Below are positions 1 through 59,260 of a stretch of 59,260 nt of DNA, one piece after another; positions within the stretch are counted from its first letter, which is position 1, and each line of letters starts with the position of its first letter. The notes beneath the pieces were generated by a model. The model made no database searches. It had not been told where the DNA came from and was given only the letters and a program-made list of their open reading frames with translations. The DNA comes from an uncultured virus (IMG/VR IMGVR_UViG_2061766007_004337) (lineage: Duplodnaviria; Heunggongvirae; Uroviricota; Caudoviricetes), in IMG/VR virus record IMGVR_UViG_2061766007_004337; one strand, 5' to 3'. A program made the translations under genes and the position numbers.

Positions 1-396
1 ATGACCGATTTAGAGACCGTCGCGGTAGACAGAATGATGGGCTACGGGCTCGGCTACATCAGGATAGCGAAGCTGACGGGGATAAGCCCCAACACCCTGA
101 AGAACTACTGCAAGACGAGAAATATCCCCGTGAAGACTGTGGAGGCGGATTCCTTCTGCGGAAACTGCGGGAAGCCCATATCCTTTTACGGCACGAGGCA
201 GAACAAGAGATTCTGCTGTGACCGCTGCCGAAACCAGTGGTGGAACGCGCACCAGGACATGGTCCGCCGTGATGCGTGGTATGAGACGGTATGCCTTCAC
301 TGCGGGAAGACGTTCCGAAGCTACGGGAACCGGAACAGAAAATACTGCTGCAGAAAATGCTATACCGACTCCCGCCGGAAGCGGGCTGACGCATGA
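1..396 (+). CDS. HTH plus double zinc-finger protein (often annotated sigma-70-like)
   Basis: N-terminal HTH (GYIRIAKLTGISPNTLKNYC), two CxxC...(F/Y)CCxxC motifs. Confidence 0.7.
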   Translation: MTDLETVAVDRMMGYGLGYIRIAKLTGISPNTLKNYCKTRNIPVKTVEADSFCGNCGKPISFYGTRQNKRFCCDRCRNQWWNAHQDMVRRDAWYETVCLHCGKTFRSYGNRNRKYCCRKCYTDSRRKRADA

Positions 397-611
397 ACGG
401 CCCTCTGAAAAACGGAAGGCTCGCCTACCGGGTGATCATGTCTCTGGCTGAAGAGATGCTGTTAGACGGCATAATAACTGAGGCGGATTACGCTGTCATC
501 AGCAACGACATCGCACAAAAATATACAGTGAACATTGGTACAATTTTCTGCGAAAAACCCTTGCTATTTGACCAAAACAGAGCGAATATGTCAGCTAACG
601 AAGGGAGATGA
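393..611 (+). CDS. Small SHOCT-like recombinase-associated protein
   Basis: MLLDGIITEADY motif; ATGA overlaps with both neighbours. Confidence 0.55.
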   Translation: MNGPLKNGRLAYRVIMSLAEEMLLDGIITEADYAVISNDIAQKYTVNIGTIFCEKPLLFDQNRANMSANEGR

Positions 612-1936
612 TGCCGTTGGCGCCTTCAATCAGAAGGGTGGATTTCGGGCCTCAGTTCCCGGCCGCGGTCACCCGGGTCGCGGCGTATGCCAGGGTCTCC
701 ACAGGAAAGGACGCGATGCTGCATTCGCTCTCCGCGCAGGTCAGCTACTACAGCAACATGATCCAAAAGCATCCCGGCTGGCTGTACTGCGGAGTATACG
801 CCGACGAGGGTATTACAGGGACGAAGGAAGACCGTGAAAACTTCTGCCGCATGATGGCGGACTGCAGAGCGGGAAAACTCGATTTGATCATTACGAAGGG
901 CATTTCCAGGCTGTCGCGCAACACGGTCACACTGCTTGAAACGGTGCGGGAGCTGAAGGAACTCGGCGTCGACGTATTCTTCGAGGAGCAGAATATCCAC
1001 ACCCTCAGCGCGGCGGGCGAACTGATGCTTACGATCCTGGCGTCCTTTGCCCAGGAAGAGAGCCGGTCCGCAAGCGACAACCAGAAATGGCGCGTTCAAA
1101 AAGCCTTTGAAAACGGAGAGCTGATGAACTGGCGATTCATGCTCGGATATCGCATTAAGGACGGCGAGGTCAGCGTTTACGAGCCTGAAGCCGCGGCGGT
1201 GAGAGAGGTGTTCCGCAGATTCATTCACGGGGCGACGATGGGCTCCCTCGCGAAATATCTGAATGAAAGCCTCGGCCGCGGCGTTCTGGGCGGGACCTGG
1301 AAGACCCAGCACGTTCATGTGCTTCTGACCAATGAGAAGTTTACCGGAAACGCGCTCCTGCAAAAAACCTTCCGGAACAACCACATCGAAAAGGCCAAGC
1401 GCCCCAACAACGGCGAGCTTCCCAGATACTACGCTGAGGGGACGCATCCGGCGATCATTGACACCGGCACCTTTCAGGCGGTGCAGGAGCGTCTGAGGGA
1501 AATAGCCGAGCAGTATAGGGACCGGCCGCACCCCTCGCGCTCCGTACTTTCCGGGCGCGTTATCTGCGGACAGTGCGGCCGTAAGTATAAACGGTCCAAG
1601 AACCACGGCAGATTCATCTGGAACTGCTCGAACTACCTGGAGCACGGGAAAGCGACCTGCCCCGGCGGGCAGATACGCGAAGACATACTGCTTTCGGCGA
1701 TCACCGAGGAGCTTGATGCCGAGGAATTCGATCCGGAAGCTTTTCAGAGTAAAATAACGGCTGTCAGGGCAGACCCGGGGCAAACGCTGGTATTCACGTT
1801 CAGCGACGGGAGAAGAAGCGTTAAACGATGGGAAAAGGCTGACAGGGCGGGAAGCTGGACGCCGGAGAAGCGTGAAAGCGCCGGCGCCAGGACCGCGGAG
1901 GCAAGGAGGAAACAGCGTGAACGGACAGAAAGCTAA
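608..1936 (+). CDS. Large serine recombinase 1
   Basis: AAYARVST catalytic Ser, SRLSRN, recombinase domain, Zn ribbon CGQCG...WNC...C. Confidence 0.92.
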   Translation: MMPLAPSIRRVDFGPQFPAAVTRVAAYARVSTGKDAMLHSLSAQVSYYSNMIQKHPGWLYCGVYADEGITGTKEDRENFCRMMADCRAGKLDLIITKGISRLSRNTVTLLETVRELKELGVDVFFEEQNIHTLSAAGELMLTILASFAQEESRSASDNQKWRVQKAFENGELMNWRFMLGYRIKDGEVSVYEPEAAAVREVFRRFIHGATMGSLAKYLNESLGRGVLGGTWKTQHVHVLLTNEKFTGNALLQKTFRNNHIEKAKRPNNGELPRYYAEGTHPAIIDTGTFQAVQERLREIAEQYRDRPHPSRSVLSGRVICGQCGRKYKRSKNHGRFIWNCSNYLEHGKATCPGGQIREDILLSAITEELDAEEFDPEAFQSKITAVRADPGQTLVFTFSDGRRSVKRWEKADRAGSWTPEKRESAGARTAEARRKQRERTES

Positions 1937-3506
1937 GAGCATAACCGTCATTCCGCAGACGATCAATCCGCTGACAAGAGCGGCGGTCACGGCGGTAAAG
2001 AAGCGCAGGGTCGGCGGTTACGCCCGCGTCAGTACGGACAGCGACGAGCAGTTCACCAGCTATGAAGCCCAGATCGATTACTACACGCAGTATATAAGGG
2101 CCCATGATAACTGGGAGTTTGTAAAAATATACCCCGACGAAGGCATTTCCGGGCTGAACACGAAGAAACGCGGCGGCTTCAACGAGATGATCGCCGACGC
2201 CCTGGCGGGGAAGCTGGATCTTATAGTCACGAAGAGCGTCTCGCGCTTCGCGCGCAACACGGTTGACAGCCTGACGACTATCCGAATGCTCAAGGATCAT
2301 GGTGTAGAGGTCTATTTTGAAAAAGAGAACATATGGACCTTTGACAGCAAAGGCGAGCTGCTTCTCACCATCATGTCGTCCCTTGCCCAGGAAGAAAGCC
2401 GCAGCATTTCTGAGAACGTCACATGGGGGCAGCGCAAGCGTTTTGCCGACGGCAAGGTGTCCATGCCCTATAAGCATTTCCTCGGCTATGACAGAGGGCC
2501 GGACGGAACGCCCATCATCAACCCGGAGCAGGCGGAGCTTGTCCGCCGCATTTACGATCTCTTCATGGCGGGGAAAACGCCGGGCGGTATCGCGCGCCTC
2601 CTGACGGAGGAGGGCATCCCGACTCCGGCCGGAAAGGCAAAATGGCAGGACAGCACGATCAAGAGCATCCTCACGAACGAAAAGTATAAAGGCGACGCTC
2701 GCCTTCAGAAAAAATTCACCGTGGACTATCTGCAGAAGAAGGTGAAGGTGAACGAGGGCGAGGTCCCTCAGTACTATGTTGAAAACAGCCATCCCGCCAT
2801 CATCCCTCCGGAGCTCTTCGATACGGTCCAGAAAGAGATGGCCAGAAGAAAGGCTATTGGGAGAAACTACAGCGGGACAAGCGTTTTCTCCTGCCGAATC
2901 GTCTGCGCGGACTGCGGCTCCTTCTACGGCTCCAAGGTCTGGAACAGCACCGACAGATACGCCAGGACGGTGTGGCAGTGCAACAACAAATTCCGGGCGG
3001 AGAAAAAATGCTCAACGCCGCACATCCCGGAGGATGAGATCAAGCGCCGGTTTCTCACGGCCTTCAACCAGCTGATCCCCGACCGGGAGGAGCTGATAGA
3101 GGGCTGCAGACTCATTCAGAGCAGACTTACAGACTGCGGAGAGATCGATGAGAAGCTGAGGGCGGTCTACTCGGAGATGGAGGTCGTCGGAGAAATGGTT
3201 CGCCAGCTGGTCGATGAGAACAGCAGGGCGTCGCAGGATCAGGACGATTATCAGGAGAGGTATGGTGGGCTGAACCGCCGGTACTCCGCGCTGCAGAAAA
3301 AGAGATCGGCCCTGGAAACGGCACGCACGGCAAGGGTCGCCAAGATGGAAGCCCTGGACAGGTATATCGCCCAGCTCGAGACGAGGGACGGCCCGCTGGT
3401 ACATTTCGACGGAAGACTGTGGCTGGAATCCATCGATCGCGCAACGGTCTATCATGACGGCCGGATCGTGTTCCGGTTTATAGACGGAACAGAGATCCCC
3501 GGATAA
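1917..3506 (+). CDS. Large serine recombinase 2
   Basis: GYARVSTD, SRFARN, Zn ribbon, coiled coil; GTG start at 1917 after AGGAGG. Confidence 0.93.
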   Translation: MNGQKAKSITVIPQTINPLTRAAVTAVKKRRVGGYARVSTDSDEQFTSYEAQIDYYTQYIRAHDNWEFVKIYPDEGISGLNTKKRGGFNEMIADALAGKLDLIVTKSVSRFARNTVDSLTTIRMLKDHGVEVYFEKENIWTFDSKGELLLTIMSSLAQEESRSISENVTWGQRKRFADGKVSMPYKHFLGYDRGPDGTPIINPEQAELVRRIYDLFMAGKTPGGIARLLTEEGIPTPAGKAKWQDSTIKSILTNEKYKGDARLQKKFTVDYLQKKVKVNEGEVPQYYVENSHPAIIPPELFDTVQKEMARRKAIGRNYSGTSVFSCRIVCADCGSFYGSKVWNSTDRYARTVWQCNNKFRAEKKCSTPHIPEDEIKRRFLTAFNQLIPDREELIEGCRLIQSRLTDCGEIDEKLRAVYSEMEVVGEMVRQLVDENSRASQDQDDYQERYGGLNRRYSALQKKRSALETARTARVAKMEALDRYIAQLETRDGPLVHFDGRLWLESIDRATVYHDGRIVFRFIDGTEIPG

Positions 3507-3569
3507 GAAAAGCACGTCTTCAGAGGGATAGATAGGGTTAGCCAGGTTTGCGAAAAGGCGGTGACGGTA

Positions 3570-3788
3570 ATGAAAAGCAGAGAGGGAAAGATCCTGCGCC
3601 AGCGGCGGCTGGAGCTTGGACTCACACAGGAAGAAGTCGCGCTGGAGCTGCAGATGAGCATCCACCAGTACCAGAGATATGAATACGGGGACTCCGTTTT
3701 CTCCAACTGCCCGATGCGGATAGGACTGCGTATCTGTGCCGTGCTCGAACTCGACCCCTACGAGGTGGTCTTTGAAAACCGACTGTAG
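3570..3788 (+). CDS. XRE-family HTH transcriptional regulator
   Basis: LRQRRLELGLTQEEVALEL...YQRYEYG; ATG at 3570. Confidence 0.85.
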   Translation: MKSREGKILRQRRLELGLTQEEVALELQMSIHQYQRYEYGDSVFSNCPMRIGLRICAVLELDPYEVVFENRL

Positions 3789-3806
3789 AGGAATATAACC
3801 GGGCAT

Positions 3807-3840
3807 ACTCTTCGCGTATTATTGCGAAGAGTTCTTTTTT
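3807..3840 (+). terminator. Intrinsic terminator
   Basis: ACTCTTCGC/GCGAAGAGT stem followed by a T tract. Confidence 0.75.
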
Positions 3841-3991
3841 GCATATTTATTCGGGAAATACGTCAGTGGTGACGTGGATAAGCCTCCGCTCTTATGGAAA
3901 TATGGTAGGGCCGTTATGGCCTTATCACGCTACAGAGGGGAGGTTTTTCCGTGAACAGTAATGCAAATACATGCCGTCGGGAGGTGAAGGA

Positions 3992-6184
3992 ATGGATGAC
4001 GTCAGGCGGGCTGCCCTGGAACGGGCGTCGCGGGCGAAGAAAGCGCCGGTAGGAACAAGCTTCGAGTCGGAACGGCAGCGCTCCAAGAACGCCTTAGTAA
4101 AGCAGATCTCTTCTCAGGACGGAAGGAACGTCCGCATGATCGCCGCCGCGACGGAAGCGCCGGAGGAGGAACGGATATTGCGTGTTGCCGCCTATTGTCG
4201 TGTCTCCACAGACGATATCGACCAGAAGCTGTCCATCCAGCTCCAGATCCAGCAGTACACTAAAAAGATCAAGGAGAACCCCAACTGGAGGTACGCCGGC
4301 TGCTACGTCGACGACGGTTTCTCCGGCACGAACACAGACCATCGGCAGGGCTTCCAGAAACTCATGAAGGACGCAATGGACGGAAAAATCGACATGATCA
4401 TTACGAAGGCCGTTTCCCGTTTTGCCCGTAACCTCATGGACTGCATCGGGTGGGTGGACGCGCTTCAGAATCACGATCCCCCGGTCAGAGTTTACTTCGA
4501 GCAGGAGAATCTGGACACGATGGCGCAGACCAGCGGCATTATCCTGTTCGTCCTGGCGATGGTCGCCCAGGAGGAAAGTCATATGAAGAGCGAGGCTATC
4601 CTTCTCTCCCTGGAGTGGCGCTTCAGCCGCGGCCGTTTCCTGACGCCGAGGCTCTTCGGCTATGACAAGATCGAGGTCCCGGACGGGTTCGGCGGCAAGA
4701 AAAAGATCCTTTCCGTCAACGAGACAGAAGCCCGAGTCGTGCGCTGGATGTATGCCACGCTCCTCAACGGCGGCTCTCCGGAAGAGATAGCTGAGGTACT
4801 GACAGAGATGTCCATTCCCACCGGCGGCAGACGTCGGGACGGGACGCTGAACACACATTGGACGGCCAGCAGCGTCATGGCGATCATGCGCAACGAAAAG
4901 CACTGCGGCGATGTTCTGGCCAGAAAGACATACACCCCCAACTACAAGGACCACAAGTCCAAGAGGAACAACGGCAAAAAGAACAAGTACTTCCAGGCCG
5001 ATCATCACGAGGCCATTGTGAGCCGGTCCATGTGGAACGCGGCGCAGAGGATCCTTAACAGCCGCAAATACGGTCACGAGGGCGCCTACCTTCCCATGCG
5101 GATCATAGACCACGGGGCGCTTGCGGGGTACATTTCCATGAATCGCACCTGGGCCGGTTTCGATTACGAAGACTACTATCGCGCCGGACAGATCGCCATG
5201 GGAATGCTTGACGGGACTTTGGAGGTCGACCTGGATTCCGAATACCTGCCGGAAGCCGGACGCCGGATCGGCGGACTGATGGATGACCACGGCATCGCCC
5301 AGATCGCCAGAGATCTTACCGCCGCCGAGCAGGAGATCAAAGACGAGCTTGAAGGAAAGGCGGAAGAAACAGCAGATATTCAGACGAAGGAGGATGCGGC
5401 CAGGGCCTTCCAGGTAGTCAGCGGAGATATGTTCTCCCGCGTTCACGAGCCGGTAGTGCGGATCACGACGAAAGGGATCACATTCAATCAGAGCTGTGTT
5501 TCAAAGCTTCCCGGAACAGAGACCGTTGAGTTTCTGTTCAATCCTGTGGAACGCATGGCGGTGGTTCGCCCCTGCAGGCCGGATCATCCCAACGCCATCC
5601 CCTGGGGTGCAAAGTACAAAAGCGCCGCTCCGCTCTGCAAGGTGATCTATGACACAATGGGCTGGGATGCTGACTATTCCTTCCGCATTCCCTGTCAGAC
5701 GCTCACCGACCCCGGTGCAGCATCGTTCGGCAGCACCGTCCTTGTCTTTGATCTGGACAACTACATGGGCCGCGCCATAAGCAAAAAAGAAGAAGTGATC
5801 GTTGCGCGCCAGGAAGCCGAGGCCGCCGCTGACCAGCGGGAAGACGCAAAAAGCTATTATTACCCTCCGGACGAAGAGGAACCGCAGGAGATCAAGGATA
5901 TGGAGGAGAAATTCCAACAGGCTGTCGAAGCCAACAAAAAGCTCTTCGGTATCCCAGTTTTCCGGCATGAGTCGGGGGCCCGCGGTCTGGGCTCAGTCGG
6001 TGACGGCGGCGAATGGGATATGATGACGGAAGCCCGTCCCCTGGACATTACCCACACAATGGATACCGGCGTCGTCGACGATCTTCTCCTGGAGATCATG
6101 GAGGATCCGCCCACTCTGCCTCAGAGTTCACCGGCCTTCTCCGCTGACGCCATCGTCGTTGAAAGCACCGGAGAGGAGGTCTGA
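3992..6184 (+). CDS. Large serine recombinase 3 with extra C-terminal domain
   Basis: AAYCRVST, SRFARN, recombinase domain; no Zn ribbon; ATG at 3992 after GGAGGTGA. Confidence 0.88.
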   Translation: MDDVRRAALERASRAKKAPVGTSFESERQRSKNALVKQISSQDGRNVRMIAAATEAPEEERILRVAAYCRVSTDDIDQKLSIQLQIQQYTKKIKENPNWRYAGCYVDDGFSGTNTDHRQGFQKLMKDAMDGKIDMIITKAVSRFARNLMDCIGWVDALQNHDPPVRVYFEQENLDTMAQTSGIILFVLAMVAQEESHMKSEAILLSLEWRFSRGRFLTPRLFGYDKIEVPDGFGGKKKILSVNETEARVVRWMYATLLNGGSPEEIAEVLTEMSIPTGGRRRDGTLNTHWTASSVMAIMRNEKHCGDVLARKTYTPNYKDHKSKRNNGKKNKYFQADHHEAIVSRSMWNAAQRILNSRKYGHEGAYLPMRIIDHGALAGYISMNRTWAGFDYEDYYRAGQIAMGMLDGTLEVDLDSEYLPEAGRRIGGLMDDHGIAQIARDLTAAEQEIKDELEGKAEETADIQTKEDAARAFQVVSGDMFSRVHEPVVRITTKGITFNQSCVSKLPGTETVEFLFNPVERMAVVRPCRPDHPNAIPWGAKYKSAAPLCKVIYDTMGWDADYSFRIPCQTLTDPGAASFGSTVLVFDLDNYMGRAISKKEEVIVARQEAEAAADQREDAKSYYYPPDEEEPQEIKDMEEKFQQAVEANKKLFGIPVFRHESGARGLGSVGDGGEWDMMTEARPLDITHTMDTGVVDDLLLEIMEDPPTLPQSSPAFSADAIVVESTGEEV

Positions 6185-6187
6185 TAC

Positions 6188-7012
6188 ATGCAGACGTCAC
6201 GAGATCCTGCCAGGAGCAGACCCCTTTCCGCAAATGTGAAGCGACTGATGCGCCTTGCGAGATCCTCCCCGAAGAACAGCAAGGTGGTGAAGGTCACCCG
6301 GGATTTTACAGCCCGGGACGTTGCGTACTGCCGGAATCAGGGCAACATTTTCATGGAAGCTGCATCAATGGGCTTCTCCATGGCAGACTTTGCGCCGACG
6401 TTCATGACCAGTCAGCTTGCCGGAGTATTCGACGTGAGCTTCGCGGCGGCGAACGGCATGGAAAATGACAAGCTCTCCAATCTGCTCCGCATCCCCATGC
6501 TGCTCAAAAGTCCGGAGGCGATCGTTGAGAGTCTGTACTGGATCGACGATATCGTATCGAATGCCGAGGACGGGCAGAACAAGAGCCTGCTTCTCTCACA
6601 GGCCTACGAGTCAGAGCAGCTGAGACTCCCGGCCGCGCTGGCGGAGCTGCCGGAGGAGCCGAACCGGAACGTGGACGAGCTGTCCTACGCCTATTGGCTC
6701 GGATACATTTACCGGTGCGAGTGTCTTCTCCACGAAGAATCCAGCCGCATGGTCTACGGCGCGTTCGAAGAGCCGCTCATGCGCAGAGCCTATGCTGAAC
6801 TGCTCCGCAGCCCCATGGGAAAGCTTGACCTGATGGACAGCGCCCTGAATATCTGCGCAGAACTGGATCGGCTCCTGGTCGAGAAGATTTGGCCGGAGAA
6901 GTCAAAGCAGCACCGAAAGCTTCAGGACAAAGAACTGGAGCGGCCCATCCATCGCGTCAGCAGTCCGGCAATGATCAGTTCCGCCGAATATAGAGAGAAT
7001 GGAGGTATTTGA
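6188..7012 (+). CDS. Hypothetical protein (possibly antitoxin-like, YWLGYIYR motif)
   Basis: 274-aa ORF, GAGGAGG RBS, tight operon spacing. Confidence 0.6.
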   Translation: MQTSRDPARSRPLSANVKRLMRLARSSPKNSKVVKVTRDFTARDVAYCRNQGNIFMEAASMGFSMADFAPTFMTSQLAGVFDVSFAAANGMENDKLSNLLRIPMLLKSPEAIVESLYWIDDIVSNAEDGQNKSLLLSQAYESEQLRLPAALAELPEEPNRNVDELSYAYWLGYIYRCECLLHEESSRMVYGAFEEPLMRRAYAELLRSPMGKLDLMDSALNICAELDRLLVEKIWPEKSKQHRKLQDKELERPIHRVSSPAMISSAEYRENGGI

Positions 7013-7791
7013 TGGTGGATAACAATCAATCTTGGCAACAGCACCGCCAGAACTTTCGCCCCAGTCCGCCGGGTCTGCAACGGACCCCTTTCCCCGCCGC
7101 CCCGCTGCCTGGGCAGGCCCCGGGGATGGGCGGTCTTTCCCGCGAAGAACGGCAGGAGGCAAAGCGTATCGCCGAGGAGGCCAGCTTCAGCTTCGAAGGC
7201 TACCAGGTCGTAAGAAGAGAGTTTATATCCCATCGCTTTGACCCGGCGATGACGATCCGCGGCAACAGCATCACGTTCAACAATTCGTGCATCAGCAAGC
7301 TCGAGGACGCGACGTACATCCAGTTCCTGATCAATCCCACGGAGAGGAAGCTTGCGATCCGGCCCTGTGACGAAGGCGCCCGTGACGCCGTGCGCTGGTG
7401 CGTCGTAAAGGGCGACAAGCGTAAAAGCCGTGAGATCTCCTGCAGACCGTTCACCACGAAGCTTTATGATCTGATGGGCTGGGAGGAGATCTACAGATAC
7501 AAGCTGCAGGGCATGCGGATCAATTACCAGGGAGAAAGCCTGTATCTTTTCGACCTGAGCTCAAAGGAGGCGTTCCTGCCTCAGAGCCGTGACCCGGAGA
7601 CCGGGAAGATCAAGCGATCCGGCCCCATCATGTCACCCGAATGGCTTGAGTCCTTCGGGCTCGGCGTCGAAGAGCACAAGGCGTCCACACAGATCGATCT
7701 GACAGACGGTTTTATTACCTCTGACCTGGGCGCTGACGCTCCCCCGGAGGGTCAACAGCCTGTAAATGACGATGCAAAGGAGATCATATAA
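7012..7791 (+). CDS. Recombinase-associated conserved hypothetical protein
   Basis: GGAGG RBS, TGATG overlap; domain similar to the C-terminus of recombinase 3. Confidence 0.75.
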   Translation: MVDNNQSWQQHRQNFRPSPPGLQRTPFPAAPLPGQAPGMGGLSREERQEAKRIAEEASFSFEGYQVVRREFISHRFDPAMTIRGNSITFNNSCISKLEDATYIQFLINPTERKLAIRPCDEGARDAVRWCVVKGDKRKSREISCRPFTTKLYDLMGWEEIYRYKLQGMRINYQGESLYLFDLSSKEAFLPQSRDPETGKIKRSGPIMSPEWLESFGLGVEEHKASTQIDLTDGFITSDLGADAPPEGQQPVNDDAKEII

Positions 7792-8145
7792 ATGAGCGAC
7801 CAAATCATACTGACGCTTAACCTGACGGAAGACTCCATTCTCCTCAACGAAGGTCTGCTGAACGCGCTGGACTGGCCGCGTCAGATCCAGATCATGATCA
7901 ACAAGACAGAAAAAATGCTGCTGCTCCGCGCCTGCGATATCGACGCCCAGCAGGCTGTCGTGATCCCGGACGACCGCACCGAGCGATGCGAGATCAGCGG
8001 AAGGATACTGCTGAGGCAGATTCGTCAGATGGTCGGCTGGGAGGACGAGCGCCCGAGAATGTGCTACGGCGAATATGTCCCCGCACACCAGGCGGTTTTC
8101 TTCGACTTGAAGACGGCGCAGGCACTCGACGTGGATCAGCAGTAA
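7792..8145 (+). CDS. Hypothetical protein, paralog of the upstream domain
   Basis: Abuts the previous stop; IQIMINKTEKMLLLRAC resembles IQFLINPTERKLAIRPC. Confidence 0.7.
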   Translation: MSDQIILTLNLTEDSILLNEGLLNALDWPRQIQIMINKTEKMLLLRACDIDAQQAVVIPDDRTERCEISGRILLRQIRQMVGWEDERPRMCYGEYVPAHQAVFFDLKTAQALDVDQQ

Positions 8146-8163
8146 GACGCAAGGAGGTTGCAA

Positions 8164-10698
8164 ATGGATCGGGAAAAGCTATTCAAGCACCTGGAACGGC
8201 GCTATACCTCAAAACGCGAAATGATCTCCCGCATCCCTCTGGGAGTACAGCCGGACGCGATGTGGCAGGAGCTGCTGAATCAGCGACGGTCCAGGAGCAC
8301 CGTGATCCCGCTGTACAACGCCAAGGGTCAGCCCTTCTGGTATGTCACGACGGAAAAGATGGTCGCGGCCAGTGAGAAAATACTTGAGGCGCTGTTCGAG
8401 AATGAAGCTGTATTTGATCCTTACACAGAAACGCTCCCCGTCTCCACGCTGGAGGAGGTGTTTTACACAAGCTATGTGGAGGGAGCGCAGATCAGTATCC
8501 AGGCGGCGATGGAATTTCTGTCCAGCGATCTGCCGCCGCGGGATATTGAGGAGCAGATGATCACCAACAACCGCATCGCAGGGAACTACGCCGCCGGCAA
8601 TCTCTATCGTCCCATCGACAGTCAGTTTTTGAGGGAGCTTGCCTATCTGCTCACGGACGGCATGGATCAGGGCGGACAGGATTTCCGGGCGACGGACGAA
8701 GTGGATTTCAGCGCGGCAGGCGGCGAGACATTTGAGTTTCCCTCCTGCGCGGTGATCCCTGATCGCATGGGCGAACTGACCGCCTTCCTGGAGGCGCCCA
8801 ACATTCACCCTCTGATCAAGGCGGCTGTGGCGCAGGCGTATCTGATGATCCTGCGTCCGTTCCCGGAGGGAAATGACCGGCTGGGCAGGATGGTCTCAAG
8901 CATCATCCTGCTTCGCGCCGGATACACCTTCTTCAGCGAGGTCAGCCTGTCCGCCCTGATCGCAAGAAAGAGCTACAGCTATTATGAGGCCGTGCTCAAT
9001 ATCCTGCGGGAAGAGAACGGCGGCGATATGACCTACTTTATCGAGTACTATCTTGGACTGCTCTCGCGGGCGGTGGATGAGCGGAGGCTGCGGCAAAACC
9101 GCAGGGAGGAGCAGGATCGCCAGGCGGAAAGAGAGCTTGCCCGCACACCGCTGAGCACGGTTTCCGCACCCGTGACGATACCGCCGCCCACAGAGACCAT
9201 TCACGAGCCGGAGTCAGCGGAGCAGATGATCCAAGACCCTAATCAGGCGGAGGAAGGAGGTGAACTCTTAGAGGGCTTTATCCCGGTTTCGACGATGGAG
9301 CTGGAGCCCTGGGACGAGGACGCGATTTATACGGAGGACGCGATCCGGGTCGCCAGAGTGAAGGACGAGCTCTACCGAAAAGCGGCTGAAGGCGGGCCCC
9401 TGACAAGAGCCTGCGCCAAGCTGTTCCTGGGCTATATTGAAAAGGGCGTCAGCACCTTCACTATGGAAGATATCGCTGAAGGCTGCTCCGTGACCGCCAC
9501 CCAGGCAGGTAATCTGATAACCCACATGAAAGGCTTCGGTTTGATTGAAAGCAGCGATCAGCGGAGAAACCGGTGCATGCTTTACCAGATTGGAACCGGA
9601 TTGCCGCCGCTGCAGCCGGAGGATTACGCGCCGGAATTGCTGGAGGCGGTAAAGGAGCTGCGCTTCTCCTCCAGATCCACCAGGGACAGGCGCGCCGGCG
9701 AGATCATCATGTCCTGCCTCCCCAAAGGGCTCGTCACGGCGGAAGACTATGCTTCGATCGGAGATGCAGCCAAACTGACAGGAGATCTGGCGCTGCCGGA
9801 ACATATGGGCATCGTGGAAAAGCTCTCCGCCGGGGTATACCGGATCAGCAGGCAGATACTCAGTCAGGGCAAGCCGCTTACGCCAGGGCAGAAAAACACT
9901 CTGACGGCGCTGTATCAGAGCTTTGGCAAGGAACCTTTTACGCGGGAGGAGGCAGCAGAATCGCTGAAGCAGTCCAAGTCGAGTACGTGCACGATCCTGC
10001 ATCAATTCACCGTGCTTCGCCTTCTGGAATGCAAGGAGGAAGTCTTCTTCATTTATCGGTTCCTCGTTGATCCGGACACGCAGCCCGAACTGTTCAACGA
10101 AGGCGCGGCTGAGAGCGTCCCCTTAGAAAAAGTGGTTATTCCGGAGACAGTCCCCACGCCGGATGAGGACGATTCCCCGGCATACAGCACACCGGAGCAG
10201 AGTGCGTACTCGGAGGCTGTATATCATCTGCTGGAGACCCTGGCTTCTTCCGCGACGTCGATCAGAGACAGAAGACTTGCAGAGGCTCTTCGGCGCTGCC
10301 TGGACAAGGGGACGCTCCTGCGGAGCGACTACGAAGACTGGGGACACAGCGTGAATATGTGGCTGTCGGACACGACCCTGGCAGAGCAGCTGGGTCTGAT
10401 CACAAAGATGCCGAACGGCGATTATTCGCTCAACCGGGAACTGAGCTCTAAGTTCCCGGAGCTAAAGCCCCATCAGAAAAGAACGATCACGGCCATATAC
10501 GAAGCTTTCGGCGACCAGGAATTCTCGCAGGAGATGATCGTAGCAACGCTGAATTACTCGGTCTCCTACACCTACGCTTCTCTTCACAAACTGACACTGC
10601 TTCGCATCCTGGAGCAGAGAACGACCGAAGGAGTGAGCCAGTATCAGCTGATGGTCAATCCCGAAGATCACCCCGAATGCTTTGAAATTGCCGCATAA
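8164..10698 (+). CDS. Fic-domain protein with degenerate motif and duplicated C-terminal winged-helix-like regions
   Basis: TSYVEG inhibitory motif, HPLIKAAVAQAY, RPFPEGNDRLGR; AGGAGG RBS. Confidence 0.8.
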   Translation: MDREKLFKHLERRYTSKREMISRIPLGVQPDAMWQELLNQRRSRSTVIPLYNAKGQPFWYVTTEKMVAASEKILEALFENEAVFDPYTETLPVSTLEEVFYTSYVEGAQISIQAAMEFLSSDLPPRDIEEQMITNNRIAGNYAAGNLYRPIDSQFLRELAYLLTDGMDQGGQDFRATDEVDFSAAGGETFEFPSCAVIPDRMGELTAFLEAPNIHPLIKAAVAQAYLMILRPFPEGNDRLGRMVSSIILLRAGYTFFSEVSLSALIARKSYSYYEAVLNILREENGGDMTYFIEYYLGLLSRAVDERRLRQNRREEQDRQAERELARTPLSTVSAPVTIPPPTETIHEPESAEQMIQDPNQAEEGGELLEGFIPVSTMELEPWDEDAIYTEDAIRVARVKDELYRKAAEGGPLTRACAKLFLGYIEKGVSTFTMEDIAEGCSVTATQAGNLITHMKGFGLIESSDQRRNRCMLYQIGTGLPPLQPEDYAPELLEAVKELRFSSRSTRDRRAGEIIMSCLPKGLVTAEDYASIGDAAKLTGDLALPEHMGIVEKLSAGVYRISRQILSQGKPLTPGQKNTLTALYQSFGKEPFTREEAAESLKQSKSSTCTILHQFTVLRLLECKEEVFFIYRFLVDPDTQPELFNEGAAESVPLEKVVIPETVPTPDEDDSPAYSTPEQSAYSEAVYHLLETLASSATSIRDRRLAEALRRCLDKGTLLRSDYEDWGHSVNMWLSDTTLAEQLGLITKMPNGDYSLNRELSSKFPELKPHQKRTITAIYEAFGDQEFSQEMIVATLNYSVSYTYASLHKLTLLRILEQRTTEGVSQYQLMVNPEDHPECFEIAA

Positions 10699-10740
10699 GA
10701 GAATCATGGCCCAAAGGGCCGGGAAATAAGAAGGACAGGC

Positions 10741-10962
10741 ATGAGACCAAAAATCACAAAAAACGCTATCCGCTGCAATCATTGCGGAGACGTCATTGAG
10801 AGCGCCTATCGCCACGATTTCAAGACCTGCAGATGCGGCAGAGTATCCGTTGACGGAGGGCACGATTATTTGCGGCGCTGCTTTGCCGCCCCGGGCGACT
10901 ATACCGATCTGTCCGAGATCGAGCAGACCAAAGAAAACGATGTTAAGGAGGACACACTATGA
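10741..10962 (+). CDS. Small zinc-ribbon protein
   Basis: NAIRCNHCGDVIES...HDFKTCRCGRVSVDGG. Confidence 0.75.
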   Translation: MRPKITKNAIRCNHCGDVIESAYRHDFKTCRCGRVSVDGGHDYLRRCFAAPGDYTDLSEIEQTKENDVKEDTL

Positions 10963-11234
10963 ACAAGCAGGAATTTGTCAGCAATGTCGCAGAGCGCATC
11001 GACGCGGACTGCACCCAGGCGGGAAACGTGGTCAACGCCGTATTTGAAGCACTTACTCAGGTGCTTGCGGCTGGCGACCGGGTCGTGATCCCGGGCTTCG
11101 GCACATTCTCTACTGCAACACGCGCTGCCCGAACAGGGCGCAACCCGATCAACGGTGAAGCCATTGAGATCCCGGCGCGGACTGTTCCCACGTTCAAGCC
11201 GGGAAAGGCACTGAGAGATGCTGTAGAATCTTAA
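10959..11234 (+). CDS. hup: HU-family DNA-binding protein
   Basis: MNKQEF...GFGTF...RAARTGRNPING...PTFKPGKAL. Confidence 0.95.
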   Translation: MNKQEFVSNVAERIDADCTQAGNVVNAVFEALTQVLAAGDRVVIPGFGTFSTATRAARTGRNPINGEAIEIPARTVPTFKPGKALRDAVES

Positions 11235-11363
11235 ATGCCGGCGCAGCATAGGTGAAACGCCCGCCGCCTATAGGTTTCCCCCTTGCAGAATTAACACACA
11301 GTTCTTTCAAAGGGGCGAAAGATATGGTAGAATCAGATATCCTGTTTCCCGGGAGGTGACGGT

Positions 11364-13493
11364 ATGGAGCGTCTGCGCTGTGTTGTTGAAAGAATTACAT
11401 ATCAGAACGAGCAGAACGGCTATACCATCATCAAATGCCGCGCCAAGGGATACAGCGATCTGGTCACGATCGTCGGCTCCATGCCGGAGGTTCACGTCGG
11501 CGCCGTCCTGACACTTCAGGGCAACTGGCGTGTGGACAGCAAGTACGGCAGACAGTTCGCCGCGGAGACCTTTGAGGAGACCCTGCCCGCCACCGTGCTC
11601 GGCATTGAAAAATATCTCGGCAGCGGCCTGATCAAAGGGATAGGACCGAAGTTCGCTCACCGTATCGTAGCCACCTTTGATAAAGACACCCTGGATATCA
11701 TTGAGACCGATCCAGACAGGCTGATTGAGGTCCCCGGCATCGGCAAGAAGCGCGTGGAGCGCATCAAGACAAGCTGGGAAGCGCAGAAAGAGATAAAAAA
11801 CATCATGCTTTTTTTGCAAGGGCATGAAGTCAGCACCTCTCACGCCACGAAGATCTACAAGACCTATGGCAACGAGAGCATCAGTGTCGTGAAGGAGAAT
11901 CCCTACCGTCTCGCCGACGATATCTGGGGCATCGGCTTCAAAACCGCGGACGGGATCGCCGCCAAGCTCGGCTTCGAGCATGACCGGTATGAGCGCCTCC
12001 GCAGCGGTATCCTGTACACGCTGAACAGGCTGTCCGAGAACGGGCATTGCTATGCGACCCGTGAACAGCTCCTCAAGGCCGGGACAGAGCTTTTGGGAGT
12101 GGAAGAGGTGCCGCTGGATTCAGCCCTCACGCAGATGATCACGGCTGAGGATGTGATTATGGACGCCGATGCCATTTATCTGCCTCCGTTCTATTTCTCC
12201 GAGGTCGGCTGCGCCAAACGGATCAGCGACCTGCTGCATGCCCCGCGGGCAAGAGACATTCACCCTGAGGCAGTGGACAGGATCGTCGATTCTCAAGCAG
12301 AGATACAGTACGACGAGGTCCAGAGAGACGCGATCCGGACTGCTGCCAGCTCCAAGATCATGGTGCTGACCGGAGGCCCCGGCACGGGGAAGACCACCAC
12401 GACGCTGGGGATCATTTCGGTCTATCAGCGGTATGGCTTCCAGGTGCTTCTTGCCGCGCCTACAGGAAGAGCGGCGAAGCGTCTGTCGGAGGCCACGGGG
12501 CTTGAAGCGAAGACGATCCACCGGCTCCTGGAATTCAAGCCGCCGGAGGGATATCAGCGGACCGAGGAAAACCCGCTCGAGGGAGATATCCTGATCGTGG
12601 ACGAATGCTCCATGATAGATATCCTGCTCATGTACAATCTTCTGAAAGCCATTCCGCCGCACATGACGCTCATCCTCGTCGGCGATACAGACCAGCTGCC
12701 GAGCGTGGGTGCGGGCAACGTGCTGAAGGATATCATCGCGTCAGACACGGTTCCCGTCGTGCGGCTGACACGGATTTTCCGTCAGGCGATGGGCAGCCGG
12801 ATCATTACCAACGCCCACCGGATCAACAAGGGGAAATACATCGATCTCAGCAACGGCAGAGATACGGACTTCTTCTACATGCCCAACGATGATCCTGAAT
12901 CTGTGCAGAACACTATCGTCGATCTGTGTACGCGCCGACTGCCAAAAACATACCGGGTCGATCCTGTGACAGACATCCAGGTGCTGACACCGATGCAGCG
13001 CGGCATTGTCGGGGCGGCGAATCTGAACAACGTGCTCCAGCAAGCGCTGAATCCGAACTCGGTCTGCCTCCGCCGCGGAGGGCTCGAATACCGTCTGCAT
13101 GACAAGGTCATGCAAATCAAAAACGATTATGAAAAAGAGGTCTTCAACGGGGATATAGGAACGATTACCTCCGTCGATCTGGAAGACCGTGAGTTGACGG
13201 TGGACTTCGATGGCACGCCGGTAGTATATGATTCGACGGAGCTGGATGAGCTTGTCCTCGCCTACGCCACGACGATCCACAAGGCGCAGGGCTCCGAGTA
13301 CCCCATTGTGGTCATGCCCTTCATGATGACGCATTTCGTCATGCTGCAGCGTAATCTGCTCTATACGGGAATCACCCGGGCGAAGAAGATCCTTGTTCTC
13401 ATCGGCGAGAAAAAGGCCATCTCCTATGCGATACGAAACGAAAAGACCGCCGAGCGTAACACCCGGCTGGCCGAAAGACTAAAAGCAATGTAA
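11364..13493 (+). CDS. recD2: ATP-dependent RecD-like helicase
   Basis: HhH motifs, Walker A GGPGTGKT, DECSM, QLPSVGAG, TIHKAQGSE. Confidence 0.95.
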   Translation: MERLRCVVERITYQNEQNGYTIIKCRAKGYSDLVTIVGSMPEVHVGAVLTLQGNWRVDSKYGRQFAAETFEETLPATVLGIEKYLGSGLIKGIGPKFAHRIVATFDKDTLDIIETDPDRLIEVPGIGKKRVERIKTSWEAQKEIKNIMLFLQGHEVSTSHATKIYKTYGNESISVVKENPYRLADDIWGIGFKTADGIAAKLGFEHDRYERLRSGILYTLNRLSENGHCYATREQLLKAGTELLGVEEVPLDSALTQMITAEDVIMDADAIYLPPFYFSEVGCAKRISDLLHAPRARDIHPEAVDRIVDSQAEIQYDEVQRDAIRTAASSKIMVLTGGPGTGKTTTTLGIISVYQRYGFQVLLAAPTGRAAKRLSEATGLEAKTIHRLLEFKPPEGYQRTEENPLEGDILIVDECSMIDILLMYNLLKAIPPHMTLILVGDTDQLPSVGAGNVLKDIIASDTVPVVRLTRIFRQAMGSRIITNAHRINKGKYIDLSNGRDTDFFYMPNDDPESVQNTIVDLCTRRLPKTYRVDPVTDIQVLTPMQRGIVGAANLNNVLQQALNPNSVCLRRGGLEYRLHDKVMQIKNDYEKEVFNGDIGTITSVDLEDRELTVDFDGTPVVYDSTELDELVLAYATTIHKAQGSEYPIVVMPFMMTHFVMLQRNLLYTGITRAKKILVLIGEKKAISYAIRNEKTAERNTRLAERLKAM

Positions 13494-13509
13494 TTGAGGT
13501 TCAGCAAAT

Positions 13510-14079
13510 ATGTGCGGCAGATTTGGTTATAGTTCTGATACCGTCAGGACTGCGGCAGACATAATGAATATCCCGGTTCCGGCGGGATCCTATGCGATGC
13601 GCGATGCCCATCCGGGCGATATAACTCCAGTGATATCGTCTGTCGGCTTTGAAGACTGTAAATGGGGATATCCCGGCTTTAGTGGGAAAAACCTGGTCTT
13701 TAATACGCGCTCCGAAACAGCGCTGGAGAAGAACTTCTTTCGCAATGGGATCCTGCACGGCCGTATCATCATCGCCGCCTCACTCTTTTACGAATGGGAT
13801 CCTTCCAAACAGATGTACGAATTTCGCAGAGAGGATTCTGCCGTCATGTTTCTGGCCGGTATTATGGACCGGTTTGACGGAGTAAAACGGTATTCTGTCC
13901 TGACAACAGCGGCGAATCCTTCCATGAGCCAGATCCATAACCGGATGCCGCTCATACTGGAAAGAAACCAGCTCAGCGACTGGATACAGGATGATTCGAC
14001 CGTTTTCGACATTCTTCGGCAAACGCCTGTTCTGCTGCACGCGCGGAGGGCAGGCGGGCAGCTCAGTATGTTCGATTGA
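13510..14079 (+). CDS. SOS response-associated peptidase (SRAP/YedK/HMCES family)
   Basis: MCGRF N-terminus, FNTRSET, FYEW, IHNRMPLIL. Confidence 0.92.
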   Translation: MCGRFGYSSDTVRTAADIMNIPVPAGSYAMRDAHPGDITPVISSVGFEDCKWGYPGFSGKNLVFNTRSETALEKNFFRNGILHGRIIIAASLFYEWDPSKQMYEFRREDSAVMFLAGIMDRFDGVKRYSVLTTAANPSMSQIHNRMPLILERNQLSDWIQDDSTVFDILRQTPVLLHARRAGGQLSMFD

Positions 14080-14101
14080 AAAAAAGAGGAGGAAACGTAT
14101 C

Positions 14102-14743
14102 ATGACCATTAATGAAGCAATTCTCGCAAGGCACTCTGTTCGAAGCTACGAATCCCGACCGGTGCCGGACGACCTTCGCGCAGAGATCGAAAAGGCTGTT
14201 GATTCTGCAAATAACGAGAGCGGCCTGCATATTCAGGTGCTCTGGGATCAGCCCCAGGTCTTTGCCGGGAAAATCAAGGGCGCGGAAAACGGAATAATCC
14301 TGATAGGCAAAAAATCTCCTGACCTGGAAGATCGACTCGGATACTACGGCGCGAAGGTCATGATGCAGCTGCAGATGCTGGGGCTGAATTCTGTTTGGGT
14401 GGCCATGTCCTTCAACAAGAAAGAGGCCGCGGCTCTGTGCACTTTAGCTGAAGGCGAATCCATAATTAATGCCATCGCTTTCGGCTACGGGACTACACAA
14501 GGGGTCGCTCACAAATCCAAGCCTGTTGAGCGCTGCATGAACGTGAAGGGTGACGTTCCGGAATGGTTCGCAAAAGGGATGGAAGCCGCCATGCTTGCAC
14601 CGACAGCTATCAACCAGCAGCAGTTTGTCTTCTCTCTGGACGGAGAGAAGGTCAGCGCCAAAGCAAAACTCGGCCCGTTTTCAAAAGTAGACCTCGGCAT
14701 TGTAAAGTACTTCTTTGAGATCGGCTCCGGGAAAAAAGTGTAA
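14102..14743 (+). CDS. Nitroreductase-family protein
   Basis: EAILARHSVRSY, LAPTAINQQ; GAGGAGG RBS. Confidence 0.88.
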   Translation: MTINEAILARHSVRSYESRPVPDDLRAEIEKAVDSANNESGLHIQVLWDQPQVFAGKIKGAENGIILIGKKSPDLEDRLGYYGAKVMMQLQMLGLNSVWVAMSFNKKEAAALCTLAEGESIINAIAFGYGTTQGVAHKSKPVERCMNVKGDVPEWFAKGMEAAMLAPTAINQQQFVFSLDGEKVSAKAKLGPFSKVDLGIVKYFFEIGSGKKV

Positions 14744-14759
14744 ACACAGGGGGCCACAT

Positions 14760-15209
14760 ATGAAACGCAGTTTTCTGATAGCGTATTTTTCCCACCAGGG
14801 ACATACAAAGAAGGTAGCAGAGCATATCGCCGGCGTGACCGGCGGAACGCTTTTTGAGATCGTTCCGGTCAAAAAGTACCTGGGCGGGTATGCGTGCCTT
14901 CCGCGAGTTGCTAAAGAAGTGAAGGGCGACCTGCGCCCGGAGATTAAGACTCGCGTAGATAAGTTTGAAGAATATACAGATATTGTGATCGGCTATCCTG
15001 CCTGGGATTACACTTGCCCCAAAATCATCCAGAGTTTCGCGGAGCAGTATGATTTCACCGGGAAAGAAGTCTTCCCCTTCGATACTCATGGCGGAAGCGG
15101 CCCCCTCGGCACAGAAGAAATACGTTCTTCCTGCAAGGGAACTGTTCATGAATGCCACGATGGAAATCACCTGACAGACGAAGACATTAAATCCTGGCTT
15201 TCTGTATAA
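14760..15209 (+). CDS. Flavodoxin
   Basis: IAYFSHQGHTKKVA, GYPAW, PFDTHGGSG. Confidence 0.88.
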   Translation: MKRSFLIAYFSHQGHTKKVAEHIAGVTGGTLFEIVPVKKYLGGYACLPRVAKEVKGDLRPEIKTRVDKFEEYTDIVIGYPAWDYTCPKIIQSFAEQYDFTGKEVFPFDTHGGSGPLGTEEIRSSCKGTVHECHDGNHLTDEDIKSWLSV

Positions 15210-15212
15210 AAA

Positions 15213-15255
15213 CAAAAAGAGCCCGATGAAGAGAAGAATCTCCTCACCGGGCTTT
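15213..15255. terminator. Bidirectional terminator between convergent flavodoxin and lysin
   Basis: AGCCCG...CGGGCT stem flanked by A and T tracts. Confidence 0.65.
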
Positions 15256-15333
15256 AAACATGCCTGTCGTGTATTAGTTGTATATAGGGTTTGAGTCATT
15301 ATAATGACCCGAAAAGACATTATAATGATCCAG

Positions 15334-16755
15334 TCACTCGACCTTCAGCTTCTCCCAGGTCGCCTGGCCACAAACGCCGTCAGCCGTAAGGCCGGCCGAG
15401 GTCTGATACCGCTTAAGCGCGGAAAGCGTATCGTTTCCGAAATCGCCGTCGATCCCGCACCTGCCGACACCGTATCCGCGGCTGACCAGGCAGAACTGCA
15501 TAGCGGCAACATACATATCGCATGCGCCGTGTCTCAGTGTCGGCATACCGATAGCGATCAGTTCCTCTGCGGGCGTCTCGGGTTCATCACCCGCTTCGGC
15601 AATGTTATCGCTGTATTTGGGAACGCCGTAACCCCGGATATACCTGCCGTTCACAGCCAGCTTACGCCGTCCGACCGCGTCGCTCATGTTGCCTTCAATG
15701 ACGGAGATCGTATTGCCGGATACCGCCTCTACGATCCCGACGTGATCAGAGCCTCCGGTGTTGTCCCCGGCCCCGCTGTCCTGCCAATCATAGAAGATCA
15801 CATCACCGGGCGCGGGAACATACGCGTCGTTCTCTACCCATTCGCCCAGGCTCTGGAACAGACGGATCATCGGGTCACAGCCGCATTCCGTGGGAAGCAC
15901 ATCCGTCACACCGCATTTGATGGCAACGGCACTTACGAACGCAGCGCACCAGGGATCCCCATAGGTCATTGCGTAGCCCCTGGCAAGCGGCTTGTGGCTG
16001 TTGTAAACGTCAATGATCTCTCTGTGGCTTCCGTCCGCTTCTTTCCTGCCGAGCCAAGCTCTCGCCTGGGCCACAACAGCCTCTCGCTTTCCGGAAGGGG
16101 CTTCCTCTACGGGAGCGGGTTCAACGGCAGCCTCCTTCGGATAGCCGTTAAACCCGCCCTTCACGATGACAGCCGGGTAGTCTACATAGCCGTAGTCAAG
16201 GTCTACGTCGCCCGAGATCCCTGGCACAGAACCCTTGCTGGAGTACTGCCACAGGCCGCACTTGCCGCTGAAACTGCAGGAGTCTGCCCACTGAGCGCAC
16301 CAGAACGCATACCGTTCCCGGACAGCGTCGGTGACCACAGATCTGGCGTGGGAAGCGGAGGTATAGAAGCCGGCGAAGTAGCCCGCCGCCTCCATCGTGT
16401 CGCAGAAGGCCTTGATAAGAGAGGAGCAGAAGTCACGCCCGCGGGAGAGCTGACTCTGCTCCTCAAGATCGAAGTAGACCGGATAGTCGAACTGCTTGCC
16501 CTTCAGCACCTCAATGCAGACCTGGGCTTCCTGCTTTGCGGCGTCAACACTGTCCGCATAGCTGTACCAGTATGCGCCGACGTGAAGCCCGGCCGCTTTC
16601 GCGCCTGCGTAGTTTTTCTCAAAGCAGGTATCCTTCTGGCTGATGAGTCTGCCATAACCGGCGCGAATGATCACAAAGTCAATACCGCTTGCCTTGACCT
16701 TGCCGAAGTCAATATTGCCCTGCCAGACGGATACATCGATCCCTTTAGTCGCCAT
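15334..16755 (-). CDS. Endolysin: GH25 muramidase + CHAP + peptidoglycan-binding domain
   Basis: GIDVSVWQG, YFDLEE, PWCAAFVS...DHVGIV...IEGN, DGDFG...DGVCGQATW. Confidence 0.92.
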   Translation of the reverse strand: MATKGIDVSVWQGNIDFGKVKASGIDFVIIRAGYGRLISQKDTCFEKNYAGAKAAGLHVGAYWYSYADSVDAAKQEAQVCIEVLKGKQFDYPVYFDLEEQSQLSRGRDFCSSLIKAFCDTMEAAGYFAGFYTSASHARSVVTDAVRERYAFWCAQWADSCSFSGKCGLWQYSSKGSVPGISGDVDLDYGYVDYPAVIVKGGFNGYPKEAAVEPAPVEEAPSGKREAVVAQARAWLGRKEADGSHREIIDVYNSHKPLARGYAMTYGDPWCAAFVSAVAIKCGVTDVLPTECGCDPMIRLFQSLGEWVENDAYVPAPGDVIFYDWQDSGAGDNTGGSDHVGIVEAVSGNTISVIEGNMSDAVGRRKLAVNGRYIRGYGVPKYSDNIAEAGDEPETPAEELIAIGMPTLRHGACDMYVAAMQFCLVSRGYGVGRCGIDGDFGNDTLSALKRYQTSAGLTADGVCGQATWEKLKVE

Positions 16756-17194
16756 TATCATCGTCTCCTTCGTGTTCGCCGACATACTCGCTTTTCTCAG
16801 CTCGGTCATGAAGCTGCTCAAGTACGTTCTTGATCGCACCGGGGACCGGCAGACCAAGGTGGGCGGCGTTCTCCAGAAGGCTTACGCCCTCGTTGGAGAG
16901 GTAAAAGAAAATAGCAGCGGTCCGAAGAACGCTGCCGGTCTTGATCACTTGGACATCGAGAATATTTGCGATGCCCACGAGAACAAAAATGAGGATCTTG
17001 CGGAAGATCCCCTTAAACCCGACTGCGCTGGACAGCTTCCTGTCCACAACGGCGCACATGACGCCGGTAATGTAGTCCACGACTACAAAAGCAATCAGAG
17101 CATAAAGCAAACCGTCCGTCCCTCCCAGGTACCAGCCAAGCCAACCGCCGACGCCGGTGAAAGCAAGCTGTACAGTAGTCCAAAATTCTTTCAT
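16745..17194 (-). CDS. Phage holin
   Basis: Hydrophobic helices, DYITG, SNEGVSLLENAAHLGLPVP. Confidence 0.92.
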   Translation of the reverse strand: MKEFWTTVQLAFTGVGGWLGWYLGGTDGLLYALIAFVVVDYITGVMCAVVDRKLSSAVGFKGIFRKILIFVLVGIANILDVQVIKTGSVLRTAAIFFYLSNEGVSLLENAAHLGLPVPGAIKNVLEQLHDRAEKSEYVGEHEGDDDNGD

Positions 17195-17215
17195 TGCAGT
17201 ATTTCCTCCTGTTTT

Positions 17216-17716
17216 TTAATCCACGGTATCGTCACGCCAGAAAATGTAATGCCAGGTTCCCTTGACAAAAGTCCTGGTGTTGGAGCCGGAGTCAATGGAG
17301 ACGCTGCTGCTCCCGACTGTGACAGTGCCGTTGGTTTCTGATGTGGATATGGTCGACGCGATGCCGATCGCAAGCGAAGCGGCTGTCAGCACCTCGCAGG
17401 TCGCAGCGGTCATGTTGTCCGAAAAGGCCATACGGATCGCGCCACTGGTGCTGTTGGGGCTGCCAGCCACAAAAAGCATCATGTGCGCCGGGGTGAAGTC
17501 CGGCTTATGGATCGTGATCTTCCTGCTGTTTGAGGATTGCGTCACGGTCCCGGCCTTGAAGTGTTTTGTCTCCGCTCCGGGCGTATATGCGCCAACGACC
17601 TGTTCCCCGGCGGCGTTGTGCGCTGTGAATCCGGAGAGCAGGTTGCCGGCCTTGACGGTATCCGCCGTCAGGTCTACGAGAACCGTCGTCCCGTAGACCA
17701 CTTTACTGACTGCCAT
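17216..17716 (-). CDS. Tail-associated hypothetical protein
   Basis: Position; N-terminus paralogous to the adjacent gene. Confidence 0.7.
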   Translation of the reverse strand: MAVSKVVYGTTVLVDLTADTVKAGNLLSGFTAHNAAGEQVVGAYTPGAETKHFKAGTVTQSSNSRKITIHKPDFTPAHMMLFVAGSPNSTSGAIRMAFSDNMTAATCEVLTAASLAIGIASTISTSETNGTVTVGSSSVSIDSGSNTRTFVKGTWHYIFWRDDTVD

Positions 17717-17718
17717 GA

Positions 17719-18303
17719 TCAGCCTCCGATAGTCACGGTCTTACCGCCCGCGGCGTTGTCGCTCTCGGTATAGGGAATGGCCGCGACCGTCACCGCAGAC
17801 AGATAGTCATAGCCAGAATCCGGCTGCACTGTCTGAGCGGCGGTGGAAGGAGTCACGCTCTTGGACTGCGCGGTGATAGCTTCGCCGCTGTAGGTGCCTG
17901 TGACACCGAGGATCTCCACGCCGGACTTGATATTGCCCGGGACGATCTTTGCCTGCTCCGTGCCGTCGATAGCGACGCTGCCGGAGCCGTCGTGAAAGCC
18001 CATCGGAATGGTGTAACTGCCGTCAGCTGTGTCGATCGCGCCGGAGACGGAGCCTCTGTTCGGCATCGTGCCGGTCAGCTTGGTACCGCGGGCATAGGCG
18101 GTTTTGCCCGTCAGAATCTCAGCCACAGCAGCGGTGCCGTCCTGTGAATTGACGTCAAAATCGCAGCTGCCGGTGACGGGGGCGCCGGACTTTTCGTGGG
18201 CTGTGTACCCGCTCAGAATCTTGTCTGCCTGGACAGTGTCGCCTGTCAGATCGATCAGAGTCCTGTTGCCGTAAATCACTTTGTTGACATATTGATTAGC
18301 CAT
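17719..18303 (-). CDS. Tail-associated hypothetical protein
   Basis: Thr/Gly-rich; YTIPMGFHDGSG; GGAGGAG RBS. Confidence 0.75.
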   Translation of the reverse strand: MANQYVNKVIYGNRTLIDLTGDTVQADKILSGYTAHEKSGAPVTGSCDFDVNSQDGTAAVAEILTGKTAYARGTKLTGTMPNRGSVSGAIDTADGSYTIPMGFHDGSGSVAIDGTEQAKIVPGNIKSGVEILGVTGTYSGEAITAQSKSVTPSTAAQTVQPDSGYDYLSAVTVAAIPYTESDNAAGGKTVTIGG

Positions 18304-18305
18304 TT

Positions 18306-18602
18306 TCAATCTCCTCCTATAATTGCGGTCATGCCGCGCTGGGTGTTTTCCACCTCATGAAACGGAATACTGCGTATCAGAACATTTTCAGACATCCGTT
18401 TTCCCTCCGTAGCCAGAGACTGTTCGTGTACTGAGGGTGTAACTTCATAAGGCCCGGGATAGGGCGATTCTTCTGCTCCGCCGATCCGGCTGTCAAAGGT
18501 CAAAGAAAAATCCGGCTCCTCTGTAAATCGGAGTCGGATCTTAGCCGTGCTTCTATCGGAGGCTAGCTGGAGTTGAACAGCTGTATCATCATATTTCGCC
18601 AT
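18306..18602 (-). CDS. Hypothetical phage protein
   Basis: YPGPYEVTP motif; overlaps the upstream gene. Confidence 0.65.
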   Translation of the reverse strand: MAKYDDTAVQLQLASDRSTAKIRLRFTEEPDFSLTFDSRIGGAEESPYPGPYEVTPSVHEQSLATEGKRMSENVLIRSIPFHEVENTQRGMTAIIGGD

Positions 18603-18891
18603 CCTTCAGCACCTCTTTTGCGGTGGTAGTTATCACATTGGACGCGATCGCGCGTCCGTCTTTCATTCTCCCTCGCATTTGGATCTGAACAGCACCGGGA
18701 ACAAATTGCAGCGTTTCCGCCTGAGTCAGGACGATTTGGATCGTCTGCCCGGCAACGTCCATTCTGTCCCTCCCCACTTCAAACACGATCGTACCGTGCT
18801 GAGAATAGGTCAGAAAGATAACATCAAAGTCATCAAAGGATATATCCTCGGGGAGAGAAAACGTGTTTGTCGGAGTTGTGCCTCTCCACAT
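18589..18891 (-). CDS. Hypothetical phage tail protein
   Basis: RGTTPT...LTQAETLQF...VLKDGEI. Confidence 0.7.
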   Translation of the reverse strand: MWRGTTPTNTFSLPEDISFDDFDVIFLTYSQHGTIVFEVGRDRMDVAGQTIQIVLTQAETLQFVPGAVQIQMRGRMKDGRAIASNVITTTAKEVLKDGEI

Positions 18892-18901
18892 TTTCCACAC
18901 C

Positions 18902-19309
18902 TCACAGTTTCCACGGCGTATCCGGGATCCTGGCGGTATCTACGCTGTCGATCCACGACGGCTTGTCAGGCGGGGTGAGCGTTTCCGTCACCTTCAGCCA
19001 AGCCAGATACCAGCGTTTCAGCTCAATCCACTGCAGCAGTGTCAGCGCGGAATACCACATGTACCCCCGGTTGATGTATGAGAAGCATTCCGCTTCCCGA
19101 CGCAACCGAAGGTCGGCTTTCTGTTCCTCCAGCTTATCCGCGTCGTCTTTCTCCTTGTCGAAGACCAGCCTCCCGTCCTCCAGCTTGAAGCCAGAGAAAC
19201 GATCGAGGAAGGTGTCAAAATCCTCTGGCGGGTCCAACTCGATGCCGCCATTGTCGCCGATCATGCACCAGCCGTTGACATACCCGTTTTCATTAAAGGT
19301 TACTTTCAT
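18902..19309 (-). CDS. Hypothetical tail-fibre-associated (chaperone-like) protein
   Basis: GGAGG RBS; LRLRREAECFSYINRG...PDKPSW. Confidence 0.7.
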   Translation of the reverse strand: MKVTFNENGYVNGWCMIGDNGGIELDPPEDFDTFLDRFSGFKLEDGRLVFDKEKDDADKLEEQKADLRLRREAECFSYINRGYMWYSALTLLQWIELKRWYLAWLKVTETLTPPDKPSWIDSVDTARIPDTPWKL

Positions 19310-19322
19310 TGTGATCGCCTCC

Positions 19323-21587
19323 TCAATTGACGCCGTATACAGCAATGATCTGCCCGGAGCTGTTCCGGCCCTTATAGGCCAGAGTGACCGTGCTGCCGGA
19401 AAAATACAGATTGAAAGAATAGTAGTAGGATTCGTCCGTGATCTGGTAAGCCACAGCACCAGTAGTAAGCGCAGACTTTGGTACGACGATCGGCGTTCTG
19501 GACCCGGACGAGGCTGGCTGCCCGATTATGATGTAGAAGTTGTAGTTCCCGTAATTGAACGTGGTGCTTCCGGTCGTCACAGTCCCACTGAAAAGCTGCG
19601 TCACAGTAATGCCCAGATTTGATCTCGCTCCGGCCGCTGAAGTGGCGCCTGTCCCGCCATACGCGATCGCCAGTGCGTTCGTGAGCGAGATGCTGTCCCA
19701 GGAATTGCGATCATATGCCGTTTTGACAGCAGCCGCTGCAGCAGCGAGATCGGTGGCGGTAGAGCTGACGCTGTTGACCAGCTTTGTCACCCCGTAATAG
19801 CTGGTCGTTGCCTGAGCAAGATTTACACCGACATAATAGCTGCCGTCGTAAATAAAGAGGACTGTCTGATTCGGACGCCAGATGTAAGTGGACGGGATGA
19901 AGTTTTTGTACTGGACAATGTATTTCGCACCTGTGCCGTTGACGTTCAGTTTCGGCATGGATACAGAGTTGGAATTCGTAAACTTTACGGCAAAGAACGT
20001 CCCTGTGGTCAGCACGAATGTTCCGCTGACAGTGGCGACCTTTTCTTCCGCGTCTTCCGCGGAATCACAGGTGGCGAAGAAAACGCCGCGCGCGTTTCTT
20101 CGGATATACTCCGCCAGCAGCAGGCCGTAAACCTTGACGCTCCAATCCTCGGAGACCTCAAAACAGTTATCCGTCTCGGACACTTTTCCTACCGCGACTC
20201 CCAGACCGCCCGCCTTGAAATCCATCACGACGGAGGCGGTGGAAATCGTCTCCAGCACATAGTAGGAGCCGAAGGCGTCGGTCAATACGAACTTGATGTC
20301 GTAGGAGTAGTCCGTGCTGAGATTGCCGCCGCCGAGGATATACTCAACGCCGCTGGAGAAGGCGGCGCCGGCATTGGTATAGCTGCTGTCAGTGGTCTTT
20401 TTGTAATAGGTCGCGGTCGTGACACTGTTCTTCCCACTGCAGGAAGCGTATGTGAAGGTCACTTTCGCCTTGGCATAGGTCCCGTTTGTGGAAACCGTGC
20501 CGTCGCTGAGGCAGCGCTGTGCGGAGCGGCTCTGGACATACGGGGTGGAATAAGCCACAATGGTAATACTGACTGTGCTTTCATCGGACCAGCGCCCACG
20601 GGAGTCTTTCACTTTTGCGGTAAAAGTTACCGTACCCGCGGTCATGAGGAAGCCTGTTTCCAAAGAATCTGTTGTGCTGGAGTAACCGCCGCCCGAAATG
20701 CTGTATGCGGTAATGGCGGAGCCATAACTCCCGGCGGCATTGCTGATCGCCGCCACAGCCTTGGATTTGCTCTGCACATAAATTCCCCAGGCAGACGGTA
20801 CAGTGCCGTCAACGCGGCTGACAACGAAAGCTCCGATAGTCGGCTTGACCGACGCCGGGACCGACAGATTGACGGTAGAGGTCGACGTGCCGATGAGCGT
20901 ATTGCCGTTGTAGGTATAGCACGTCAGCGTACAGGTGCCGGACGTGCTGTTGGGGATCTGGTTTGCCAGCGTGAGCGGGGGCGTCCAACTGACAGAGGTA
21001 TTGGAGGTCTTTGTAACGATCGTTCCGCTTGCATTGCCGAAGCTGTAGGCCAGCGTATGGGTAAAGCTGCTTGAAGCACGGGTGATGGTGATCGTCCCGG
21101 CCGACCCCATCGTTGTAGCAGACATACTGCAGGAGGATTTGCGGGGAATCGTATGAAGCGCCACGGAGCGGGAGCCGGAGCAGGTGAAGCCGTTTGCGCC
21201 CCGGCCGTCCAGCGTGAAGCCCGTGAAGTTGATCGCAATGGAAACGGATTTGCTGCCATCCGCCTCGCCGGAGATCGTCCCGGAAGACCACGGGGAATTT
21301 GCATAGCCGCCCGCTGCAACGATCTGGTATTCATCGTTCTGGGTCTGAACGGTACAGTTGTGAGTACCGAGGGCGGAATTGAATGTGATGACCTGGCTGC
21401 CGTTGATGGACGCGCTGCCGTTGAGATAGTAGGTAAAGCCATACCAGTTGGAGGATTTGAGCATGATCCTGGTGATGCTCACCACATGGGTATTGGCCGA
21501 CTCGTTGTAGGTCTCAGACCAGTACACGACGGCAGTCATGTTCTGGGAGCCGCTGATGGAAAAGCTGCCGCTGTTGCCTGTTGCCAT
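19323..21587 (-). CDS. Tail fibre / receptor-binding protein (DUF859-like)
   Basis: TIPRKSS, FTHTL, DSRGR, ATTSYYGVTKL...AVKTAYD fibre motif. Confidence 0.8.
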   Translation of the reverse strand: MATGNSGSFSISGSQNMTAVVYWSETYNESANTHVVSITRIMLKSSNWYGFTYYLNGSASINGSQVITFNSALGTHNCTVQTQNDEYQIVAAGGYANSPWSSGTISGEADGSKSVSIAINFTGFTLDGRGANGFTCSGSRSVALHTIPRKSSCSMSATTMGSAGTITITRASSSFTHTLAYSFGNASGTIVTKTSNTSVSWTPPLTLANQIPNSTSGTCTLTCYTYNGNTLIGTSTSTVNLSVPASVKPTIGAFVVSRVDGTVPSAWGIYVQSKSKAVAAISNAAGSYGSAITAYSISGGGYSSTTDSLETGFLMTAGTVTFTAKVKDSRGRWSDESTVSITIVAYSTPYVQSRSAQRCLSDGTVSTNGTYAKAKVTFTYASCSGKNSVTTATYYKKTTDSSYTNAGAAFSSGVEYILGGGNLSTDYSYDIKFVLTDAFGSYYVLETISTASVVMDFKAGGLGVAVGKVSETDNCFEVSEDWSVKVYGLLLAEYIRRNARGVFFATCDSAEDAEEKVATVSGTFVLTTGTFFAVKFTNSNSVSMPKLNVNGTGAKYIVQYKNFIPSTYIWRPNQTVLFIYDGSYYVGVNLAQATTSYYGVTKLVNSVSSTATDLAAAAAAVKTAYDRNSWDSISLTNALAIAYGGTGATSAAGARSNLGITVTQLFSGTVTTGSTTFNYGNYNFYIIIGQPASSGSRTPIVVPKSALTTGAVAYQITDESYYYSFNLYFSGSTVTLAYKGRNSSGQIIAVYGVN

Positions 21588-21598
21588 AATGACTTACC

Positions 21599-22156
21599 TC
21601 ACGATGTGGGATCGCGCCAGAGGATGGAAAGGTTGCCTGAGGCGCGGGGGACAAAATCAAACCAGCCCCTTGCCACATCGCCCAGAGACAGCTTGGTGCT
21701 GATCTCCGCGTTGGTGATGACCAGGGACTGGTTTGAAATGTATGCGATGGGCTGACCGTTTTCCAGAAAAGCCAGCTGCTCATTGGAGAGCTCCGCGGTG
21801 AAGGCATTTCCGACTTTTCCAAGTTCGATCAGAGCGCCTCGGAAACGGATGTACTCCTCCAGCAGCGTCTGGTTTGCCGCCACCTGATCGGTGATCTCGC
21901 TGATGGAGGTCGTGAAGTCCATACGGATCTCAGAGGCGGACTGCGTGATGCTTGTCTGAAAGTCCTGCTGAATGGTTTCCAGCTCGGTTCTTGCAATGTA
22001 CGTCTCAGCAGCTGTAGCCTGTATCTCTTCGGAAGTTTTGGAGATCTCGGTATAGCATTCCCTGATCTCCTGTCTGAGAGCCTCCGCCTCAAGCTCAGAA
22101 TCCGCAATGCTTTGGAAGGTGTTCTGGCATACTGTCAGAAGCGCCATAAGGATCAC
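21599..22156 (-). CDS. Minor tail protein
   Basis: Coiled coil then YIRF...IELG...IAYISNQSL...GNLS. Confidence 0.75.
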   Translation of the reverse strand: MILMALLTVCQNTFQSIADSELEAEALRQEIRECYTEISKTSEEIQATAAETYIARTELETIQQDFQTSITQSASEIRMDFTTSISEITDQVAANQTLLEEYIRFRGALIELGKVGNAFTAELSNEQLAFLENGQPIAYISNQSLVITNAEISTKLSLGDVARGWFDFVPRASGNLSILWRDPTS

Positions 22157-22162
22157 CTCCCG

Positions 22163-23971
22163 TCAGTTGGAGACATCACACTGCAGGGTGATGATGCTGT
22201 CGATGTCGGCGGCGGAGAGGTAGATGACCTTGCCGGTTCTGTCGAAGGTAATCTCGTTGCCGTCCTTATCCTGAGCGTACCAGGTATAGGTAAGCGCCTG
22301 CGTTTCCGTGGCGTCCGCCCAGGCCGAGCCGCTGTATTTCTTCAGTGTTACGGTGCCCGCCGTGTGATCCACCTGGTACCAGAAGTCCCCAGAAGAAGGG
22401 CTGGAAGGAGCGGTCTCCGAGATGTTGCCGAGGAGCGGGTCTACCTCTGTGCGGTTGGTGCGGACGATCACATAAGGGATCACGCCGCCGAGATTGTTCT
22501 TGACAGTGAAGCCGCCGATGGAGAGCATTTCCGAGACATACGGATCGGTCTTATCCTCCACGGTGATAACGTCCACATAGTTCTTGCTGTTGTAGGTCAT
22601 GGTGCAGCGGTACGACTGGATGTTCACAATATCAGCGCCCTGCACCGTGAGAGTATCCGAAGTCGCGCCGTTGATATTGGTCCAGGCTCCGTTCACATAC
22701 TTCGCCCACTGATAAGTCGCGCCGGTAGTGATCGCGTTTGCGCCGGCGTAGGCAGAAGTCGCCAGGAGCAGGCTGCCGGACTGGTTCTGCACTACGGTAC
22801 CGTTGGGAGCATAGATAGAGAACACGACCGCCGCGGCGCCGCCGCTTCCGGCCTTCGCCTTCGTCCACGAGAAATTCTTCGTGACCGTTTGCCCTGCGAC
22901 CGAGAAGGTCAGCGGCACAACGCCAGTCAGAACCGACGCGCCGCCGAGCGTGGCGCTCTTTGCGAAAGTCAGTACGACAGAGCCTGCGGCGGAGGCAGTC
23001 GCGGCAGTATTGCTCTTCACCGTGATGCCCGTCGCCATCGTGCCGACCGTGCAGGAGCAGGCCACCCTGTTCAGCCCCTGGTATGCGGTGAACGGGATCG
23101 TCACATCAGTCGCCGCGGACACAGCGCCGCCGGAACTGCAGGCAATGGCCTGCGCCTCGTTGCCCAGAACAACGGAAATGCCGCCTGTCCCGGAGGTCCC
23201 GGGATCGCCTCTCGGACCGTCATAGATCTTGGTGATGGTGACGGTATCGTAAACATCGGGCTCAGACGTCACAAGTTTGATCTGAGCCACGTTGTTGGTG
23301 AAGACAGCATGCGTGGGCTTGACAACAAGGGTGCCGCCTGTGATATTGCTATTGTCCGAAGTTGTCGGATAATCCGCCCAGGAGCCGGAGCTGTTCTTGT
23401 ACTGCCACTTGCTGATGGTGACGCCCTGCACCTGTGCGGTGAGGGTGGCCTGGTCAGCGCCGACGAGAGCGGAGTCGGTATCGTACTTGAAAACGTAGGT
23501 GTCCGCCGTCACATACGCCAGCTTTGCGTTCTCCGCGTTCTTCACCAGCGTATAGGTGATATCCGAGGAGATGTTGACCGTGTTCCTGGTCTCGCTGTCG
23601 TAGTAGCTGACATAGCAGATATATGTGATCATGCCCGAGCTGGAGGCGGAGAGCTTGTTCTGATTGACCGTCAGAATGCCGCCCGAGACCGATTCGCCGG
23701 AAGTGAGATTGCTCTCCGCGGCGGTGCCGTCTTTCCGTTTCCAGGTGATCGTCAGGCCGGAGGAGCCGAGGGCGACGCTGGTCTGATCCAAAAAGACCAC
23801 AGGCGTCAGGACAAGATTTGTGCTGGCCCAGCTCGGCGCGTAGGTATGCGGGAGAACGTTCGGGTTCTCAGTCTGGGTCTTCGGAAGGTTCGATGTGATA
23901 TACGCCGACAGCTTTCGCTGATCGGTAATGTCAACGAAGGTCTGCTGGCTGGAAGTTAGTACGGTGGGCAT
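22163..23971 (-). CDS. Tail/baseplate structural protein
   Basis: 602 aa, Ser/Thr-rich beta-type sequence in the tail cluster. Confidence 0.75.
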   Translation of the reverse strand: MPTVLTSSQQTFVDITDQRKLSAYITSNLPKTQTENPNVLPHTYAPSWASTNLVLTPVVFLDQTSVALGSSGLTITWKRKDGTAAESNLTSGESVSGGILTVNQNKLSASSSGMITYICYVSYYDSETRNTVNISSDITYTLVKNAENAKLAYVTADTYVFKYDTDSALVGADQATLTAQVQGVTISKWQYKNSSGSWADYPTTSDNSNITGGTLVVKPTHAVFTNNVAQIKLVTSEPDVYDTVTITKIYDGPRGDPGTSGTGGISVVLGNEAQAIACSSGGAVSAATDVTIPFTAYQGLNRVACSCTVGTMATGITVKSNTAATASAAGSVVLTFAKSATLGGASVLTGVVPLTFSVAGQTVTKNFSWTKAKAGSGGAAAVVFSIYAPNGTVVQNQSGSLLLATSAYAGANAITTGATYQWAKYVNGAWTNINGATSDTLTVQGADIVNIQSYRCTMTYNSKNYVDVITVEDKTDPYVSEMLSIGGFTVKNNLGGVIPYVIVRTNRTEVDPLLGNISETAPSSPSSGDFWYQVDHTAGTVTLKKYSGSAWADATETQALTYTWYAQDKDGNEITFDRTGKVIYLSAADIDSIITLQCDVSN

Positions 23972-23984
23972 AGGGGTCTCCTCC

Positions 23985-25433
23985 TCAAATCGTTACTTCA
24001 CAATAAAAGGATGCGTTGTCCGTCACATCCTCTGTGGAAATAGTAATGGTCTTCATGCCGGTATGGGCGGCATCCCACTCGGCGTCGGCAGTATCGTTGC
24101 CGGAATTGCGGTGCCAGTTGAAAGCCGACGCCGCGAGGGTATCCGTGATCTCCGTATCCCAGGAATATACCTTGCAGCGCATCGTGCTCCGCTGGGCCTT
24201 GTCCCGGAAAATACTCACGCCCTCCGTGACAAGCTCCGTGCGGTACATTTTGCTGTTGTTGATGGCGTCTACCTGATGGGAAAGATCGTCTGTTCTGCCG
24301 ATCAGGTCTTCTTCCAGGTTTTCGAGGTTCCTGTCCTGCTCGGCGGAGATGGCGGTAAGGCGCACGCCTGTAGCACCGATGGTGATGGTGTTCCCGGCAG
24401 GATTCAGATAATCCCGGGTCCTGCCGACGCACAGATATCTGCCGTTGATACCATGGGGCTTGGAAACGCAGTTCACACACATTCTTGCGTGGATATCCCC
24501 GATATCCGCTCCGGTATCCGACTCATCAACGATAGTGAGCTCCATGCTGGTGACGCCCTTGACCAGATCGATCAGACGCGCCTGTGCCTTGCGGAGCAGA
24601 TTGCCGGGAACGGCCACATCCTCCCAGATCTCTGTCTTCCAGATCCAGCCAATCTCAGCTACAGCTTCTGCGTCATAGATGTATGCTACACCGCCGTTGA
24701 CTCCGGCGATGCCGACCCGCTCATCCGACTCATATTCATTGCCTTCTGCATCGGTTTCGACAATTTTCGACCCCAGGGGAATAAGCGCCGTGTATCTCTC
24801 CGTATGATCCCGGGTGATCTTCACGTCAAGCAGATTCTTTCCGTACTCCACAGTCTGCAGGGTGGTGGTGTCGAAGTCCGCGAGGTAATCCAGTACCAGT
24901 CCACCATTTGTATATCTGACCTGCAGATATCCACCGTGGGTCTTTACCAGCTTGTCCCGGATGGCATCCAGCGTAATGGAGTACTCCGAATTGCTATAGG
25001 CAACATAGTCGTTGTCATCGGTGACTGTGATCCGTCCTATTGTGAACCGCTTCTTTTCTTCCACGGCGTTGTTATGCTCTGAAATGAAATAATTGAGCAG
25101 CCCCGCAAGGCTGCCCCTATATGAAAACGGCTTCTGGACGCTATCCTTCAGATAGGCCAGAGCCGACTCGCACTTCCATGTATGGGTGTTGTAGAAATCC
25201 GAGCCGTCATCCAGGGCGCGGCCCTCGAAAACTGTCGAATTTCCTTTTTTTAGGGTGATCGTTGTCGACATCGGTCGAATGCTGTCGATATATGGGTGAT
25301 TATGGGGAGCGGACAGCGTCAGGCAGTCGATGTTCTCCGCATCCTCATCGACCTTCGCTTCCGTGATGGCCAGCTTCGACATCTGAGGATGAAAAAATAA
25401 CGCGCCGTCCACGTAAATGCGAAACAGGCTCAT
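23985..25433 (-). CDS. Tail spike / Tal-like (prophage endopeptidase tail) protein
   Basis: FEGR, YGKNLLD, TALIPLG; follows Dit. Confidence 0.8.
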   Translation of the reverse strand: MSLFRIYVDGALFFHPQMSKLAITEAKVDEDAENIDCLTLSAPHNHPYIDSIRPMSTTITLKKGNSTVFEGRALDDGSDFYNTHTWKCESALAYLKDSVQKPFSYRGSLAGLLNYFISEHNNAVEEKKRFTIGRITVTDDNDYVAYSNSEYSITLDAIRDKLVKTHGGYLQVRYTNGGLVLDYLADFDTTTLQTVEYGKNLLDVKITRDHTERYTALIPLGSKIVETDAEGNEYESDERVGIAGVNGGVAYIYDAEAVAEIGWIWKTEIWEDVAVPGNLLRKAQARLIDLVKGVTSMELTIVDESDTGADIGDIHARMCVNCVSKPHGINGRYLCVGRTRDYLNPAGNTITIGATGVRLTAISAEQDRNLENLEEDLIGRTDDLSHQVDAINNSKMYRTELVTEGVSIFRDKAQRSTMRCKVYSWDTEITDTLAASAFNWHRNSGNDTADAEWDAAHTGMKTITISTEDVTDNASFYCEVTI

Positions 25434-25460
25434 AAGTGGCCCTCCCTTCAAAATGGCAAG

Positions 25461-25490
25461 AAAAAAGAGCCGTTGGCTTACGACTCTTTC
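25461..25490 (-). terminator. Terminator of the GNAT moron
   Basis: Minus strand AAAGAGTCGT...ACGGCTCTTT then a T tract. Confidence 0.7.
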
Positions 25491-25521
25491 TTACACAATA
25501 TGCGGTTTTTCGATCTGGTGT

Positions 25522-26046
25522 TTAAAGCACTCTCTCGAACAGCAGAAATTTTCTTGGAACCCCGATATCTTCATAGCATATTTCCACGGTGTCAATGTAT
25601 TTGAAGCCGTGATGCTGATACATTCTGTGTGGAACGGTATTCCCCTCAATACAATCCAAACGAACAGCCCTTTGATTCTTTTCCTTGGCGACATGGATCG
25701 CATGCTCGACAAGCTGGGACGCGTATCCCTTTCCGCCAAATCCAGGGTGCACCCGAAGAGCATGCAGAACGGATGCCTGCTCACTCGGAACAGTTATCTG
25801 CCAACTGACTGTGCTATATGCTGGGTCTGCATCGTTATTCAGAATATAAGCAGCCATGATTTGACCGCCTTCTTCGCCAACAAACAACTCAGAATTATCA
25901 ATAGCTGAAACGACCATGTCGATTGGTGGAAATCCACCTTTGTTTCCCTCCGGGAGGAAGTCCTGCTTTCCCAACTCAGCGCACATCATGGCATAGAAGT
26001 CCATTATTTCACGCAAGTCTCCCGCTTTTGCTGGACGAATTATCAT
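25522..26046 (-). CDS. GNAT-family N-acetyltransferase (moron)
   Basis: LHALRVHPGFGGKGYASQL, N...MYQHHGF; visibly more AT-rich. Confidence 0.88.
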   Translation of the reverse strand: MIIRPAKAGDLREIMDFYAMMCAELGKQDFLPEGNKGGFPPIDMVVSAIDNSELFVGEEGGQIMAAYILNNDADPAYSTVSWQITVPSEQASVLHALRVHPGFGGKGYASQLVEHAIHVAKEKNQRAVRLDCIEGNTVPHRMYQHHGFKYIDTVEICYEDIGVPRKFLLFERVL

Positions 26047-26083
26047 TGAGATCTCACCCCGTAACTCAATAAAGGTTGAGCAG

Positions 26084-26112
26084 ATTCTATCATAGAATCA
26101 GCACCCTAGCAA
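26084..26112 (-). promoter_or_regulatory. Sigma-A promoter of the GNAT moron with overlapping palindrome
   Basis: TTGCTA-17 nt-TAGAAT with extended TG; palindrome GATTCTAT-C-ATAGAATC. Confidence 0.7.
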
Positions 26113-26763
26113 TTACAATCTGCCTTCGCGGTAAGAGAAAGTGGTCGTTCCCTCGGAAGTAATAGAGACGCTGTTGCCGCCCTGGACGAGCTCCAGTTCC
26201 GGAAGCTCCCAGGTGCCTGCGCTGAGTGTCTTGTGGAACGATTCTCCGCCTGCCGTCCAGCGCAGTGTGGTTTCCTCAGTAGTCACGACTGTTGGAACGA
26301 CGGGCATATAGTCGTTTTCCAAAGCAGCTATGCCGCTACCGGTGACAGATACGACCGTCTCATCCACGTGGTAGAGATAGGCGTCCGCATCGGTGCAGGA
26401 AAGAACGAGCGTTCCTTTGCCTGTGAGCGGAGCGTAGGTCGGAGCGGCTTCGATCGTGCCGAGCGCGTATAGCCCGGGCTCTTCGCTGCAGATGACCCGT
26501 ACCAGCTGGCCGGAGAAGCGGTTGATCACCTCTCTGACCAGCTGATTGTATTCCGCACGGGTACCGAGCATGGAAAAAGTCAGCGTGAACGACCGGGGCT
26601 GGTAGGATACTCGGCCTAGAGCCTCGGTAAAGCGTATGGGAGAATTCCGTCCGGGAACAACGATGGTGCTGCTCTGGGACTGCGGAGCCGGGAAGTCTAC
26701 GGTTTCCCGCAGCCAGCCCAGACTCCGCATAGACACGCCGTTGATTGTTACGTCAGGGATCAT
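26113..26763 (-). CDS. Distal tail protein (Dit-like)
   Basis: VPGRN...TEALG...Y.PR; directly after the tape measure gene. Confidence 0.8.
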   Translation of the reverse strand: MIPDVTINGVSMRSLGWLRETVDFPAPQSQSSTIVVPGRNSPIRFTEALGRVSYQPRSFTLTFSMLGTRAEYNQLVREVINRFSGQLVRVICSEEPGLYALGTIEAAPTYAPLTGKGTLVLSCTDADAYLYHVDETVVSVTGSGIAALENDYMPVVPTVVTTEETTLRWTAGGESFHKTLSAGTWELPELELVQGGNSVSITSEGTTTFSYREGRL

Positions 26764-29700
26764 AGCGCCAACCTCGCATTCAGTTTCTGATTCTGTCCGA
26801 GTCCGCTGTCAATGGCGGGCAGGAGCCTGCCGACCAGCGTACCGTCATCCAGATAAATGCCCTTGCCGCTGTTGTCGGCAATGACCTTCAGATATCTCTC
26901 CAGTGCGCCGAGGTTCAGCTTGCTGTCGAGCATCGCCTCCAGCTGCCGGTAGAATCCGGCAAGGGGCAGGATCGCCTCCGCGCCGGCCTCGCCGCCAGCC
27001 ATGAGAGCGGAGCCGTTCATGCCGAACACAGTCGGCTTCGCCATGATGCCGCCTTCCTTGTACCAGTCAATGGACAGGTGCGGTACGCTCGGCGGCGAGA
27101 TGGACAGAGTGCCGGTCACGCGAAAGTGCGGCAGCTTGATATGCGGGAGCTGGATATTCAGCCCGGAGAAGAAGCCCTTGATGGCGTCGATCATGGATTT
27201 GACCTTGTCCTTCGCGGCTTCAATGGGCGTTGTGATGGCGGCCTTGATCCCGTTCCACACGGAGGTGGCCGTGGATTTGATTCCGTTGAAAATAGAGGTC
27301 ACAGTGCTTTTCACAGCATTAAAGGCCGTGCTCACCTTGCTCTTGATGCCGTCAACCACGGTGCTGATCGCGGTTTTTATTCCGTTCCAGAGCGGAGAGA
27401 CAAAAGCCTTGATCGCATTGAAGACCGTGGTCACCACGCTCTTGATGGCTTCCAGGGCGGCGGACACCTTTGTGCTGATAGTGTTCCAGATGGTGGAGAT
27501 CACGTTGTGGATCGCCGTCATCACCGCGCTTATAGTCTGGGATACCGCGTCAATGGCAGAGGAAACAGCAGACTTTATAGCCTCCCATACAGCCTCTACT
27601 GTCTCGCGGCAGTTCTCCCAGATGAAACGGAACGGCAGCGTGATGATGTCCCACGCCGCCTCCAGGATGGAGCCGATCAGCATGACGCCGGTCTGCACCA
27701 CGTTTTTGATCGTCTCCCATACAGAGGAGAAGAAGCTCGTGATGCCGTTCCACACGTTGGTGAAGAAGGTGCTGACCGAAGTCCACACGGCAGACCAGCT
27801 CGTGCCGAACCAGCCGAGAAAGACGTCTACCACCCCGCGGATGGTCTCAAGGGCGGTGCTGATCCACCCCTCGATGCCGTTCCAGACAGAGGAGAAGACC
27901 TCCTTCACACCGTTCCAGGCTTGAGACCAGTTGCCCGTGAAAATGCCGATGAAAACATCAAGGATACCGGTGATGACTCCGAGCACCGTTTCCAAAGCCA
28001 CGGATATGGCTTTGAACGCGCCCTCGAAAACGGGAGCGAGGATCTTGCAGAAGCCGTCCCAGATCTTCTTGATCGCGGAGGTTATATCTTCAAAAGAAAT
28101 GCCGAGAGCGGAGAGCCGCTCCCTGATCCCTTCGACAAAATTCGACACGGTGGTCTTGATCTTTTTCCACGTGCCGAGAATAGCTTCCCGGAAGCTGTCG
28201 TTCGTTTTCCAGAGATGCACGAAGGCGGCGACTAGGACAGCAATAACGGCCACGACAGCAAGCACCGGGGCGGATATGCCGCCGAGCGCGGCTCCCAACT
28301 TGCCGAGAAGCCCTGTGCCGCTTGACACGGCGATCTTCAGCTTGCCGAATCCCTTCGCCAGACTGACAAATCCTTTCATTGCGCTGCCTGTCGTTGATAT
28401 CAGCTTGCCGAGAATGATCAGAAACGGTCCAATTGCGGCAACGATAGCCGCTATTCTGACAATAGATTGACGCTGAGCGTCACTCATGCTGTTGAGCTTG
28501 TCAACGAAAGCCTGGATCTTTGACACCACGTTGCGGATCATTGGCATCAGAACTTCACCGAAGGAAATGGCGAGTTCCTGGAGCTGAGATTTCAGAATCG
28601 TCAGCTGCCCGGCGAGGTTGTCCTGCATGGTATCCGCCATCTGCTGCGCGGTGCCGTCACAGTTGGCGATCGCGCTGTTCAGCTTGTCAATATCCTCCGG
28701 GGCGGCGTTCATGACCGCGAGGAAGCCTGACATGGCATTTTTGCCGACCAGGGCTTCCGCTGCGGCAGCGGCCTCAGACTCAGTCATCTGCCCAAAGTAC
28801 ACGCGCAGATCGCCGAGAATGTCTCCCAGCTCACGCATGGAGCCGTCAGCGTTTGCCGTGGCAATGGTGACGTCACCGAAGGCGGCTCCGGACAGTTCCA
28901 GGTTGCCCTGCAGCTTGGTCATCATGGTACGCAGAGCGGTACCGGCCTGGGTGCTCTTGATGCCGGCATTTGCCATGAGACCGATAGCCTCCGCAACGTC
29001 CTCGGCGGAGTAGCCGAGCGCGCCGGCTATAGGCGCGGCGTACTTGAAGGTCTCGCCCATCATGGCGACATTGGTGTTAGCATTGCTGGACGCAGCCGCA
29101 AGGATATCCGCGAAATGCCCGGAGTCCGCAGCTGTGAGCCCGAAGGCCGTCAGTGCGTCCGTCACGATATCCGAGGTGGTAGCCAGGTCTTCGCCGGAGG
29201 CGGCGGCAAGGGCCATGATGCCTTCAATGCCGTCAAGCATGTCCCCGGTCTTCCAACCAGCCATCGCCATGTAGTTCATGGCCTCGGCGGCTTCAGAGGC
29301 GGAGAATTTGGTGGTCGCACCCATTTCCCGGGCTTTGTCCCGGAGTGCCTGCAGATCGTCGCCCGCAGCGCCGGATACAGCAGCCACCTTGCTCATTGCC
29401 TCGTCAAAATCGGAGGCGGTCTTGACGGCGGCAGTGCCGAGGCCGACGATGCCCAGGGTTACGGGCATCATTTTCTGACCGACCCCGGCAATGGCGTCGC
29501 CGGTCTGCTGCATCTTCGTGCCGACAACGTCCATCCGCTCAAGGACCTGGTTTGTATTCAGCGCCTCTTCCTGCAGACGGCGGAGTTCCTGCTCGGTCTC
29601 GATGATCTCCCTCTGCAGAGCGTCGTACTTGTCCTGGCCGAGAGTGCCGTTCTCCAGCTGCTCCTTTGCCTGGGCCTGCGCCTGTTTGAGAGACTCCAGC

Positions 29701-29912
29701 TTTTCCTTTGTCGCGCCGATGGACTGCTGCAGGAGTTTGTGCTTCTGCGAAAGAAGCTCGGTGTTGGAGGGGTCCAGCTTCAGCAGCTTCGTGACATCCT
29801 TCAGCGCGGTCTGTGTCTGTTTGATCGTGGTGTTGACGGACCTGAGAGCTTTCTCAAGACCTGTGGTATCGCCGCCGATCTCAACAGTGATGCCCTTGAT
29901 CCTGCCTGCCAT
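26760..29912 (-). CDS. Tape measure protein (TP901 family)
   Basis: MAGRIKGITVEIGGD, TKFSASEAAEAM, Trp-periodic repeats, AGGEAGAEAILPL. Confidence 0.96.
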   Translation of the reverse strand: MAGRIKGITVEIGGDTTGLEKALRSVNTTIKQTQTALKDVTKLLKLDPSNTELLSQKHKLLQQSIGATKEKLESLKQAQAQAKEQLENGTLGQDKYDALQREIIETEQELRRLQEEALNTNQVLERMDVVGTKMQQTGDAIAGVGQKMMPVTLGIVGLGTAAVKTASDFDEAMSKVAAVSGAAGDDLQALRDKAREMGATTKFSASEAAEAMNYMAMAGWKTGDMLDGIEGIMALAAASGEDLATTSDIVTDALTAFGLTAADSGHFADILAAASSNANTNVAMMGETFKYAAPIAGALGYSAEDVAEAIGLMANAGIKSTQAGTALRTMMTKLQGNLELSGAAFGDVTIATANADGSMRELGDILGDLRVYFGQMTESEAAAAAEALVGKNAMSGFLAVMNAAPEDIDKLNSAIANCDGTAQQMADTMQDNLAGQLTILKSQLQELAISFGEVLMPMIRNVVSKIQAFVDKLNSMSDAQRQSIVRIAAIVAAIGPFLIILGKLISTTGSAMKGFVSLAKGFGKLKIAVSSGTGLLGKLGAALGGISAPVLAVVAVIAVLVAAFVHLWKTNDSFREAILGTWKKIKTTVSNFVEGIRERLSALGISFEDITSAIKKIWDGFCKILAPVFEGAFKAISVALETVLGVITGILDVFIGIFTGNWSQAWNGVKEVFSSVWNGIEGWISTALETIRGVVDVFLGWFGTSWSAVWTSVSTFFTNVWNGITSFFSSVWETIKNVVQTGVMLIGSILEAAWDIITLPFRFIWENCRETVEAVWEAIKSAVSSAIDAVSQTISAVMTAIHNVISTIWNTISTKVSAALEAIKSVVTTVFNAIKAFVSPLWNGIKTAISTVVDGIKSKVSTAFNAVKSTVTSIFNGIKSTATSVWNGIKAAITTPIEAAKDKVKSMIDAIKGFFSGLNIQLPHIKLPHFRVTGTLSISPPSVPHLSIDWYKEGGIMAKPTVFGMNGSALMAGGEAGAEAILPLAGFYRQLEAMLDSKLNLGALERYLKVIADNSGKGIYLDDGTLVGRLLPAIDSGLGQNQKLNARLAL

Positions 29913-29929
29913 GACTCCTCACCTCTGTG

Positions 29930-30124
29930 TCAGAATTTGTCGAAATCCGCCTGCCCGGCGATGCGGGCATACTTCACGCCGTCGTTGGACTTTTCCGTCC
30001 ACATATCCACGACCAGGCCCACGGTGAGCAGGTCGAGGTCGTGGATACCAATTCCCAATTCCACACAGCGCAGAAGGAACAGCGGCGTGGTCATTTCCCG
30101 CTCACTTCTGCCCTGGCTTTTTTT
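29930..30124 (-). CDS. C-terminal (gpT-like) part of the tail assembly chaperone, reached by -1 frameshift
   Basis: -1 frame open from the A7 run to the stop at 29930. Confidence 0.65.
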   Translation of the reverse strand, partial: KKSQGRSEREMTTPLFLLRCVELGIGIHDLDLLTVGLVVDMWTEKSNDGVKYARIAGQADFDKF

Positions 30125-30465
30125 GCGGCTACCTCCGTCGCCATGTTCTCGCCCCAAAGCTCAAGAATCTGAGGCAGAACCTCATAGATGGAGAACATGT
30201 CGAACTGGTCGAGCCATTCGTCGATATCCGCGGGAATCGTGTGATCGGCATGATAGGCCATGACGTAGGCCACGTTCTCGAAGATCTCAAGATCCTCGAT
30301 TTGGAAGGATTCGCCCTCTTCGGTGCGGCCCTTGTAGGACTTTTCCAGCCGGGACAGGTCTTTGAAGATGTCCCGCTTGAACTTCGCCCGGTACAGTCTG
30401 GGAATAGTCGCGGAGGAGCGGAAAGGGATCTTCTTACCGCAGATCTCAATCTCGCGCATGATCAT
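30091..30465 (-). CDS. Tail assembly chaperone (gpG-like)
   Basis: Between major tail and tape measure genes; EWLDQF; ends near a slippery site. Confidence 0.8.
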   Translation of the reverse strand: MIMREIEICGKKIPFRSSATIPRLYRAKFKRDIFKDLSRLEKSYKGRTEEGESFQIEDLEIFENVAYVMAYHADHTIPADIDEWLDQFDMFSIYEVLPQILELWGENMATEVAAKKARAEVSGK

Positions 30466-30478
30466 GGGTCAGCCCTCC

Positions 30479-31066
30479 TTACTCATTCTCTTCCGCAGCG
30501 GCAGCGGGAAGGTACACGCTCTGATACCAGCCGGCATAGGTCGCGGCGTCCGTGGTATCGCCCGTGCGGCTCTTGACCAGACCGTCCTCACGGGGATCGG
30601 CGGTGAGGGAGAGCGTTTCGGTGCCAGGCTCGATGGTCTCCTCCTTGGTCTCGGACTCGATAGACGGGCGGGACGCGCTACAGTTGTAGAGGACATGGCG
30701 GATAGCCCGCTCGTCGCCGTCAAACTCAAAGAGCAGGGCGAATTTCACGCTTTCCGTGGTATCCGCTTTCTCAACCAGGACGCCGTTCGCATCCAGCGCT
30801 TCCTTCAGGATCTCGGTACGGAACCACTCCGGGATGAGAGCAATCTCAAGATCGCCGCTGTAGCCATTATTGGCGTAGGAGCGGAAATACACGATACCGT
30901 CGGCGTAAAACGGAGAGCTTTCACCCTCCGCGTCCAGGCTGATACTGACGGCGCCGGGGATCGCTCTCGGGGCGGCATAGGAATAGCTCGTCACACCCTC
31001 CGTGACAGTGGTGGTCAGCTTCGCGGCGTGAACATTTTTCAGATTGTATTTGACTTTATTGCCCAT
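30479..31066 (-). CDS. Major tail protein (phi13 family)
   Basis: NKVKYNLKNVH, FYADG, FALLFEFDGD. Confidence 0.92.
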   Translation of the reverse strand: MGNKVKYNLKNVHAAKLTTTVTEGVTSYSYAAPRAIPGAVSISLDAEGESSPFYADGIVYFRSYANNGYSGDLEIALIPEWFRTEILKEALDANGVLVEKADTTESVKFALLFEFDGDERAIRHVLYNCSASRPSIESETKEETIEPGTETLSLTADPREDGLVKSRTGDTTDAATYAGWYQSVYLPAAAAEENE

Positions 31067-31070
31067 AGGT

Positions 31071-31388
31071 TTATGCCTCCATTTCAAAAGAGTAGAGGAC
31101 CTCATAGAGCCGCTCGGACTCGATCCAGACCTCTGTTTTATCGTAAAAAATACCGTGCTGATCAAGCACGGCTTCTACTCGCGACTCCAGATCCGTATCC
31201 TTAAAATCGGTATACAGCTCCAGATGAACCAGATTGATTTTGAAATAAACACGGCCGTCAGCTGCGAAATTGTCACTGCCCGGGAGCAGATAAAGGAGAA
31301 AGGGCGGATCCGGAGATTCGCCTTCAGCAAAATGATCGTAAGCATTCGGCAACCCGATCTCCTGAACGATCGTAAGCAGTTCATCCAT
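31071..31388 (-). CDS. Tail terminator/completion protein
   Basis: AYDHF...PPF...NFAADG...ELYT; position. Confidence 0.8.
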   Translation of the reverse strand: MDELLTIVQEIGLPNAYDHFAEGESPDPPFLLYLLPGSDNFAADGRVYFKINLVHLELYTDFKDTDLESRVEAVLDQHGIFYDKTEVWIESERLYEVLYSFEMEA

Positions 31389-31764
31389 TCCGAATCATCC
31401 TCTCGATCTGCCGCTCCAGTTCTTCCACACCGTGTTCCTCTGCCGGAGCGATATGGGGAATTGCCCTGGTGCGGCCTCCGTTGCGCTTGGCGTGACCGTG
31501 CTCCAGCAGGTGGGCCAACTGATACCGGTTGCGGGAGTGAACCGTCACTTCCAGGGCGTGGGAGTTTTCCTGCGTGTTCTTGACGGCCCAGCTCTTGGCA
31601 TACTTGCCGCTGGCTGCGGGAGCTCCCGCTTTGATCTCGTCCCGAACCTGTTTGCCGACGTCCGTTACCGCGGCCTTCATGCCTTCGGTGGTTGTATCTG
31701 CGAACTCCCGCAGCTCTTTCATAACAGCCTCGGCAAGGTTTCCGACAGAAACACGGCGGCTCAT
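31381..31764 (-). CDS. HK97 gp10-family protein
   Basis: GKYAKSW...HLLEHGHA...PHIAPA. Confidence 0.88.
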   Translation of the reverse strand: MSRRVSVGNLAEAVMKELREFADTTTEGMKAAVTDVGKQVRDEIKAGAPAASGKYAKSWAVKNTQENSHALEVTVHSRNRYQLAHLLEHGHAKRNGGRTRAIPHIAPAEEHGVEELERQIERMIRNG

Positions 31765-32093
31765 CTTTCGACCCTCCGGCAGTGCAGCTTTACGGCTTTT
31801 CTTTTGAAGTTCATGTGATCGACTCCGATGATCTCATATACGGAGGCGCGAAACAGAAGACGGAAGCCGGTAGAGGTGATGGCGGCGGTTTTGTCGCACC
31901 AGCGCAAGGTAAAATCAATTTTGCTGTCATCCCATACGACTCCGGCTTCCGTGTTTTCCTTCGGAGACTCGGCGGAGACCGTTGCGTGGCAGGAAAAGTA
32001 ATCCGTCCATGTGTTTATATGATTGCCTACGCGGTCAACGTTGACGGTGTTTTCCTGTATCACAACGCGCTCGTTCAGCCTTGCGATATTCAT
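31761..32093 (-). CDS. Head-tail adaptor (head closure protein)
   Basis: LNERVVIQ...GN...W...YEIIGVD. Confidence 0.85.
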   Translation of the reverse strand: MNIARLNERVVIQENTVNVDRVGNHINTWTDYFSCHATVSAESPKENTEAGVVWDDSKIDFTLRWCDKTAAITSTGFRLLFRASVYEIIGVDHMNFKRKAVKLHCRRVER

Positions 32094-32371
32094 CAGAACG
32101 CAGGCCTCCTGTCTCCGAAGAGCAGGTCTCTCAGCGAGAGAACGAGCGCGTGATGATCCGCTTCCTCCCGATGCTCGTACAGATAGGCGACGGCGTACAG
32201 AACAGCAATGCGGCCGGTTTCAAAAACGGTCAGGTAATCCTCCTCGGAGTCGACACGCGCGACGTCCATGCAGAGCTTTTCCGCCGCGAGGATCGTGTTG
32301 GTGATCAGAAGGTCGTCCTCGTCATGATCGACCCGGAGATAGTTTTTCATTTCAGCCAGTGTTACGAGCAT
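32093..32371 (-). CDS. Head-tail connector (gp6-like)
   Basis: KNYLRVDHDEDDLLI...YEHRE. Confidence 0.9.
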   Translation of the reverse strand: MLVTLAEMKNYLRVDHDEDDLLITNTILAAEKLCMDVARVDSEEDYLTVFETGRIAVLYAVAYLYEHREEADHHALVLSLRDLLFGDRRPAF

Positions 32372-32436
32372 GGCAGAGCCTCCTCAGCGGGAGGGAGGCC
32401 AAACCCGTTTACTCGGATTTAGCCTCCCGGGTGAAA

Positions 32437-33651
32437 TCAGGTGCCCGAAGACGCGGTGCCCTTCAGCTTGAGGACCTTGATCGCCTCGGGCAGGATCAGC
32501 TTGCCGTCAACGCGCTGATTGCCGATGAAGCCGACCTGGCCGGTGGCGGCGTAGAGCTCGTTGAGGCGCTTGAAGGTGCGGCCGGTACGGTCGGCGATCC
32601 AGTAGTAGGAGAAATCGCCGAACGCGATGCCCTTCGCCCCGGCAGCGATCGTGGGCATAAAGGGAGAGGTGATGACCTCGCAGCCGAGGATCTTGTTGGG
32701 CGTACCGGCAACAAGAGAGGGCTCCCACAGATACTGCCCGGTGCTGTCCTTCAGCTTGCGGAGGGCGCTGACAGTGGTATCGTTCATGATCCACTTGGCC
32801 TTCTTGCGGTAGGGAACGCGGAGAGAGTAGTAGAGGTCGATCACCTCATCGGCGGTGATGGCGGTGCCGGACGCGGTAGTCACGCCGATCTCAGCGCCAC
32901 CGGTCTCGGCGAGGATACCGGTGGGCTTGCCGGTCCCGTCGCCGATGAAGAAAGCCTCTTCCTCCTTGGTGCCGATGCGACGACCGAACTCACGGGTGAT
33001 GTAGTTCTCGAGCGGGAAGGCGGAGTCGTTGAGCAGCTCCTCAGACACCTTGATCAGAGTCCCGAGCTTATAGGCGCCAAGGGAGATCTGGCCGAAGGCG
33101 TCATCGCTCTCGCCGTAGGTTCCTTCCTCATCGATCCAGGCAGCGGTGCCCTTGGAGGCGACGACCGGGATCTTGCGGTCGCCGCTGTTGGAGTGGATGA
33201 CCGTGGCGATGCGGCGGAAGAAGTTCTCTTCCTCCAGGGCCTCGATCAGGGTGTGCTCGAATTCGTCGGGCACCAGGTAGCCGCCCTCGGTCTCGGTGCC
33301 CACCTGCAGAGCGTTGATGACGGCAGAACTGGGGAACTTGGAGCGCATGACGTTCCAGAAGTTTGCCTTGTACTCGTCGGAGGCGCGGCCGGTTTTCATG
33401 TCGGCCTTGGCGCCGTCCGGCTTGCTGGTGAGCGGAGCGGCAGTGGGCTTGTTCAGCTCACGCTCAATGGCGTCAGCACGCTCCTGGCGGTCGATCTCCT
33501 TGCCGAGATTGACGATATCCTGCTCCATACGCTCATAGGCCTCGGTATCCTCCGCAGTGAGGATGCCGTTTTCGTTGCGGTGAGAATCCAGGAAGCTCTT
33601 GGCCTCTTCCCAGATGCGGGCGCGCTTCACACGAAGTTCGTTAGTGTTCAT
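32437..33651 (-). CDS. Major capsid protein (HK97 fold)
   Basis: Delta-domain coiled coil, GGYLVP, SEELLND, GDGTGKPTGI, FGDFSYY. Confidence 0.97.
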   Translation of the reverse strand: MNTNELRVKRARIWEEAKSFLDSHRNENGILTAEDTEAYERMEQDIVNLGKEIDRQERADAIERELNKPTAAPLTSKPDGAKADMKTGRASDEYKANFWNVMRSKFPSSAVINALQVGTETEGGYLVPDEFEHTLIEALEEENFFRRIATVIHSNSGDRKIPVVASKGTAAWIDEEGTYGESDDAFGQISLGAYKLGTLIKVSEELLNDSAFPLENYITREFGRRIGTKEEEAFFIGDGTGKPTGILAETGGAEIGVTTASGTAITADEVIDLYYSLRVPYRKKAKWIMNDTTVSALRKLKDSTGQYLWEPSLVAGTPNKILGCEVITSPFMPTIAAGAKGIAFGDFSYYWIADRTGRTFKRLNELYAATGQVGFIGNQRVDGKLILPEAIKVLKLKGTASSGT

Positions 33652-33668
33652 TGGTATACCTCCTGAAA

Positions 33669-34406
33669 TTATGGTTTGATAAGATTCAGCCGCTCCATCA
33701 GTTCGTTAACGGAACGGCCCGGCTTTTCTTCCGGCGCAGTCGGTTCCTTTGGGGGCGCCGTTTTTGCGGTAAGCTTGTTCAAAAGAGCGGCTTCCGCCGC
33801 CTTGCCGGAAAACGCGTAAGCCGGTACCTCCGCCGTGAGCTTTTCATCGGTGAGGATGTCATCGGCAAAGCCAAGCTCAATGGCCTTCTTCGCGTTCATC
33901 CAGGTTTCGCTGTCCATCAGGTGCGACAGCTTCGCGCGGGTGAGACTGGTTTTGATTTCATAGGCGTTGATGATGCTTTCCTTGACTTCCGCCAGCATGT
34001 CAATTGCCTTCTGCATATCCTCATGATCGCCGAAGGCGGCTGTCATGGGATTGTGGATCATCATGAGAGCCGTAGGCGCCATAAGGACTCTGGTTCCGGC
34101 CATGGCAATGACCGATGCCGCGGAAGCCGCGATGCCGTCGATCTTTACCGTGACGTTTCCCTTGTAGTCCATGAGCATGGAATAGATCTGGCTTGCCGCG
34201 ACGCAGTCGCCGCCCGGGCTGTTGATCCAGACGACAACATCGCCGTCCCCGGCAAAAAGCTCATCGCGGAACATCTGCGGTGTGACGTCATCGTCAAACC
34301 AGCTTTCCTCCGCGATGGTTCCGTACAGCTCAAGGACTCTTTCCTCTGCGGGATCCGCGTCCGCCTGGTTAATCCAGTTCCAGAACTTCCTGTTCTGAGG
34401 TTTCAT
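33669..34406 (-). CDS. Clp-type prohead protease
   Basis: INSPGG, AASAASVIA, MMIHNP, ETWM. Confidence 0.93.
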   Translation of the reverse strand: MKPQNRKFWNWINQADADPAEERVLELYGTIAEESWFDDDVTPQMFRDELFAGDGDVVVWINSPGGDCVAASQIYSMLMDYKGNVTVKIDGIAASAASVIAMAGTRVLMAPTALMMIHNPMTAAFGDHEDMQKAIDMLAEVKESIINAYEIKTSLTRAKLSHLMDSETWMNAKKAIELGFADDILTDEKLTAEVPAYAFSGKAAEAALLNKLTAKTAPPKEPTAPEEKPGRSVNELMERLNLIKP

Positions 34407-35667
34407 CGGATTCGCTTGCCTCCTTGGTCGTAGAATTGTTATTTGCAAAAGCGCCCGCGCTGACGAGCGGGAGCATATTGCCGTTGATGAGATACAGGTC
34501 TCCGCCTTCCTCAGCCGGAATACGGTCAAGATTCTCCAGTTCTCGGATATCATTGGCGGACATCCAGCCGTTCTGCCTTGCTGTCGCATAGCCGGCCATC
34601 CTGCTCTGATAGTCTCCGCGGAGGAGACCCTCGACATTGAATTTCACAAAATACCGCGTTTTCTCCTCCGGCGTCAGCAGAGAGCGCTGAATGGACTGCT
34701 CCCAGCGCACGACCCAGGGATCAAGCGTGTATTTCACGAACTCAAGAGACTGCTGCTCAATATTTGAAAAGCTCGACTTTTCCAAATCCCCGACCATATG
34801 CGGCGGGACGCGGAAAATTCGAGCTATCTCATTGATCTGAAATTTTCTGGTTTCCAGGAACTGCGCCTGCTCCGGGGAGATGGAGATGGGCGTGTATTTC
34901 ATGCCCTCCTCCAGCACGGCGATTTTGCCGCTGTTCGCGCTCCCGCCGAACTGAGACTGCCACGCCTCCCGAACGCGGGCGGGGTCTTTTATCGTCCCCG
35001 GATGCTCCAGAACGCCTGAGGGAGCCGCACCGTTTGCAAAGAACTTAGCGCCGTACTCCTCAGTCGCTATTGCAAGCCCGATCGCGTTCTTGGCCATTGC
35101 GATCGGGCTGTAGCCGACAAGACCGTCAAAGCCCAGGCCGGGGATGTGCAGAACGTCCTGCGGCCGGAGAAGAACCCGACCGACGTCACCGGTCTTGGCT
35201 TCGTCCGTTGAGCGCGTATAGATGTAATAGAGCTGACCCTTGTCATCGCGGTCAACTTCCATCTTGTTGGGCATCAGCGGGTACAGGGCTATGACTTCGC
35301 CCTTGCCGTTCCGGATGACCTGCGCGTAGGCGTTGCCCCACAGGAGCAGATGCGTCATCAGCGTCTCCCGGAAAACGAACGAGCTCATCTCCGGGTTGGG
35401 CTCATCATGGAGCAGCAGATACAGCGGATGATCAATAGCCTTTTCTTTGCCGCCGCTCTCTGTGTAACGGTAAAGATGCACAGGGAGACCGGCAACAGCC
35501 TCCGCGAGAATGCGGACGCAGGAATAAACCGCCGTCATCTGCATGGAGGACCGCTCAGTTACAGATTTCCCGGCGGTGGTGCTGCCCATGAAAAAGCTGT
35601 AGCTGCTGCCCGCTGTGCTGTTTTGGGGCTTGTCCCGAGACCGGAACAGCCCGGAAAAAATGCTCAT
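34369..35667 (-). CDS. Portal protein (HK97 family)
   Basis: AVYSCV...PNPEM...GYSPI...EIARIFRVPP; ATG at 35667 after AAGGAGG. Confidence 0.96.
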   Translation of the reverse strand: MSIFSGLFRSRDKPQNSTAGSSYSFFMGSTTAGKSVTERSSMQMTAVYSCVRILAEAVAGLPVHLYRYTESGGKEKAIDHPLYLLLHDEPNPEMSSFVFRETLMTHLLLWGNAYAQVIRNGKGEVIALYPLMPNKMEVDRDDKGQLYYIYTRSTDEAKTGDVGRVLLRPQDVLHIPGLGFDGLVGYSPIAMAKNAIGLAIATEEYGAKFFANGAAPSGVLEHPGTIKDPARVREAWQSQFGGSANSGKIAVLEEGMKYTPISISPEQAQFLETRKFQINEIARIFRVPPHMVGDLEKSSFSNIEQQSLEFVKYTLDPWVVRWEQSIQRSLLTPEEKTRYFVKFNVEGLLRGDYQSRMAGYATARQNGWMSANDIRELENLDRIPAEEGGDLYLINGNMLPLVSAGAFANNNSTTKEASESDETSEQEVLELD

Positions 35668-35677
35668 TTCTGCCTCC

Positions 35678-35705
35678 TTGATTTTGCGGTTATATGTGGT
35701 ATACT
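35678..35705 (+). promoter_or_regulatory. Sigma-A promoter driving the riboswitch
   Basis: TTGATT-16 nt-TATACT with extended -10 TGTG. Confidence 0.7.
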
Positions 35706-35710
35706 GAGAG

Positions 35711-35796
35711 CACCTATAAAGAGTGCGCGAGAGACAAGCTCGTTGACCGCACGACAACCTGCCGAAAGGTAAGGTGCCAAAGCTTGAACGATGGGG
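35711..35796 (+). ncRNA. SAM-I-type (S-box; P4-less) riboswitch aptamer
   Basis: CCTAT-AAAGAG, P2 GTGCG/CGCAC with GAG..TGA kink-turn, loop CAAG pairing with CTTG, GACAACC..GGTGCC P3, AA, 3' GATGGG. Confidence 0.78.
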
Positions 35797-35811
35797 ATCA
35801 AAAGAATGCGT

Positions 35812-35842
35812 CAGCCCCATCGGACGATGGGGTTGTTTTTAT
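35812..35842 (+). terminator. Riboswitch expression-platform terminator
   Basis: CAGCCCCATCG-GA-CGATGGGGTTG then TTTTT; 5' arm is also complementary to the aptamer 3' strand CGATGGGG. Confidence 0.8.
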
Positions 35843-35882
35843 GCCTCTTTATGGGAATTATTCGTAAAGGGGTATTATTGTT

Positions 35883-36203
35883 ATGAGTCAATCGAATGAA
35901 GTCCTTATGTGGCATGTCGCTCTTCGTCCGGATGGGGGCCTGCAACCAATCGTCGCGGCATCAATCCCGTTTGATGTTGAATTGCTAAAGGCACTTCTTC
36001 AAACAGACCGTCCGGGCGCAAAAGTCGTTTCACTTGATGCGGATCATCATTACATGTTCGCATATGACAACAACCTGCAAAGGCCATACCCGAGTGTTAT
36101 GATCTTCAGATATGAGGAAACAGACGCTGGCAACATCGTCCGGGATTTGCGGCAAGAGGATATGCGCGCCGTCCAGTATGCCTATAACTGTCTGCTGAAT
36201 TAA
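35883..36203 (+). CDS. Riboswitch-controlled hypothetical protein (106 aa)
   Basis: AAAGGGG RBS; fills the gap between portal and terL on the opposite strand. Confidence 0.75.
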   Translation: MSQSNEVLMWHVALRPDGGLQPIVAASIPFDVELLKALLQTDRPGAKVVSLDADHHYMFAYDNNLQRPYPSVMIFRYEETDAGNIVRDLRQEDMRAVQYAYNCLLN

Positions 36204-37805
36204 TCACAGGAAGAGCAATCCCCGGTTATCGTAGACTGAGGCGCCGGTATCATTGCCACAGCGAATGGCGCGGTCGAGACCCATGATGGTTGCGACCGCG
36301 CCGTCTATTTTTTCTGTGGATTTTTCCTTGTCCGCCTTGATGTTGCCCGCCGGGTCTGTCCGAATGTAGATGTTGTCCATCATCCAGCGAAGGACCGGGT
36401 GTCCGCCGTGGGCGATCCTCTGCTCCAGCACGAGCTTCATCAGCTCTTTCGTCGGCGGGCTCATGTCCTTGAAGCCCTGGCCGAAGGGCACGACGGAAAA
36501 GCCCATGCCTTCAAGATCCTGCACCATCTGTGTCGCTCCCCAGCGGTCAAAGGCGATTTCACGGATATTGAAACGCTCACCGAGCCGCTCGATGAACTTT
36601 TCAATAAAGCCATAATGGATCACGTTGCCTTCCGTTGTTTGAAGGAAGCCCTGCCGCTCCCAGACGTCGTACGGAACATGGTCGCGCCGGACACGAAGCT
36701 CCATGTTTTCCTCCGGGATCCAGAAGTACGGAAGCACAGCATACTTATCGTCTTCATCCGCGGGTGGGAAGACCAGCACGAACGCCGTGATATCCGTGGT
36801 GGAGGAGAGGTCGAGCCCGCCATAGCACACCCGGCCCTCCAGCTCGTCCTCATCGACCGGGAAGGCGCACTGGTCCCATTTCTCCATCGGCATCCAGCGC
36901 ACTGACTGCTTGACCCACTGATTCAGCCTGAGCTGCCGGAAGGCGTTCTCCTCGGCGGGATTCTGCCTGGCGGATTCGCACGCCGCCTTGACCTTGTCGA
37001 TGCCGACCGTAATGCCGAGGGACGGATTGGCCTTTTTCCAGACCTTCGGGTCCGTCCAGTCATCGCTCTCGTCGGCACCGAAAATCACTGGGTAAAAGGT
37101 CGGATCGACCTTCCTGCCTTCCAGTATGTCCTTCGCCTTCTGGTGTGTTTCATAGCAGATCGACCTGGTGTCTGTTCCCGCTGTCGTGATCAGAAAATAC
37201 AACGGCTGCATACGGGCGTCGCCGGAGCCCTTTGTCATAACGTCAAAAAGCTTCCGGTTCGGCTGAGTATGCAGCTCGTCGAACACCACGCCATGGATGT
37301 TGAAGCCGTGCTTGGAGTAGGCTTCCGCCGACAGCACCTGGTAAAAGCTGTTTGTGGGTGTATATACAATGCGCTTTGTGGCCGTAAGGATCTTTACGCG
37401 CCGACTCAGAGCGGGAGACATACGGACCATATCCGCCGCGACGTCAAAGACAATGCCGGCCTGCTGACGGTCGGCGGCGCAGCCGTAGACCTCGGCACGC
37501 TCCTCACCGTCAGCGCAGGTGAGCAGAAGCGCGACGGCGGCGGCAAGCTCGGATTTGCCCATCTTCTTGGGGATCTCAACATATGCCGTGTTGAACTGGC
37601 GGTAACCGTTAGGCTTCAGAATACCGAAAATGTCCCGTATGATCTGCTCCTGCCAGTCGATCAGTTCAAAAGGCTTTCCCGCCCAGGTGCCCTTGGTGTG
37701 GCAGAGGTTTTGGATGAAAGCAACGGCATAGTCCGCCGCCTCTTTGTCGTAATATGAGGCTTTGGCCTTGAAGGCAGTGGGTTTGTATCTTTTCAGTTTT
37801 CGCAT
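36204..37805 (-). CDS. terL: Terminase large subunit
   Basis: PKKMGKS Walker A, VVFDELH, GGLDLSSTTD, EKIDGAVA. Confidence 0.97.
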   Translation of the reverse strand: MRKLKRYKPTAFKAKASYYDKEAADYAVAFIQNLCHTKGTWAGKPFELIDWQEQIIRDIFGILKPNGYRQFNTAYVEIPKKMGKSELAAAVALLLTCADGEERAEVYGCAADRQQAGIVFDVAADMVRMSPALSRRVKILTATKRIVYTPTNSFYQVLSAEAYSKHGFNIHGVVFDELHTQPNRKLFDVMTKGSGDARMQPLYFLITTAGTDTRSICYETHQKAKDILEGRKVDPTFYPVIFGADESDDWTDPKVWKKANPSLGITVGIDKVKAACESARQNPAEENAFRQLRLNQWVKQSVRWMPMEKWDQCAFPVDEDELEGRVCYGGLDLSSTTDITAFVLVFPPADEDDKYAVLPYFWIPEENMELRVRRDHVPYDVWERQGFLQTTEGNVIHYGFIEKFIERLGERFNIREIAFDRWGATQMVQDLEGMGFSVVPFGQGFKDMSPPTKELMKLVLEQRIAHGGHPVLRWMMDNIYIRTDPAGNIKADKEKSTEKIDGAVATIMGLDRAIRCGNDTGASVYDNRGLLFL

Positions 37806-37824
37806 TCGTTAGCCTCCGTGGCAC

Positions 37825-37847
37825 AAAAAAAGCCGCCTTAAGGCGAC
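37825..37847 (-). terminator. Terminator directly upstream of terL
   Basis: Minus strand GTCGCC-TTAA-GGCGGC followed by T7. Confidence 0.6.
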
Positions 37848-37902
37848 CGCGTAACGAGATACAGCCCAGACGGGCTGCACTCGGAGTATTCTTTTTTCGT
37901 TC

Positions 37903-38181
37903 TCAGGCGTTCATCGCCCAGAGGATCGCATGGCCTTCATCTTCAAATTCGACTTCGCTGACCGCCGCCAGCCCGATGGTGCTTTCGCAGTCGTGCTCGC
38001 CCTCGTCCAGGAATTCGTAGGCCGCGCCGAAGTAGTGGGGCTTGTTCAGCCCGTTGTAGTAATAGCCTGCCATGATCACCTTGTCTCCAAACCGCAGGGT
38101 CTTGCTCCAGCGGCATTCCAGGTTTTCCGGGGTGGTGGGGTTCGGCAGCCTGAGCTTCCGCATTCCTTCGCTGATCGTCAT
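37903..38181 (-). CDS. Hypothetical phage protein
   Basis: GAGGAGG-like RBS, compact 92-aa ORF. Confidence 0.65.
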   Translation of the reverse strand: MTISEGMRKLRLPNPTTPENLECRWSKTLRFGDKVIMAGYYYNGLNKPHYFGAAYEFLDEGEHDCESTIGLAAVSEVEFEDEGHAILWAMNA

Positions 38182-38196
38182 CCTCGTGGCCTCCTC

Positions 38197-38379
38197 TCAA
38201 ATGCTCTTGCCCCAGGCGAAGCCCTTCTCGGCGCGTTTTGCTCTGAGGAGGCTGAGGAGCCCGGTGAACTGTTCGTGGCTGAGGCGGTAGGCGCTGTAGG
38301 CCTGGCAAATGGCAATGTGCGCGCTCTTGAGGTCGTTCTCGGTCTTGATCCCGGCGATCTGCTTTTTGAATTCCTTCAT
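38197..38379 (-). CDS. Hypothetical protein
   Basis: GGAGG RBS downstream of a repeated promoter-like motif. Confidence 0.6.
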   Translation of the reverse strand: MKEFKKQIAGIKTENDLKSAHIAICQAYSAYRLSHEQFTGLLSLLRAKRAEKGFAWGKSI

Positions 38380-38559
38380 GGTGTTTTCCTCCCTGTTTGC
38401 GGGGCTCTGTGCCCCTTTGCATGTACATATATCACTCTGAACCGCCGGATTATCAAGTAATTTTCACGGAATATATGTACCAAAGAAAGCGGAAGAAAAC
38501 TGTGTATTATAGCGCATACGAGACAAAGGGCCTTCCGGCCCGATGTCTGCCGGTCACCC

Positions 38560-38757
38560 TCAGCCGAAGGTGACCAGACCGGTCTTGTGCCGGAGCGCGG
38601 TATCGGCGCTCTCGCACTTGGCGGTGTCCGCCAGCCACTTGCCGATGCCCGGCGCGTAAAGGATCGGGTCGCCGGTGACCGGGTGGAAATCCACCACAGT
38701 AGCGGTGACACCAAAGTTGGTGACCTGCTGGCCAAGGGTGAGGTTGGGGTTTGTCAT
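38560..38757 (-). CDS. Hypothetical protein
   Basis: AAGGAGG RBS. Confidence 0.6.
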   Translation of the reverse strand: MTNPNLTLGQQVTNFGVTATVVDFHPVTGDPILYAPGIGKWLADTAKCESADTALRHKTGLVTFG

Positions 38758-38798
38758 GGGGATGACCTCCTTGTGAAGTTGTGGGTAGCCCGGCCGGC

Positions 38799-39005
38799 TT
38801 AGAAGCCGACCGTGACCTTGCCGTCCTTCTGAAGGTTGACCGGCTCCCGGATCAAAGCCTCAACCATCTCCTTGCAGGCGATCATGGCGTCCAGCTTGCT
38901 TTTTACGACCCGGTCCTCGAACCCGTATCGCTTGAGCTCCTCCTGAAAATCGTCCATCTGGCTCTGCAGGTAGGCAATCAGGTTCTCTTCGGTGTAGGTT
39001 TTCAT
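38799..39005 (-). CDS. Hypothetical protein
   Basis: GGAGG RBS downstream of a repeated promoter-like motif. Confidence 0.62.
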   Translation of the reverse strand: MKTYTEENLIAYLQSQMDDFQEELKRYGFEDRVVKSKLDAMIACKEMVEALIREPVNLQKDGKVTVGF

Positions 39006-39131
39006 TTTGTTTCCCTCCGTAAAAGTGTCGTTTGACCTTCGGCATGTGTATTAATCACTCTGCGGCGGGAAAATAGCAAGATAAATCGCGGGAATAAATG
39101 TACCAAAGAGTACAGAGGAAAAGTGTGTATT

Positions 39132-39332
39132 TTATCGCATGCTACTGCCATGAATGATGGAGAGAATCTTCTCCTGCTCCTCCTTGCCGATGCCGATGCT
39201 GTCCAGGGCTTGCCGGGTGCCGCAGTCAGGACAGATCAGCGTCTCGTTGTCTTCACGGGAGAGCGCCGGCGGCTCGGCGTAGGTCTTTCCGCACAGCGGG
39301 CAAACCCTGAGTTCTCTGATTTCCGCTTTCAT
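39132..39332 (-). CDS. Small zinc-finger protein
   Basis: CPLCG...PALSR.DN.TLICPDCG. Confidence 0.75.
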   Translation of the reverse strand: MKAEIRELRVCPLCGKTYAEPPALSREDNETLICPDCGTRQALDSIGIGKEEQEKILSIIHGSSMR

Positions 39333-39793
39333 TCTCGCACCTCCATGCTGGCGTCGACAGCGTCCCAGAGCTTCTCCGCGTCAAAACCGAAGGAGCGGTA
39401 ACCGTCGAGACAGGTCTTCATGTAATACTGCGACGGGATCCCGAGCGGCCGGTCCTCATGCATGATATAAGCAAAAACCGGGCGGGTACGCACTTTCCCG
39501 CTGCGGATGCCGGTGATGGGCAGCGTCAGCTCCGCCTTGTAGTAAAAGCGGGGAAAGCCCTCGTAGCGATCCAGGGCGGTCTCATCCCGGGCGGACACCT
39601 CCCAGACAGCAACGGGAACGCTCTCACCCTCGTAAGGCTCAACGGTGAGGTAGGCCCCGGTCTGACTGCCTCTGAACAGAAGCCGGTGATCCGGCAGCTC
39701 GGAGGTCCCGATTATCCGCGCCGTCGGGCAGCGCATCCGCATCTGCGGAATGTTGAGGTTGCTGCCGTACGCAATATAGTATCTTTTCGCCAT
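39329..39793 (-). CDS. Gamma-glutamylcyclotransferase-family protein
   Basis: YIAYGSNL, LDRYEG.P.FY. Confidence 0.88.
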   Translation of the reverse strand: MAKRYYIAYGSNLNIPQMRMRCPTARIIGTSELPDHRLLFRGSQTGAYLTVEPYEGESVPVAVWEVSARDETALDRYEGFPRFYYKAELTLPITGIRSGKVRTRPVFAYIMHEDRPLGIPSQYYMKTCLDGYRSFGFDAEKLWDAVDASMEVRE

Positions 39794-39906
39794 GTGCTGA
39801 TCCTTCCTTTCCGGGGACATACCCCTTCTACCACCGAAAGCCCGCTGTTCAGCGGGTTCGGGGGCCTCTGGGCTGCGTCCTTCAAGCGGCGGCTCTNNNN
39901 NNNNNN

Positions 39907-40779
39907 GCCGGAAGGCTGTGTCTCCGTCAAGGTTGCGGGTCAGAAAATCCCGCGCCGTGGCGAACTCCTCGCCGATGAAGCCGAGCCGGAGGAGCCAGGT
40001 GCGCATCGCGTACTTGGGGTTCTCGTTCTGCTGAGGCTTGGGGCTGGCGGTCCGCACTTCCTTCGCCATCTCGCTGAGCGCGAGGCAAAGTTGAATGTAG
40101 CTCTTCAGCTGTCCGGCGTGGATGCCGTTCTGCCTGCCGCCNNNNNNNNNNNNNNNNNNNNNNNNNNNNNNNNNNNNNNNNNNNNNNNNNNNNNGTTGGC
40201 GTCGTTGCCGGTGTACCAGACGTCCGCGAGGGCGGCCATCGTCCGGGGCTTTCTGCGGTTCAGCGCCGCGAGGAAGGCGGGGTCGACCGTTCTGCAGTAG
40301 CGGTCCATGCGGCCGCGGTCGAGGCGAAGGGCGTCGGCCAGAAGGCTTTCGTGGCTTGCCATGATGTTGGCGAGGTTCCGAAGCGTCTGCGGCGTGTGGC
40401 CCTGGGCTCCGATGTGGATGTGAACTCCGCACCCGCGGGTGGCGTCGCTCTTCGCGCCCGCCTTGCGCAGCCGGCGGCAAAGCTCCTGCAGGAGTTCAAT
40501 GTCGCTGTAGCGGAGGATCGGGGTGACCATCTCGCACTTTTCGCTGTCCGGACCCTGGATGCTGACGTCCCGCTGGAATTTCCACTCGCGGCCCGCGCTG
40601 TCCCAGGCGCTCCAGGTGTAGTAGCCGTTGCGGTGGGCGGTGTCCTCGTATCTGCCGGTTCCGAAGAACTCGGCGGCGAGCTGGGCGGCCGCCTTGCGGG
40701 TGATGCTGTTCATCTCGACCTCGACGCCGATTGTCTGGCTCTTGAGGTTCTCGATCTGCTTTTCGGTCTTGTTCGTCAT
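39907..40779 (-). CDS. Amidoligase (COOH-NH2 ligase type 2), interrupted by assembly gaps
   Basis: IGVEVEM, DVSI, EMVTPIL, CGVHIHIG; the missing middle appears at 43515-43625. Confidence 0.85.
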
Positions 40780-40919
40780 TGCTGTATCCTCCGTTTTCCG
40801 GGGCTGTCCGCTCCCTTTTGGTAGTGTATTAATCACTCTAAACGGAGGATATAGCAAGACAATTCGGAGCCATATACTGCACAAAGATACAGCAGAAAAG
40901 TTGTGTATTTATGCGGCTT

Positions 40920-41138
40920 TCAGAGCTTTCTGACAAGATCCTCACCATAGACAACATTGAGCCTGGAGCCCGTGTCCCAGCGCATCAGGAGACTGCCGGT
41001 ATCGTCAACGCCGAGCACTGTGCCGAGCGTACCTTCGGGCGGCGCCTGGACGTCTTCCATGCGGACAAGCTCCACGCGAGTCCCCTTGGGATACTCACGC
41101 CGGATCCGCTCCACGATCTCCTTACTCGGAAACATCAT
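40920..41138 (-). CDS. DUF4314-like protein
   Basis: YPKGTRVEL..M.D...GTLGTV.GVDD.G...WD.GS.L. Confidence 0.8.
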   Translation of the reverse strand: MMFPSKEIVERIRREYPKGTRVELVRMEDVQAPPEGTLGTVLGVDDTGSLLMRWDTGSRLNVVYGEDLVRKL

Positions 41139-41838
41139 CTTCACGGCCTCCCTTCGCACCGCTTTTGAAGGCAGCGGAGCCTGTCAGGTTTCGGAGCAGA
41201 ATCTTCCGCTCCGTCTTGTAATCGGCCCCGATAAATCCGAGGCGGAGGAGGAAGCAGCGGAAGGCGTACTTCTCGTTGTCGACCGGCTTTTCGTGAGCGT
41301 TTATACGTTTCTGCTCACAGGTCATGGCGCACAGTGCGGAAATAAAATGCGTGTAGGCTTTGATCTCGTCGCTGTCGAGGTTACGGCCGCCAAACCAGGG
41401 GAAGGAAACAAACTCCTCGCCGATGTCAAAGCGGAGGTCCTCGGCTCCGAGCGCCTTCCGGATCAGCGCGCCCTTTGCCTCGAGCAGATTGGTGAGGTTC
41501 GCGGTGTTGACCTTGGCGTGCGGCATGATAACCGTGAGCGCCATTCCGTCAGCCTCCCGCTCCTCATCGGCAGGGTTTTCTTCGGCTTCCGCCGCGGGGA
41601 GCTCATATCGGAAGCCCTCGTCGTAAAGGTGCTCCAGCAGCCGCTCGATTACCTCATCATCGGCTTTGCCGTCGAATGTGAGGTCTCCGTCGCGGCCGAC
41701 GGTGAACCGCTCCACCTCATAGGAAAAGCTGGGCGCGCCGTTGTATTTGACGTCGCTGCCGAGCCAGGCGGCAAGCGTCTGGACCAGGCGCTTGCGCTCT
41801 TTGCCGGGGACTTCGAATTTGATCGTCATGGGGAACAT
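41122..41838 (-). CDS. Conserved clostridial prophage protein
   Basis: NEKYAFRCFLLRLGFIG..YK..RKILL. Confidence 0.75.
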   Translation of the reverse strand: MFPMTIKFEVPGKERKRLVQTLAAWLGSDVKYNGAPSFSYEVERFTVGRDGDLTFDGKADDEVIERLLEHLYDEGFRYELPAAEAEENPADEEREADGMALTVIMPHAKVNTANLTNLLEAKGALIRKALGAEDLRFDIGEEFVSFPWFGGRNLDSDEIKAYTHFISALCAMTCEQKRINAHEKPVDNEKYAFRCFLLRLGFIGADYKTERKILLRNLTGSAAFKSGAKGGREDDVSE

Positions 41839-41921
41839 ACCTCCTTCAATTTGGTATGTACATATACGCTCTGAATGCCTGAAATAGCAACATGATTCGG
41901 AGCCGTATACTGCACAAACAT

Positions 41922-43899
41922 TCAGGAGGAAAACTGGTCATAGTACGCTATGCCTGCCAGCACGAACCATACGCACGGAAGCGCCACGCCGTTGCCCCAG
42001 AGGCGGTAGGCGGCGCTGTCCAAGTACGGAGCCTGCAGCCATTTGACGATCTGGCTGCGGGTCTTCGGCTTCTTAGCCCCAGAGATGACTTCGCGGTAGG
42101 TCTCGAACACATCGGTCCAGAAGGCAATGTCCTCTTCAGTCGGCTCCGCGGTTTCAAGCCCGTCGCACCACCAGTCCGGGAAGCCTTGGAGCCTCGCGCA
42201 TTCGGTGGGGGTAAGGCGTCGCACGATGTAATAGGGCTCGGCGCTCACGACGGGAGGCTCCTTGTACTCGGAAGCCACCAGCGTGTCCACGGCGGGCTCA
42301 TCGGTGAACTTCGTCACGTGGGAGTTCTTCGAGGCGTGGAATACCGGGGCGGCGACACCCTGCTGGTCAGCCGTGTTCAGCGTGAACGCAACATCCTCAC
42401 CGACGCCGCTGCCCTGGGGACCGTTTTTCTCGTTCCGGCCGATCATATTGCCCTGCAAAGAATAGGCTTTTTCCACCACACAGACCCCGCCCTGGTTGCA
42501 GCCGGGGTGCCCGCCGCTCTGATCGAGGGTGCGGGAAGTCTCAGCCACATAAATGCCGGAGTGAGGATTGTCTGAGAGCATAGAATGGCTCTGGTTGGAG
42601 CAGATTCCGAAAACGGTAGGCGCGAACACAGTCTGATCGTTGTTTGTGGCGAGAGTGGCGGATCTCTCTTCCTGCCACAAGGCGCCTTTGCCGCCGCCTT
42701 CCTTGCCGCAGCGGATCTTCAGCGTGTATGCCAGGGGGCCGGCGGGAGTCATGACGAGCGGGACGTTGTTGCCGCCGGTGCCCATGCGCTGCGTCAGCGT
42801 CTGCACCAGGTTGTTCCCGTCGATGCGGATGCGGCAGTCTACGGGGTGGTGTTCCAGGGCAATCGCCGCGGGAACGACCCCGGCACGGAGCGTGGGAGCG
42901 GTCTCCTCCTCGTAGCCGATGGAACGGCTCTTCGCGGAATGCTCCGTGCAGAAGCCCGCCGCGATCACCGGAGGATGGCCGTGGGTCTCGGCGCGGAGTG
43001 TGCCGGAAACATCCTCCGACACATCCATACGGTCGCCGCCCTGGTCGTTCAGGCAGACGCTGCCTGCCGCTCCAACGCCGCTCTCAGGATCACGGGCAGC
43101 TCTTTGCCACGCTTCGAAGCCCTCCGGAGAATACCCAGACAGGCCTTCGGAGTTAAACAGTATGTCTCCGGCACGTTCTCCTGCAAAATCTGCGACAAGA
43201 AAGATCCTTGCTCTGCGCTGGGGTACACCCCAGAATTGAGCGTCGAGAAGGCGGTAAGCCACGCTCCATCCGTCTCCCAGATACACGTCGGCGTAAGGCC
43301 ATCCGTTTTTACCAGGTGCAGGCACCTCGGCGGACGGCTCTTTGACGCCGATGACCGCCTCAAGGACTGCCTTGAAGTCGGCCCCTCCGTTTGAACTGAA
43401 GGCGCCGGGGACGTTCTCCCAGACGCAGTATCTCGGATATTCTCCATTGGTTTTTTCCCTCATTTCTCTGATGATGCGGATCGCCTGATGGAACAGGCCG
43501 GAGCNNNNNNNNNNCTCCGGGGCGTCGAACTGGAAAAGGCGGAACTCAACGGTGCCCTTGGTGAAGGTGGCGTGGAGGTTGAGCATGTGGTAGCGGCTGT
43601 CGTTGTAATGCTGGTTTCTGCCGTANNNNNNNNNNGTCAAGTCCGGCTCTGCGTCCCGCGACCGACATATCCTGACACGGACTGCCGAAGGTGATGATAT
43701 CCACGGGCGGCAGGTCGGCGCCGGAGAGCGCGGACACATCCCCGTAATGAAGCATTTCAGGCAGCCGCTTCGTTGTCACGCGCACGGCGAAGGGCTCCAC
43801 CTCGGAAGCCCAGACAGGCTCGATCCCGGAGAGGATGCCTGCCAAAGGAAAACCCCCGGAGCCGTCAAACAGGCTGCCGAGGGTGAGACGTTTATTCAT
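41922..43899 (-). CDS. DNA (cytosine-5) methyltransferase (foreign fragment scaffolded at 43505-43635)
   Basis: LFDGSGG, GSPCQ, WENV, PQRRARIF, RRLTPTECARLQGFPD, GNGV. Confidence 0.88.
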
Positions 43900-45406
43900 G
43901 TTCTACCTCTTTCACAAGGTCTGAGTAGTTGATCCGCTGCCCGTTCCGTTCTACAAACACCTGTTCTGCGTTTCCAAAGTCTTCGACATATCTGCGGAGG
44001 ATGACGGAGGCATACTTGGGATCGAGTTCCATCATGCGGCAGATCCGCCCGGTCTGTTCACAGGCCATCATGGTCGAGCCGGAGCCGCCGAAAGTGTCAA
44101 TGACAACGCTGTTCTCCTGCGAGGAGTTCTTTATGGGATAGGCCAGCAGGTCGAGCGGCTTGCTCGTCGGATGGTTTTCGTTCCGCTTGGGCTTGGCGTA
44201 GTTCCAGATCGTGGTCTGCTTGCGGTCGGAATACCAGGGGTGCTTCCCGTTTTGAAGGAAGCCGTACAGGATAGGCTCGTGCTNNNNNNNNNNCTGCTTG
44301 CGGTCGGAGTACCATGGATGCTTCCCGTTCTGAAGGAAGCCGTACAGGATCGGCTCGTGCTGCCACTGGTAATCCGAGCGGCCGAGCACCAGGGAGTCCT
44401 TCACCCAGATACAGCATCCGGCGAGGTGGAAGCCTGCGTCGATAAACGCCCGGCGGAAGTTCAGCCCTTCGGTGTCGGCGTGGAATACGTAGGCCGCGCC
44501 GCCTTTCTCGAGCACATCCGCCATGTTCTTGAACGCGGAGAGCAGGAAGGTGTAGAACTCTTCGTTCNNNNNNNNNNGAGAGTCCTTCACCCAGATACAG
44601 CACCCGGCAAGATGGAAGCCGGCGTCGGAAAATGCCCTGCGGAAGTTCAGCCCTTCGGTATCGGCGTGGAATACATAGGCCGCGCCGCCCTTTTCGAGCA
44701 CGCCCGCCATGTTCTTGAACGCGGAGAGCAGGAAGGTGTAGAACTCTTCGTTCTTGATGCTGTCGTTCTGAATCGTCAGGCCGCTGGAGCTTTTGAAAGA
44801 TACACCGTAGGGCGGGTCCGTCACGATCAGGTTCGCGCGGGTGCCGTCCATGAGCTTCTGTACATCTTCCGCTTTGGTGGCGTCGCCGCACATGAGCCTG
44901 TGCCGGCCGACCGTCCACACGTCTCCGGGCTCCACAAACGTAGCCTTCTCCAGCGCGGCGGAGAGGTCATAGCCGTCATCTTTAACGTCGGCGTTTTTAT
45001 CCTCGAAAAGGTCAGCCAGCTCATTCTCGTCAAACCCGGTAAGGAGCGGGTCAAAATCCTCCGCCCGCAGCGACTCGATCTCCACTCGCAGGAGCTCCTC
45101 GTCCCAGCCGGCATCCATGGCCATGCGGTTGTCCGCAATGATGTACGCTTTTTTCTGGACCTCGGTCAGATGATCCGCAAACACGCAGGGAACTTCAGTC
45201 ATGCCTTCCTCTTTGGCGGCAAGCAAACGACCGTGACCGGCGATCACGCCATAGTCACGGTCGATTATGATTGGATTGATAAACCCGAACTCCCGGAGCG
45301 AAGACCTGAGCTTCAAAATCTGTTCCGGGGAGTGGGTGCGCGCGTTGTTGACATAGGGAACAAGCTTCCCGATAGGGACAAGCTGCATTTCAGTCGTGGT
45401 AGTCAC
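43892..45406 (-). CDS. ParB-like N-terminus + N6/N4 DNA methyltransferase (internal duplications at gaps)
   Basis: NNARTH, IAGHGR, TDPPY, HPTSKP, DTFGGSG; GTG overlaps the MetK stop. Confidence 0.88.
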   Translation of the reverse strand: MTTTTEMQLVPIGKLVPYVNNARTHSPEQILKLRSSLREFGFINPIIIDRDYGVIAGHGRLLAAKEEGMTEVPCVFADHLTEVQKKAYIIADNRMAMDAGWDEELLRVEIESLRAEDFDPLLTGFDENELADLFEDKNADVKDDGYDLSAALEKATFVEPGDVWTVGRHRLMCGDATKAEDVQKLMDGTRANLIVTDPPYGVSFKSSSGLTIQNDSIKNEEFYTFLLSAFKNMAGVLEKGGAAYVFHADTEGLNFRRAFSDAGFHLAGCCIWVKDSXXXXNEEFYTFLLSAFKNMADVLEKGGAAYVFHADTEGLNFRRAFIDAGFHLAGCCIWVKDSLVLGRSDYQWQHEPILYGFLQNGKHPWYSDRKQXXXXHEPILYGFLQNGKHPWYSDRKQTTIWNYAKPKRNENHPTSKPLDLLAYPIKNSSQENSVVIDTFGGSGSTMMACEQTGRICRMMELDPKYASVILRRYVEDFGNAEQVFVERNGQRINYSDLVKEVEHE

Positions 45407-46191
45407 GGTCGGATCAGCCCCCATTCGGCAAACTTCTCAAACCCGCCGAGCGACTCGATATACTCCCGGGCGATTTTTACGATCTCCGAGTACGGACGCC
45501 CGTCAATGCTGTCGTCGCCGATAGCGCAGCAGAGCTCCACAGGCCTGCCGGTCTTCTGTGCCTTGAGCCAGGCATAGATGTTGACGCTGACGTCGGCCTT
45601 GCTCAGGTCCTTGCCGTGCAGTCCGCCGCCGGTCACGCTGTCGCCCATATCGGAGCCGAGCTTACGGTTCGTGGCCCCGGTATCCACATCGGTGCCGCCG
45701 GTCCAGTCGCCGAGCGGATTGATCTCCGCGTCTGGGAAAAGACGGTCCAGCACACGGCTGGAGGCATTGCTTTGGCAGATAATGAGCCGGTCATCATCCA
45801 GAATGTACTTTCCGTCATATGGAAAAAGCTCATAGATGAAGCCAGCGGCGTCGGTCAGTTCATCCTGCTCGGCGGTGACGGGGACGCCCTTGAAAATACC
45901 GTTATCTCCACAGCGGATCTTGTCCTGCTGATTCTTGGCGAGGTGGCTGTCCTGGGGCACACGGGTATAGTGTACATTCAGCTTTCCGGCGATGCGGTTT
46001 ACCGCTCTCAGGATAAAGCTGGCCGGGATCCGCACGGAAGACTCGGCTATGATGTAGCAGTTGCCATGGCCGATCAGCACCTCAACCGCGATCTTCGGAT
46101 CATCCTCGAAGGCATACGCCAGGTCTACGATCGCGCCGGCGATACGGTCGGCTATTTTGTCCGGGTGGGACGGGTTCACTTTTTCGTACAT
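45403..46191 (-). CDS. metK: Compact S-adenosylmethionine synthetase-like protein
   Basis: EKVNPSHPDKIAD, CGDNG, DGK, INPLG.WTGG..DTGATNRK, GGGLHGKDLSKAD. Confidence 0.85.
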   Translation of the reverse strand: MYEKVNPSHPDKIADRIAGAIVDLAYAFEDDPKIAVEVLIGHGNCYIIAESSVRIPASFILRAVNRIAGKLNVHYTRVPQDSHLAKNQQDKIRCGDNGIFKGVPVTAEQDELTDAAGFIYELFPYDGKYILDDDRLIICQSNASSRVLDRLFPDAEINPLGDWTGGTDVDTGATNRKLGSDMGDSVTGGGLHGKDLSKADVSVNIYAWLKAQKTGRPVELCCAIGDDSIDGRPYSEIVKIAREYIESLGGFEKFAEWGLIRP

Positions 46192-46195
46192 TCTT

Positions 46196-46747
46196 TCATC
46201 CTTTCCTGGCGCGGAGAAGCCGCTCCATAACATCGTCCTGGGGAGTGGGGCCGCTCCATTCAACAGAGCAGTTCTCCTTCACTATCTGGTAGATCTGGTA
46301 CCAGAGCTGATTACACTGTTTGGCGTAGTCCCGGGAGATGGCCACATACGGCGACGTCATCGCGCCTCCGGTCGTGGGATGCTTCGCCAGGAAGCCGAAC
46401 TCGCTGATGGCGGTTTCGCACTGGATCCATCGGGCGCCCGCCATGGCGTACTGCTCGATAAGCAGAGGCCCGACGTACTGGTCGCACTTCCTCGCACGGA
46501 GCCAGTTCCATACTTCCTCGTACAGTTCTTCGGCGCAGAAGTCCCTGCCGTCTTTCTGCCTGGCCTTGAGATACTCCTTCGCCGGCGGCATGTCCGCACC
46601 GAGGAGGCCCTCAGCCGCATCGCCGAAGTCTATGACCGTCAGCTCGTGCCCTCCGGGGTTGCCGGAAACAACGCGCTCGGTCAGCGCCTTCTTTTTTGGC
46701 CCTGTGCCGGGCCTCGCGCCGCCGCGCATCGTGCCGTCCTTGGCCAT
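46196..46747 (-). CDS. terS: Terminase small subunit (P27-like)
   Basis: RGGARPGTG, HPTTG...SPYV, DDVMERLL. Confidence 0.85.
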   Translation of the reverse strand: MAKDGTMRGGARPGTGPKKKALTERVVSGNPGGHELTVIDFGDAAEGLLGADMPPAKEYLKARQKDGRDFCAEELYEEVWNWLRARKCDQYVGPLLIEQYAMAGARWIQCETAISEFGFLAKHPTTGGAMTSPYVAISRDYAKQCNQLWYQIYQIVKENCSVEWSGPTPQDDVMERLLRARKG

Positions 46748-46861
46748 TGTTTCACCTCATTTCGGGGACCCTGGGCTATCCCCACGTTTGAACAGGAATT
46801 TTTGCGTAAAAGGCCCCGCGCCGTTCCCCTAGGGGACCCTCAACAGAGATTTTGACCGCCC

Positions 46862-47204
46862 CTACCGGGCAGCCGAGTGAGGCAGTCTCGTGCCCAGCTC
46901 AGCGTGACGCTTCTGATGACATGAACGGCAGAGCGCGACAAGATTACGCCTGTCATGCGTGCCGCCGTCCGACAGCGGAACGATATGGTGGACCTCTTCG
47001 GCCTCTTTCAGAACGCCGTTGGCATAGCAGTCCTCACAGAGCGGATGCTTCCTGATATACGAGTCTCTGATCCGCTTCCACGCCCGGCCGTATTTCTTTC
47101 TGTCAGTCGGGCGCTGGTATTTGTTATAGAACTGTTCAGCCTGCTTTCTGTGCTCGGAGCAGTACTGCTCGCCGGGCTCCGCCAGGTTGGGGCAGCCGTT
47201 CATG
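46862..47204 (-). CDS. HNH endonuclease, partial variant copy (truncated at gap)
   Basis: Near-identical to 47247-47618. Confidence 0.6.
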
Positions 47205-47246
47205 NNNNNNNNNNACAGGGGACCCTCAACAGAGATTTTGACCGCC

Positions 47247-47618
47247 CTACCGGTCTGCCGAGTGAGGCAGCCTCGTGCCCAGCTCAGCGTGACGCATCTG
47301 ATGACACGAACGGCAGAGCGCGACAAGATTGCGCCTGTCATGCGTGCCGCCGTCCGACAGCGGAACGATGTGGTGGACCTCTTCTGCCTCTTTCAGAACG
47401 CCGTTGGCGTAGCAGTCCTCACAGAGAGGGTGCTTCCTGATATACGCGTCTCTGATCCGCTTCCACGCCCGGCCGTATTTCTTCCTGTCAGTCGGGCGCT
47501 GGTATCTGTTGTAGAATTGTTCGGCCTGCTTTTTATGCGCGGAGCAGTACTGCTCGCCGGGCTCCGCCAGGTTGGGGCAGCCGTTCATGCGGCACGGACG
47601 CCGCGGACTGTGTGGCAT
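47247..47618 (-). CDS. Packaging-associated HNH endonuclease
   Basis: HPLCEDC...EVHHIVPL..GGTH...NL..LC..CH. Confidence 0.9.
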   Translation of the reverse strand: MPHSPRRPCRMNGCPNLAEPGEQYCSAHKKQAEQFYNRYQRPTDRKKYGRAWKRIRDAYIRKHPLCEDCYANGVLKEAEEVHHIVPLSDGGTHDRRNLVALCRSCHQMRHAELGTRLPHSADR

Positions 47619-47694
47619 CGGATTGACTTCCTTCCTGAGCTGTGGTATATTTCTGCCCGTTGTGCTATCAGCCTTATGGCGGGGAGATGATTTC

Positions 47695-47883
47695 ATGCTG
47701 ATCGATAAGCTGGACGATTGGAGCGCGCTGACTCCTGAGCAGAAGAAGCGTCGATTGTTTGAGCGGCAGAAGGCTACGCTCGACGCTTTTCTCGAACGCC
47801 GCGCCATCAGCAAAGCCGAGTATGATAAAAGCCTTCACGACATGACTGTAAAAATGGGCTATGCCGATAGCGATAACGCTTGA
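47695..47883 (+). CDS. Small hypothetical protein (moron)
   Basis: TTGACT-17-TATATT promoter at 47623-47651, GGGGAG RBS. Confidence 0.65.
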   Translation: MLIDKLDDWSALTPEQKKRRLFERQKATLDAFLERRAISKAEYDKSLHDMTVKMGYADSDNA

Positions 47884-47908
47884 CATTTAACGCGAGACGT
47901 TATATAAT
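47880..47908 (+). promoter_or_regulatory. higBA promoter with operator
   Basis: Perfect TTGACA-17-TATAAT; palindrome TAACG-N5-CGTTA in the spacer. Confidence 0.85.
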
Positions 47909-47941
47909 CTCCTCAGTCAACAGAGAAAGGGTGCAGTGCAT

Positions 47942-48220
47942 TTGATCAAATCATTTTCAAATAAAGAAACAGCATCCCTTTTCAACACCGGTCATTCCAG
48001 GATTTTCAGCAATATAGAGCGTATTGCCCTGCGCAAGCTGGACATGATAAATGCCGCGGTCAATGTAGAAACGCTCAAAGTCCCGCCCGGAAACAGGCTG
48101 GAAGCTCTTAAAGGGAACCGCCAGGGTCAATACAGCATAAGAATAAATGACCAGTGGCGCATATGCTTTAAGTGGGAAGGCCGCGATGCATATGATGTTG
48201 AAATCGTCGATTATCACTGA
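47942..48220 (+). CDS. higB: HigB (RelE/ParE-family) toxin
   Basis: PPGNRLEALKG.R.GQYSIRINDQWRICF...VEIVDYH. Confidence 0.93.
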   Translation: MIKSFSNKETASLFNTGHSRIFSNIERIALRKLDMINAAVNVETLKVPPGNRLEALKGNRQGQYSIRINDQWRICFKWEGRDAYDVEIVDYH

Positions 48221-48231
48221 TTGGAGGAGAA

Positions 48232-48531
48232 ATGATGAGAACTGAAAACTTGATTCATCCCGGAGAGATCCTTCGTGAGGAGTTTATGGTTCCCATGGGG
48301 ATTTCCCAGAATAAGCTGGCTATTGAACTTCGCATTCCCGTAACCAGGGTGGGCGAGATCGTTAACGAGCGCCGCGGAATCTCTGCGGATACAGCCGTGC
48401 GCCTCGGCATTTTCTTCGGAACCGGTCCGGAATTTTGGACGAACCTCCAGTCGAACTATGACCTCGGTATGGCAATGAAAAAGAATAAGGCGGAGTTTTC
48501 AACGATTCGCGCCTTTGCCCCAGCAATCTGA
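48232..48531 (+). CDS. higA: HigA antitoxin
   Basis: HPGEILREEF...ISADTAVRL..FFGT..EFW.NLQ..YDL. Confidence 0.93.
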   Translation: MMRTENLIHPGEILREEFMVPMGISQNKLAIELRIPVTRVGEIVNERRGISADTAVRLGIFFGTGPEFWTNLQSNYDLGMAMKKNKAEFSTIRAFAPAI

Positions 48532-48553
48532 ACTCAGCAAGGAGTGACTGCAA

Positions 48554-48739
48554 ATGGACAAATTCGTCCCGTATGAGAAGCTGTCGAAAAAGAAAAAAAG
48601 GCAGCTTGCTGCCGAAAAGCGCGGCTCATGGCATGGGATCAATCCTGTGACCCGGAAGCCGGCTAACCCAAAAGCATATGACCGCAGAAAAGCACGGAAG
48701 TGGGAGTTTGATGATTCCACCGCCGTGCTTTCTGCATAA
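48554..48739 (+). CDS. Small basic hypothetical protein
   Basis: AAGGAG RBS; followed by hairpin CCCTCGC..GCGAGGG. Confidence 0.65.
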   Translation: MDKFVPYEKLSKKKKRQLAAEKRGSWHGINPVTRKPANPKAYDRRKARKWEFDDSTAVLSA

Positions 48740-48829
48740 TAAAACCCTCGCAGGATGCTGTCCCGCGAGGGCTGCTTTCATTGTGGCCAGTGTAATACTA
48801 CCATAAGGCAAAGGTATCATTCCATGCCT

Positions 48830-49589
48830 TCAGGTATCCTCTTTCAGAATCTCATCGCAGAAATCCAGCGCTGAGGAGTGGACCTTATAAAGGTAGTGAA
48901 GGCTGTAGCCCATGTCGATCGCGATCTGCTCCCAAGCCTGGAAGCAAAGATAACGTTTCTCCAGAACTGTCTGCTGTTCCGGGCTCGGCACCTTCTTGAT
49001 CATGGCGGTGATGTCCCGCTTCAGATCGACCAGCGCGTCAATGTCGGCGTTGATCTCCGTCTGCAGGTCCACGATTTTTATGACGCATTCCGCCATAGCT
49101 GATCTGCCGTGATTGGGGTTGTGCGGCATGCCTGTCAGTGCGGACGTCGCGTGGGTGGCCAACTCGTTCAGATCCGTNNNNNNNNNNGATGTCATCGCAG
49201 AAATCCAGCGCTGAGGAATGAACCTTATAAAGGTAATGAAGGCTGTAGCCCATATCGATCGCGATCTGCTCCCAGGGCTGGAAGCAGAGGTATCGCTTCT
49301 CCAGAACAGTTTGCTGTTCCGGGCTCGGCACTTTCTTGATCATTGCCGTGATATCCCGCTTCAGATCGACCAGCGCGTCAATGTCAGCGTTGATCTCTGC
49401 CTGCAGGTCGACTATCTTTATGACGCATTCCGCCATAGCCGATCTGCCGTGATTGGGGTTGTGCGGCATGCCCGTCAGTGCGGATGTCGCGTGGGTGGCC
49501 AACTCGTTCAGATCCGTAAGCTGACGAAGCTTGGCGTTGATCCTGGTATCCAGATAGCGGGCCTGTGACAGGTATTCTTTTGCTTTCAT
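48830..49589 (-). CDS. DUF1492/ArpU-RinA-like late transcriptional activator (two variant copies joined at a gap)
   Basis: MKAKEYLSQA...LEKRYL....WEQIA.DMGYS. Confidence 0.75.
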
Positions 49590-49804
49590 AGGCATTTCTC
49601 CTCTCTGAGCTTTTCCAAAAGAGCCTCTCCGTCGAGCTTCGTGAGCATAGCAAACCATTCCGAACGGAAGAAGCTTTCTATTTCGTTAATCGTGCGCAGG
49701 TCGCTGTGTGCCCGGTAGTCGTTCACTGCCTGCAGGATGATGGCGTTTGCCAGCAGCTGCTCCGGGGGCAGGTCCGCGTTGCGGCCGGTTGCTACGCTTT
49801 TCAC
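49586..49804 (-). CDS. Hypothetical phage protein
   Basis: LANAIILQAVNDYR...FFRS.WF..LT..DGE; paralog near 56.3 kb. Confidence 0.6.
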   Translation of the reverse strand: MKSVATGRNADLPPEQLLANAIILQAVNDYRAHSDLRTINEIESFFRSEWFAMLTKLDGEALLEKLREEKCL

Positions 49805-49887
49805 GGCGGCGTCTCCTTTCTTCAGCTTCTATCTTTTTGAAAACCGCGAAGGCTGTCGGGTCGGCGTAGTGCTCACGGTTATAATAG

Positions 49888-50289
49888 TCAGCCATGATCC
49901 AAAGCCTCGATCTCTATGTAGATACCCGAAGGTTCATCAGACCACCGCTTCTCAACGATCTCCCGGACGACCTGGGCGTCATCCTTCCAGAACCCGAGAC
50001 GGGTCATGCAGTCCTTCAGCATTTTCTGAAGGTTGTCCGTGTCCGGCCGGGTGACGCGCCATTCGCCGTTCCTGTGAGTCTTGCCCTTCGGAAACAGCCA
50101 CAGCGTTCTGAGTGAGATCGGACCATCAAGCGGCTTTGCCGGGGCGTGCTGCCCCAGGTATCCGGAGAGCTGCGCCTTAGCTGTCTTCACCGGGGCGGGG
50201 TCGTAGAAGACCGGCTTGCCGCGGACGACACGCACCTGCTTCTCCTGAGCGGTCACTGTCGGCGGCTTCATTGCAATAAAAAAATCCAT
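49888..50289 (-). CDS. rusA: RusA-family Holliday junction resolvase
   Basis: RPDTDNLQK.LKD...WKDDAQV...K. Confidence 0.88.
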   Translation of the reverse strand: MDFFIAMKPPTVTAQEKQVRVVRGKPVFYDPAPVKTAKAQLSGYLGQHAPAKPLDGPISLRTLWLFPKGKTHRNGEWRVTRPDTDNLQKMLKDCMTRLGFWKDDAQVVREIVEKRWSDEPSGIYIEIEALDHG

Positions 50290-50460
50290 GTTGGATGCTC
50301 CTTTCCAAATCTGGCGGAAAAGCGGATGTTCCTGTTCCTCTATGGGGAAGGGCGGGCGTTGAGCCCTTCCCGCATAGGGAACGGGGCGCGGAACGAAAAT
50401 TATTATTTATAATGCCTATTTCCGTTTCCGGAACGGAACGGAAATCAGTCCCGTTTTCCG

Positions 50461-50840
50461 TCATTGTTTATTCGGGAAACGACGCCCTGATAAAGAGAGT
50501 AATCGTCGGGGAATTCTTTGACGCGATCGCGAACACAGCGATCTGAAAGTCCGAGATACTCCGCCATATCCTTCACGAGAACGGGCCCGCCTATATTGCA
50601 GGCGTCAAACGCGGTATCCAGCGAAGTCCTGCGGTCTTCCTGCGTCGTATACTTTTTGCTTTTTTTGAGGTTCGCCTGCGGGCTCCCGGCGGGATACGCT
50701 TTGTCGAGCTCACCGCGGGTCGCCGTTCTGTGTATGGGATACTCAAACCAGAAATTGACCGGCCTGATGTTGGGGAACTCGCGGAGAGAAGATTCAAGCC
50801 TCCAGGCGGTCGCGTTTCCGTCACGGACATAGTTCTGAAT
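50461..50840 (-). CDS. C-terminal fragment of AAA_25 primase-helicase
   Basis: WRLESSLREF...NFWFEYPIH plus a C-terminal HTH; cut by a gap. Confidence 0.65.
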
Positions 50841-50850
50841 NNNNNNNNNN

Positions 50851-51072
50851 TGCCGCCGGGATCCACGTCGTCATTACCGCTCATGCCAAGATGCGGAAGT
50901 TTGAGCAGCCCGATGAGATGGGTGCCTATGACCGCTGGGAAATGAAGCTGAGCAAGCAGACGGCACCGCTGCTCAAGGAATGGTGCGACATGCTGCTCTT
51001 CTGCAACTACCAGACTTTCGTAGTCACCGCGGATAACGACACGAAAAAGGCTCAGGGCGGAAAGCGCGTCAT
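50851..51072 (+). CDS. Fragment of a phage AAA_24 NTP-binding protein
   Basis: AH...EQPDEMGAYDRWEMKL...KEWCD. Confidence 0.65.
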
Positions 51073-51483
51073 NNNNNNNNNNNNNNNNNNNNNNNNNNNN
51101 NNNNNNNNNNNNNNNNNNNNNNNNNNNNNNNNNNNNNNNNNNNNNNNNNNNNNNNNNNNNNNNNNNNNNNNNNNNNNNNNNNNNNNNNAAGACCGACGAT
51201 GGCATTGCCAGCATCCGCACGGACCTGATCCTGAACCGGCTGCTGGAGTGGCGCATCTCCGCTTTCTTCCGCTGCATCGGCCAGAAGAANNNNNNNNNNN
51301 NNNNNNNNNNNNNNNNNNNNNNNNNNNNNNNNNNNNNNNNNNNNNNNNNNNNNNNNNNNNNNNNNNNNNNNNNNNNNNNNNNNNNNNNNNNATTTCTTCC
51401 CTCCGGAGCGTGTGCGTATGGCGGAGCTCTCCGGGGAGGATGACGAACTCCCTTTTGAGTTCAAGCAGTAAAGGAGCCGCGCC

Positions 51484-52836
51484 ATGTATCAGCTTCGCCC
51501 TTATCAGGTCGAGGCTAAGGACGCGATCCTGCAGGCGTGGGACGAGGGGCAGCGCAAAACGCTCCTCGTCCTGCCGACCGGCTGCGGAAAGACGATCGTT
51601 TTTTCCGCAGTCGCTCAGTCGCAGATCGACAAGGGTCACAGAATTCTCATCCTGGCTCACCGCGGAGAGCTTCTCTCTCAGGCCGCAGACAAGCTGAAGG
51701 ACGCCTTCGGCATAGATTCCGCTCTCGAAAAAGCGGAAAGCAGCAGCTTGGGCAGTATGTTTCCCGTCACCGTCGGATCTGTGCAAACGCTCTGCCAGGA
51801 CCGCAGACTTGCCCGGTTCCCCTCAGACTATTTTTCGGACGTTATCGTCGATGAAGCGCACCACTGCCTTTCGGACAGCTATCAGAAGGTGCTCAATCAT
51901 TTNNNNNNNNNNTGCGCTCTCTATCGCGGCTGAAGACCTGGCCAATTACGTGCCGTCCTTCGCCTGGGAGATGGGGCCTCCTTCGGAAAACCAGATCGCG
52001 TTTCTGGAGCGCAGGGGCATTTACGCCGGTTCAATCGAAAACATGGGCATGGCATCCATGATCATAGACAAGCTCAAGCGCCGTCAGGACGAGGGCCTTT
52101 CGACGCCGAAGCAGATCCGCTGCCTCGAACGCTACGGCTTCCGCCAGGTCGGGACNNNNNNNNNNGCGGCACGACCTCTGCAGACCGTCCGCGCTGATCA
52201 GCAGGGACGAGACGATCGCTCAGAAGATAGACCGCCAGATCATGCGCGACGGTGACAGCGTTGACCTGATCGAAGCCGAAGAGAAAGCGGAGCGCGATGT
52301 CCTGGCAGAGCGTGAAGCGGCGCTTGCGGAGCAGCTGGCTCTGATGCGCAAGAAGAAGGAAAAGCTGGTCGATCCCATACAGTANNNNNNNNNNACGCGA
52401 TGTCCTGGCAGAGCGTGAGGCGGCGCTTGCCGAGCAACTGGCTCTGATGCGCAAGAAGAAGGAAAAGCTGGTCGATCCCATACAGTACGCGCTCTCTATC
52501 GCAGCGGAAGACCTAGCCAATTACGTGCCGTCCTTCGCCTGGGAAATGGGGCCTCCTTCGGAAAACCAGATTGCGTTTCTGGAGCGCCGCGGCATTTACG
52601 CCGGTTCCATCGAAAACATGGGTATGGCCTCAATGATCATAGACAAGCTCAAGCGCCGCCAAGACGAGGGGCTGTCAACACCGAAGCAGATCCGCTGCCT
52701 CGAACGCTACGGCTTCCGCCAGGTCGGGACATGGCAGTTTGAGGAGGCTAGCAGGATGATCTCCCGGCTGGCAAATAACAAATGGCGTCTGCCATATGGG
52801 TACAACGCCGCGGCTTATGTGCCCGGAAGGAGTTAA
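51484..52836 (+). CDS. DEAD/DEAH helicase, fragmented and duplicated across gaps
   Basis: LRPYQ, PTGCGKT, DEAHH; the middle part lies inverted at 55083-55410. Confidence 0.75.
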
Positions 52837-52839
52837 TAC

Positions 52840-55072
52840 ATGGACAACAGCATTCTCTCGGCACTGAAGGTGCTGAACGTGGCGGAGATGACCCGGGCGG
52901 AGTGGGTCTCGGTCGGCATGGCGCTGAAAGAGGAAGGCTACCCCTGCTCTGTCTGGGATGATTGGAGCCGCAACGACGCCCGGTATCACGCCGGCGAGTG
53001 TGAAAAGGTCTGGGCGAGCTTTCGCGGCAGCAAGTCTCCGGTAAAGGGCGGGACCATCATTCAGATGGCAAGAGAGCGCGGCTGGACGCCGTTCTCCGGC
53101 GAGGACGCCTGTATGGACTGGGANNNNNNNNNNATGGGTCTCGGTCGGAATGGCACTGAAAGAGGAAGGCTACCCCTGCTCAGTCTGGGATGATTGGAGC
53201 CGCAACGATGCCCGGTATCACGCCGGCGAATGTGAAAAGGTCTGGGCGAGCTTTCGCGGCAGCAAGTCTCCGGTAAAGGGNNNNNNNNNNTCCCAGCAAG
53301 GGTGTATACGACCGAACCGCCGGTGAGCTTATCCGCAGTCTGCAAAAGCACCCGAAGGATATCGGCTACACGATCGGAGACTGGAAGCCGGAGGCCGGCG
53401 CTTGGATCCGCTTTAATCCCCTCGATGGCGAAGGCGTCCGAAATGAGAACGTCACAAAGTTCCGCTATGCCCTCGTTGAGTCGGATACACTGCCGATCTC
53501 AGAGCAGAACGCTTTGCTCCGTAAGCTGGAGCTGCCGNNNNNNNNNNTGCGCCGATCGAATACGACGGCGACGGCGGCGGTTCCTTCACCGGCTTCACGG
53601 TTCCCGAAAAGACTCCGACCGAAGAGCTCATCGCTTATCTGGAGGCACTGTTCGACAGCGACGACCGGGTCGGGTACGTCAGCAATGACGCCTGGCAGAA
53701 TCAGGACGGGAAATGGGTGCCCAGCAAGGGTGTATACGACCGAACGGCCGGTGAGCTTATCCGCAGCCTACAGAAGCATCCGAAGGATATCGGCTACACG
53801 ATCGGAGACTGGAAGCCTGAGGCAGGCGCCTGGATACGCTTTAATCCCCTCGACGGTGAGGGCGTCCGAAATGAGAACGTCACAAAGTTCCGCTTTGCCC
53901 TCGTTGAGTCGGATACGCTGCCGATCTCAGAGCAGAACGCTTTGCTCCGTAAGCTGGAACTGCCGATCGCCGCTCTGGTGCACAGCGGAGGCAAGAGCCT
54001 ACACGCCATCGTGCACATCGACGCTGAAGACTACGACGAGTACCGGAAGCGCGTGGAGTTTCTGTACGACTTCATGGAGAAGAACGGCGTCAGCATCGAC
54101 AAGCAGAACCGGAACCCCTCACGCCTCTCGCGCATGCCCGGAGTCACACGGAACGGCAACCGTCAGGCGCTGGTCGCCACCAATATCGGGCGCAAATCCT
54201 GGACTGACTGGATGGATTTCGTCGAAGGTGTCTCCGACGAGCTGCCGGAGATGGTATCGCTTTCCAACTATAAGGGCGCTCCGCCCAAGCTTCCGGAAGA
54301 ACTGATCTCGGGGATCCTGCGGCAGGGCCATAAGATGCTGATNNNNNNNNNNGGTCACACGGAACGGAAACCGTCAGGCGCTGGTCGCCACCAATATCGG
54401 ACGCAGATCCTGGACCGACTGGATGGATTTCGTCGAAGGCGTCTCCGACGAGCTGCCGGAGATGGTATCGCTTTCCGACTATAAGGGCGCTCCGCCCAAG
54501 CTGCCGGAAGAACTGATCTCGGGGATCCTGCGGCAGGGCCATAAGATGCTGATCTCCGGTTCGTCCAAGGCGGGAAAGTCCTTCCTGCTCATGGAGCTCT
54601 GTATCTCTATCGCGGAAGGCACCACCTGGCTCGGATTCCCCTGTAAGCGTGGCCGCGTTCTGTATGTCAACCTGGAGATCGACCCGGCGAGCTGCATCAA
54701 CCGCTTCCTCAAGATCTATGAGGGGCTCGGGCTCCCGATGAAGCACTCCGACAACATCGTGATATGGAACCTGCGCGGGCACGCCGTGCCGCTGGATCAG
54801 CTGGTGCCGAAGCTCATCCGCCGTGTGCGTGATCAGCACCTTGACGCGATCGTGATCGATCCCATTTACAAGGTCATCACCGGGGACGAAAACAACGCTT
54901 CGGAAATGGGCGCCTTCTGTAATCAGTTCGATAAGATCTGCACCGAGACCGGCTGCGCGACAATCTACTGTCATCATCACTCGAAGGGGATGCAGGGGCA
55001 GAAGAAAGCGATGGACCGCGCTTCCGGCAGCGGCGTGTTTGCCCGCGACCCGGACGCTCAGCTGGACATGAT
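52840..55072 (+). CDS. PriCT-2/primase + AAA_25 helicase, fragmented
   Basis: WVSVGMALK..WDDWS, HSGGKSLH, GSSKAGKS, IVIDPIYK. Confidence 0.75.
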
Positions 55073-55420
55073 NNNNNNNNNNGGCCCTTGCAGTAAGAAA
55101 CCATTGCGTCTGCGATCTGGCGGAGATACGGATCAAGAGCGCTGCCGATGTCGTTTACGGCAAAATCGCCGTTGCTGATGCCGACGCTGCCAAGGTCCAG
55201 TTTCAGCGGGATCATCTGCGCCTTGATCGGGCAGAGATAACCGTCCCGGATTGCGGAAGCCATGCTGTATTCGTAAGCCTTGCTGTCGAAGTACTCGCCG
55301 AGGTTCTTCTGATCTCCGCGATCGGGGGTGGCGGTAACGCCGAGGACATTGGCGCCGTCGAAATGATTGAGCACCTTCTGATAGCTGTCCGAAAGGCAGT
55401 GGTGCGCTTCNNNNNNNNNN

Positions 55421-55595
55421 AGGTGATCTCCCCGGCAACCGTCACATGATTATCTTTGATCAGCGTCTCGACAGCCACGCGGCTGTGCCTGTCATGCGAC
55501 AGGCAGTCAGACAGGATCGCGTCGGATATTTGGTCACAAATCTTGTCGGGATGCCCTGCGGACACCTGTTCGCTGGAAAACAGCATGTGTTTCAC
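55421..55595 (-). CDS. metK: N-terminal fragment of a second, canonical-type SAM synthetase
   Basis: [23 protein letters not shown]...RVAVE...GEIT. Confidence 0.75.
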
Positions 55596-55702
55596 TCCTG
55601 TTCATGGCATAAGAAAAACCCCACGGGAGTGTACCCGTGAGGCTCAAACCTGATTTTCTGATCATACCATATCACAGACGCCCTACTGGAAACAAGTGGA
55701 AT

Positions 55703-56128
55703 CTACTGGAAATTTTCAGTGAAATCAGGGACTTCGATCTCCTGCAGCGCCCGGGCATGCATCTTGAACACATTACTGGTTGTGCAGCCGAGTTCAGCCG
55801 CGATGTCTTCCCATGATTTCCCGCAGATATAATGCAGTTCGAGAATCGACTGGAGCTTCTGATCAGGCACAGCCTGAATCCGCTCCATGATCTCCCGCTT
55901 CAGATCCACGAGACGGTCAATGTCCCGGTTGATCTGTTCCTGCATGTCCACGATCTTTACAATCACATCCTCCATGGAGTGAGTGTTCCGGGTGCGGCAC
56001 ACAACCACGTCGCTCATGACGCTGGTCGTTTTCGTCGCCATCTCTTTCAGATTGCCGAGGATGGCAATCTTGCTGTCGATCCGGTGATCCAGGACTTCCA
56101 CCTGCCTCAAATACGTTTTTGCGTTCAT
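55703..56128 (-). CDS. Second DUF1492-like late activator
   Basis: MNAKTYLRQ...LELHY....WEDIAAEL. Confidence 0.75.
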   Translation of the reverse strand: MNAKTYLRQVEVLDHRIDSKIAILGNLKEMATKTTSVMSDVVVCRTRNTHSMEDVIVKIVDMQEQINRDIDRLVDLKREIMERIQAVPDQKLQSILELHYICGKSWEDIAAELGCTTSNVFKMHARALQEIEVPDFTENFQ

Positions 56129-57242
56129 CTGACAACCTCCTTCCGCANNNNNNNNNNTCGCACCCTTTTCCGGGCTTTCCTGTAATCCTCGACGGCTTTC
56201 AGGATTATNNNNNNNNNNGCCGCTCCAGCAGCATTTCTCCGTCCACATCTGTCAGCTGTGCAAACCACCATGAGCGGAAAAACTTCTCAACTTCACGAAT
56301 GGTCGCCTGCGCCGCTTTCTGATCAGGGAACGTCCGCACCCTTTTCCGGGCTTTCCTGTAATCCTCGACGGCTTTCAGGATTATGGCGTTCGACAGGTTT
56401 TCCCAGTTCCTCTGCATTCTTTTTCCTCCGATCTCTGCGTTCACGATTGCGCTGTTCCCTGCAAACACGGCCTATTGCCAAATCAGCCGTGGGGTTCCGG
56501 TAATATCCTCTCATGTGTCTTCTCCTTTCGATTGCTTGCATTTCCANNNNNNNNNNGACACGGCCTATTGCCATGTCAGCTGTGGGATCCCGGTAATATC
56601 CTCTCATGTGTCTTCTCCTTTCGATTGCTTGCATTTCCAGTCCAGATAGTCATAAATCGCCATCAGCACGCAGGTCGCCAGTGGATGATTCTTCCATGTG
56701 TACGACACCGCTGCCAGATCCTTGGCTGCCTGATTCCAGAAGGCAGCACACTCTTCTGTGCCCAGGGGCGGAGGATTAATGTGATCCCGTAGGAAGTAGA
56801 ATGCGTCCCGCATGATCCCGNNNNNNNNNNAACACGGCCTATTGCCAAATCAGCCGTGGGGTCCCTGTAATATCCTCTCATGTGTCTTCTCCTTTCGATT
56901 GCTTGCATTTCCAGTCCAGATAGTCATAAATCGCCATCAGCACACAGGTCGCCAGCGGATGATTCTTCCATGTGTACGACACTGCGGCGAGATCCTTGGC
57001 TGCCTGATTCCAGAAGGCAGCGCACTCATCTGTGCCAAGTGGCGGAGGATTAATGTGATCCCGCAGNNNNNNNNNNTGCCAGCGGATGATTCTTCCATGT
57101 GTACGACACTGCGGCGAGATCCTTGGCAGCCTGATTCCAGAAGGCGGCACACTCGTCTGTGCCAAGTGGCGGAGGGTTAATGTGATCCCGCAGGAAGTAA
57201 AATGCGTCCCGCATGATCCCGTTTTCNNNNNNNNNNCTTTCT

Positions 57243-57643
57243 TCAGGCGTCATTCAGACTCACCACCCTGATACGGATACCGGGCTTCTCCCGGCTCCAG
57301 CGTTTGGTCACATCCTCCCGGCACACCTGTGCGTCATCTCTCCAGAATCCGGTGCGGGTCATACAGTCCTTCAGCAGCTTCTGCAGGTTATCTGTGTCCG
57401 GCCTGGTCACCCGGTAGGTACCCTCCTTGTGTGTTTTTGTGGCGAACCGCCACTCAACTGTCAGGGCAACAGGCCCTTCAATCGGTTCCGCAGGCACATG
57501 CTGCCGGAGCAGGCTCTCAAATGCGGCACGGGCCGCTTTCAGTTTCGGGGTGTCATAAAACATCGGCCTCCCGCNNNNNNNNNNCGGATCTTGTGTTCCT
57601 GCGCCGTGACTGTCGGCGGGGCAATATCCAGATAGAATTCCAT
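57243..57643 (-). CDS. rusA: Second RusA-family resolvase (gap inside)
   Basis: RPDTDNLQKLLKD...WRDDAQV. Confidence 0.75.
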
Positions 57644-57840
57644 CTCGTTCTTCTCCTTTCATGGCGGCGGAGCTCCTTTTTGAGTTCAGGAGGCGGGCTG
57701 TTGTCGCATTAGCACCGTAGGGGTGGAAGGGCGGGCTTTTAGCCCTTCCACCTACCGGAGGATGCTAATCCGATGCCGTATGGCGGCGGAGGTATATGTA
57801 TATATANNNNNNNNNNNNNNNNNNNNNNNNNNNNNNNNNC

Positions 57841-59079
57841 CATACCCTTGTCCAGTGTGAAGGCTCCGTCCATCTTCTTGATCCGGTCACGGACGGTGCG
57901 TTCGGCAAGGCCCATGTAGGCGGCAATGTCGGCAACCGACGCTCCTGAGCCGTCAAAGTTGACCGCGAGGAAGGCAGTCCGGAATTCTTCTTCAGCCGCA
58001 TCCGTGGATTTGCTGTGTTTGTTCTTGATCCGGCCAGCCTCCAGCGATCCCTGTGTCGGCATCGCGGTCAGACTTTTCCCGTCGTCAAGGCGGTGAATCG
58101 GATACTCAAACCAGAAATTGACCGGGACGATGTTCTCAAATTCACGGAGGCTGCTTTCCAGCCGCCACGCGGTCGCNNNNNNNNNNTGTATGGGATATTC
58201 AAACCAGAAGTTGACGGGCCTGATGTTGGGGAACTCTCGGAGAGAGGATTCAAGCCTCCAGGCGGTCGCGTTTCCGTCACGGACATAGTTCTGAATGTCT
58301 TCCGGCATCTCAAGCTCGATCATGTCCAGCTGAGCGTCCGGGTCGCGGGCAAACACGCCGCTGCCGGAGGCGCGGTCCATCGCCCGCTTGGCTCCCTGCG
58401 CACCCTTAGAATGATGATGGCAGTAGATCACTGAGCAGGCTGTCTCGGCACAGATTTTGTCAAACTGATTACAGAAGGCAGCCATGTCAGATGCGGAGTT
58501 CTCATCGCCTGTGATCACCTTGTAAATCGGGTCGATGACGATGGCTGACAAGTCTTTTCCCTGTACACGGCGTACCAGGCGCGGCACCAGTTGATCCATA
58601 GGCACAGCACGGCCACGGAGATTCCAGACCAGAATGTTGTCTGCATGCGCGGGCTTAATGCCCAGAGCCTCATAGATCTTCAGGAACCTGTGAATGCAGG
58701 ATGCTGGGTCGATTTCGAGATTCACATACAGCACTTTTCCCTGTCTGCACTGGAAGCCCAGCCATTTCAGGCCTTCCGCGATCGCGATACACAGTTCCAT
58801 TAGCAGGAAGGATTTCCCGGCCTTGGACGATCCGGAGATCAGCATTTTGTGTCCCTGCCGGAGGATGCCTTTGATCAGTTCCTCCGGGAGTACCAGTTCA
58901 CTATCTTCGTAGGAGTCCAGTGTGCGCATGGGCGGGAGTTCATCTGTTTCACCGTCCACGTAATCCATCCAATCCAGCCACGAAGTCCGTCCGATGTTCA
59001 CGCCCAGCAGTTTCTGCACCTGTCCATTTCGGGTCACGCCGGGCATCCGGGACAGGCGGGACGGATTCCGGTTCTGGGT
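57841..59079 (-). CDS. Second AAA_25 primase-helicase, fragments
   Basis: GSSKAGKS, IVIDPIYK, HHHSKG; diverged from the copy at 54 kb. Confidence 0.7.
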
Positions 59080-59260
59080 NNNNNNNNNNCTCTTTGACGC
59101 GATCACGGACACAGCGATCCGAAAGCCCGAGATACTCCGCCATATCCTTCACCAGAACGGGTCCGCCTATATTGCAGGCGTCGAAAGCGGTATCCAGCGA
59201 AGCCTTGCGATCTTCCTGCGTCGTATACTTTTTGCTTTTTTTGAGGTTCGCCTGCGGGCT

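Follow-up and report, generated by a model that had tools for sequence, protein, structure and literature searches.

SAM-I (S-box) riboswitches (Rfam RF00162), as found in leaders of B. subtilis and Thermoanaerobacter, are the described systems closest to the locus analyzed here. The two share P1, P2 and P3, a pseudoknot between the P2 loop and J3/4, the conserved core, and an OFF platform made of a terminator and an antiterminator. Unlike the S-box leaders, the locus lacks P4, lies in a prophage, and has a cargo gene without a known link to sulfur metabolism; it also adds a hairpin over the ribosome-binding site whose 5' arm can pair with the aptamer 5' strand, an element that we found in only 2 of 27 ordinary SAM-I leaders. 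Natural SAM-I aptamers without P4 have been reported from Actinomycetota and are described as functional with a lower affinity for SAM (PMC12714719). They share with the present aptamer the deletion of P4 with the rest of the aptamer kept, and they are set apart from it by host lineage, as the copies described here come from Clostridia and their phages.

A SAM-I OFF switch placed opposite the 3' end of another gene is also known, from the antisense SAM riboswitch of the C. acetobutylicum ubiG-mccBA system (PMC2258182; PMC9943018), and 292 cases of antisense-acting riboswitches have been predicted (PMC9943018). In contrast to that system, the transcript described here first encodes a conserved protein with a predicted translational lock, and its putative antisense target is the gene for a phage terminase or, in relatives, for a DNA methyltransferase. 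Riboswitches have been described as rare on phage genomes (PMC9004378). Those for glutamine in Melnitz-like marine phages (PMC9004378) and for c-di-GMP in C. difficile prophages (PMC11477304) likewise place a phage-borne gene under a host-type metabolite sensor, but their ligand class is different. In the literature searched, no SAM riboswitch was described from a phage. Within that literature, phage carriage, the coupled lock on the ribosome-binding site and the orphan protein cargo were not found, while SAM-I aptamers without P4 and antisense placement are already known.

A SAM-I-type leader between portal and terL

The cassette occupies positions 35678-36203 of the window (the whole stretch of 59,260 nucleotides that was analyzed). 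It lies on the + strand between portal and terL, in the opposite orientation to both of these packaging genes, and comprises, with its neighbors, the following features.

34369 to 35667, - strand: portal gene, transcribed away from the cassette and starting 11 nt from the -35 box of the latter
35678 to 35705, + strand: predicted extended -10 promoter, with -35 TTGATT (35678-35683), a 16-nt spacer ending in TG (35697-98), and -10 TATACT (35700-35705)
35711 to 35797, + strand: SAM-I (S-box) aptamer without P4, assigned from the Rfam RF00162 match and compensatory changes
35789 to 35822, + strand: antiterminator, formed by the P1 3' strand with the terminator 5' arm, 8 pairs
35812 to 35840, + strand: intrinsic terminator, with a 10-pair stem, a GGAC loop and a U5 tract
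35841 to 35875, + strand: second hairpin, containing the ribosome-binding site, -15.1 kcal/mol
35883 to 36203, + strand: ORF106 (P0001), 106 aa, assigned from homologues, third-codon-position changes and an AlphaFold2 model
36204 to 37805, - strand: terL, convergent with ORF106, the stop codons adjacent

The predicted transcription start coincides with the first bases of the aptamer. In the homologous locus L019, the promoter stands in the same place and is stronger (TTGACT-16-TG-TATAAT, 11/12). The cassette has its own promoter and terminator, is located between conserved phage genes, and is absent from relatives, which have other inserts or none at this position. These are the marks of a phage moron, and they support the proposal of a self-contained moron between portal and terL made in an earlier, sequence-only reading of this DNA; each of the elements listed in that reading was found in its place.

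RF00162 (SAM) was the sole Rfam family above threshold in the whole 59-kb window. With 50.9 bits (E = 9e-09), its match at 35711-35797 on the + strand exceeded the gathering score of 44.4 by only 6.5 bits. The match covered model positions 1-108 in full except for 17 P4 positions, which were deleted, and an overlapping, lower-scoring match to a sister family of the RF00162 clan was discarded. The earlier identification of a SAM-I-type riboswitch thus passed its covariance-model check. The same reading had noted the lack of P4: the helix is indeed absent from the window aptamer, which forms no four-way junction with P4, but the absence is no peculiarity, since it falls within known SAM-I variation. 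Because P4-less SAM-I aptamers have already been described (PMC12714719), we treat the missing helix as a feature of a variant, not as the mark of a new class.

The covariance-model alignment places P1 as CCUAU/AUGGG (35713-17 with 35791-95), the aptamer core as AAGAG, P2 with an internal loop, and P3 as CAACC.../GGUG capped by GAAA; one pair of the first P3 is mismatched in the window aptamer. The P2 internal loop sequences CGA and GUUGAC align to the loop of the model and may form a kink-turn. CAAG (35735-38) in the P2 loop pairs with CUUG (35783-86) in J3/4 to form a pseudoknot of four pairs.

We examined covariation in an alignment of 14 distinct leaders, from which L007, L011, L013, L017-L019 and L023 were left out as identical or nearly identical. 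In total, 89.9% of cells were paired, compared with 36-46% when the partners were slid by 1-3 columns, although the leaders fall into few clades by shared descent and independent events must be fewer than these cell counts suggest. Two-sided changes were found in nine pairs (three in the terminator, two in P2a, and a single pair in each of P1, P2b, P3 and the pseudoknot). The pseudoknot was 100% paired across the 14 leaders, with one pair changed from A-U to G-C in 7 of them, and the aptamer core positions were invariant across clades.

The terminator stem (35812-35835; 10 pairs, -16.6 kcal/mol) is followed by UUUUU at 35836-35840. In the alternative antiterminator pairing, CGAUGGGG on the P1 3' strand (35789-96) pairs with CCCCAUCG on the terminator 5' arm (35815-22) at -12.1 kcal/mol, and complementarity of the CGAUGGGG/CCCCAUCG type was kept in every aligned leader. 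Pairing of the terminator 5' arm with the P1 3' strand had been noticed before, and it holds in sequence, in predicted energy and in its conservation; together with the three compensatory terminator pairs, it describes an OFF platform. As far as sequence can tell, the locus is confirmed as a genuine SAM-I-type riboswitch cassette with SAM-OFF logic, from which we infer both SAM binding by the aptamer and the direction of regulation.

A further element follows downstream of the terminator. The hairpin at 35841-35875 contains the ribosome-binding site AAAGGGG (35866-72) in its 3' arm. The sequence of its 5' arm and loop, CUCUUUAUGGG (35845-55), can pair with CCUAUAAAGAG (35713-23) on the 5' side of the aptamer, a region that consists of the P1 5' strand and the conserved AAAGAG. 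In the window, the duplex between the 5' strand and this anti-SD sequence has a predicted energy of -15.2 kcal/mol, which was equalled in 1 of 500 dinucleotide shuffles. A hairpin burying the ribosome-binding site between the terminator and the start codon was found in 13 of the 14 leaders, the exception being L014. This hairpin was scored by per-sequence folding; the MAFFT alignment columns are out of register in this region, and only 59.8% are paired there. The numbers of leaders in which the duplex was stronger than in shuffles were as follows.

Leaders of ORF106: 13 of 14 (0-8 of 500 shuffles reached the observed energy)
Other leaders of the subtype: 5 of 5
Distinct viral leaders: 16 of 19
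Ordinary SAM-I leaders: 2 of 27

The pairing between 5' strand and anti-SD tracks the changes in P1 (CCUAU:AUGGG, ACCAU:AUGGU, CUCAU:AUGAG). Judged by these leaders, the second-lock element is specific to this riboswitch subtype. We infer that with SAM the anti-SD shuts the ribosome-binding site and that without SAM the freed 5' strand captures the anti-SD. In L002 and some other leaders, the second hairpin is also terminator-like.

ORF106 and its linkage to the riboswitch

ORF106 encodes a cytoplasmic alpha+beta protein of 106 aa that belongs to an unnamed family. It formed 16 clusters of 52-98% identity in a set of 5.8 billion proteins, and an exhaustive profile search yielded 40 representatives at E <= 0.001. 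Differences between homologues were mostly at third codon positions (for L015 versus L016, 9/5/36 by codon position). This conservation and the excess of third-position changes indicate that ORF106 is a real gene. Some proteins with the ORF106 domain are fused to membrane (TM) segments, a zinc ribbon, SHOCT or unknown N-terminal domains; these fused forms gave no clue to function, and the P0028 N-terminal domain, used as a query, recovered only 4 near-identical proteins.

No family in Pfam, PHROGs, NCBIfam or PADLOC was found for ORF106 and its homologues; PADLOC gave no match for ORF106 and six homologues, and a tblastn search of ORF106 against 50,697 phage records gave none either. The earlier description of a gene without a recognizable methionine or cysteine function was borne out by the Pfam and PHROGs results. 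The AlphaFold2 model of ORF106 (pLDDT 91.9) has six strands and two helices. A Foldseek search of the model against the PDB returned nothing at E <= 0.001. Mrs2, the best VIA-align match in the PDB, was rejected as a fold relative at Z 4.7, which is below the meaningful level (nothing reached Z 5), and a Cas9 row at E 0.44 in a PDB sequence profile search with ORF106 was at chance level. The best fold matches were DUF3846 (PF12957) proteins of phages and plasmids, found in BFVD (E 1.7e-4, TM 0.45-0.67), and DUF3846 proteins were also the best leads in a structure search of the ESM Atlas. Membership of ORF106 in this family failed by sequence, as 0 of 36 members of the ORF106 family matched PF12957 even at E <= 10 and hhalign gave a probability of 0.1%. 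We know of no function for DUF3846. The role that we favor, though it is somewhat less likely than not, is that ORF106 is a small binding protein acting on SAM homeostasis or SAM-dependent methylation.

We counted 26 loci homologous to ORF106 (L001 and L013 are one contig). At 19 of these, a SAM riboswitch reaching the Rfam threshold lies ∼80 to 100 nt upstream on the same strand, and the linkage persists down to 33-38% protein identity. L014 has a weak, sub-threshold SAM match (37.3 bits) without the second-lock element, the upstream regions of L010 and L027 are cut off, and no riboswitch was found at E <= 1 in L003, L004, L012 and L025. The sequence-only reading had named retention of the RNA by homologues as a check. 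The 19 of 26 loci answer it favorably, but the RNA is not kept by every homologue; given the four loci without it and the weak match in L014, the ORF106 family is not obligatorily SAM-gated. Nor can the unit be considered phage specific, since the same riboswitch-gene pair occurs at non-phage chromosomal sites.

The pairs were found in Clostridia (Oscillospiraceae, Mogibacterium and similar MAGs) and in their phages. The gap between terL and portal houses the pair in the window, in L002 and in L005/17/18/19, and in L020 terL lies downstream. Chromosomal copies adjoin genes for hydrolases, permeases, LysR regulators, SUKH-1, ADP-ribosylglycohydrolase or a recombinase.

Each of four host genomes (G001-G004) had only two RF00162 matches. 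G002, G003 and G004 each have one canonical four-way riboswitch, located upstream of metK, and one match that lacks P4. In G003 and G004 the P4-less match precedes an ORF106 homologue, so the ORF106 family and metK make up the whole detectable S-box regulon in these two genomes. G002 has an ORF106 homologue without a riboswitch, and in G001 the two matches precede the prophage homologue and an FGase-family gene. Leaders of the same subtype were found before FGase-family hydrolase genes in host genomes (tested with Pfam for L035, assigned by eye for L041-L043), and at L047 such a leader drives two small paralogous proteins.

Spread among phages and convergence with terL and methyltransferase genes

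The terL-portal DNA of the window is 74-80% identical to that of 'Ca. Heliusvirales' gut phages. In relatives, the terL-portal junction is empty or holds a PAPS reductase gene or other small genes on either strand; it is empty in PV036438.1 and occupied by other genes in three other phages. Inserts that vary or are absent in this way point to an insertion hot spot. Genomes of the lineage are widespread in guts, with methyltransferase genes in 67% and SAM-synthetase genes in 58.9% (PMC11283538), and the word "riboswitch" does not occur in that paper. The window phage has a stake of its own in SAM, with genes for a C5 methyltransferase, for a ParB-N6/N4 methyltransferase, and for two proteins that contain the SAM-synthetase N-terminal domain only.

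The aptamer-core pattern was present in 34 IMG/VR contigs, all 34 of which were full matches to a model of aptamer plus terminator (106-143 bits); many of these contigs are near-duplicates, and they hold 19 distinct leaders. ORF106 is carried by one of the 34, the window's own phage. A different protein of ∼100 aa, which we call family B, is carried by 29. Family B had no match in Pfam or PHROGs, and its predicted fold is confident, with uninformative fold searches. A relationship between family B and ORF106 was rejected (hhalign probability 3.5%, secondary-structure elements in a different order). A C5 DNA methyltransferase gene stands tail-to-tail with the switch unit in 26 of the 34 contigs (L111 and 25 that carry family B), often with overlapping stop codons, and 11 of these contigs have a terL 78-88% identical to that of the window within 2.5 kb.

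The ORF106 stop codon abuts or overlaps the terL stop codon in the window, L002, L019 and L020. No convincing + strand terminator after ORF106 was found in the terL of the window, in L002 or in L019. Terminator-like sites on the + strand inside terL numbered 4, compared with 3.0 ± 1.8 in shuffles, and were weak and at chance level. Given the adjacent stops and the lack of a convincing terminator, read-through at low SAM would run antisense into terL. The switch thus lies opposite the terL 3' end with no terminator between them, the placement of an antisense-acting riboswitch. Antisense RNA is probably made along with the cargo at low SAM, and the predicted RNA may in turn affect the opposed gene.

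Contigs from four RNA-library runs gave similarly low coverage of ORF106, terL and portal, and were uninformative on start, end, strand and regulation. The same contigs include many related aptamers from other loci.

Proposed mechanism and rival explanations

We consider it very probable that the locus is a mobile, self-contained SAM-OFF expression cassette placed tail-to-tail against terL in a Heliusvirales-type gut prophage. At high SAM, the P4-less aptamer would lock P1 during transcription, the terminator at 35812-35840 would form, and transcription would end after ∼130 nt; in transcripts that escape, the ribosome-binding site would stay buried in the hairpin at 35841-35875. At low SAM, the P1 3' strand would instead pair with the terminator 5' arm as antiterminator, and the freed P1 5' strand with AAAGAG would pair with the anti-SD arm CUCUUUAUGGG. 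The ribosome-binding site would thereby open and ORF106 would be translated, while the read-through transcript, without a convincing terminator of its own, would continue as antisense RNA into terL. ORF106, a small protein with a DUF3846-like fold, would form part of the low-SAM (S-box) response. On this account the leader is a compact two-checkpoint design, and two orphan protein families are added to the low-SAM response. With a SAM sensor set against genes for methylation or packaging, phage gene expression would be tied to host one-carbon status. Of the two roles proposed in the sequence-only reading, a metabolic checkpoint on phage development has indirect support from the 26 of 34 contigs in which the switch is convergent with the SAM-consuming DNA methyltransferase gene.

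The weight of the system may lie on the antisense RNA, with SAM-gated antisense transcription silencing the convergent terL (the C5 methyltransferase gene in relatives) and the ORF as secondary cargo. The abutting or overlapping stops in the window, L002, L019 and L020, the lack of a convincing + strand terminator inside terL, the convergence with methyltransferase genes across the viral contigs, often with overlapping stops, and the precedents from C. acetobutylicum (PMC2258182) and the 292 predicted cases (PMC9943018) all favor such a role. However, chromosomal ORF106 pairs have a co-directional or unrelated downstream gene, ORF106 and family B are both under purifying selection, and a lock on the ribosome-binding site would be pointless unless translation matters. 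We therefore regard an antisense-first switch as possible but rather unlikely; it is compatible with the SAM-OFF expression cassette and differs from it in emphasis only. The other role proposed earlier, a defense tripwire, would make ORF106 an anti-phage or superinfection-exclusion effector that comes on when an invader depletes SAM, for example with a SAM lyase. Expression at low SAM under OFF logic would suit this role, as would the location in a prophage moron and the presence of SUKH-1, ADP-ribosylglycohydrolase, NACHT, HIRAN and AAA genes next to some homologues, which is typical of variable conflict-type regions. Yet PADLOC matched neither ORF106 nor the six homologues, ORF106 shows neither a toxin-like nor an enzymatic motif, ordinary metabolic genes surround other homologues, and the FGase-family hydrolase driven by the same subtype in host genomes looks metabolic rather than defensive, all of which makes a tripwire improbable.

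Two further explanations concern the aptamer itself. An alternative drawing gives the leader a four-way SAM-I fold, in which the antiterminator serves as P4 and the terminator 3' arm takes the role of the P1 3' strand. SAM would then stabilize a structure without the terminator, and the leader would be either an ON switch or a purely post-transcriptional sensor on full-length mRNA. In the window, this drawing comes to -48.3 kcal/mol compared with -51.0 kcal/mol for the OFF drawing, and for L005 the four-way alignment, with the antiterminator drawn as P4, scores 56.9 bits compared with 56.7 bits without P4. Nevertheless, the best Rfam alignment lacks P4 (87-90 nt) in the window as well as in 14 of the 19 threshold loci, and the exceptions L005, L017, L018 and L019 share one leader, the sub-threshold L014 being the other. 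Moreover, the first P1 3' strand is transcribed long before the second, favoring the three-way fold, and any design with a terminator and an antiterminator necessarily repeats the P1 3' sequence. We consider such inverted or two-stage logic very improbable. We assign the lowest probability of all to an aptamer that no longer senses SAM, as a relic or through a changed ligand, and that has left the leader a constitutive attenuator. The absent P4, the modest score and the one mismatch in the first P3 could be read in this way, but the core is invariant across clades, the helices are kept by compensatory changes, the full architecture is retained in the 34 viral contigs and several chromosomal copies, and P4-less SAM-I aptamers are reported to be functional (PMC12714719).

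The SAM-OFF expression cassette can also be taken further. One P4-less aptamer might act in three layers, namely termination, a ribosome-binding-site lock opened by its own 5' strand, and SAM-gated antisense RNA, and so tie the development of abundant, Heliusvirales-type gut phages to host SAM, with ORF106 and family B as a new class of low-SAM effectors. This is speculative, and we think it unlikely. If it were true, the antisense target would be a SAM-consuming DNA methyltransferase in most relatives and the terminase here, and ORF106 and family B might, for instance, slow down methylation or packaging, or preserve the pool of SAM.

The switch is not a one-off, being present in 34 IMG/VR contigs and several Clostridia chromosomes. 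The subtype always precedes genes for small uncharacterized proteins or a hydrolase.

Riboswitch units and facing methyltransferase genes in viral contigs

We compared 34 IMG/VR viral contigs carrying the same riboswitch as the window (L086 to L119). In 29 of these, the riboswitch is followed by a conserved protein of ∼100 aa, family B (alignment A8; L087:2670-2963 and 28 further loci). Family B had no match in Pfam or PHROGs, and for its confident AlphaFold2 model (pLDDT, 92.7) no fold match was found. Kinship with ORF106, the 106-aa cargo of the window, was considered and rejected, as the two proteins were unrelated by hhalign.

The riboswitch unit lies tail-to-tail with a C5 cytosine DNA methyltransferase gene in 26 of the 34 contigs, often with overlapping stops. 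Examples convergent with the unit are as follows:

L087:2956-4938, - strand, C5 cytosine DNA methyltransferase
L097:43-2067, C5 cytosine DNA methyltransferase
L111:3128-4096, C5 cytosine DNA methyltransferase

Because of this recurrent layout, we suggest that a SAM-consuming enzyme, the methyltransferase, is under SAM-gated antisense control.

SAM-related genes in the window phage

The C5 methyltransferase, ParB_N-N6/N4 methyltransferase, and amidoligase genes of the window constitute the gene set that flanks the riboswitch in L087-type contigs. The window also encodes two proteins whose match to SAM synthetase is confined to its N-terminal domain (PF00438).

∼39908-40794, - strand, amidoligase
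41922-43739, - strand, C5 DNA methyltransferase and short amidoligase-like piece
43892-45424, - strand, ParB_N and N6/N4 DNA methyltransferase
45403-46263, - strand, PF00438-only protein (286 aa)
55212-55595, - strand, PF00438-only protein (127 aa)

Both PF00438 proteins scored far under the TIGR01034 cutoff and were assigned to phrog_1569, a family of unknown function; they could represent MetK-like proteins that are truncated or have diverged. A similar gene adjoins terS in L005, another locus with an ORF106 homologue.

The leader subtype at other loci

In host genomes, the P4-less leader, including the second lock (the hairpin that buries the ribosome-binding site), was found upstream of an FGase-family (PF05013) hydrolase, which may be a methionine-salvage amidohydrolase. 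The family assignment comes from a Pfam test on L035 and, for L041 to L043, from likeness judged by eye.

L035:1564-2415, FGase-family hydrolase
L041:1679-2425, FGase-family-like hydrolase
L042:1664-2410, FGase-family-like hydrolase
L043, from ∼1674, FGase-family-like hydrolase
L039:1499-1770, complete P4-less leader, CUCAU/AUGAG variant
L047:1658-2349, subtype riboswitch (90.8 bits) upstream of a pair of small paralogs of 128 and 104 aa

The L039 leader precedes just one short ORF (∼30 to 39 aa) and then a DUF4236-SHOCT membrane protein, and its cargo may have decayed. Neither L047 paralog had a match in Pfam or PHROGs.

Junction inserts, other window genes, and spread of the phage

In Heliusvirales phages, the junction between terL and portal is a hot spot for insertions: in PV036425.1, PV036423.1, PV036413.1, and PV036438.1 (L028 to L031), it was empty or held a PAPS reductase, two small same-strand genes, or three opposite-strand genes, in one phage each. 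Other genes of note in the window are as follows:

1872-3506 and 3971-6184, left end, large serine recombinases
8158-10698, left end, Fic-domain protein (846 aa)
25522-26046, - strand, GNAT acetyltransferase, inside the tail module, with the tape-measure region on one side and the Prophage_tail gene on the other
47936-48220, + strand, HigB-like toxin
48232-48531, + strand, adjacent 99-aa ORF

The Fic-domain protein matched PADLOC SoFic (E value, 8e-29) and, with the recombinases, may mark a separate mobile or defense element. The acetyltransferase gene may be another moron, and the HigB-like ORF and its neighbor are likely a toxin-antitoxin pair within the prophage.

DNA near-identical to window positions 35500 to 36500 (94 to 99% of sampled words) occurs in 14 public runs; the phage is therefore widespread. 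Many of these runs are labeled pig gut metagenome.

Follow-up and report, generated by a model that had tools for sequence, protein, structure and literature searches.

A SAM-I riboswitch-controlled small gene and a MetK–methyltransferase cassette are probably independent modules of a prophage packaging region

Do a SAM-I riboswitch, a SAM synthetase and two DNA methyltransferases that lie within 10.5 kb of one prophage form a single circuit? The question was raised by a 59,260-nt stretch of DNA from an uncultured Caudoviricetes virus (IMG/VR record IMGVR_UViG_2061766007_004337, hereafter the window), whose source was read as a prophage of a gut bacterium. The original prediction held that the phage supplies SAM for its own methylation and monitors the pool through the riboswitch. 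All the features that it named, terS, MetK, two methyltransferases, terL, and a riboswitch unit past terL, were found with Rfam and Pfam. However, their distribution suggests that the prophage, of temperate siphovirus type, likely carries two accessory modules in this interval that are independent of each other and do not form a single circuit. The features are as follows.

34369..35667, minus strand: portal protein (Pfam Phage_portal, E 4e-133)
35678..35705, plus strand: sigma-70-like promoter of the riboswitch unit (TTGATT, 16 nt spacer, TG-TATACT)
35711..35797, plus strand: SAM-I (S-box) aptamer with the P4 helix almost entirely deleted (Rfam RF00162 and covariation)
35812..35840, plus strand: intrinsic terminator (stem 35812–35835, then a T-run; pattern scan)
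35841..35875, plus strand: predicted Shine-Dalgarno-sequestering hairpin (Shine-Dalgarno AAAGGGG at 35866–35872)
35883..36203, plus strand: 106-aa ORF (P0001) of a small conserved family, DUF3846-like predicted fold
36204..37805, minus strand: terL, terminase large subunit (Pfam TerL_ATPase and TerL_nuclease)
37903..38181, minus strand: Nmad4-domain protein (Pfam PF18756, E 2e-20; phrog_6231)
38197..39332, minus strand: four small ORFs of 60, 65, 68, and 66 aa, the 66-aa one of zinc-ribbon type
39329..39790, minus strand: gamma-glutamyl cyclotransferase-like protein (GGACT/AIG2; Pfam; phrog_2520, E 8e-47)
40105..40884, minus strand: Amidoligase_2 enzyme, broken by a gap at 40142–40194 (Pfam, E 3e-40; phrog_2443)
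41122..41838, minus strand: 238-aa phrog_2443-type protein (no Pfam match)
41922..43899, minus strand: C5 cytosine DNA methyltransferase with a long variable region and two 10-N gaps (Pfam DNA_methylase, both halves)
43515..43625, minus strand: misplaced 111-nt fragment of the amidoligase C-terminus with 10-N gaps on both sides, a scaffolding artefact
43892..45424, minus strand: ParB_N and N6/N4 DNA methyltransferase (Pfam), length inflated by duplicated contig ends
45403..46191, minus strand: mini-MetK, a compact 262-aa methionine adenosyltransferase (MAT) homolog (Pfam S-AdoMet_synt_N; phrog_1569)
46196..46747, minus strand: terS, terminase small subunit (Pfam Terminase_4; phrog_83)

The gene order on the minus strand is terS, the 262-aa MetK, the ParB-N6/N4 methyltransferase, the C5 methyltransferase, and terL. 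The gene ends overlap as had been claimed: the MetK stop codon (45403–45405) lies 22 nt inside the methyltransferase ORF (start 45424), and the C5 ATG (43899) is overlapped for 8 nt by the end of the ParB-methyltransferase gene (stop 43892–43894). The portal ORF spans 34369–35820, with its likely true ATG at 35667 preceded by AAGGAGG. From ~39.9 kb onward the window is a gapped scaffold in which pieces are duplicated and misplaced. All 30 N-runs in the 59-kb window lie from 39897 onward, the amidoligase fragment at 43515–43625 sits within the C5 methyltransferase gene, and two gap-adjacent stretches of the ParB-methyltransferase gene are duplicated at 92–93% identity. Because contig ends are duplicated at these two gaps, the 510-aa length of this enzyme is inflated, compared to 410–424 aa in relatives.

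The aptamer at the terL–portal junction scored 50.9 bits against the Rfam cutoff of 44.4 (E 9e-9), and SAM-I was the only Rfam family to reach its gathering threshold in the 59-kb window. The candidate promoter has 9 of 12 consensus matches and a TG-extended −10 element (pattern scan), and overlaps the region of the portal ribosome-binding site on the opposite strand. In P4, 17 consensus positions are deleted and one pair is left. For P1–P3, 95.8% of cells were paired in six distinct sequences, compared to 31–40% in slid controls, and compensatory changes were found at five pairs spread over the three helices. The 5′ arm of the terminator, CCCCAUCG, has an alternative partner in the P1 3′ strand, with which it can form an antiterminator, and this pairing (GAUGGGG/CCCCAUC) is contained in the minimum-free-energy fold of the leader. 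In each of the eight units examined the Shine-Dalgarno hairpin folded, with energies of −11.7 to −16.4 kcal/mol and z-scores of −2.2 to −5.9. The riboswitch–ORF unit, judged from its sequence, is a self-contained cassette with a putative promoter of its own, a P4-less aptamer, a terminator/antiterminator, and a Shine-Dalgarno hairpin. Because P4 is absent from every unit, we only infer that the aptamer binds SAM.

A search of 5.8 billion cluster representatives gave 16 close homologs of the protein encoded by the unit, and its family counted 65 representatives among 1.84 billion proteins. An alignment of 19 members showed 48% mean column identity and 12 invariant columns. The AlphaFold model was confident (pLDDT 90), its best structural matches were DUF3846 proteins (Foldseek, BFVD: E 6e-5, probability 1.0, TM 0.61/0.51), and structure rows of the ESM Atlas agreed with such a fold (TM 0.57–0.64), suggesting that the 106-aa protein resembles DUF3846 in predicted fold. 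The small DUF3846 (PF12957) and DUF5880 proteins, known from phages, plasmids, and giant viruses, are thus similar to it in predicted fold but unlike it in sequence membership, with PF12957 matching none of the 19 members even at E up to 10. Searches of Pfam, NCBIfam, and PHROGs matched no metabolic family and PADLOC matched no defence family, and the fusion partners of distant family members were Sel1 repeats or a WapI-like immunity domain. Contigs from RNA libraries matched the ORF exactly, with the strand not readable and DNA carry-over possible.

Of the 30 sources holding a family member, 23 had the aptamer ahead of the ORF by covariance model R1, and all 23 units shared the P4-less architecture (73–109 bits). 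Four sources lacked the riboswitch despite intact upstream sequence (L002, L003, L185, L187), and the other three misses were two loci cut by a contig end (L009, L189) and a gene remnant (L011). The unit was also present on chromosomes, at loci where phage genes, MetK, and methyltransferases were all missing (L005–L010, L174, L183, L184, L188), and its chromosomal neighbours varied by locus, with no recurrent methionine genes. On the phage side, L001 carried the unit together with terS, a methyltransferase, and terL and lacked mini-MetK, while mini-MetK and the unit occurred together in the window phage and the L004 type (L004, L176–L178). The methyltransferase cassette was present in every unit-bearing phage with enough flank (three phage types judged). 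In the protein tree, phage-borne units were split between two separate clades, window plus L001 (100/99) and L004 plus L179 (99/96), the deep nodes being weak. Among phage-borne units alone, a link to the methyltransferase cassette or MetK may therefore exist, as judged from these three phage types.

We also analyzed 160 loci with TerL relatives of 81–91% identity, a non-exhaustive sample made up of the 80 best-ranking matches from each of two collections, both of which gave more than 600. Neither the riboswitch (0/160, covariance model) nor a homolog of the ORF (tblastn) was found in these best-matching loci. Of the 96 relatives with a complete terS–terL interval, 95 carried the ParB-methyltransferase and 43 carried mini-MetK, which started 4–28 nt past terS in 40 of the 43 and abutted or overlapped the ParB-methyltransferase start in the same number. 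The riboswitch unit is thus rare, and the SAM-synthesis/methyltransferase block is common. Mini-MetK keeps the MAT active-site motifs, and all of its top Foldseek matches were MATs (E 8e-10); it measured 260–263 aa in 43 of 46 distinct homologs from the loci (64–75% identity), and its score was far under the NCBIfam metK cutoff. The C5 methyltransferase has readable FxGxG-type, PCQ, ENV, QRR, and GNG motifs. The block is part of a mosaic cassette, alongside genes for amidoligase, GGACT, and Nmad4; the 238-aa protein and the amidoligase tail share a C-terminal K-Y-A-x-R-x-x-L-L-R-L-G-F-I-G motif, and the four small ORFs are spaced by repeated ~85-nt intergenic elements.

The junction occupied by the unit is a cargo slot in the relatives, where the gap between terL and portal exceeded 150 bp in 66 of 150 loci. 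The ORFs found there encoded ParE with RelB or Phd (six loci), Fic (four), AAA_14-DUF4143 (two), HepT with a nucleotidyltransferase, SymE, Gp49 with an HTH protein, Abi_2, and DUF4365, and thus include toxin-antitoxin, Abi, and Fic genes.

These distributions bear on the proposal that MetK makes SAM for the methyltransferases while the riboswitch reads the pool, with the unit OFF in lytic growth and ON otherwise as a self/non-self logic. All the parts lie inside 10.5 kb, unit and mini-MetK coexist in two phage types, and a rise in SAM would terminate the unit transcript. However, the unit was absent from the 160 relatives although MetK was present in 43 of 96 complete intervals, it occurred on chromosomes without any phage gene and in L001 without MetK, and its phage-borne copies belong to two clades, with the caveat on deep nodes given above. 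Moreover, the unit is antisense to the late operon, and from this orientation lytic transcription alone would be expected to disturb it. A single circuit is therefore improbable. The pairing of the phage's own MetK with methyltransferases stands on synteny (43/96; 40/43), but a role for the riboswitch unit as a monitor of that SAM pool is not supported; metK and the unit, whose co-occurrence the original prediction had proposed as its check, were distributed independently, the distributional half of the outcome it had itself named as contrary. Because they are inherited independently, the riboswitch unit and the MetK block are probably not one circuit. Alternatively, the riboswitch might mainly gate an antisense RNA, with low-SAM read-through running antisense into terL and damping packaging when methylation cannot finish. 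Such read-through is suggested because the ORF lacks a downstream terminator and its stop abuts that of terL (ORF end 36203, terL end 36204; no plus-strand terminator between the ORF end and 36300 by pattern scan), and the ORF 3′ end overlaps the terL ORF by a few nt in L001 and L004, the terL of the latter being a C-terminal fragment. An S-box-controlled antisense RNA is also known from Clostridium acetobutylicum. Yet the ORF is conserved as a protein, as its identity and invariant columns show, and chromosomal copies keep the riboswitch where there is no terL, making this gate very unlikely.

Genes under SAM-I control mostly serve methionine, cysteine, or SAM metabolism or transport, and by this logic the 106-aa protein would be a metabolic helper (a small regulator, carrier, or MetK partner), acting as a lysogenic-conversion gene that aids a SAM-starved host. 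Retention of the riboswitch in 23 of 30 sources is consistent with this, as is a PALP-family enzyme gene upstream of the ORF in L175 (at the far end of a short contig) and L187 (~1.8 kb upstream, in a locus without the riboswitch). We regard the idea as possible but doubtful, given that the protein matched no metabolic family in the three databases, neighbours differ between loci, four members lack the riboswitch, and the domains fused to distant members are not enzymes. Loss of P4, reduced to a single pair, could alternatively mean that SAM sensing is gone and that the leader is a degenerate relic acting as a constitutive attenuator, and the aptamer exceeds the Rfam threshold by merely 6.5 bits. 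But the P4-less architecture is conserved in 23 of 23 units with compensatory changes in P1, P2, and P3, and it persists in units whose proteins have diverged to as little as 33% identity, which is the pattern expected from selection on a working aptamer; a relic is thus unlikely.

We therefore return to two independent modules. Module 1, located in the terS–terL interval on the strand of the late genes, would be a mosaic DNA-modification cassette built around a near-constant ParB-N6/N4 methyltransferase. In about half of the relatives a compact 260-aa MetK tightly abuts and precedes this gene, and the C5 methyltransferase, the amidoligase/phrog_2443/GGACT trio, and Nmad4 appear to be optional. 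During lytic growth, MetK may top up the SAM used to methylate phage DNA ahead of packaging. Module 2 occupies the opposite strand in the terL–portal gap and would be a self-contained moron in which a sigma-70-type promoter drives the P4-less SAM-I aptamer. With SAM bound, P1 would form and the downstream terminator would halt transcription; with SAM scarce, the P1 3′ strand would pair with the terminator 5′ arm and the 106-aa ORF would be transcribed, its ribosome-binding site being possibly locked further by the hairpin. Under such a SAM-controlled terminator/antiterminator, the unit would therefore be expressed from a lysogen or chromosome only at low SAM. Its product would be a small DUF3846-like protein, encoded in a slot that holds toxin-antitoxin, abortive-infection, and Fic cargo in related phages.

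The idea that a phage MetK feeds its own methyltransferase is already in print for the Streptococcus pyogenes prophage Phi1207.3, whose authors propose that MetK supplies the methyl donor (PMC4260502). As in the window, its orf29, orf32, and orf33 place MetK near ParB-N6/N4 and C5 methyltransferases, close to the terminase genes, but orf29 is a full three-domain 353-aa MetK, compared to the compact 262-aa protein of the window (PMC4260502). Another prophage-encoded MetK is that of S. agalactiae 12/111phiA (PMC8223999). A comparable gene trio to that of the cassette is found in the CmoA/CmoX/CmoY system of 5-carboxymethylcytosine hypermodification (PMC12783734), where a phage encodes a homolog of C5 methyltransferases together with a protein bearing a ParB domain and a ligase that forms amides at the expense of ATP. 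The window differs from that description in lacking CmoA, in the motif of its C5 enzyme (an ordinary S-P-C-Q, S-P-P-C in CmoX), and in its ligase (glutamine-synthetase-like Amidoligase_2, an asparagine-synthetase homolog in the Cmo system) (PMC12783734).

Among the matches listed for mini-MetK (25 phage GenBank records with a match), homologs were labelled 'hypothetical protein', and its PHROG family is annotated 'unknown function'. The mini-MetK Foldseek listing included PDB 8bb1, which we take to be the SAM lyase of T3-type phages. That enzyme destroys SAM in a contest with restriction systems; the window phage would likewise manipulate the host SAM pool, but in the opposite direction, by making SAM. 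No lyase homolog is present in it.

Temperate phages carry morons such as those of lambda and HK97, and defence hot spots are known in P2-like phages and P4-like satellites. Like morons, the unit is a self-contained promoter–gene pair on the strand opposite the late genes, and, as in cargo hot spots, its junction varies among relatives and often holds toxin-antitoxin or Abi genes; in contrast to known morons, its cargo would be gated by a metabolite riboswitch and matches no known defence family. Compared to the SAM-I (S-box) riboswitches of RF00162, the transcription-termination type of Bacillota, the units have the same core, covarying P1–P3, and terminator/antiterminator OFF platform, but are essentially without P4 and add a second, constitutive-looking hairpin over the ribosome-binding site. 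They also differ in the gene controlled, which is no methionine or SAM gene and belongs to a small uncharacterised protein family deserving tests, and in the location of some copies within a prophage packaging module.

The window covers the late region of a siphovirus-type temperate prophage, here given as read on the minus strand. Its features were as follows, with "Pfam" marking those assigned from that database:

608–6184, plus strand: three large serine recombinases in tandem
8158–10698, plus strand: Fic-MarR protein
15334–16857, minus strand: endolysin (Pfam)
25522–26046, minus strand: GNAT acetyltransferase, in a low-GC patch amid the tail genes
26760–29912, minus strand: tape-measure protein, among the tail genes (Pfam)
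32437–33651, minus strand: capsid (Pfam)
between capsid and portal in gene order, minus strand: ClpP-type protease (Pfam)
next after the ClpP-type protease, minus strand: portal (Pfam)
36204–37805, minus strand: terL (Pfam)
between terL and terS: 9-kb accessory interval (Pfam)
46196–46747, minus strand: terS (Pfam)
beyond terS: HNH endonuclease, then replication genes (Pfam)
47936–48220, plus strand, opposite to the late genes: HigB-like toxin
55703–56248: phage sigma-like protein with DUF1492 and Sigma70_r4

From 39897 to the window end at 59260, its right-hand third, the sequence is a scaffold interrupted by 30 runs of N. A 53-N gap (40142–40194) breaks the amidoligase gene, a 111-nt amidoligase-gene piece is misplaced in the middle of the C5 methyltransferase gene between two 10-N gaps (43505–43635), and contig ends are duplicated with 92–93% identity across two gaps of the ParB-methyltransferase gene (44216–44361 and 44394–44753). 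The duplicated ends and the misplaced piece resemble strain variants that scaffolding has put together. The gene content is trustworthy, the order and lengths within 39.9–47.2 kb are less so, and the ungapped part of the window contains terL and the unit of promoter, SAM-I riboswitch, terminator and 106-aa ORF.

The tight packing of MetK-like, N6/N4 and C5 methyltransferase genes between terS and terL, described in the original prediction, was confirmed when the overlaps were measured. The MetK-like gene starts 4 nt past terS and stops 22 nt within the ORF of a ParB-N6/N4 methyltransferase, whose stop overlaps the start of the C5 methyltransferase by 8 nt. The ParB-N6/N4 methyltransferase (phrog_498, E = 2e-205) combines the Pfam domains N6_N4_Mtase (107.6 bits, cutoff 26.7) and ParB_N (30.2 bits, cutoff 26.3) in one protein. 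The two halves of the C5 methyltransferase matched Pfam DNA_methylase with 55.7 and 59.6 bits (cutoff 22); its S-P-C-Q and E-N-V motifs are readable, and it is interrupted by scaffold gaps only. The interval also encodes an Amidoligase_2 protein, a 238-aa phrog_2443 protein, a GGACT-type gamma-glutamyl cyclotransferase, an Nmad4-domain protein, and four small ORFs. The annotations given for Clostridium clostridioforme prophages in PMC11318856 also include the amidoligase/phrog_2443/GGACT trio. The phrog_2443 protein carries the motif K-Y-A-x-R-x-x-L-L-R-L-G-F-I-G, which is also present in the tail of the amidoligase. The two phrog_2443 proteins of the interval were considered as paralogs or duplicated strain variants, and this was set aside: their BLASTP similarity was not significant (E = 2.4). 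An intergenic repeat of ~85 nt (61–72% identity) recurs on the minus strand upstream of several genes of the cassette (39039–39121, 40817–40899, and 41850–41932), with a further copy seen by eye at ~38420–38510, and may be a late promoter or leader.

The MetK-like protein (mini-MetK) has 262 aa, compared with ~380 aa for a full three-domain methionine adenosyltransferase (MAT). Alignment to solved MATs showed that the active-site motifs H-P-D-K, G-D-x-G, D-x-G-x-T-x-R-K, and G-G-G-x-x-x-G-K-D-x-x-K-x-D-x-S are kept, and the motif positions are mostly invariant or near-invariant in 24 phage homologs. Profile positions 3–107 and 124–225 align to MAT positions 10–124 and 186–290, so the middle of the protein is shortened and its C-terminal part is largely missing. 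The protein scored below the equivalog level in NCBIfam (TIGR01034, 42.1 bits versus a cutoff of 309.4), and its PHROG is labelled "unknown function". The Foldseek PDB matches listed for its AlphaFold model (pLDDT 71) were all MATs (E = 8e-10), with TMq of 0.50–0.62 and rmsd of 7–11 Å at this model quality. A form of 260–263 aa with 64–75% identity was found across gut and streptococcal phages (46 homologs in the loci), and the label "hypothetical protein" was used for it among the matches listed from 25 GenBank phage records. Two loci (L115 and L124) carry a 345-aa MetK in place of the compact form. If active, this widespread protein of about 260 aa would be a minimal MAT.

We analyzed gene content in TerL relatives, taking from each of two collections the best 80 among more than 600 (160 loci in all, 81–91% identity) and counting in the 96 of these best-matching loci that had a complete terS-terL interval. 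The ParB-methyltransferase was present in 95 intervals, the phrog_2443 protein in 83, mini-MetK in 43, the C5 methyltransferase in 35, the amidoligase in 33, the GGACT protein in 28, and the Nmad4 protein in 16, mixed in many combinations. Among the 43 intervals with mini-MetK, its gene started 4–28 nt past terS in 40 and abutted or overlapped the methyltransferase start in 40. The idea that the phage encodes a MetK for its own methylation therefore holds for the pairing, which is real and common (43/96), while the supply of SAM is read from synteny. The cassette would be expressed along with the late genes, and the conserved synteny suggests that the compact MetK probably lifts SAM for the adjacent methyltransferases, by which phage DNA would be methylated before packaging. 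That a MetK supplies methyltransferases was already suggested in the account of Phi1207.3 (PMC4260502). The MetK-methyltransferase block is ordinary in this phage lineage, and its kind is already described.

All parts of the riboswitch unit that had been placed just past terL were found:

35678–35705, plus strand: sigma-70-like promoter with a TG-extended -10, upstream of the aptamer
35711–35797, plus strand: SAM-I aptamer (RF00162, 50.9 bits, gathering threshold 44.4, E = 9e-9), the sole Rfam family in the window
35812–35835, plus strand: intrinsic terminator followed by a T-run, downstream of the aptamer
35883–36203, plus strand: 106-aa ORF, ending one base short of the terL stop

The RF00162 gathering threshold was also passed by 8 of 12 related loci. 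Across six distinct aptamers, the 24 pairs of P1, P2/P2b, and P3 were paired in 95.8% of cells, compared with 31–40% with slid partners, and five pairs showed compensatory changes on both sides. The P4 helix of the four-way junction was absent: 17 consensus positions were deleted in the Rfam alignment of the window aptamer, and P4 was lost in all units, with one G-C/G-U pair left. When the leader was folded to minimum free energy, GAUGGGG in the 3' strand of P1 paired with CCCCAUC in the 5' arm of the terminator; by this model, that pairing is the antiterminator seen in classical OFF switches. In all eight units tested, a hairpin downstream of the terminator and upstream of the start codon buried the Shine-Dalgarno sequence (−11.7 to −16.4 kcal/mol, z −2.2 to −5.9), and the arm sequences varied among lineages. 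Judging from this anatomy, the transcript would be terminated at high SAM and read through at low SAM, and after read-through the hairpin would further limit translation.

The protein encoded by the unit (P0001) was modelled from a 19-sequence alignment (pLDDT 90, pTM 0.82). Solved structures yielded no persuasive counterpart: the best Foldseek E value was 0.024 (GAF domains, TM 0.38), and the best VIA-align Z among 48,161 chains was 4.7. Its best matches among predicted viral structures (BFVD) were DUF3846 proteins (E = 6e-5 to 1e-2, TM 0.5–0.66; top match E = 6e-5, TM 0.61/0.51), and the ESM Atlas pointed to the same families; DUF3846 is without a solved structure, and the comparison is one of predicted structures only. 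The Pfam model of DUF3846 (PF12957) matched none of 19 family members at E up to 10, and P0001 had no family in Pfam, PHROGs, or NCBIfam. By tblastn it had no match in 50,697 phage or 72,556 plasmid records, and PADLOC matched none of six family members or the cassette proteins, save for a weak zinc-ribbon match (E = 0.0012).

The protein family is small. A full HMM search found 65 representatives among 1.84 billion, of which 50 had E up to 1e-10; there were 16 close homologs among 5.8 billion cluster representatives, and the longer fused forms in that index consisted of one 254-aa protein. Weaker family members were fused to Sel1 repeats (four proteins), to a zinc ribbon, or to a WapI-like immunity domain (25.9 bits, just below the cutoff of 27), and one with a C-terminal SHOCT domain had an N-terminal part that reads as hydrophobic and membrane-like. 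Tandem copies also occurred among distant members, in a set of fused, tandem, or membrane-like proteins (P0079, P0081, P0083, P0084, P0087, P0064, and P0035), and three proteins (P0025, P0044, and P0052) had a common unannotated N-terminal domain.

To follow the unit across genomes, we fetched 29 loci with a family member, which together with the window made 30 sources, and searched them with R1, a covariance model built on seven aptamers. The riboswitch was directly upstream of the ORF in 23 of the 30 sources, window included. R1 found none in L002, L003, L185, and L187 despite intact upstream sequence; the other three misses were two loci truncated by the contig end (L009 and L189) and a gene remnant (L011). 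Some sources were redundant: the window is the same as L012, riboswitch scores were equal in L004 and L176–L178 and in L005, L006, L182, and L183, and the proteins of L008 and L184 were identical in the protein tree.

The original prediction joined the unit with the MetK and methyltransferase genes into one SAM circuit, and the distribution of the unit argues against this. At the unit-bearing chromosomal loci (Mogibacterium, other Clostridia assemblies, and metagenome contigs), the neighbours were ordinary or island-type genes, including SUKH immunity proteins, an ADP-ribosylglycohydrolase, amidohydrolases, sugar genes, and a serine recombinase, and no phage, MetK, or methyltransferase genes were among them. 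The unit and mini-MetK occurred together in the window phage and in the L004 phage type (L004 and L176–L178). Phage locus L001 had portal, unit, terL, phrog_2443 protein, methyltransferase, and terS, and mini-MetK was absent; L179 and L012 were too short for judging co-occurrence. The 160 best TerL relatives had neither the riboswitch nor a homolog of the ORF, compared with mini-MetK in 43 of the 96 complete intervals. In the protein tree, phage-borne units formed two separate, well-supported clades, and chromosomal clades were placed between the two; support for the deep branches was weak. The circuit is thus unsupported, since the unit is distributed independently in the chromosomal loci, L001, the TerL relatives, and the protein tree; independent distribution is an outcome that the original prediction itself had named as counting against it. 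If the phage MetK raised SAM during lysis, the unit would be held off, and the distribution data say that this would be a side effect and not a selected circuit. With an ordinary MetK-methyltransferase block and a circuit that does not hold, little of the appeal of the original claim is left.

In L004, on a contig binned as a Phocaeicola MAG, terL is split and the terS-MetK-methyltransferase block is inverted. This phage type is also represented by three contigs from metagenomes (L176–L178), all with the normal colinear order, so the L004 arrangement is probably a misassembly; its Phocaeicola bin assignment is doubtful.

Across at least 12 studies of pig and bovine gut metagenomes, 14 DNA runs contained nearly all of the exact stretch 35300–36700 (0.94–0.97 of sampled words), and the phage is thus frequent enough to be studied. 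Two of these runs carry a flag as possible sources. Four RNA-library runs were compared with the same stretch. Contigs without mismatch covered 35881–36031 (run X15) and 36038–36188 and 36176–36326 (run X16); these Logan contigs are strandless, and DNA carry-over is a possible source of the exact ORF matches. On the aptamer, the RNA-run matches were mostly other S-box leaders with 4–8 differences. A 1549-nt contig of X15 (record 5) had the aptamer with one difference over 72 nt (window 35716–35787) and flanks unlike the window on both sides, and therefore a near-identical aptamer exists in another context. The literature searches brought up no report of a SAM riboswitch unit carried by a phage, and among the papers listed none had both "SAM riboswitch" and "prophage" in its title or abstract.

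The position of the unit between terL and portal was compared with the same junction in the best TerL relatives (L013–L172). The gap exceeded 150 bp in 66 of 150 relatives and reached 2.2 kb (2236 bp). We scanned 74 of 108 gap ORFs, and the 34 skipped were mostly shorter than ~70 aa or repeats of another locus's gap pattern. The cargo comprised ParE with RelB or Phd (six loci), Fic (four loci), AAA_14-DUF4143 (two loci), HepT with a nucleotidyltransferase, SymE, Gp49 with an HTH protein, Abi_2, DUF4365, DUF3800, DUF2971, a group II intron reverse transcriptase, and a PAPS reductase. Cargo of many kinds is thus carried at this junction, toxin-antitoxin and abortive-infection genes being abundant there, and the riboswitch unit is one rare occupant of it. 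The hot spot belongs to a widespread lineage of Bacillota phages.

The unit is a moron that brings its own promoter and lies on the strand opposite to the late genes. The double silencing by terminator and buried ribosome-binding site, the immunity-type fusions, and the toxin-antitoxin and abortive-infection slot are compatible with a role in stress or conflict. An unlikely extension is that the unit serves as a SAM-depletion alarm, in which a silenced DUF3846-like effector or immunity-type protein would be made by lysogens or chromosomes only on SAM collapse. Such a collapse might come from a SAM-destroying phage disarming restriction or BREX, or from a SAM-targeting toxin. The phage unit shares its slot with the toxin-antitoxin and abortive-infection genes of relatives, and it is a single gene. 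If the alarm were real, a metabolite riboswitch would act as an infection sensor. The location in this junction hints that the SAM level could be a stress or infection signal. The P4-less SAM-I riboswitch with its extra ribosome-binding-site lock is a near-constant partner of a small protein family, and this makes low SAM a cue that can be tested for the family. It is the riboswitch-gated DUF3846-like gene that merits follow-up.

Two known systems bear comparison. A reading of the C5 methyltransferase and the ligase as CmoA/CmoX/CmoY was rejected, CmoA being absent and the motif different: the criteria given for CmoX in PMC12783734 include an S-P-P-C motif and a CmoA gene nearby, whereas the window C5 enzyme has S-P-C-Q instead and no cassette ORF had a CmoA-like match in Pfam, PHROGs, or NCBIfam. 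Compared to the SAM-I riboswitch class, the aptamer of the unit has no counterpart of the P4 helix, but shares the RF00162 score, the covariation of P1 to P3, and the platform for competition between P1 and the terminator.
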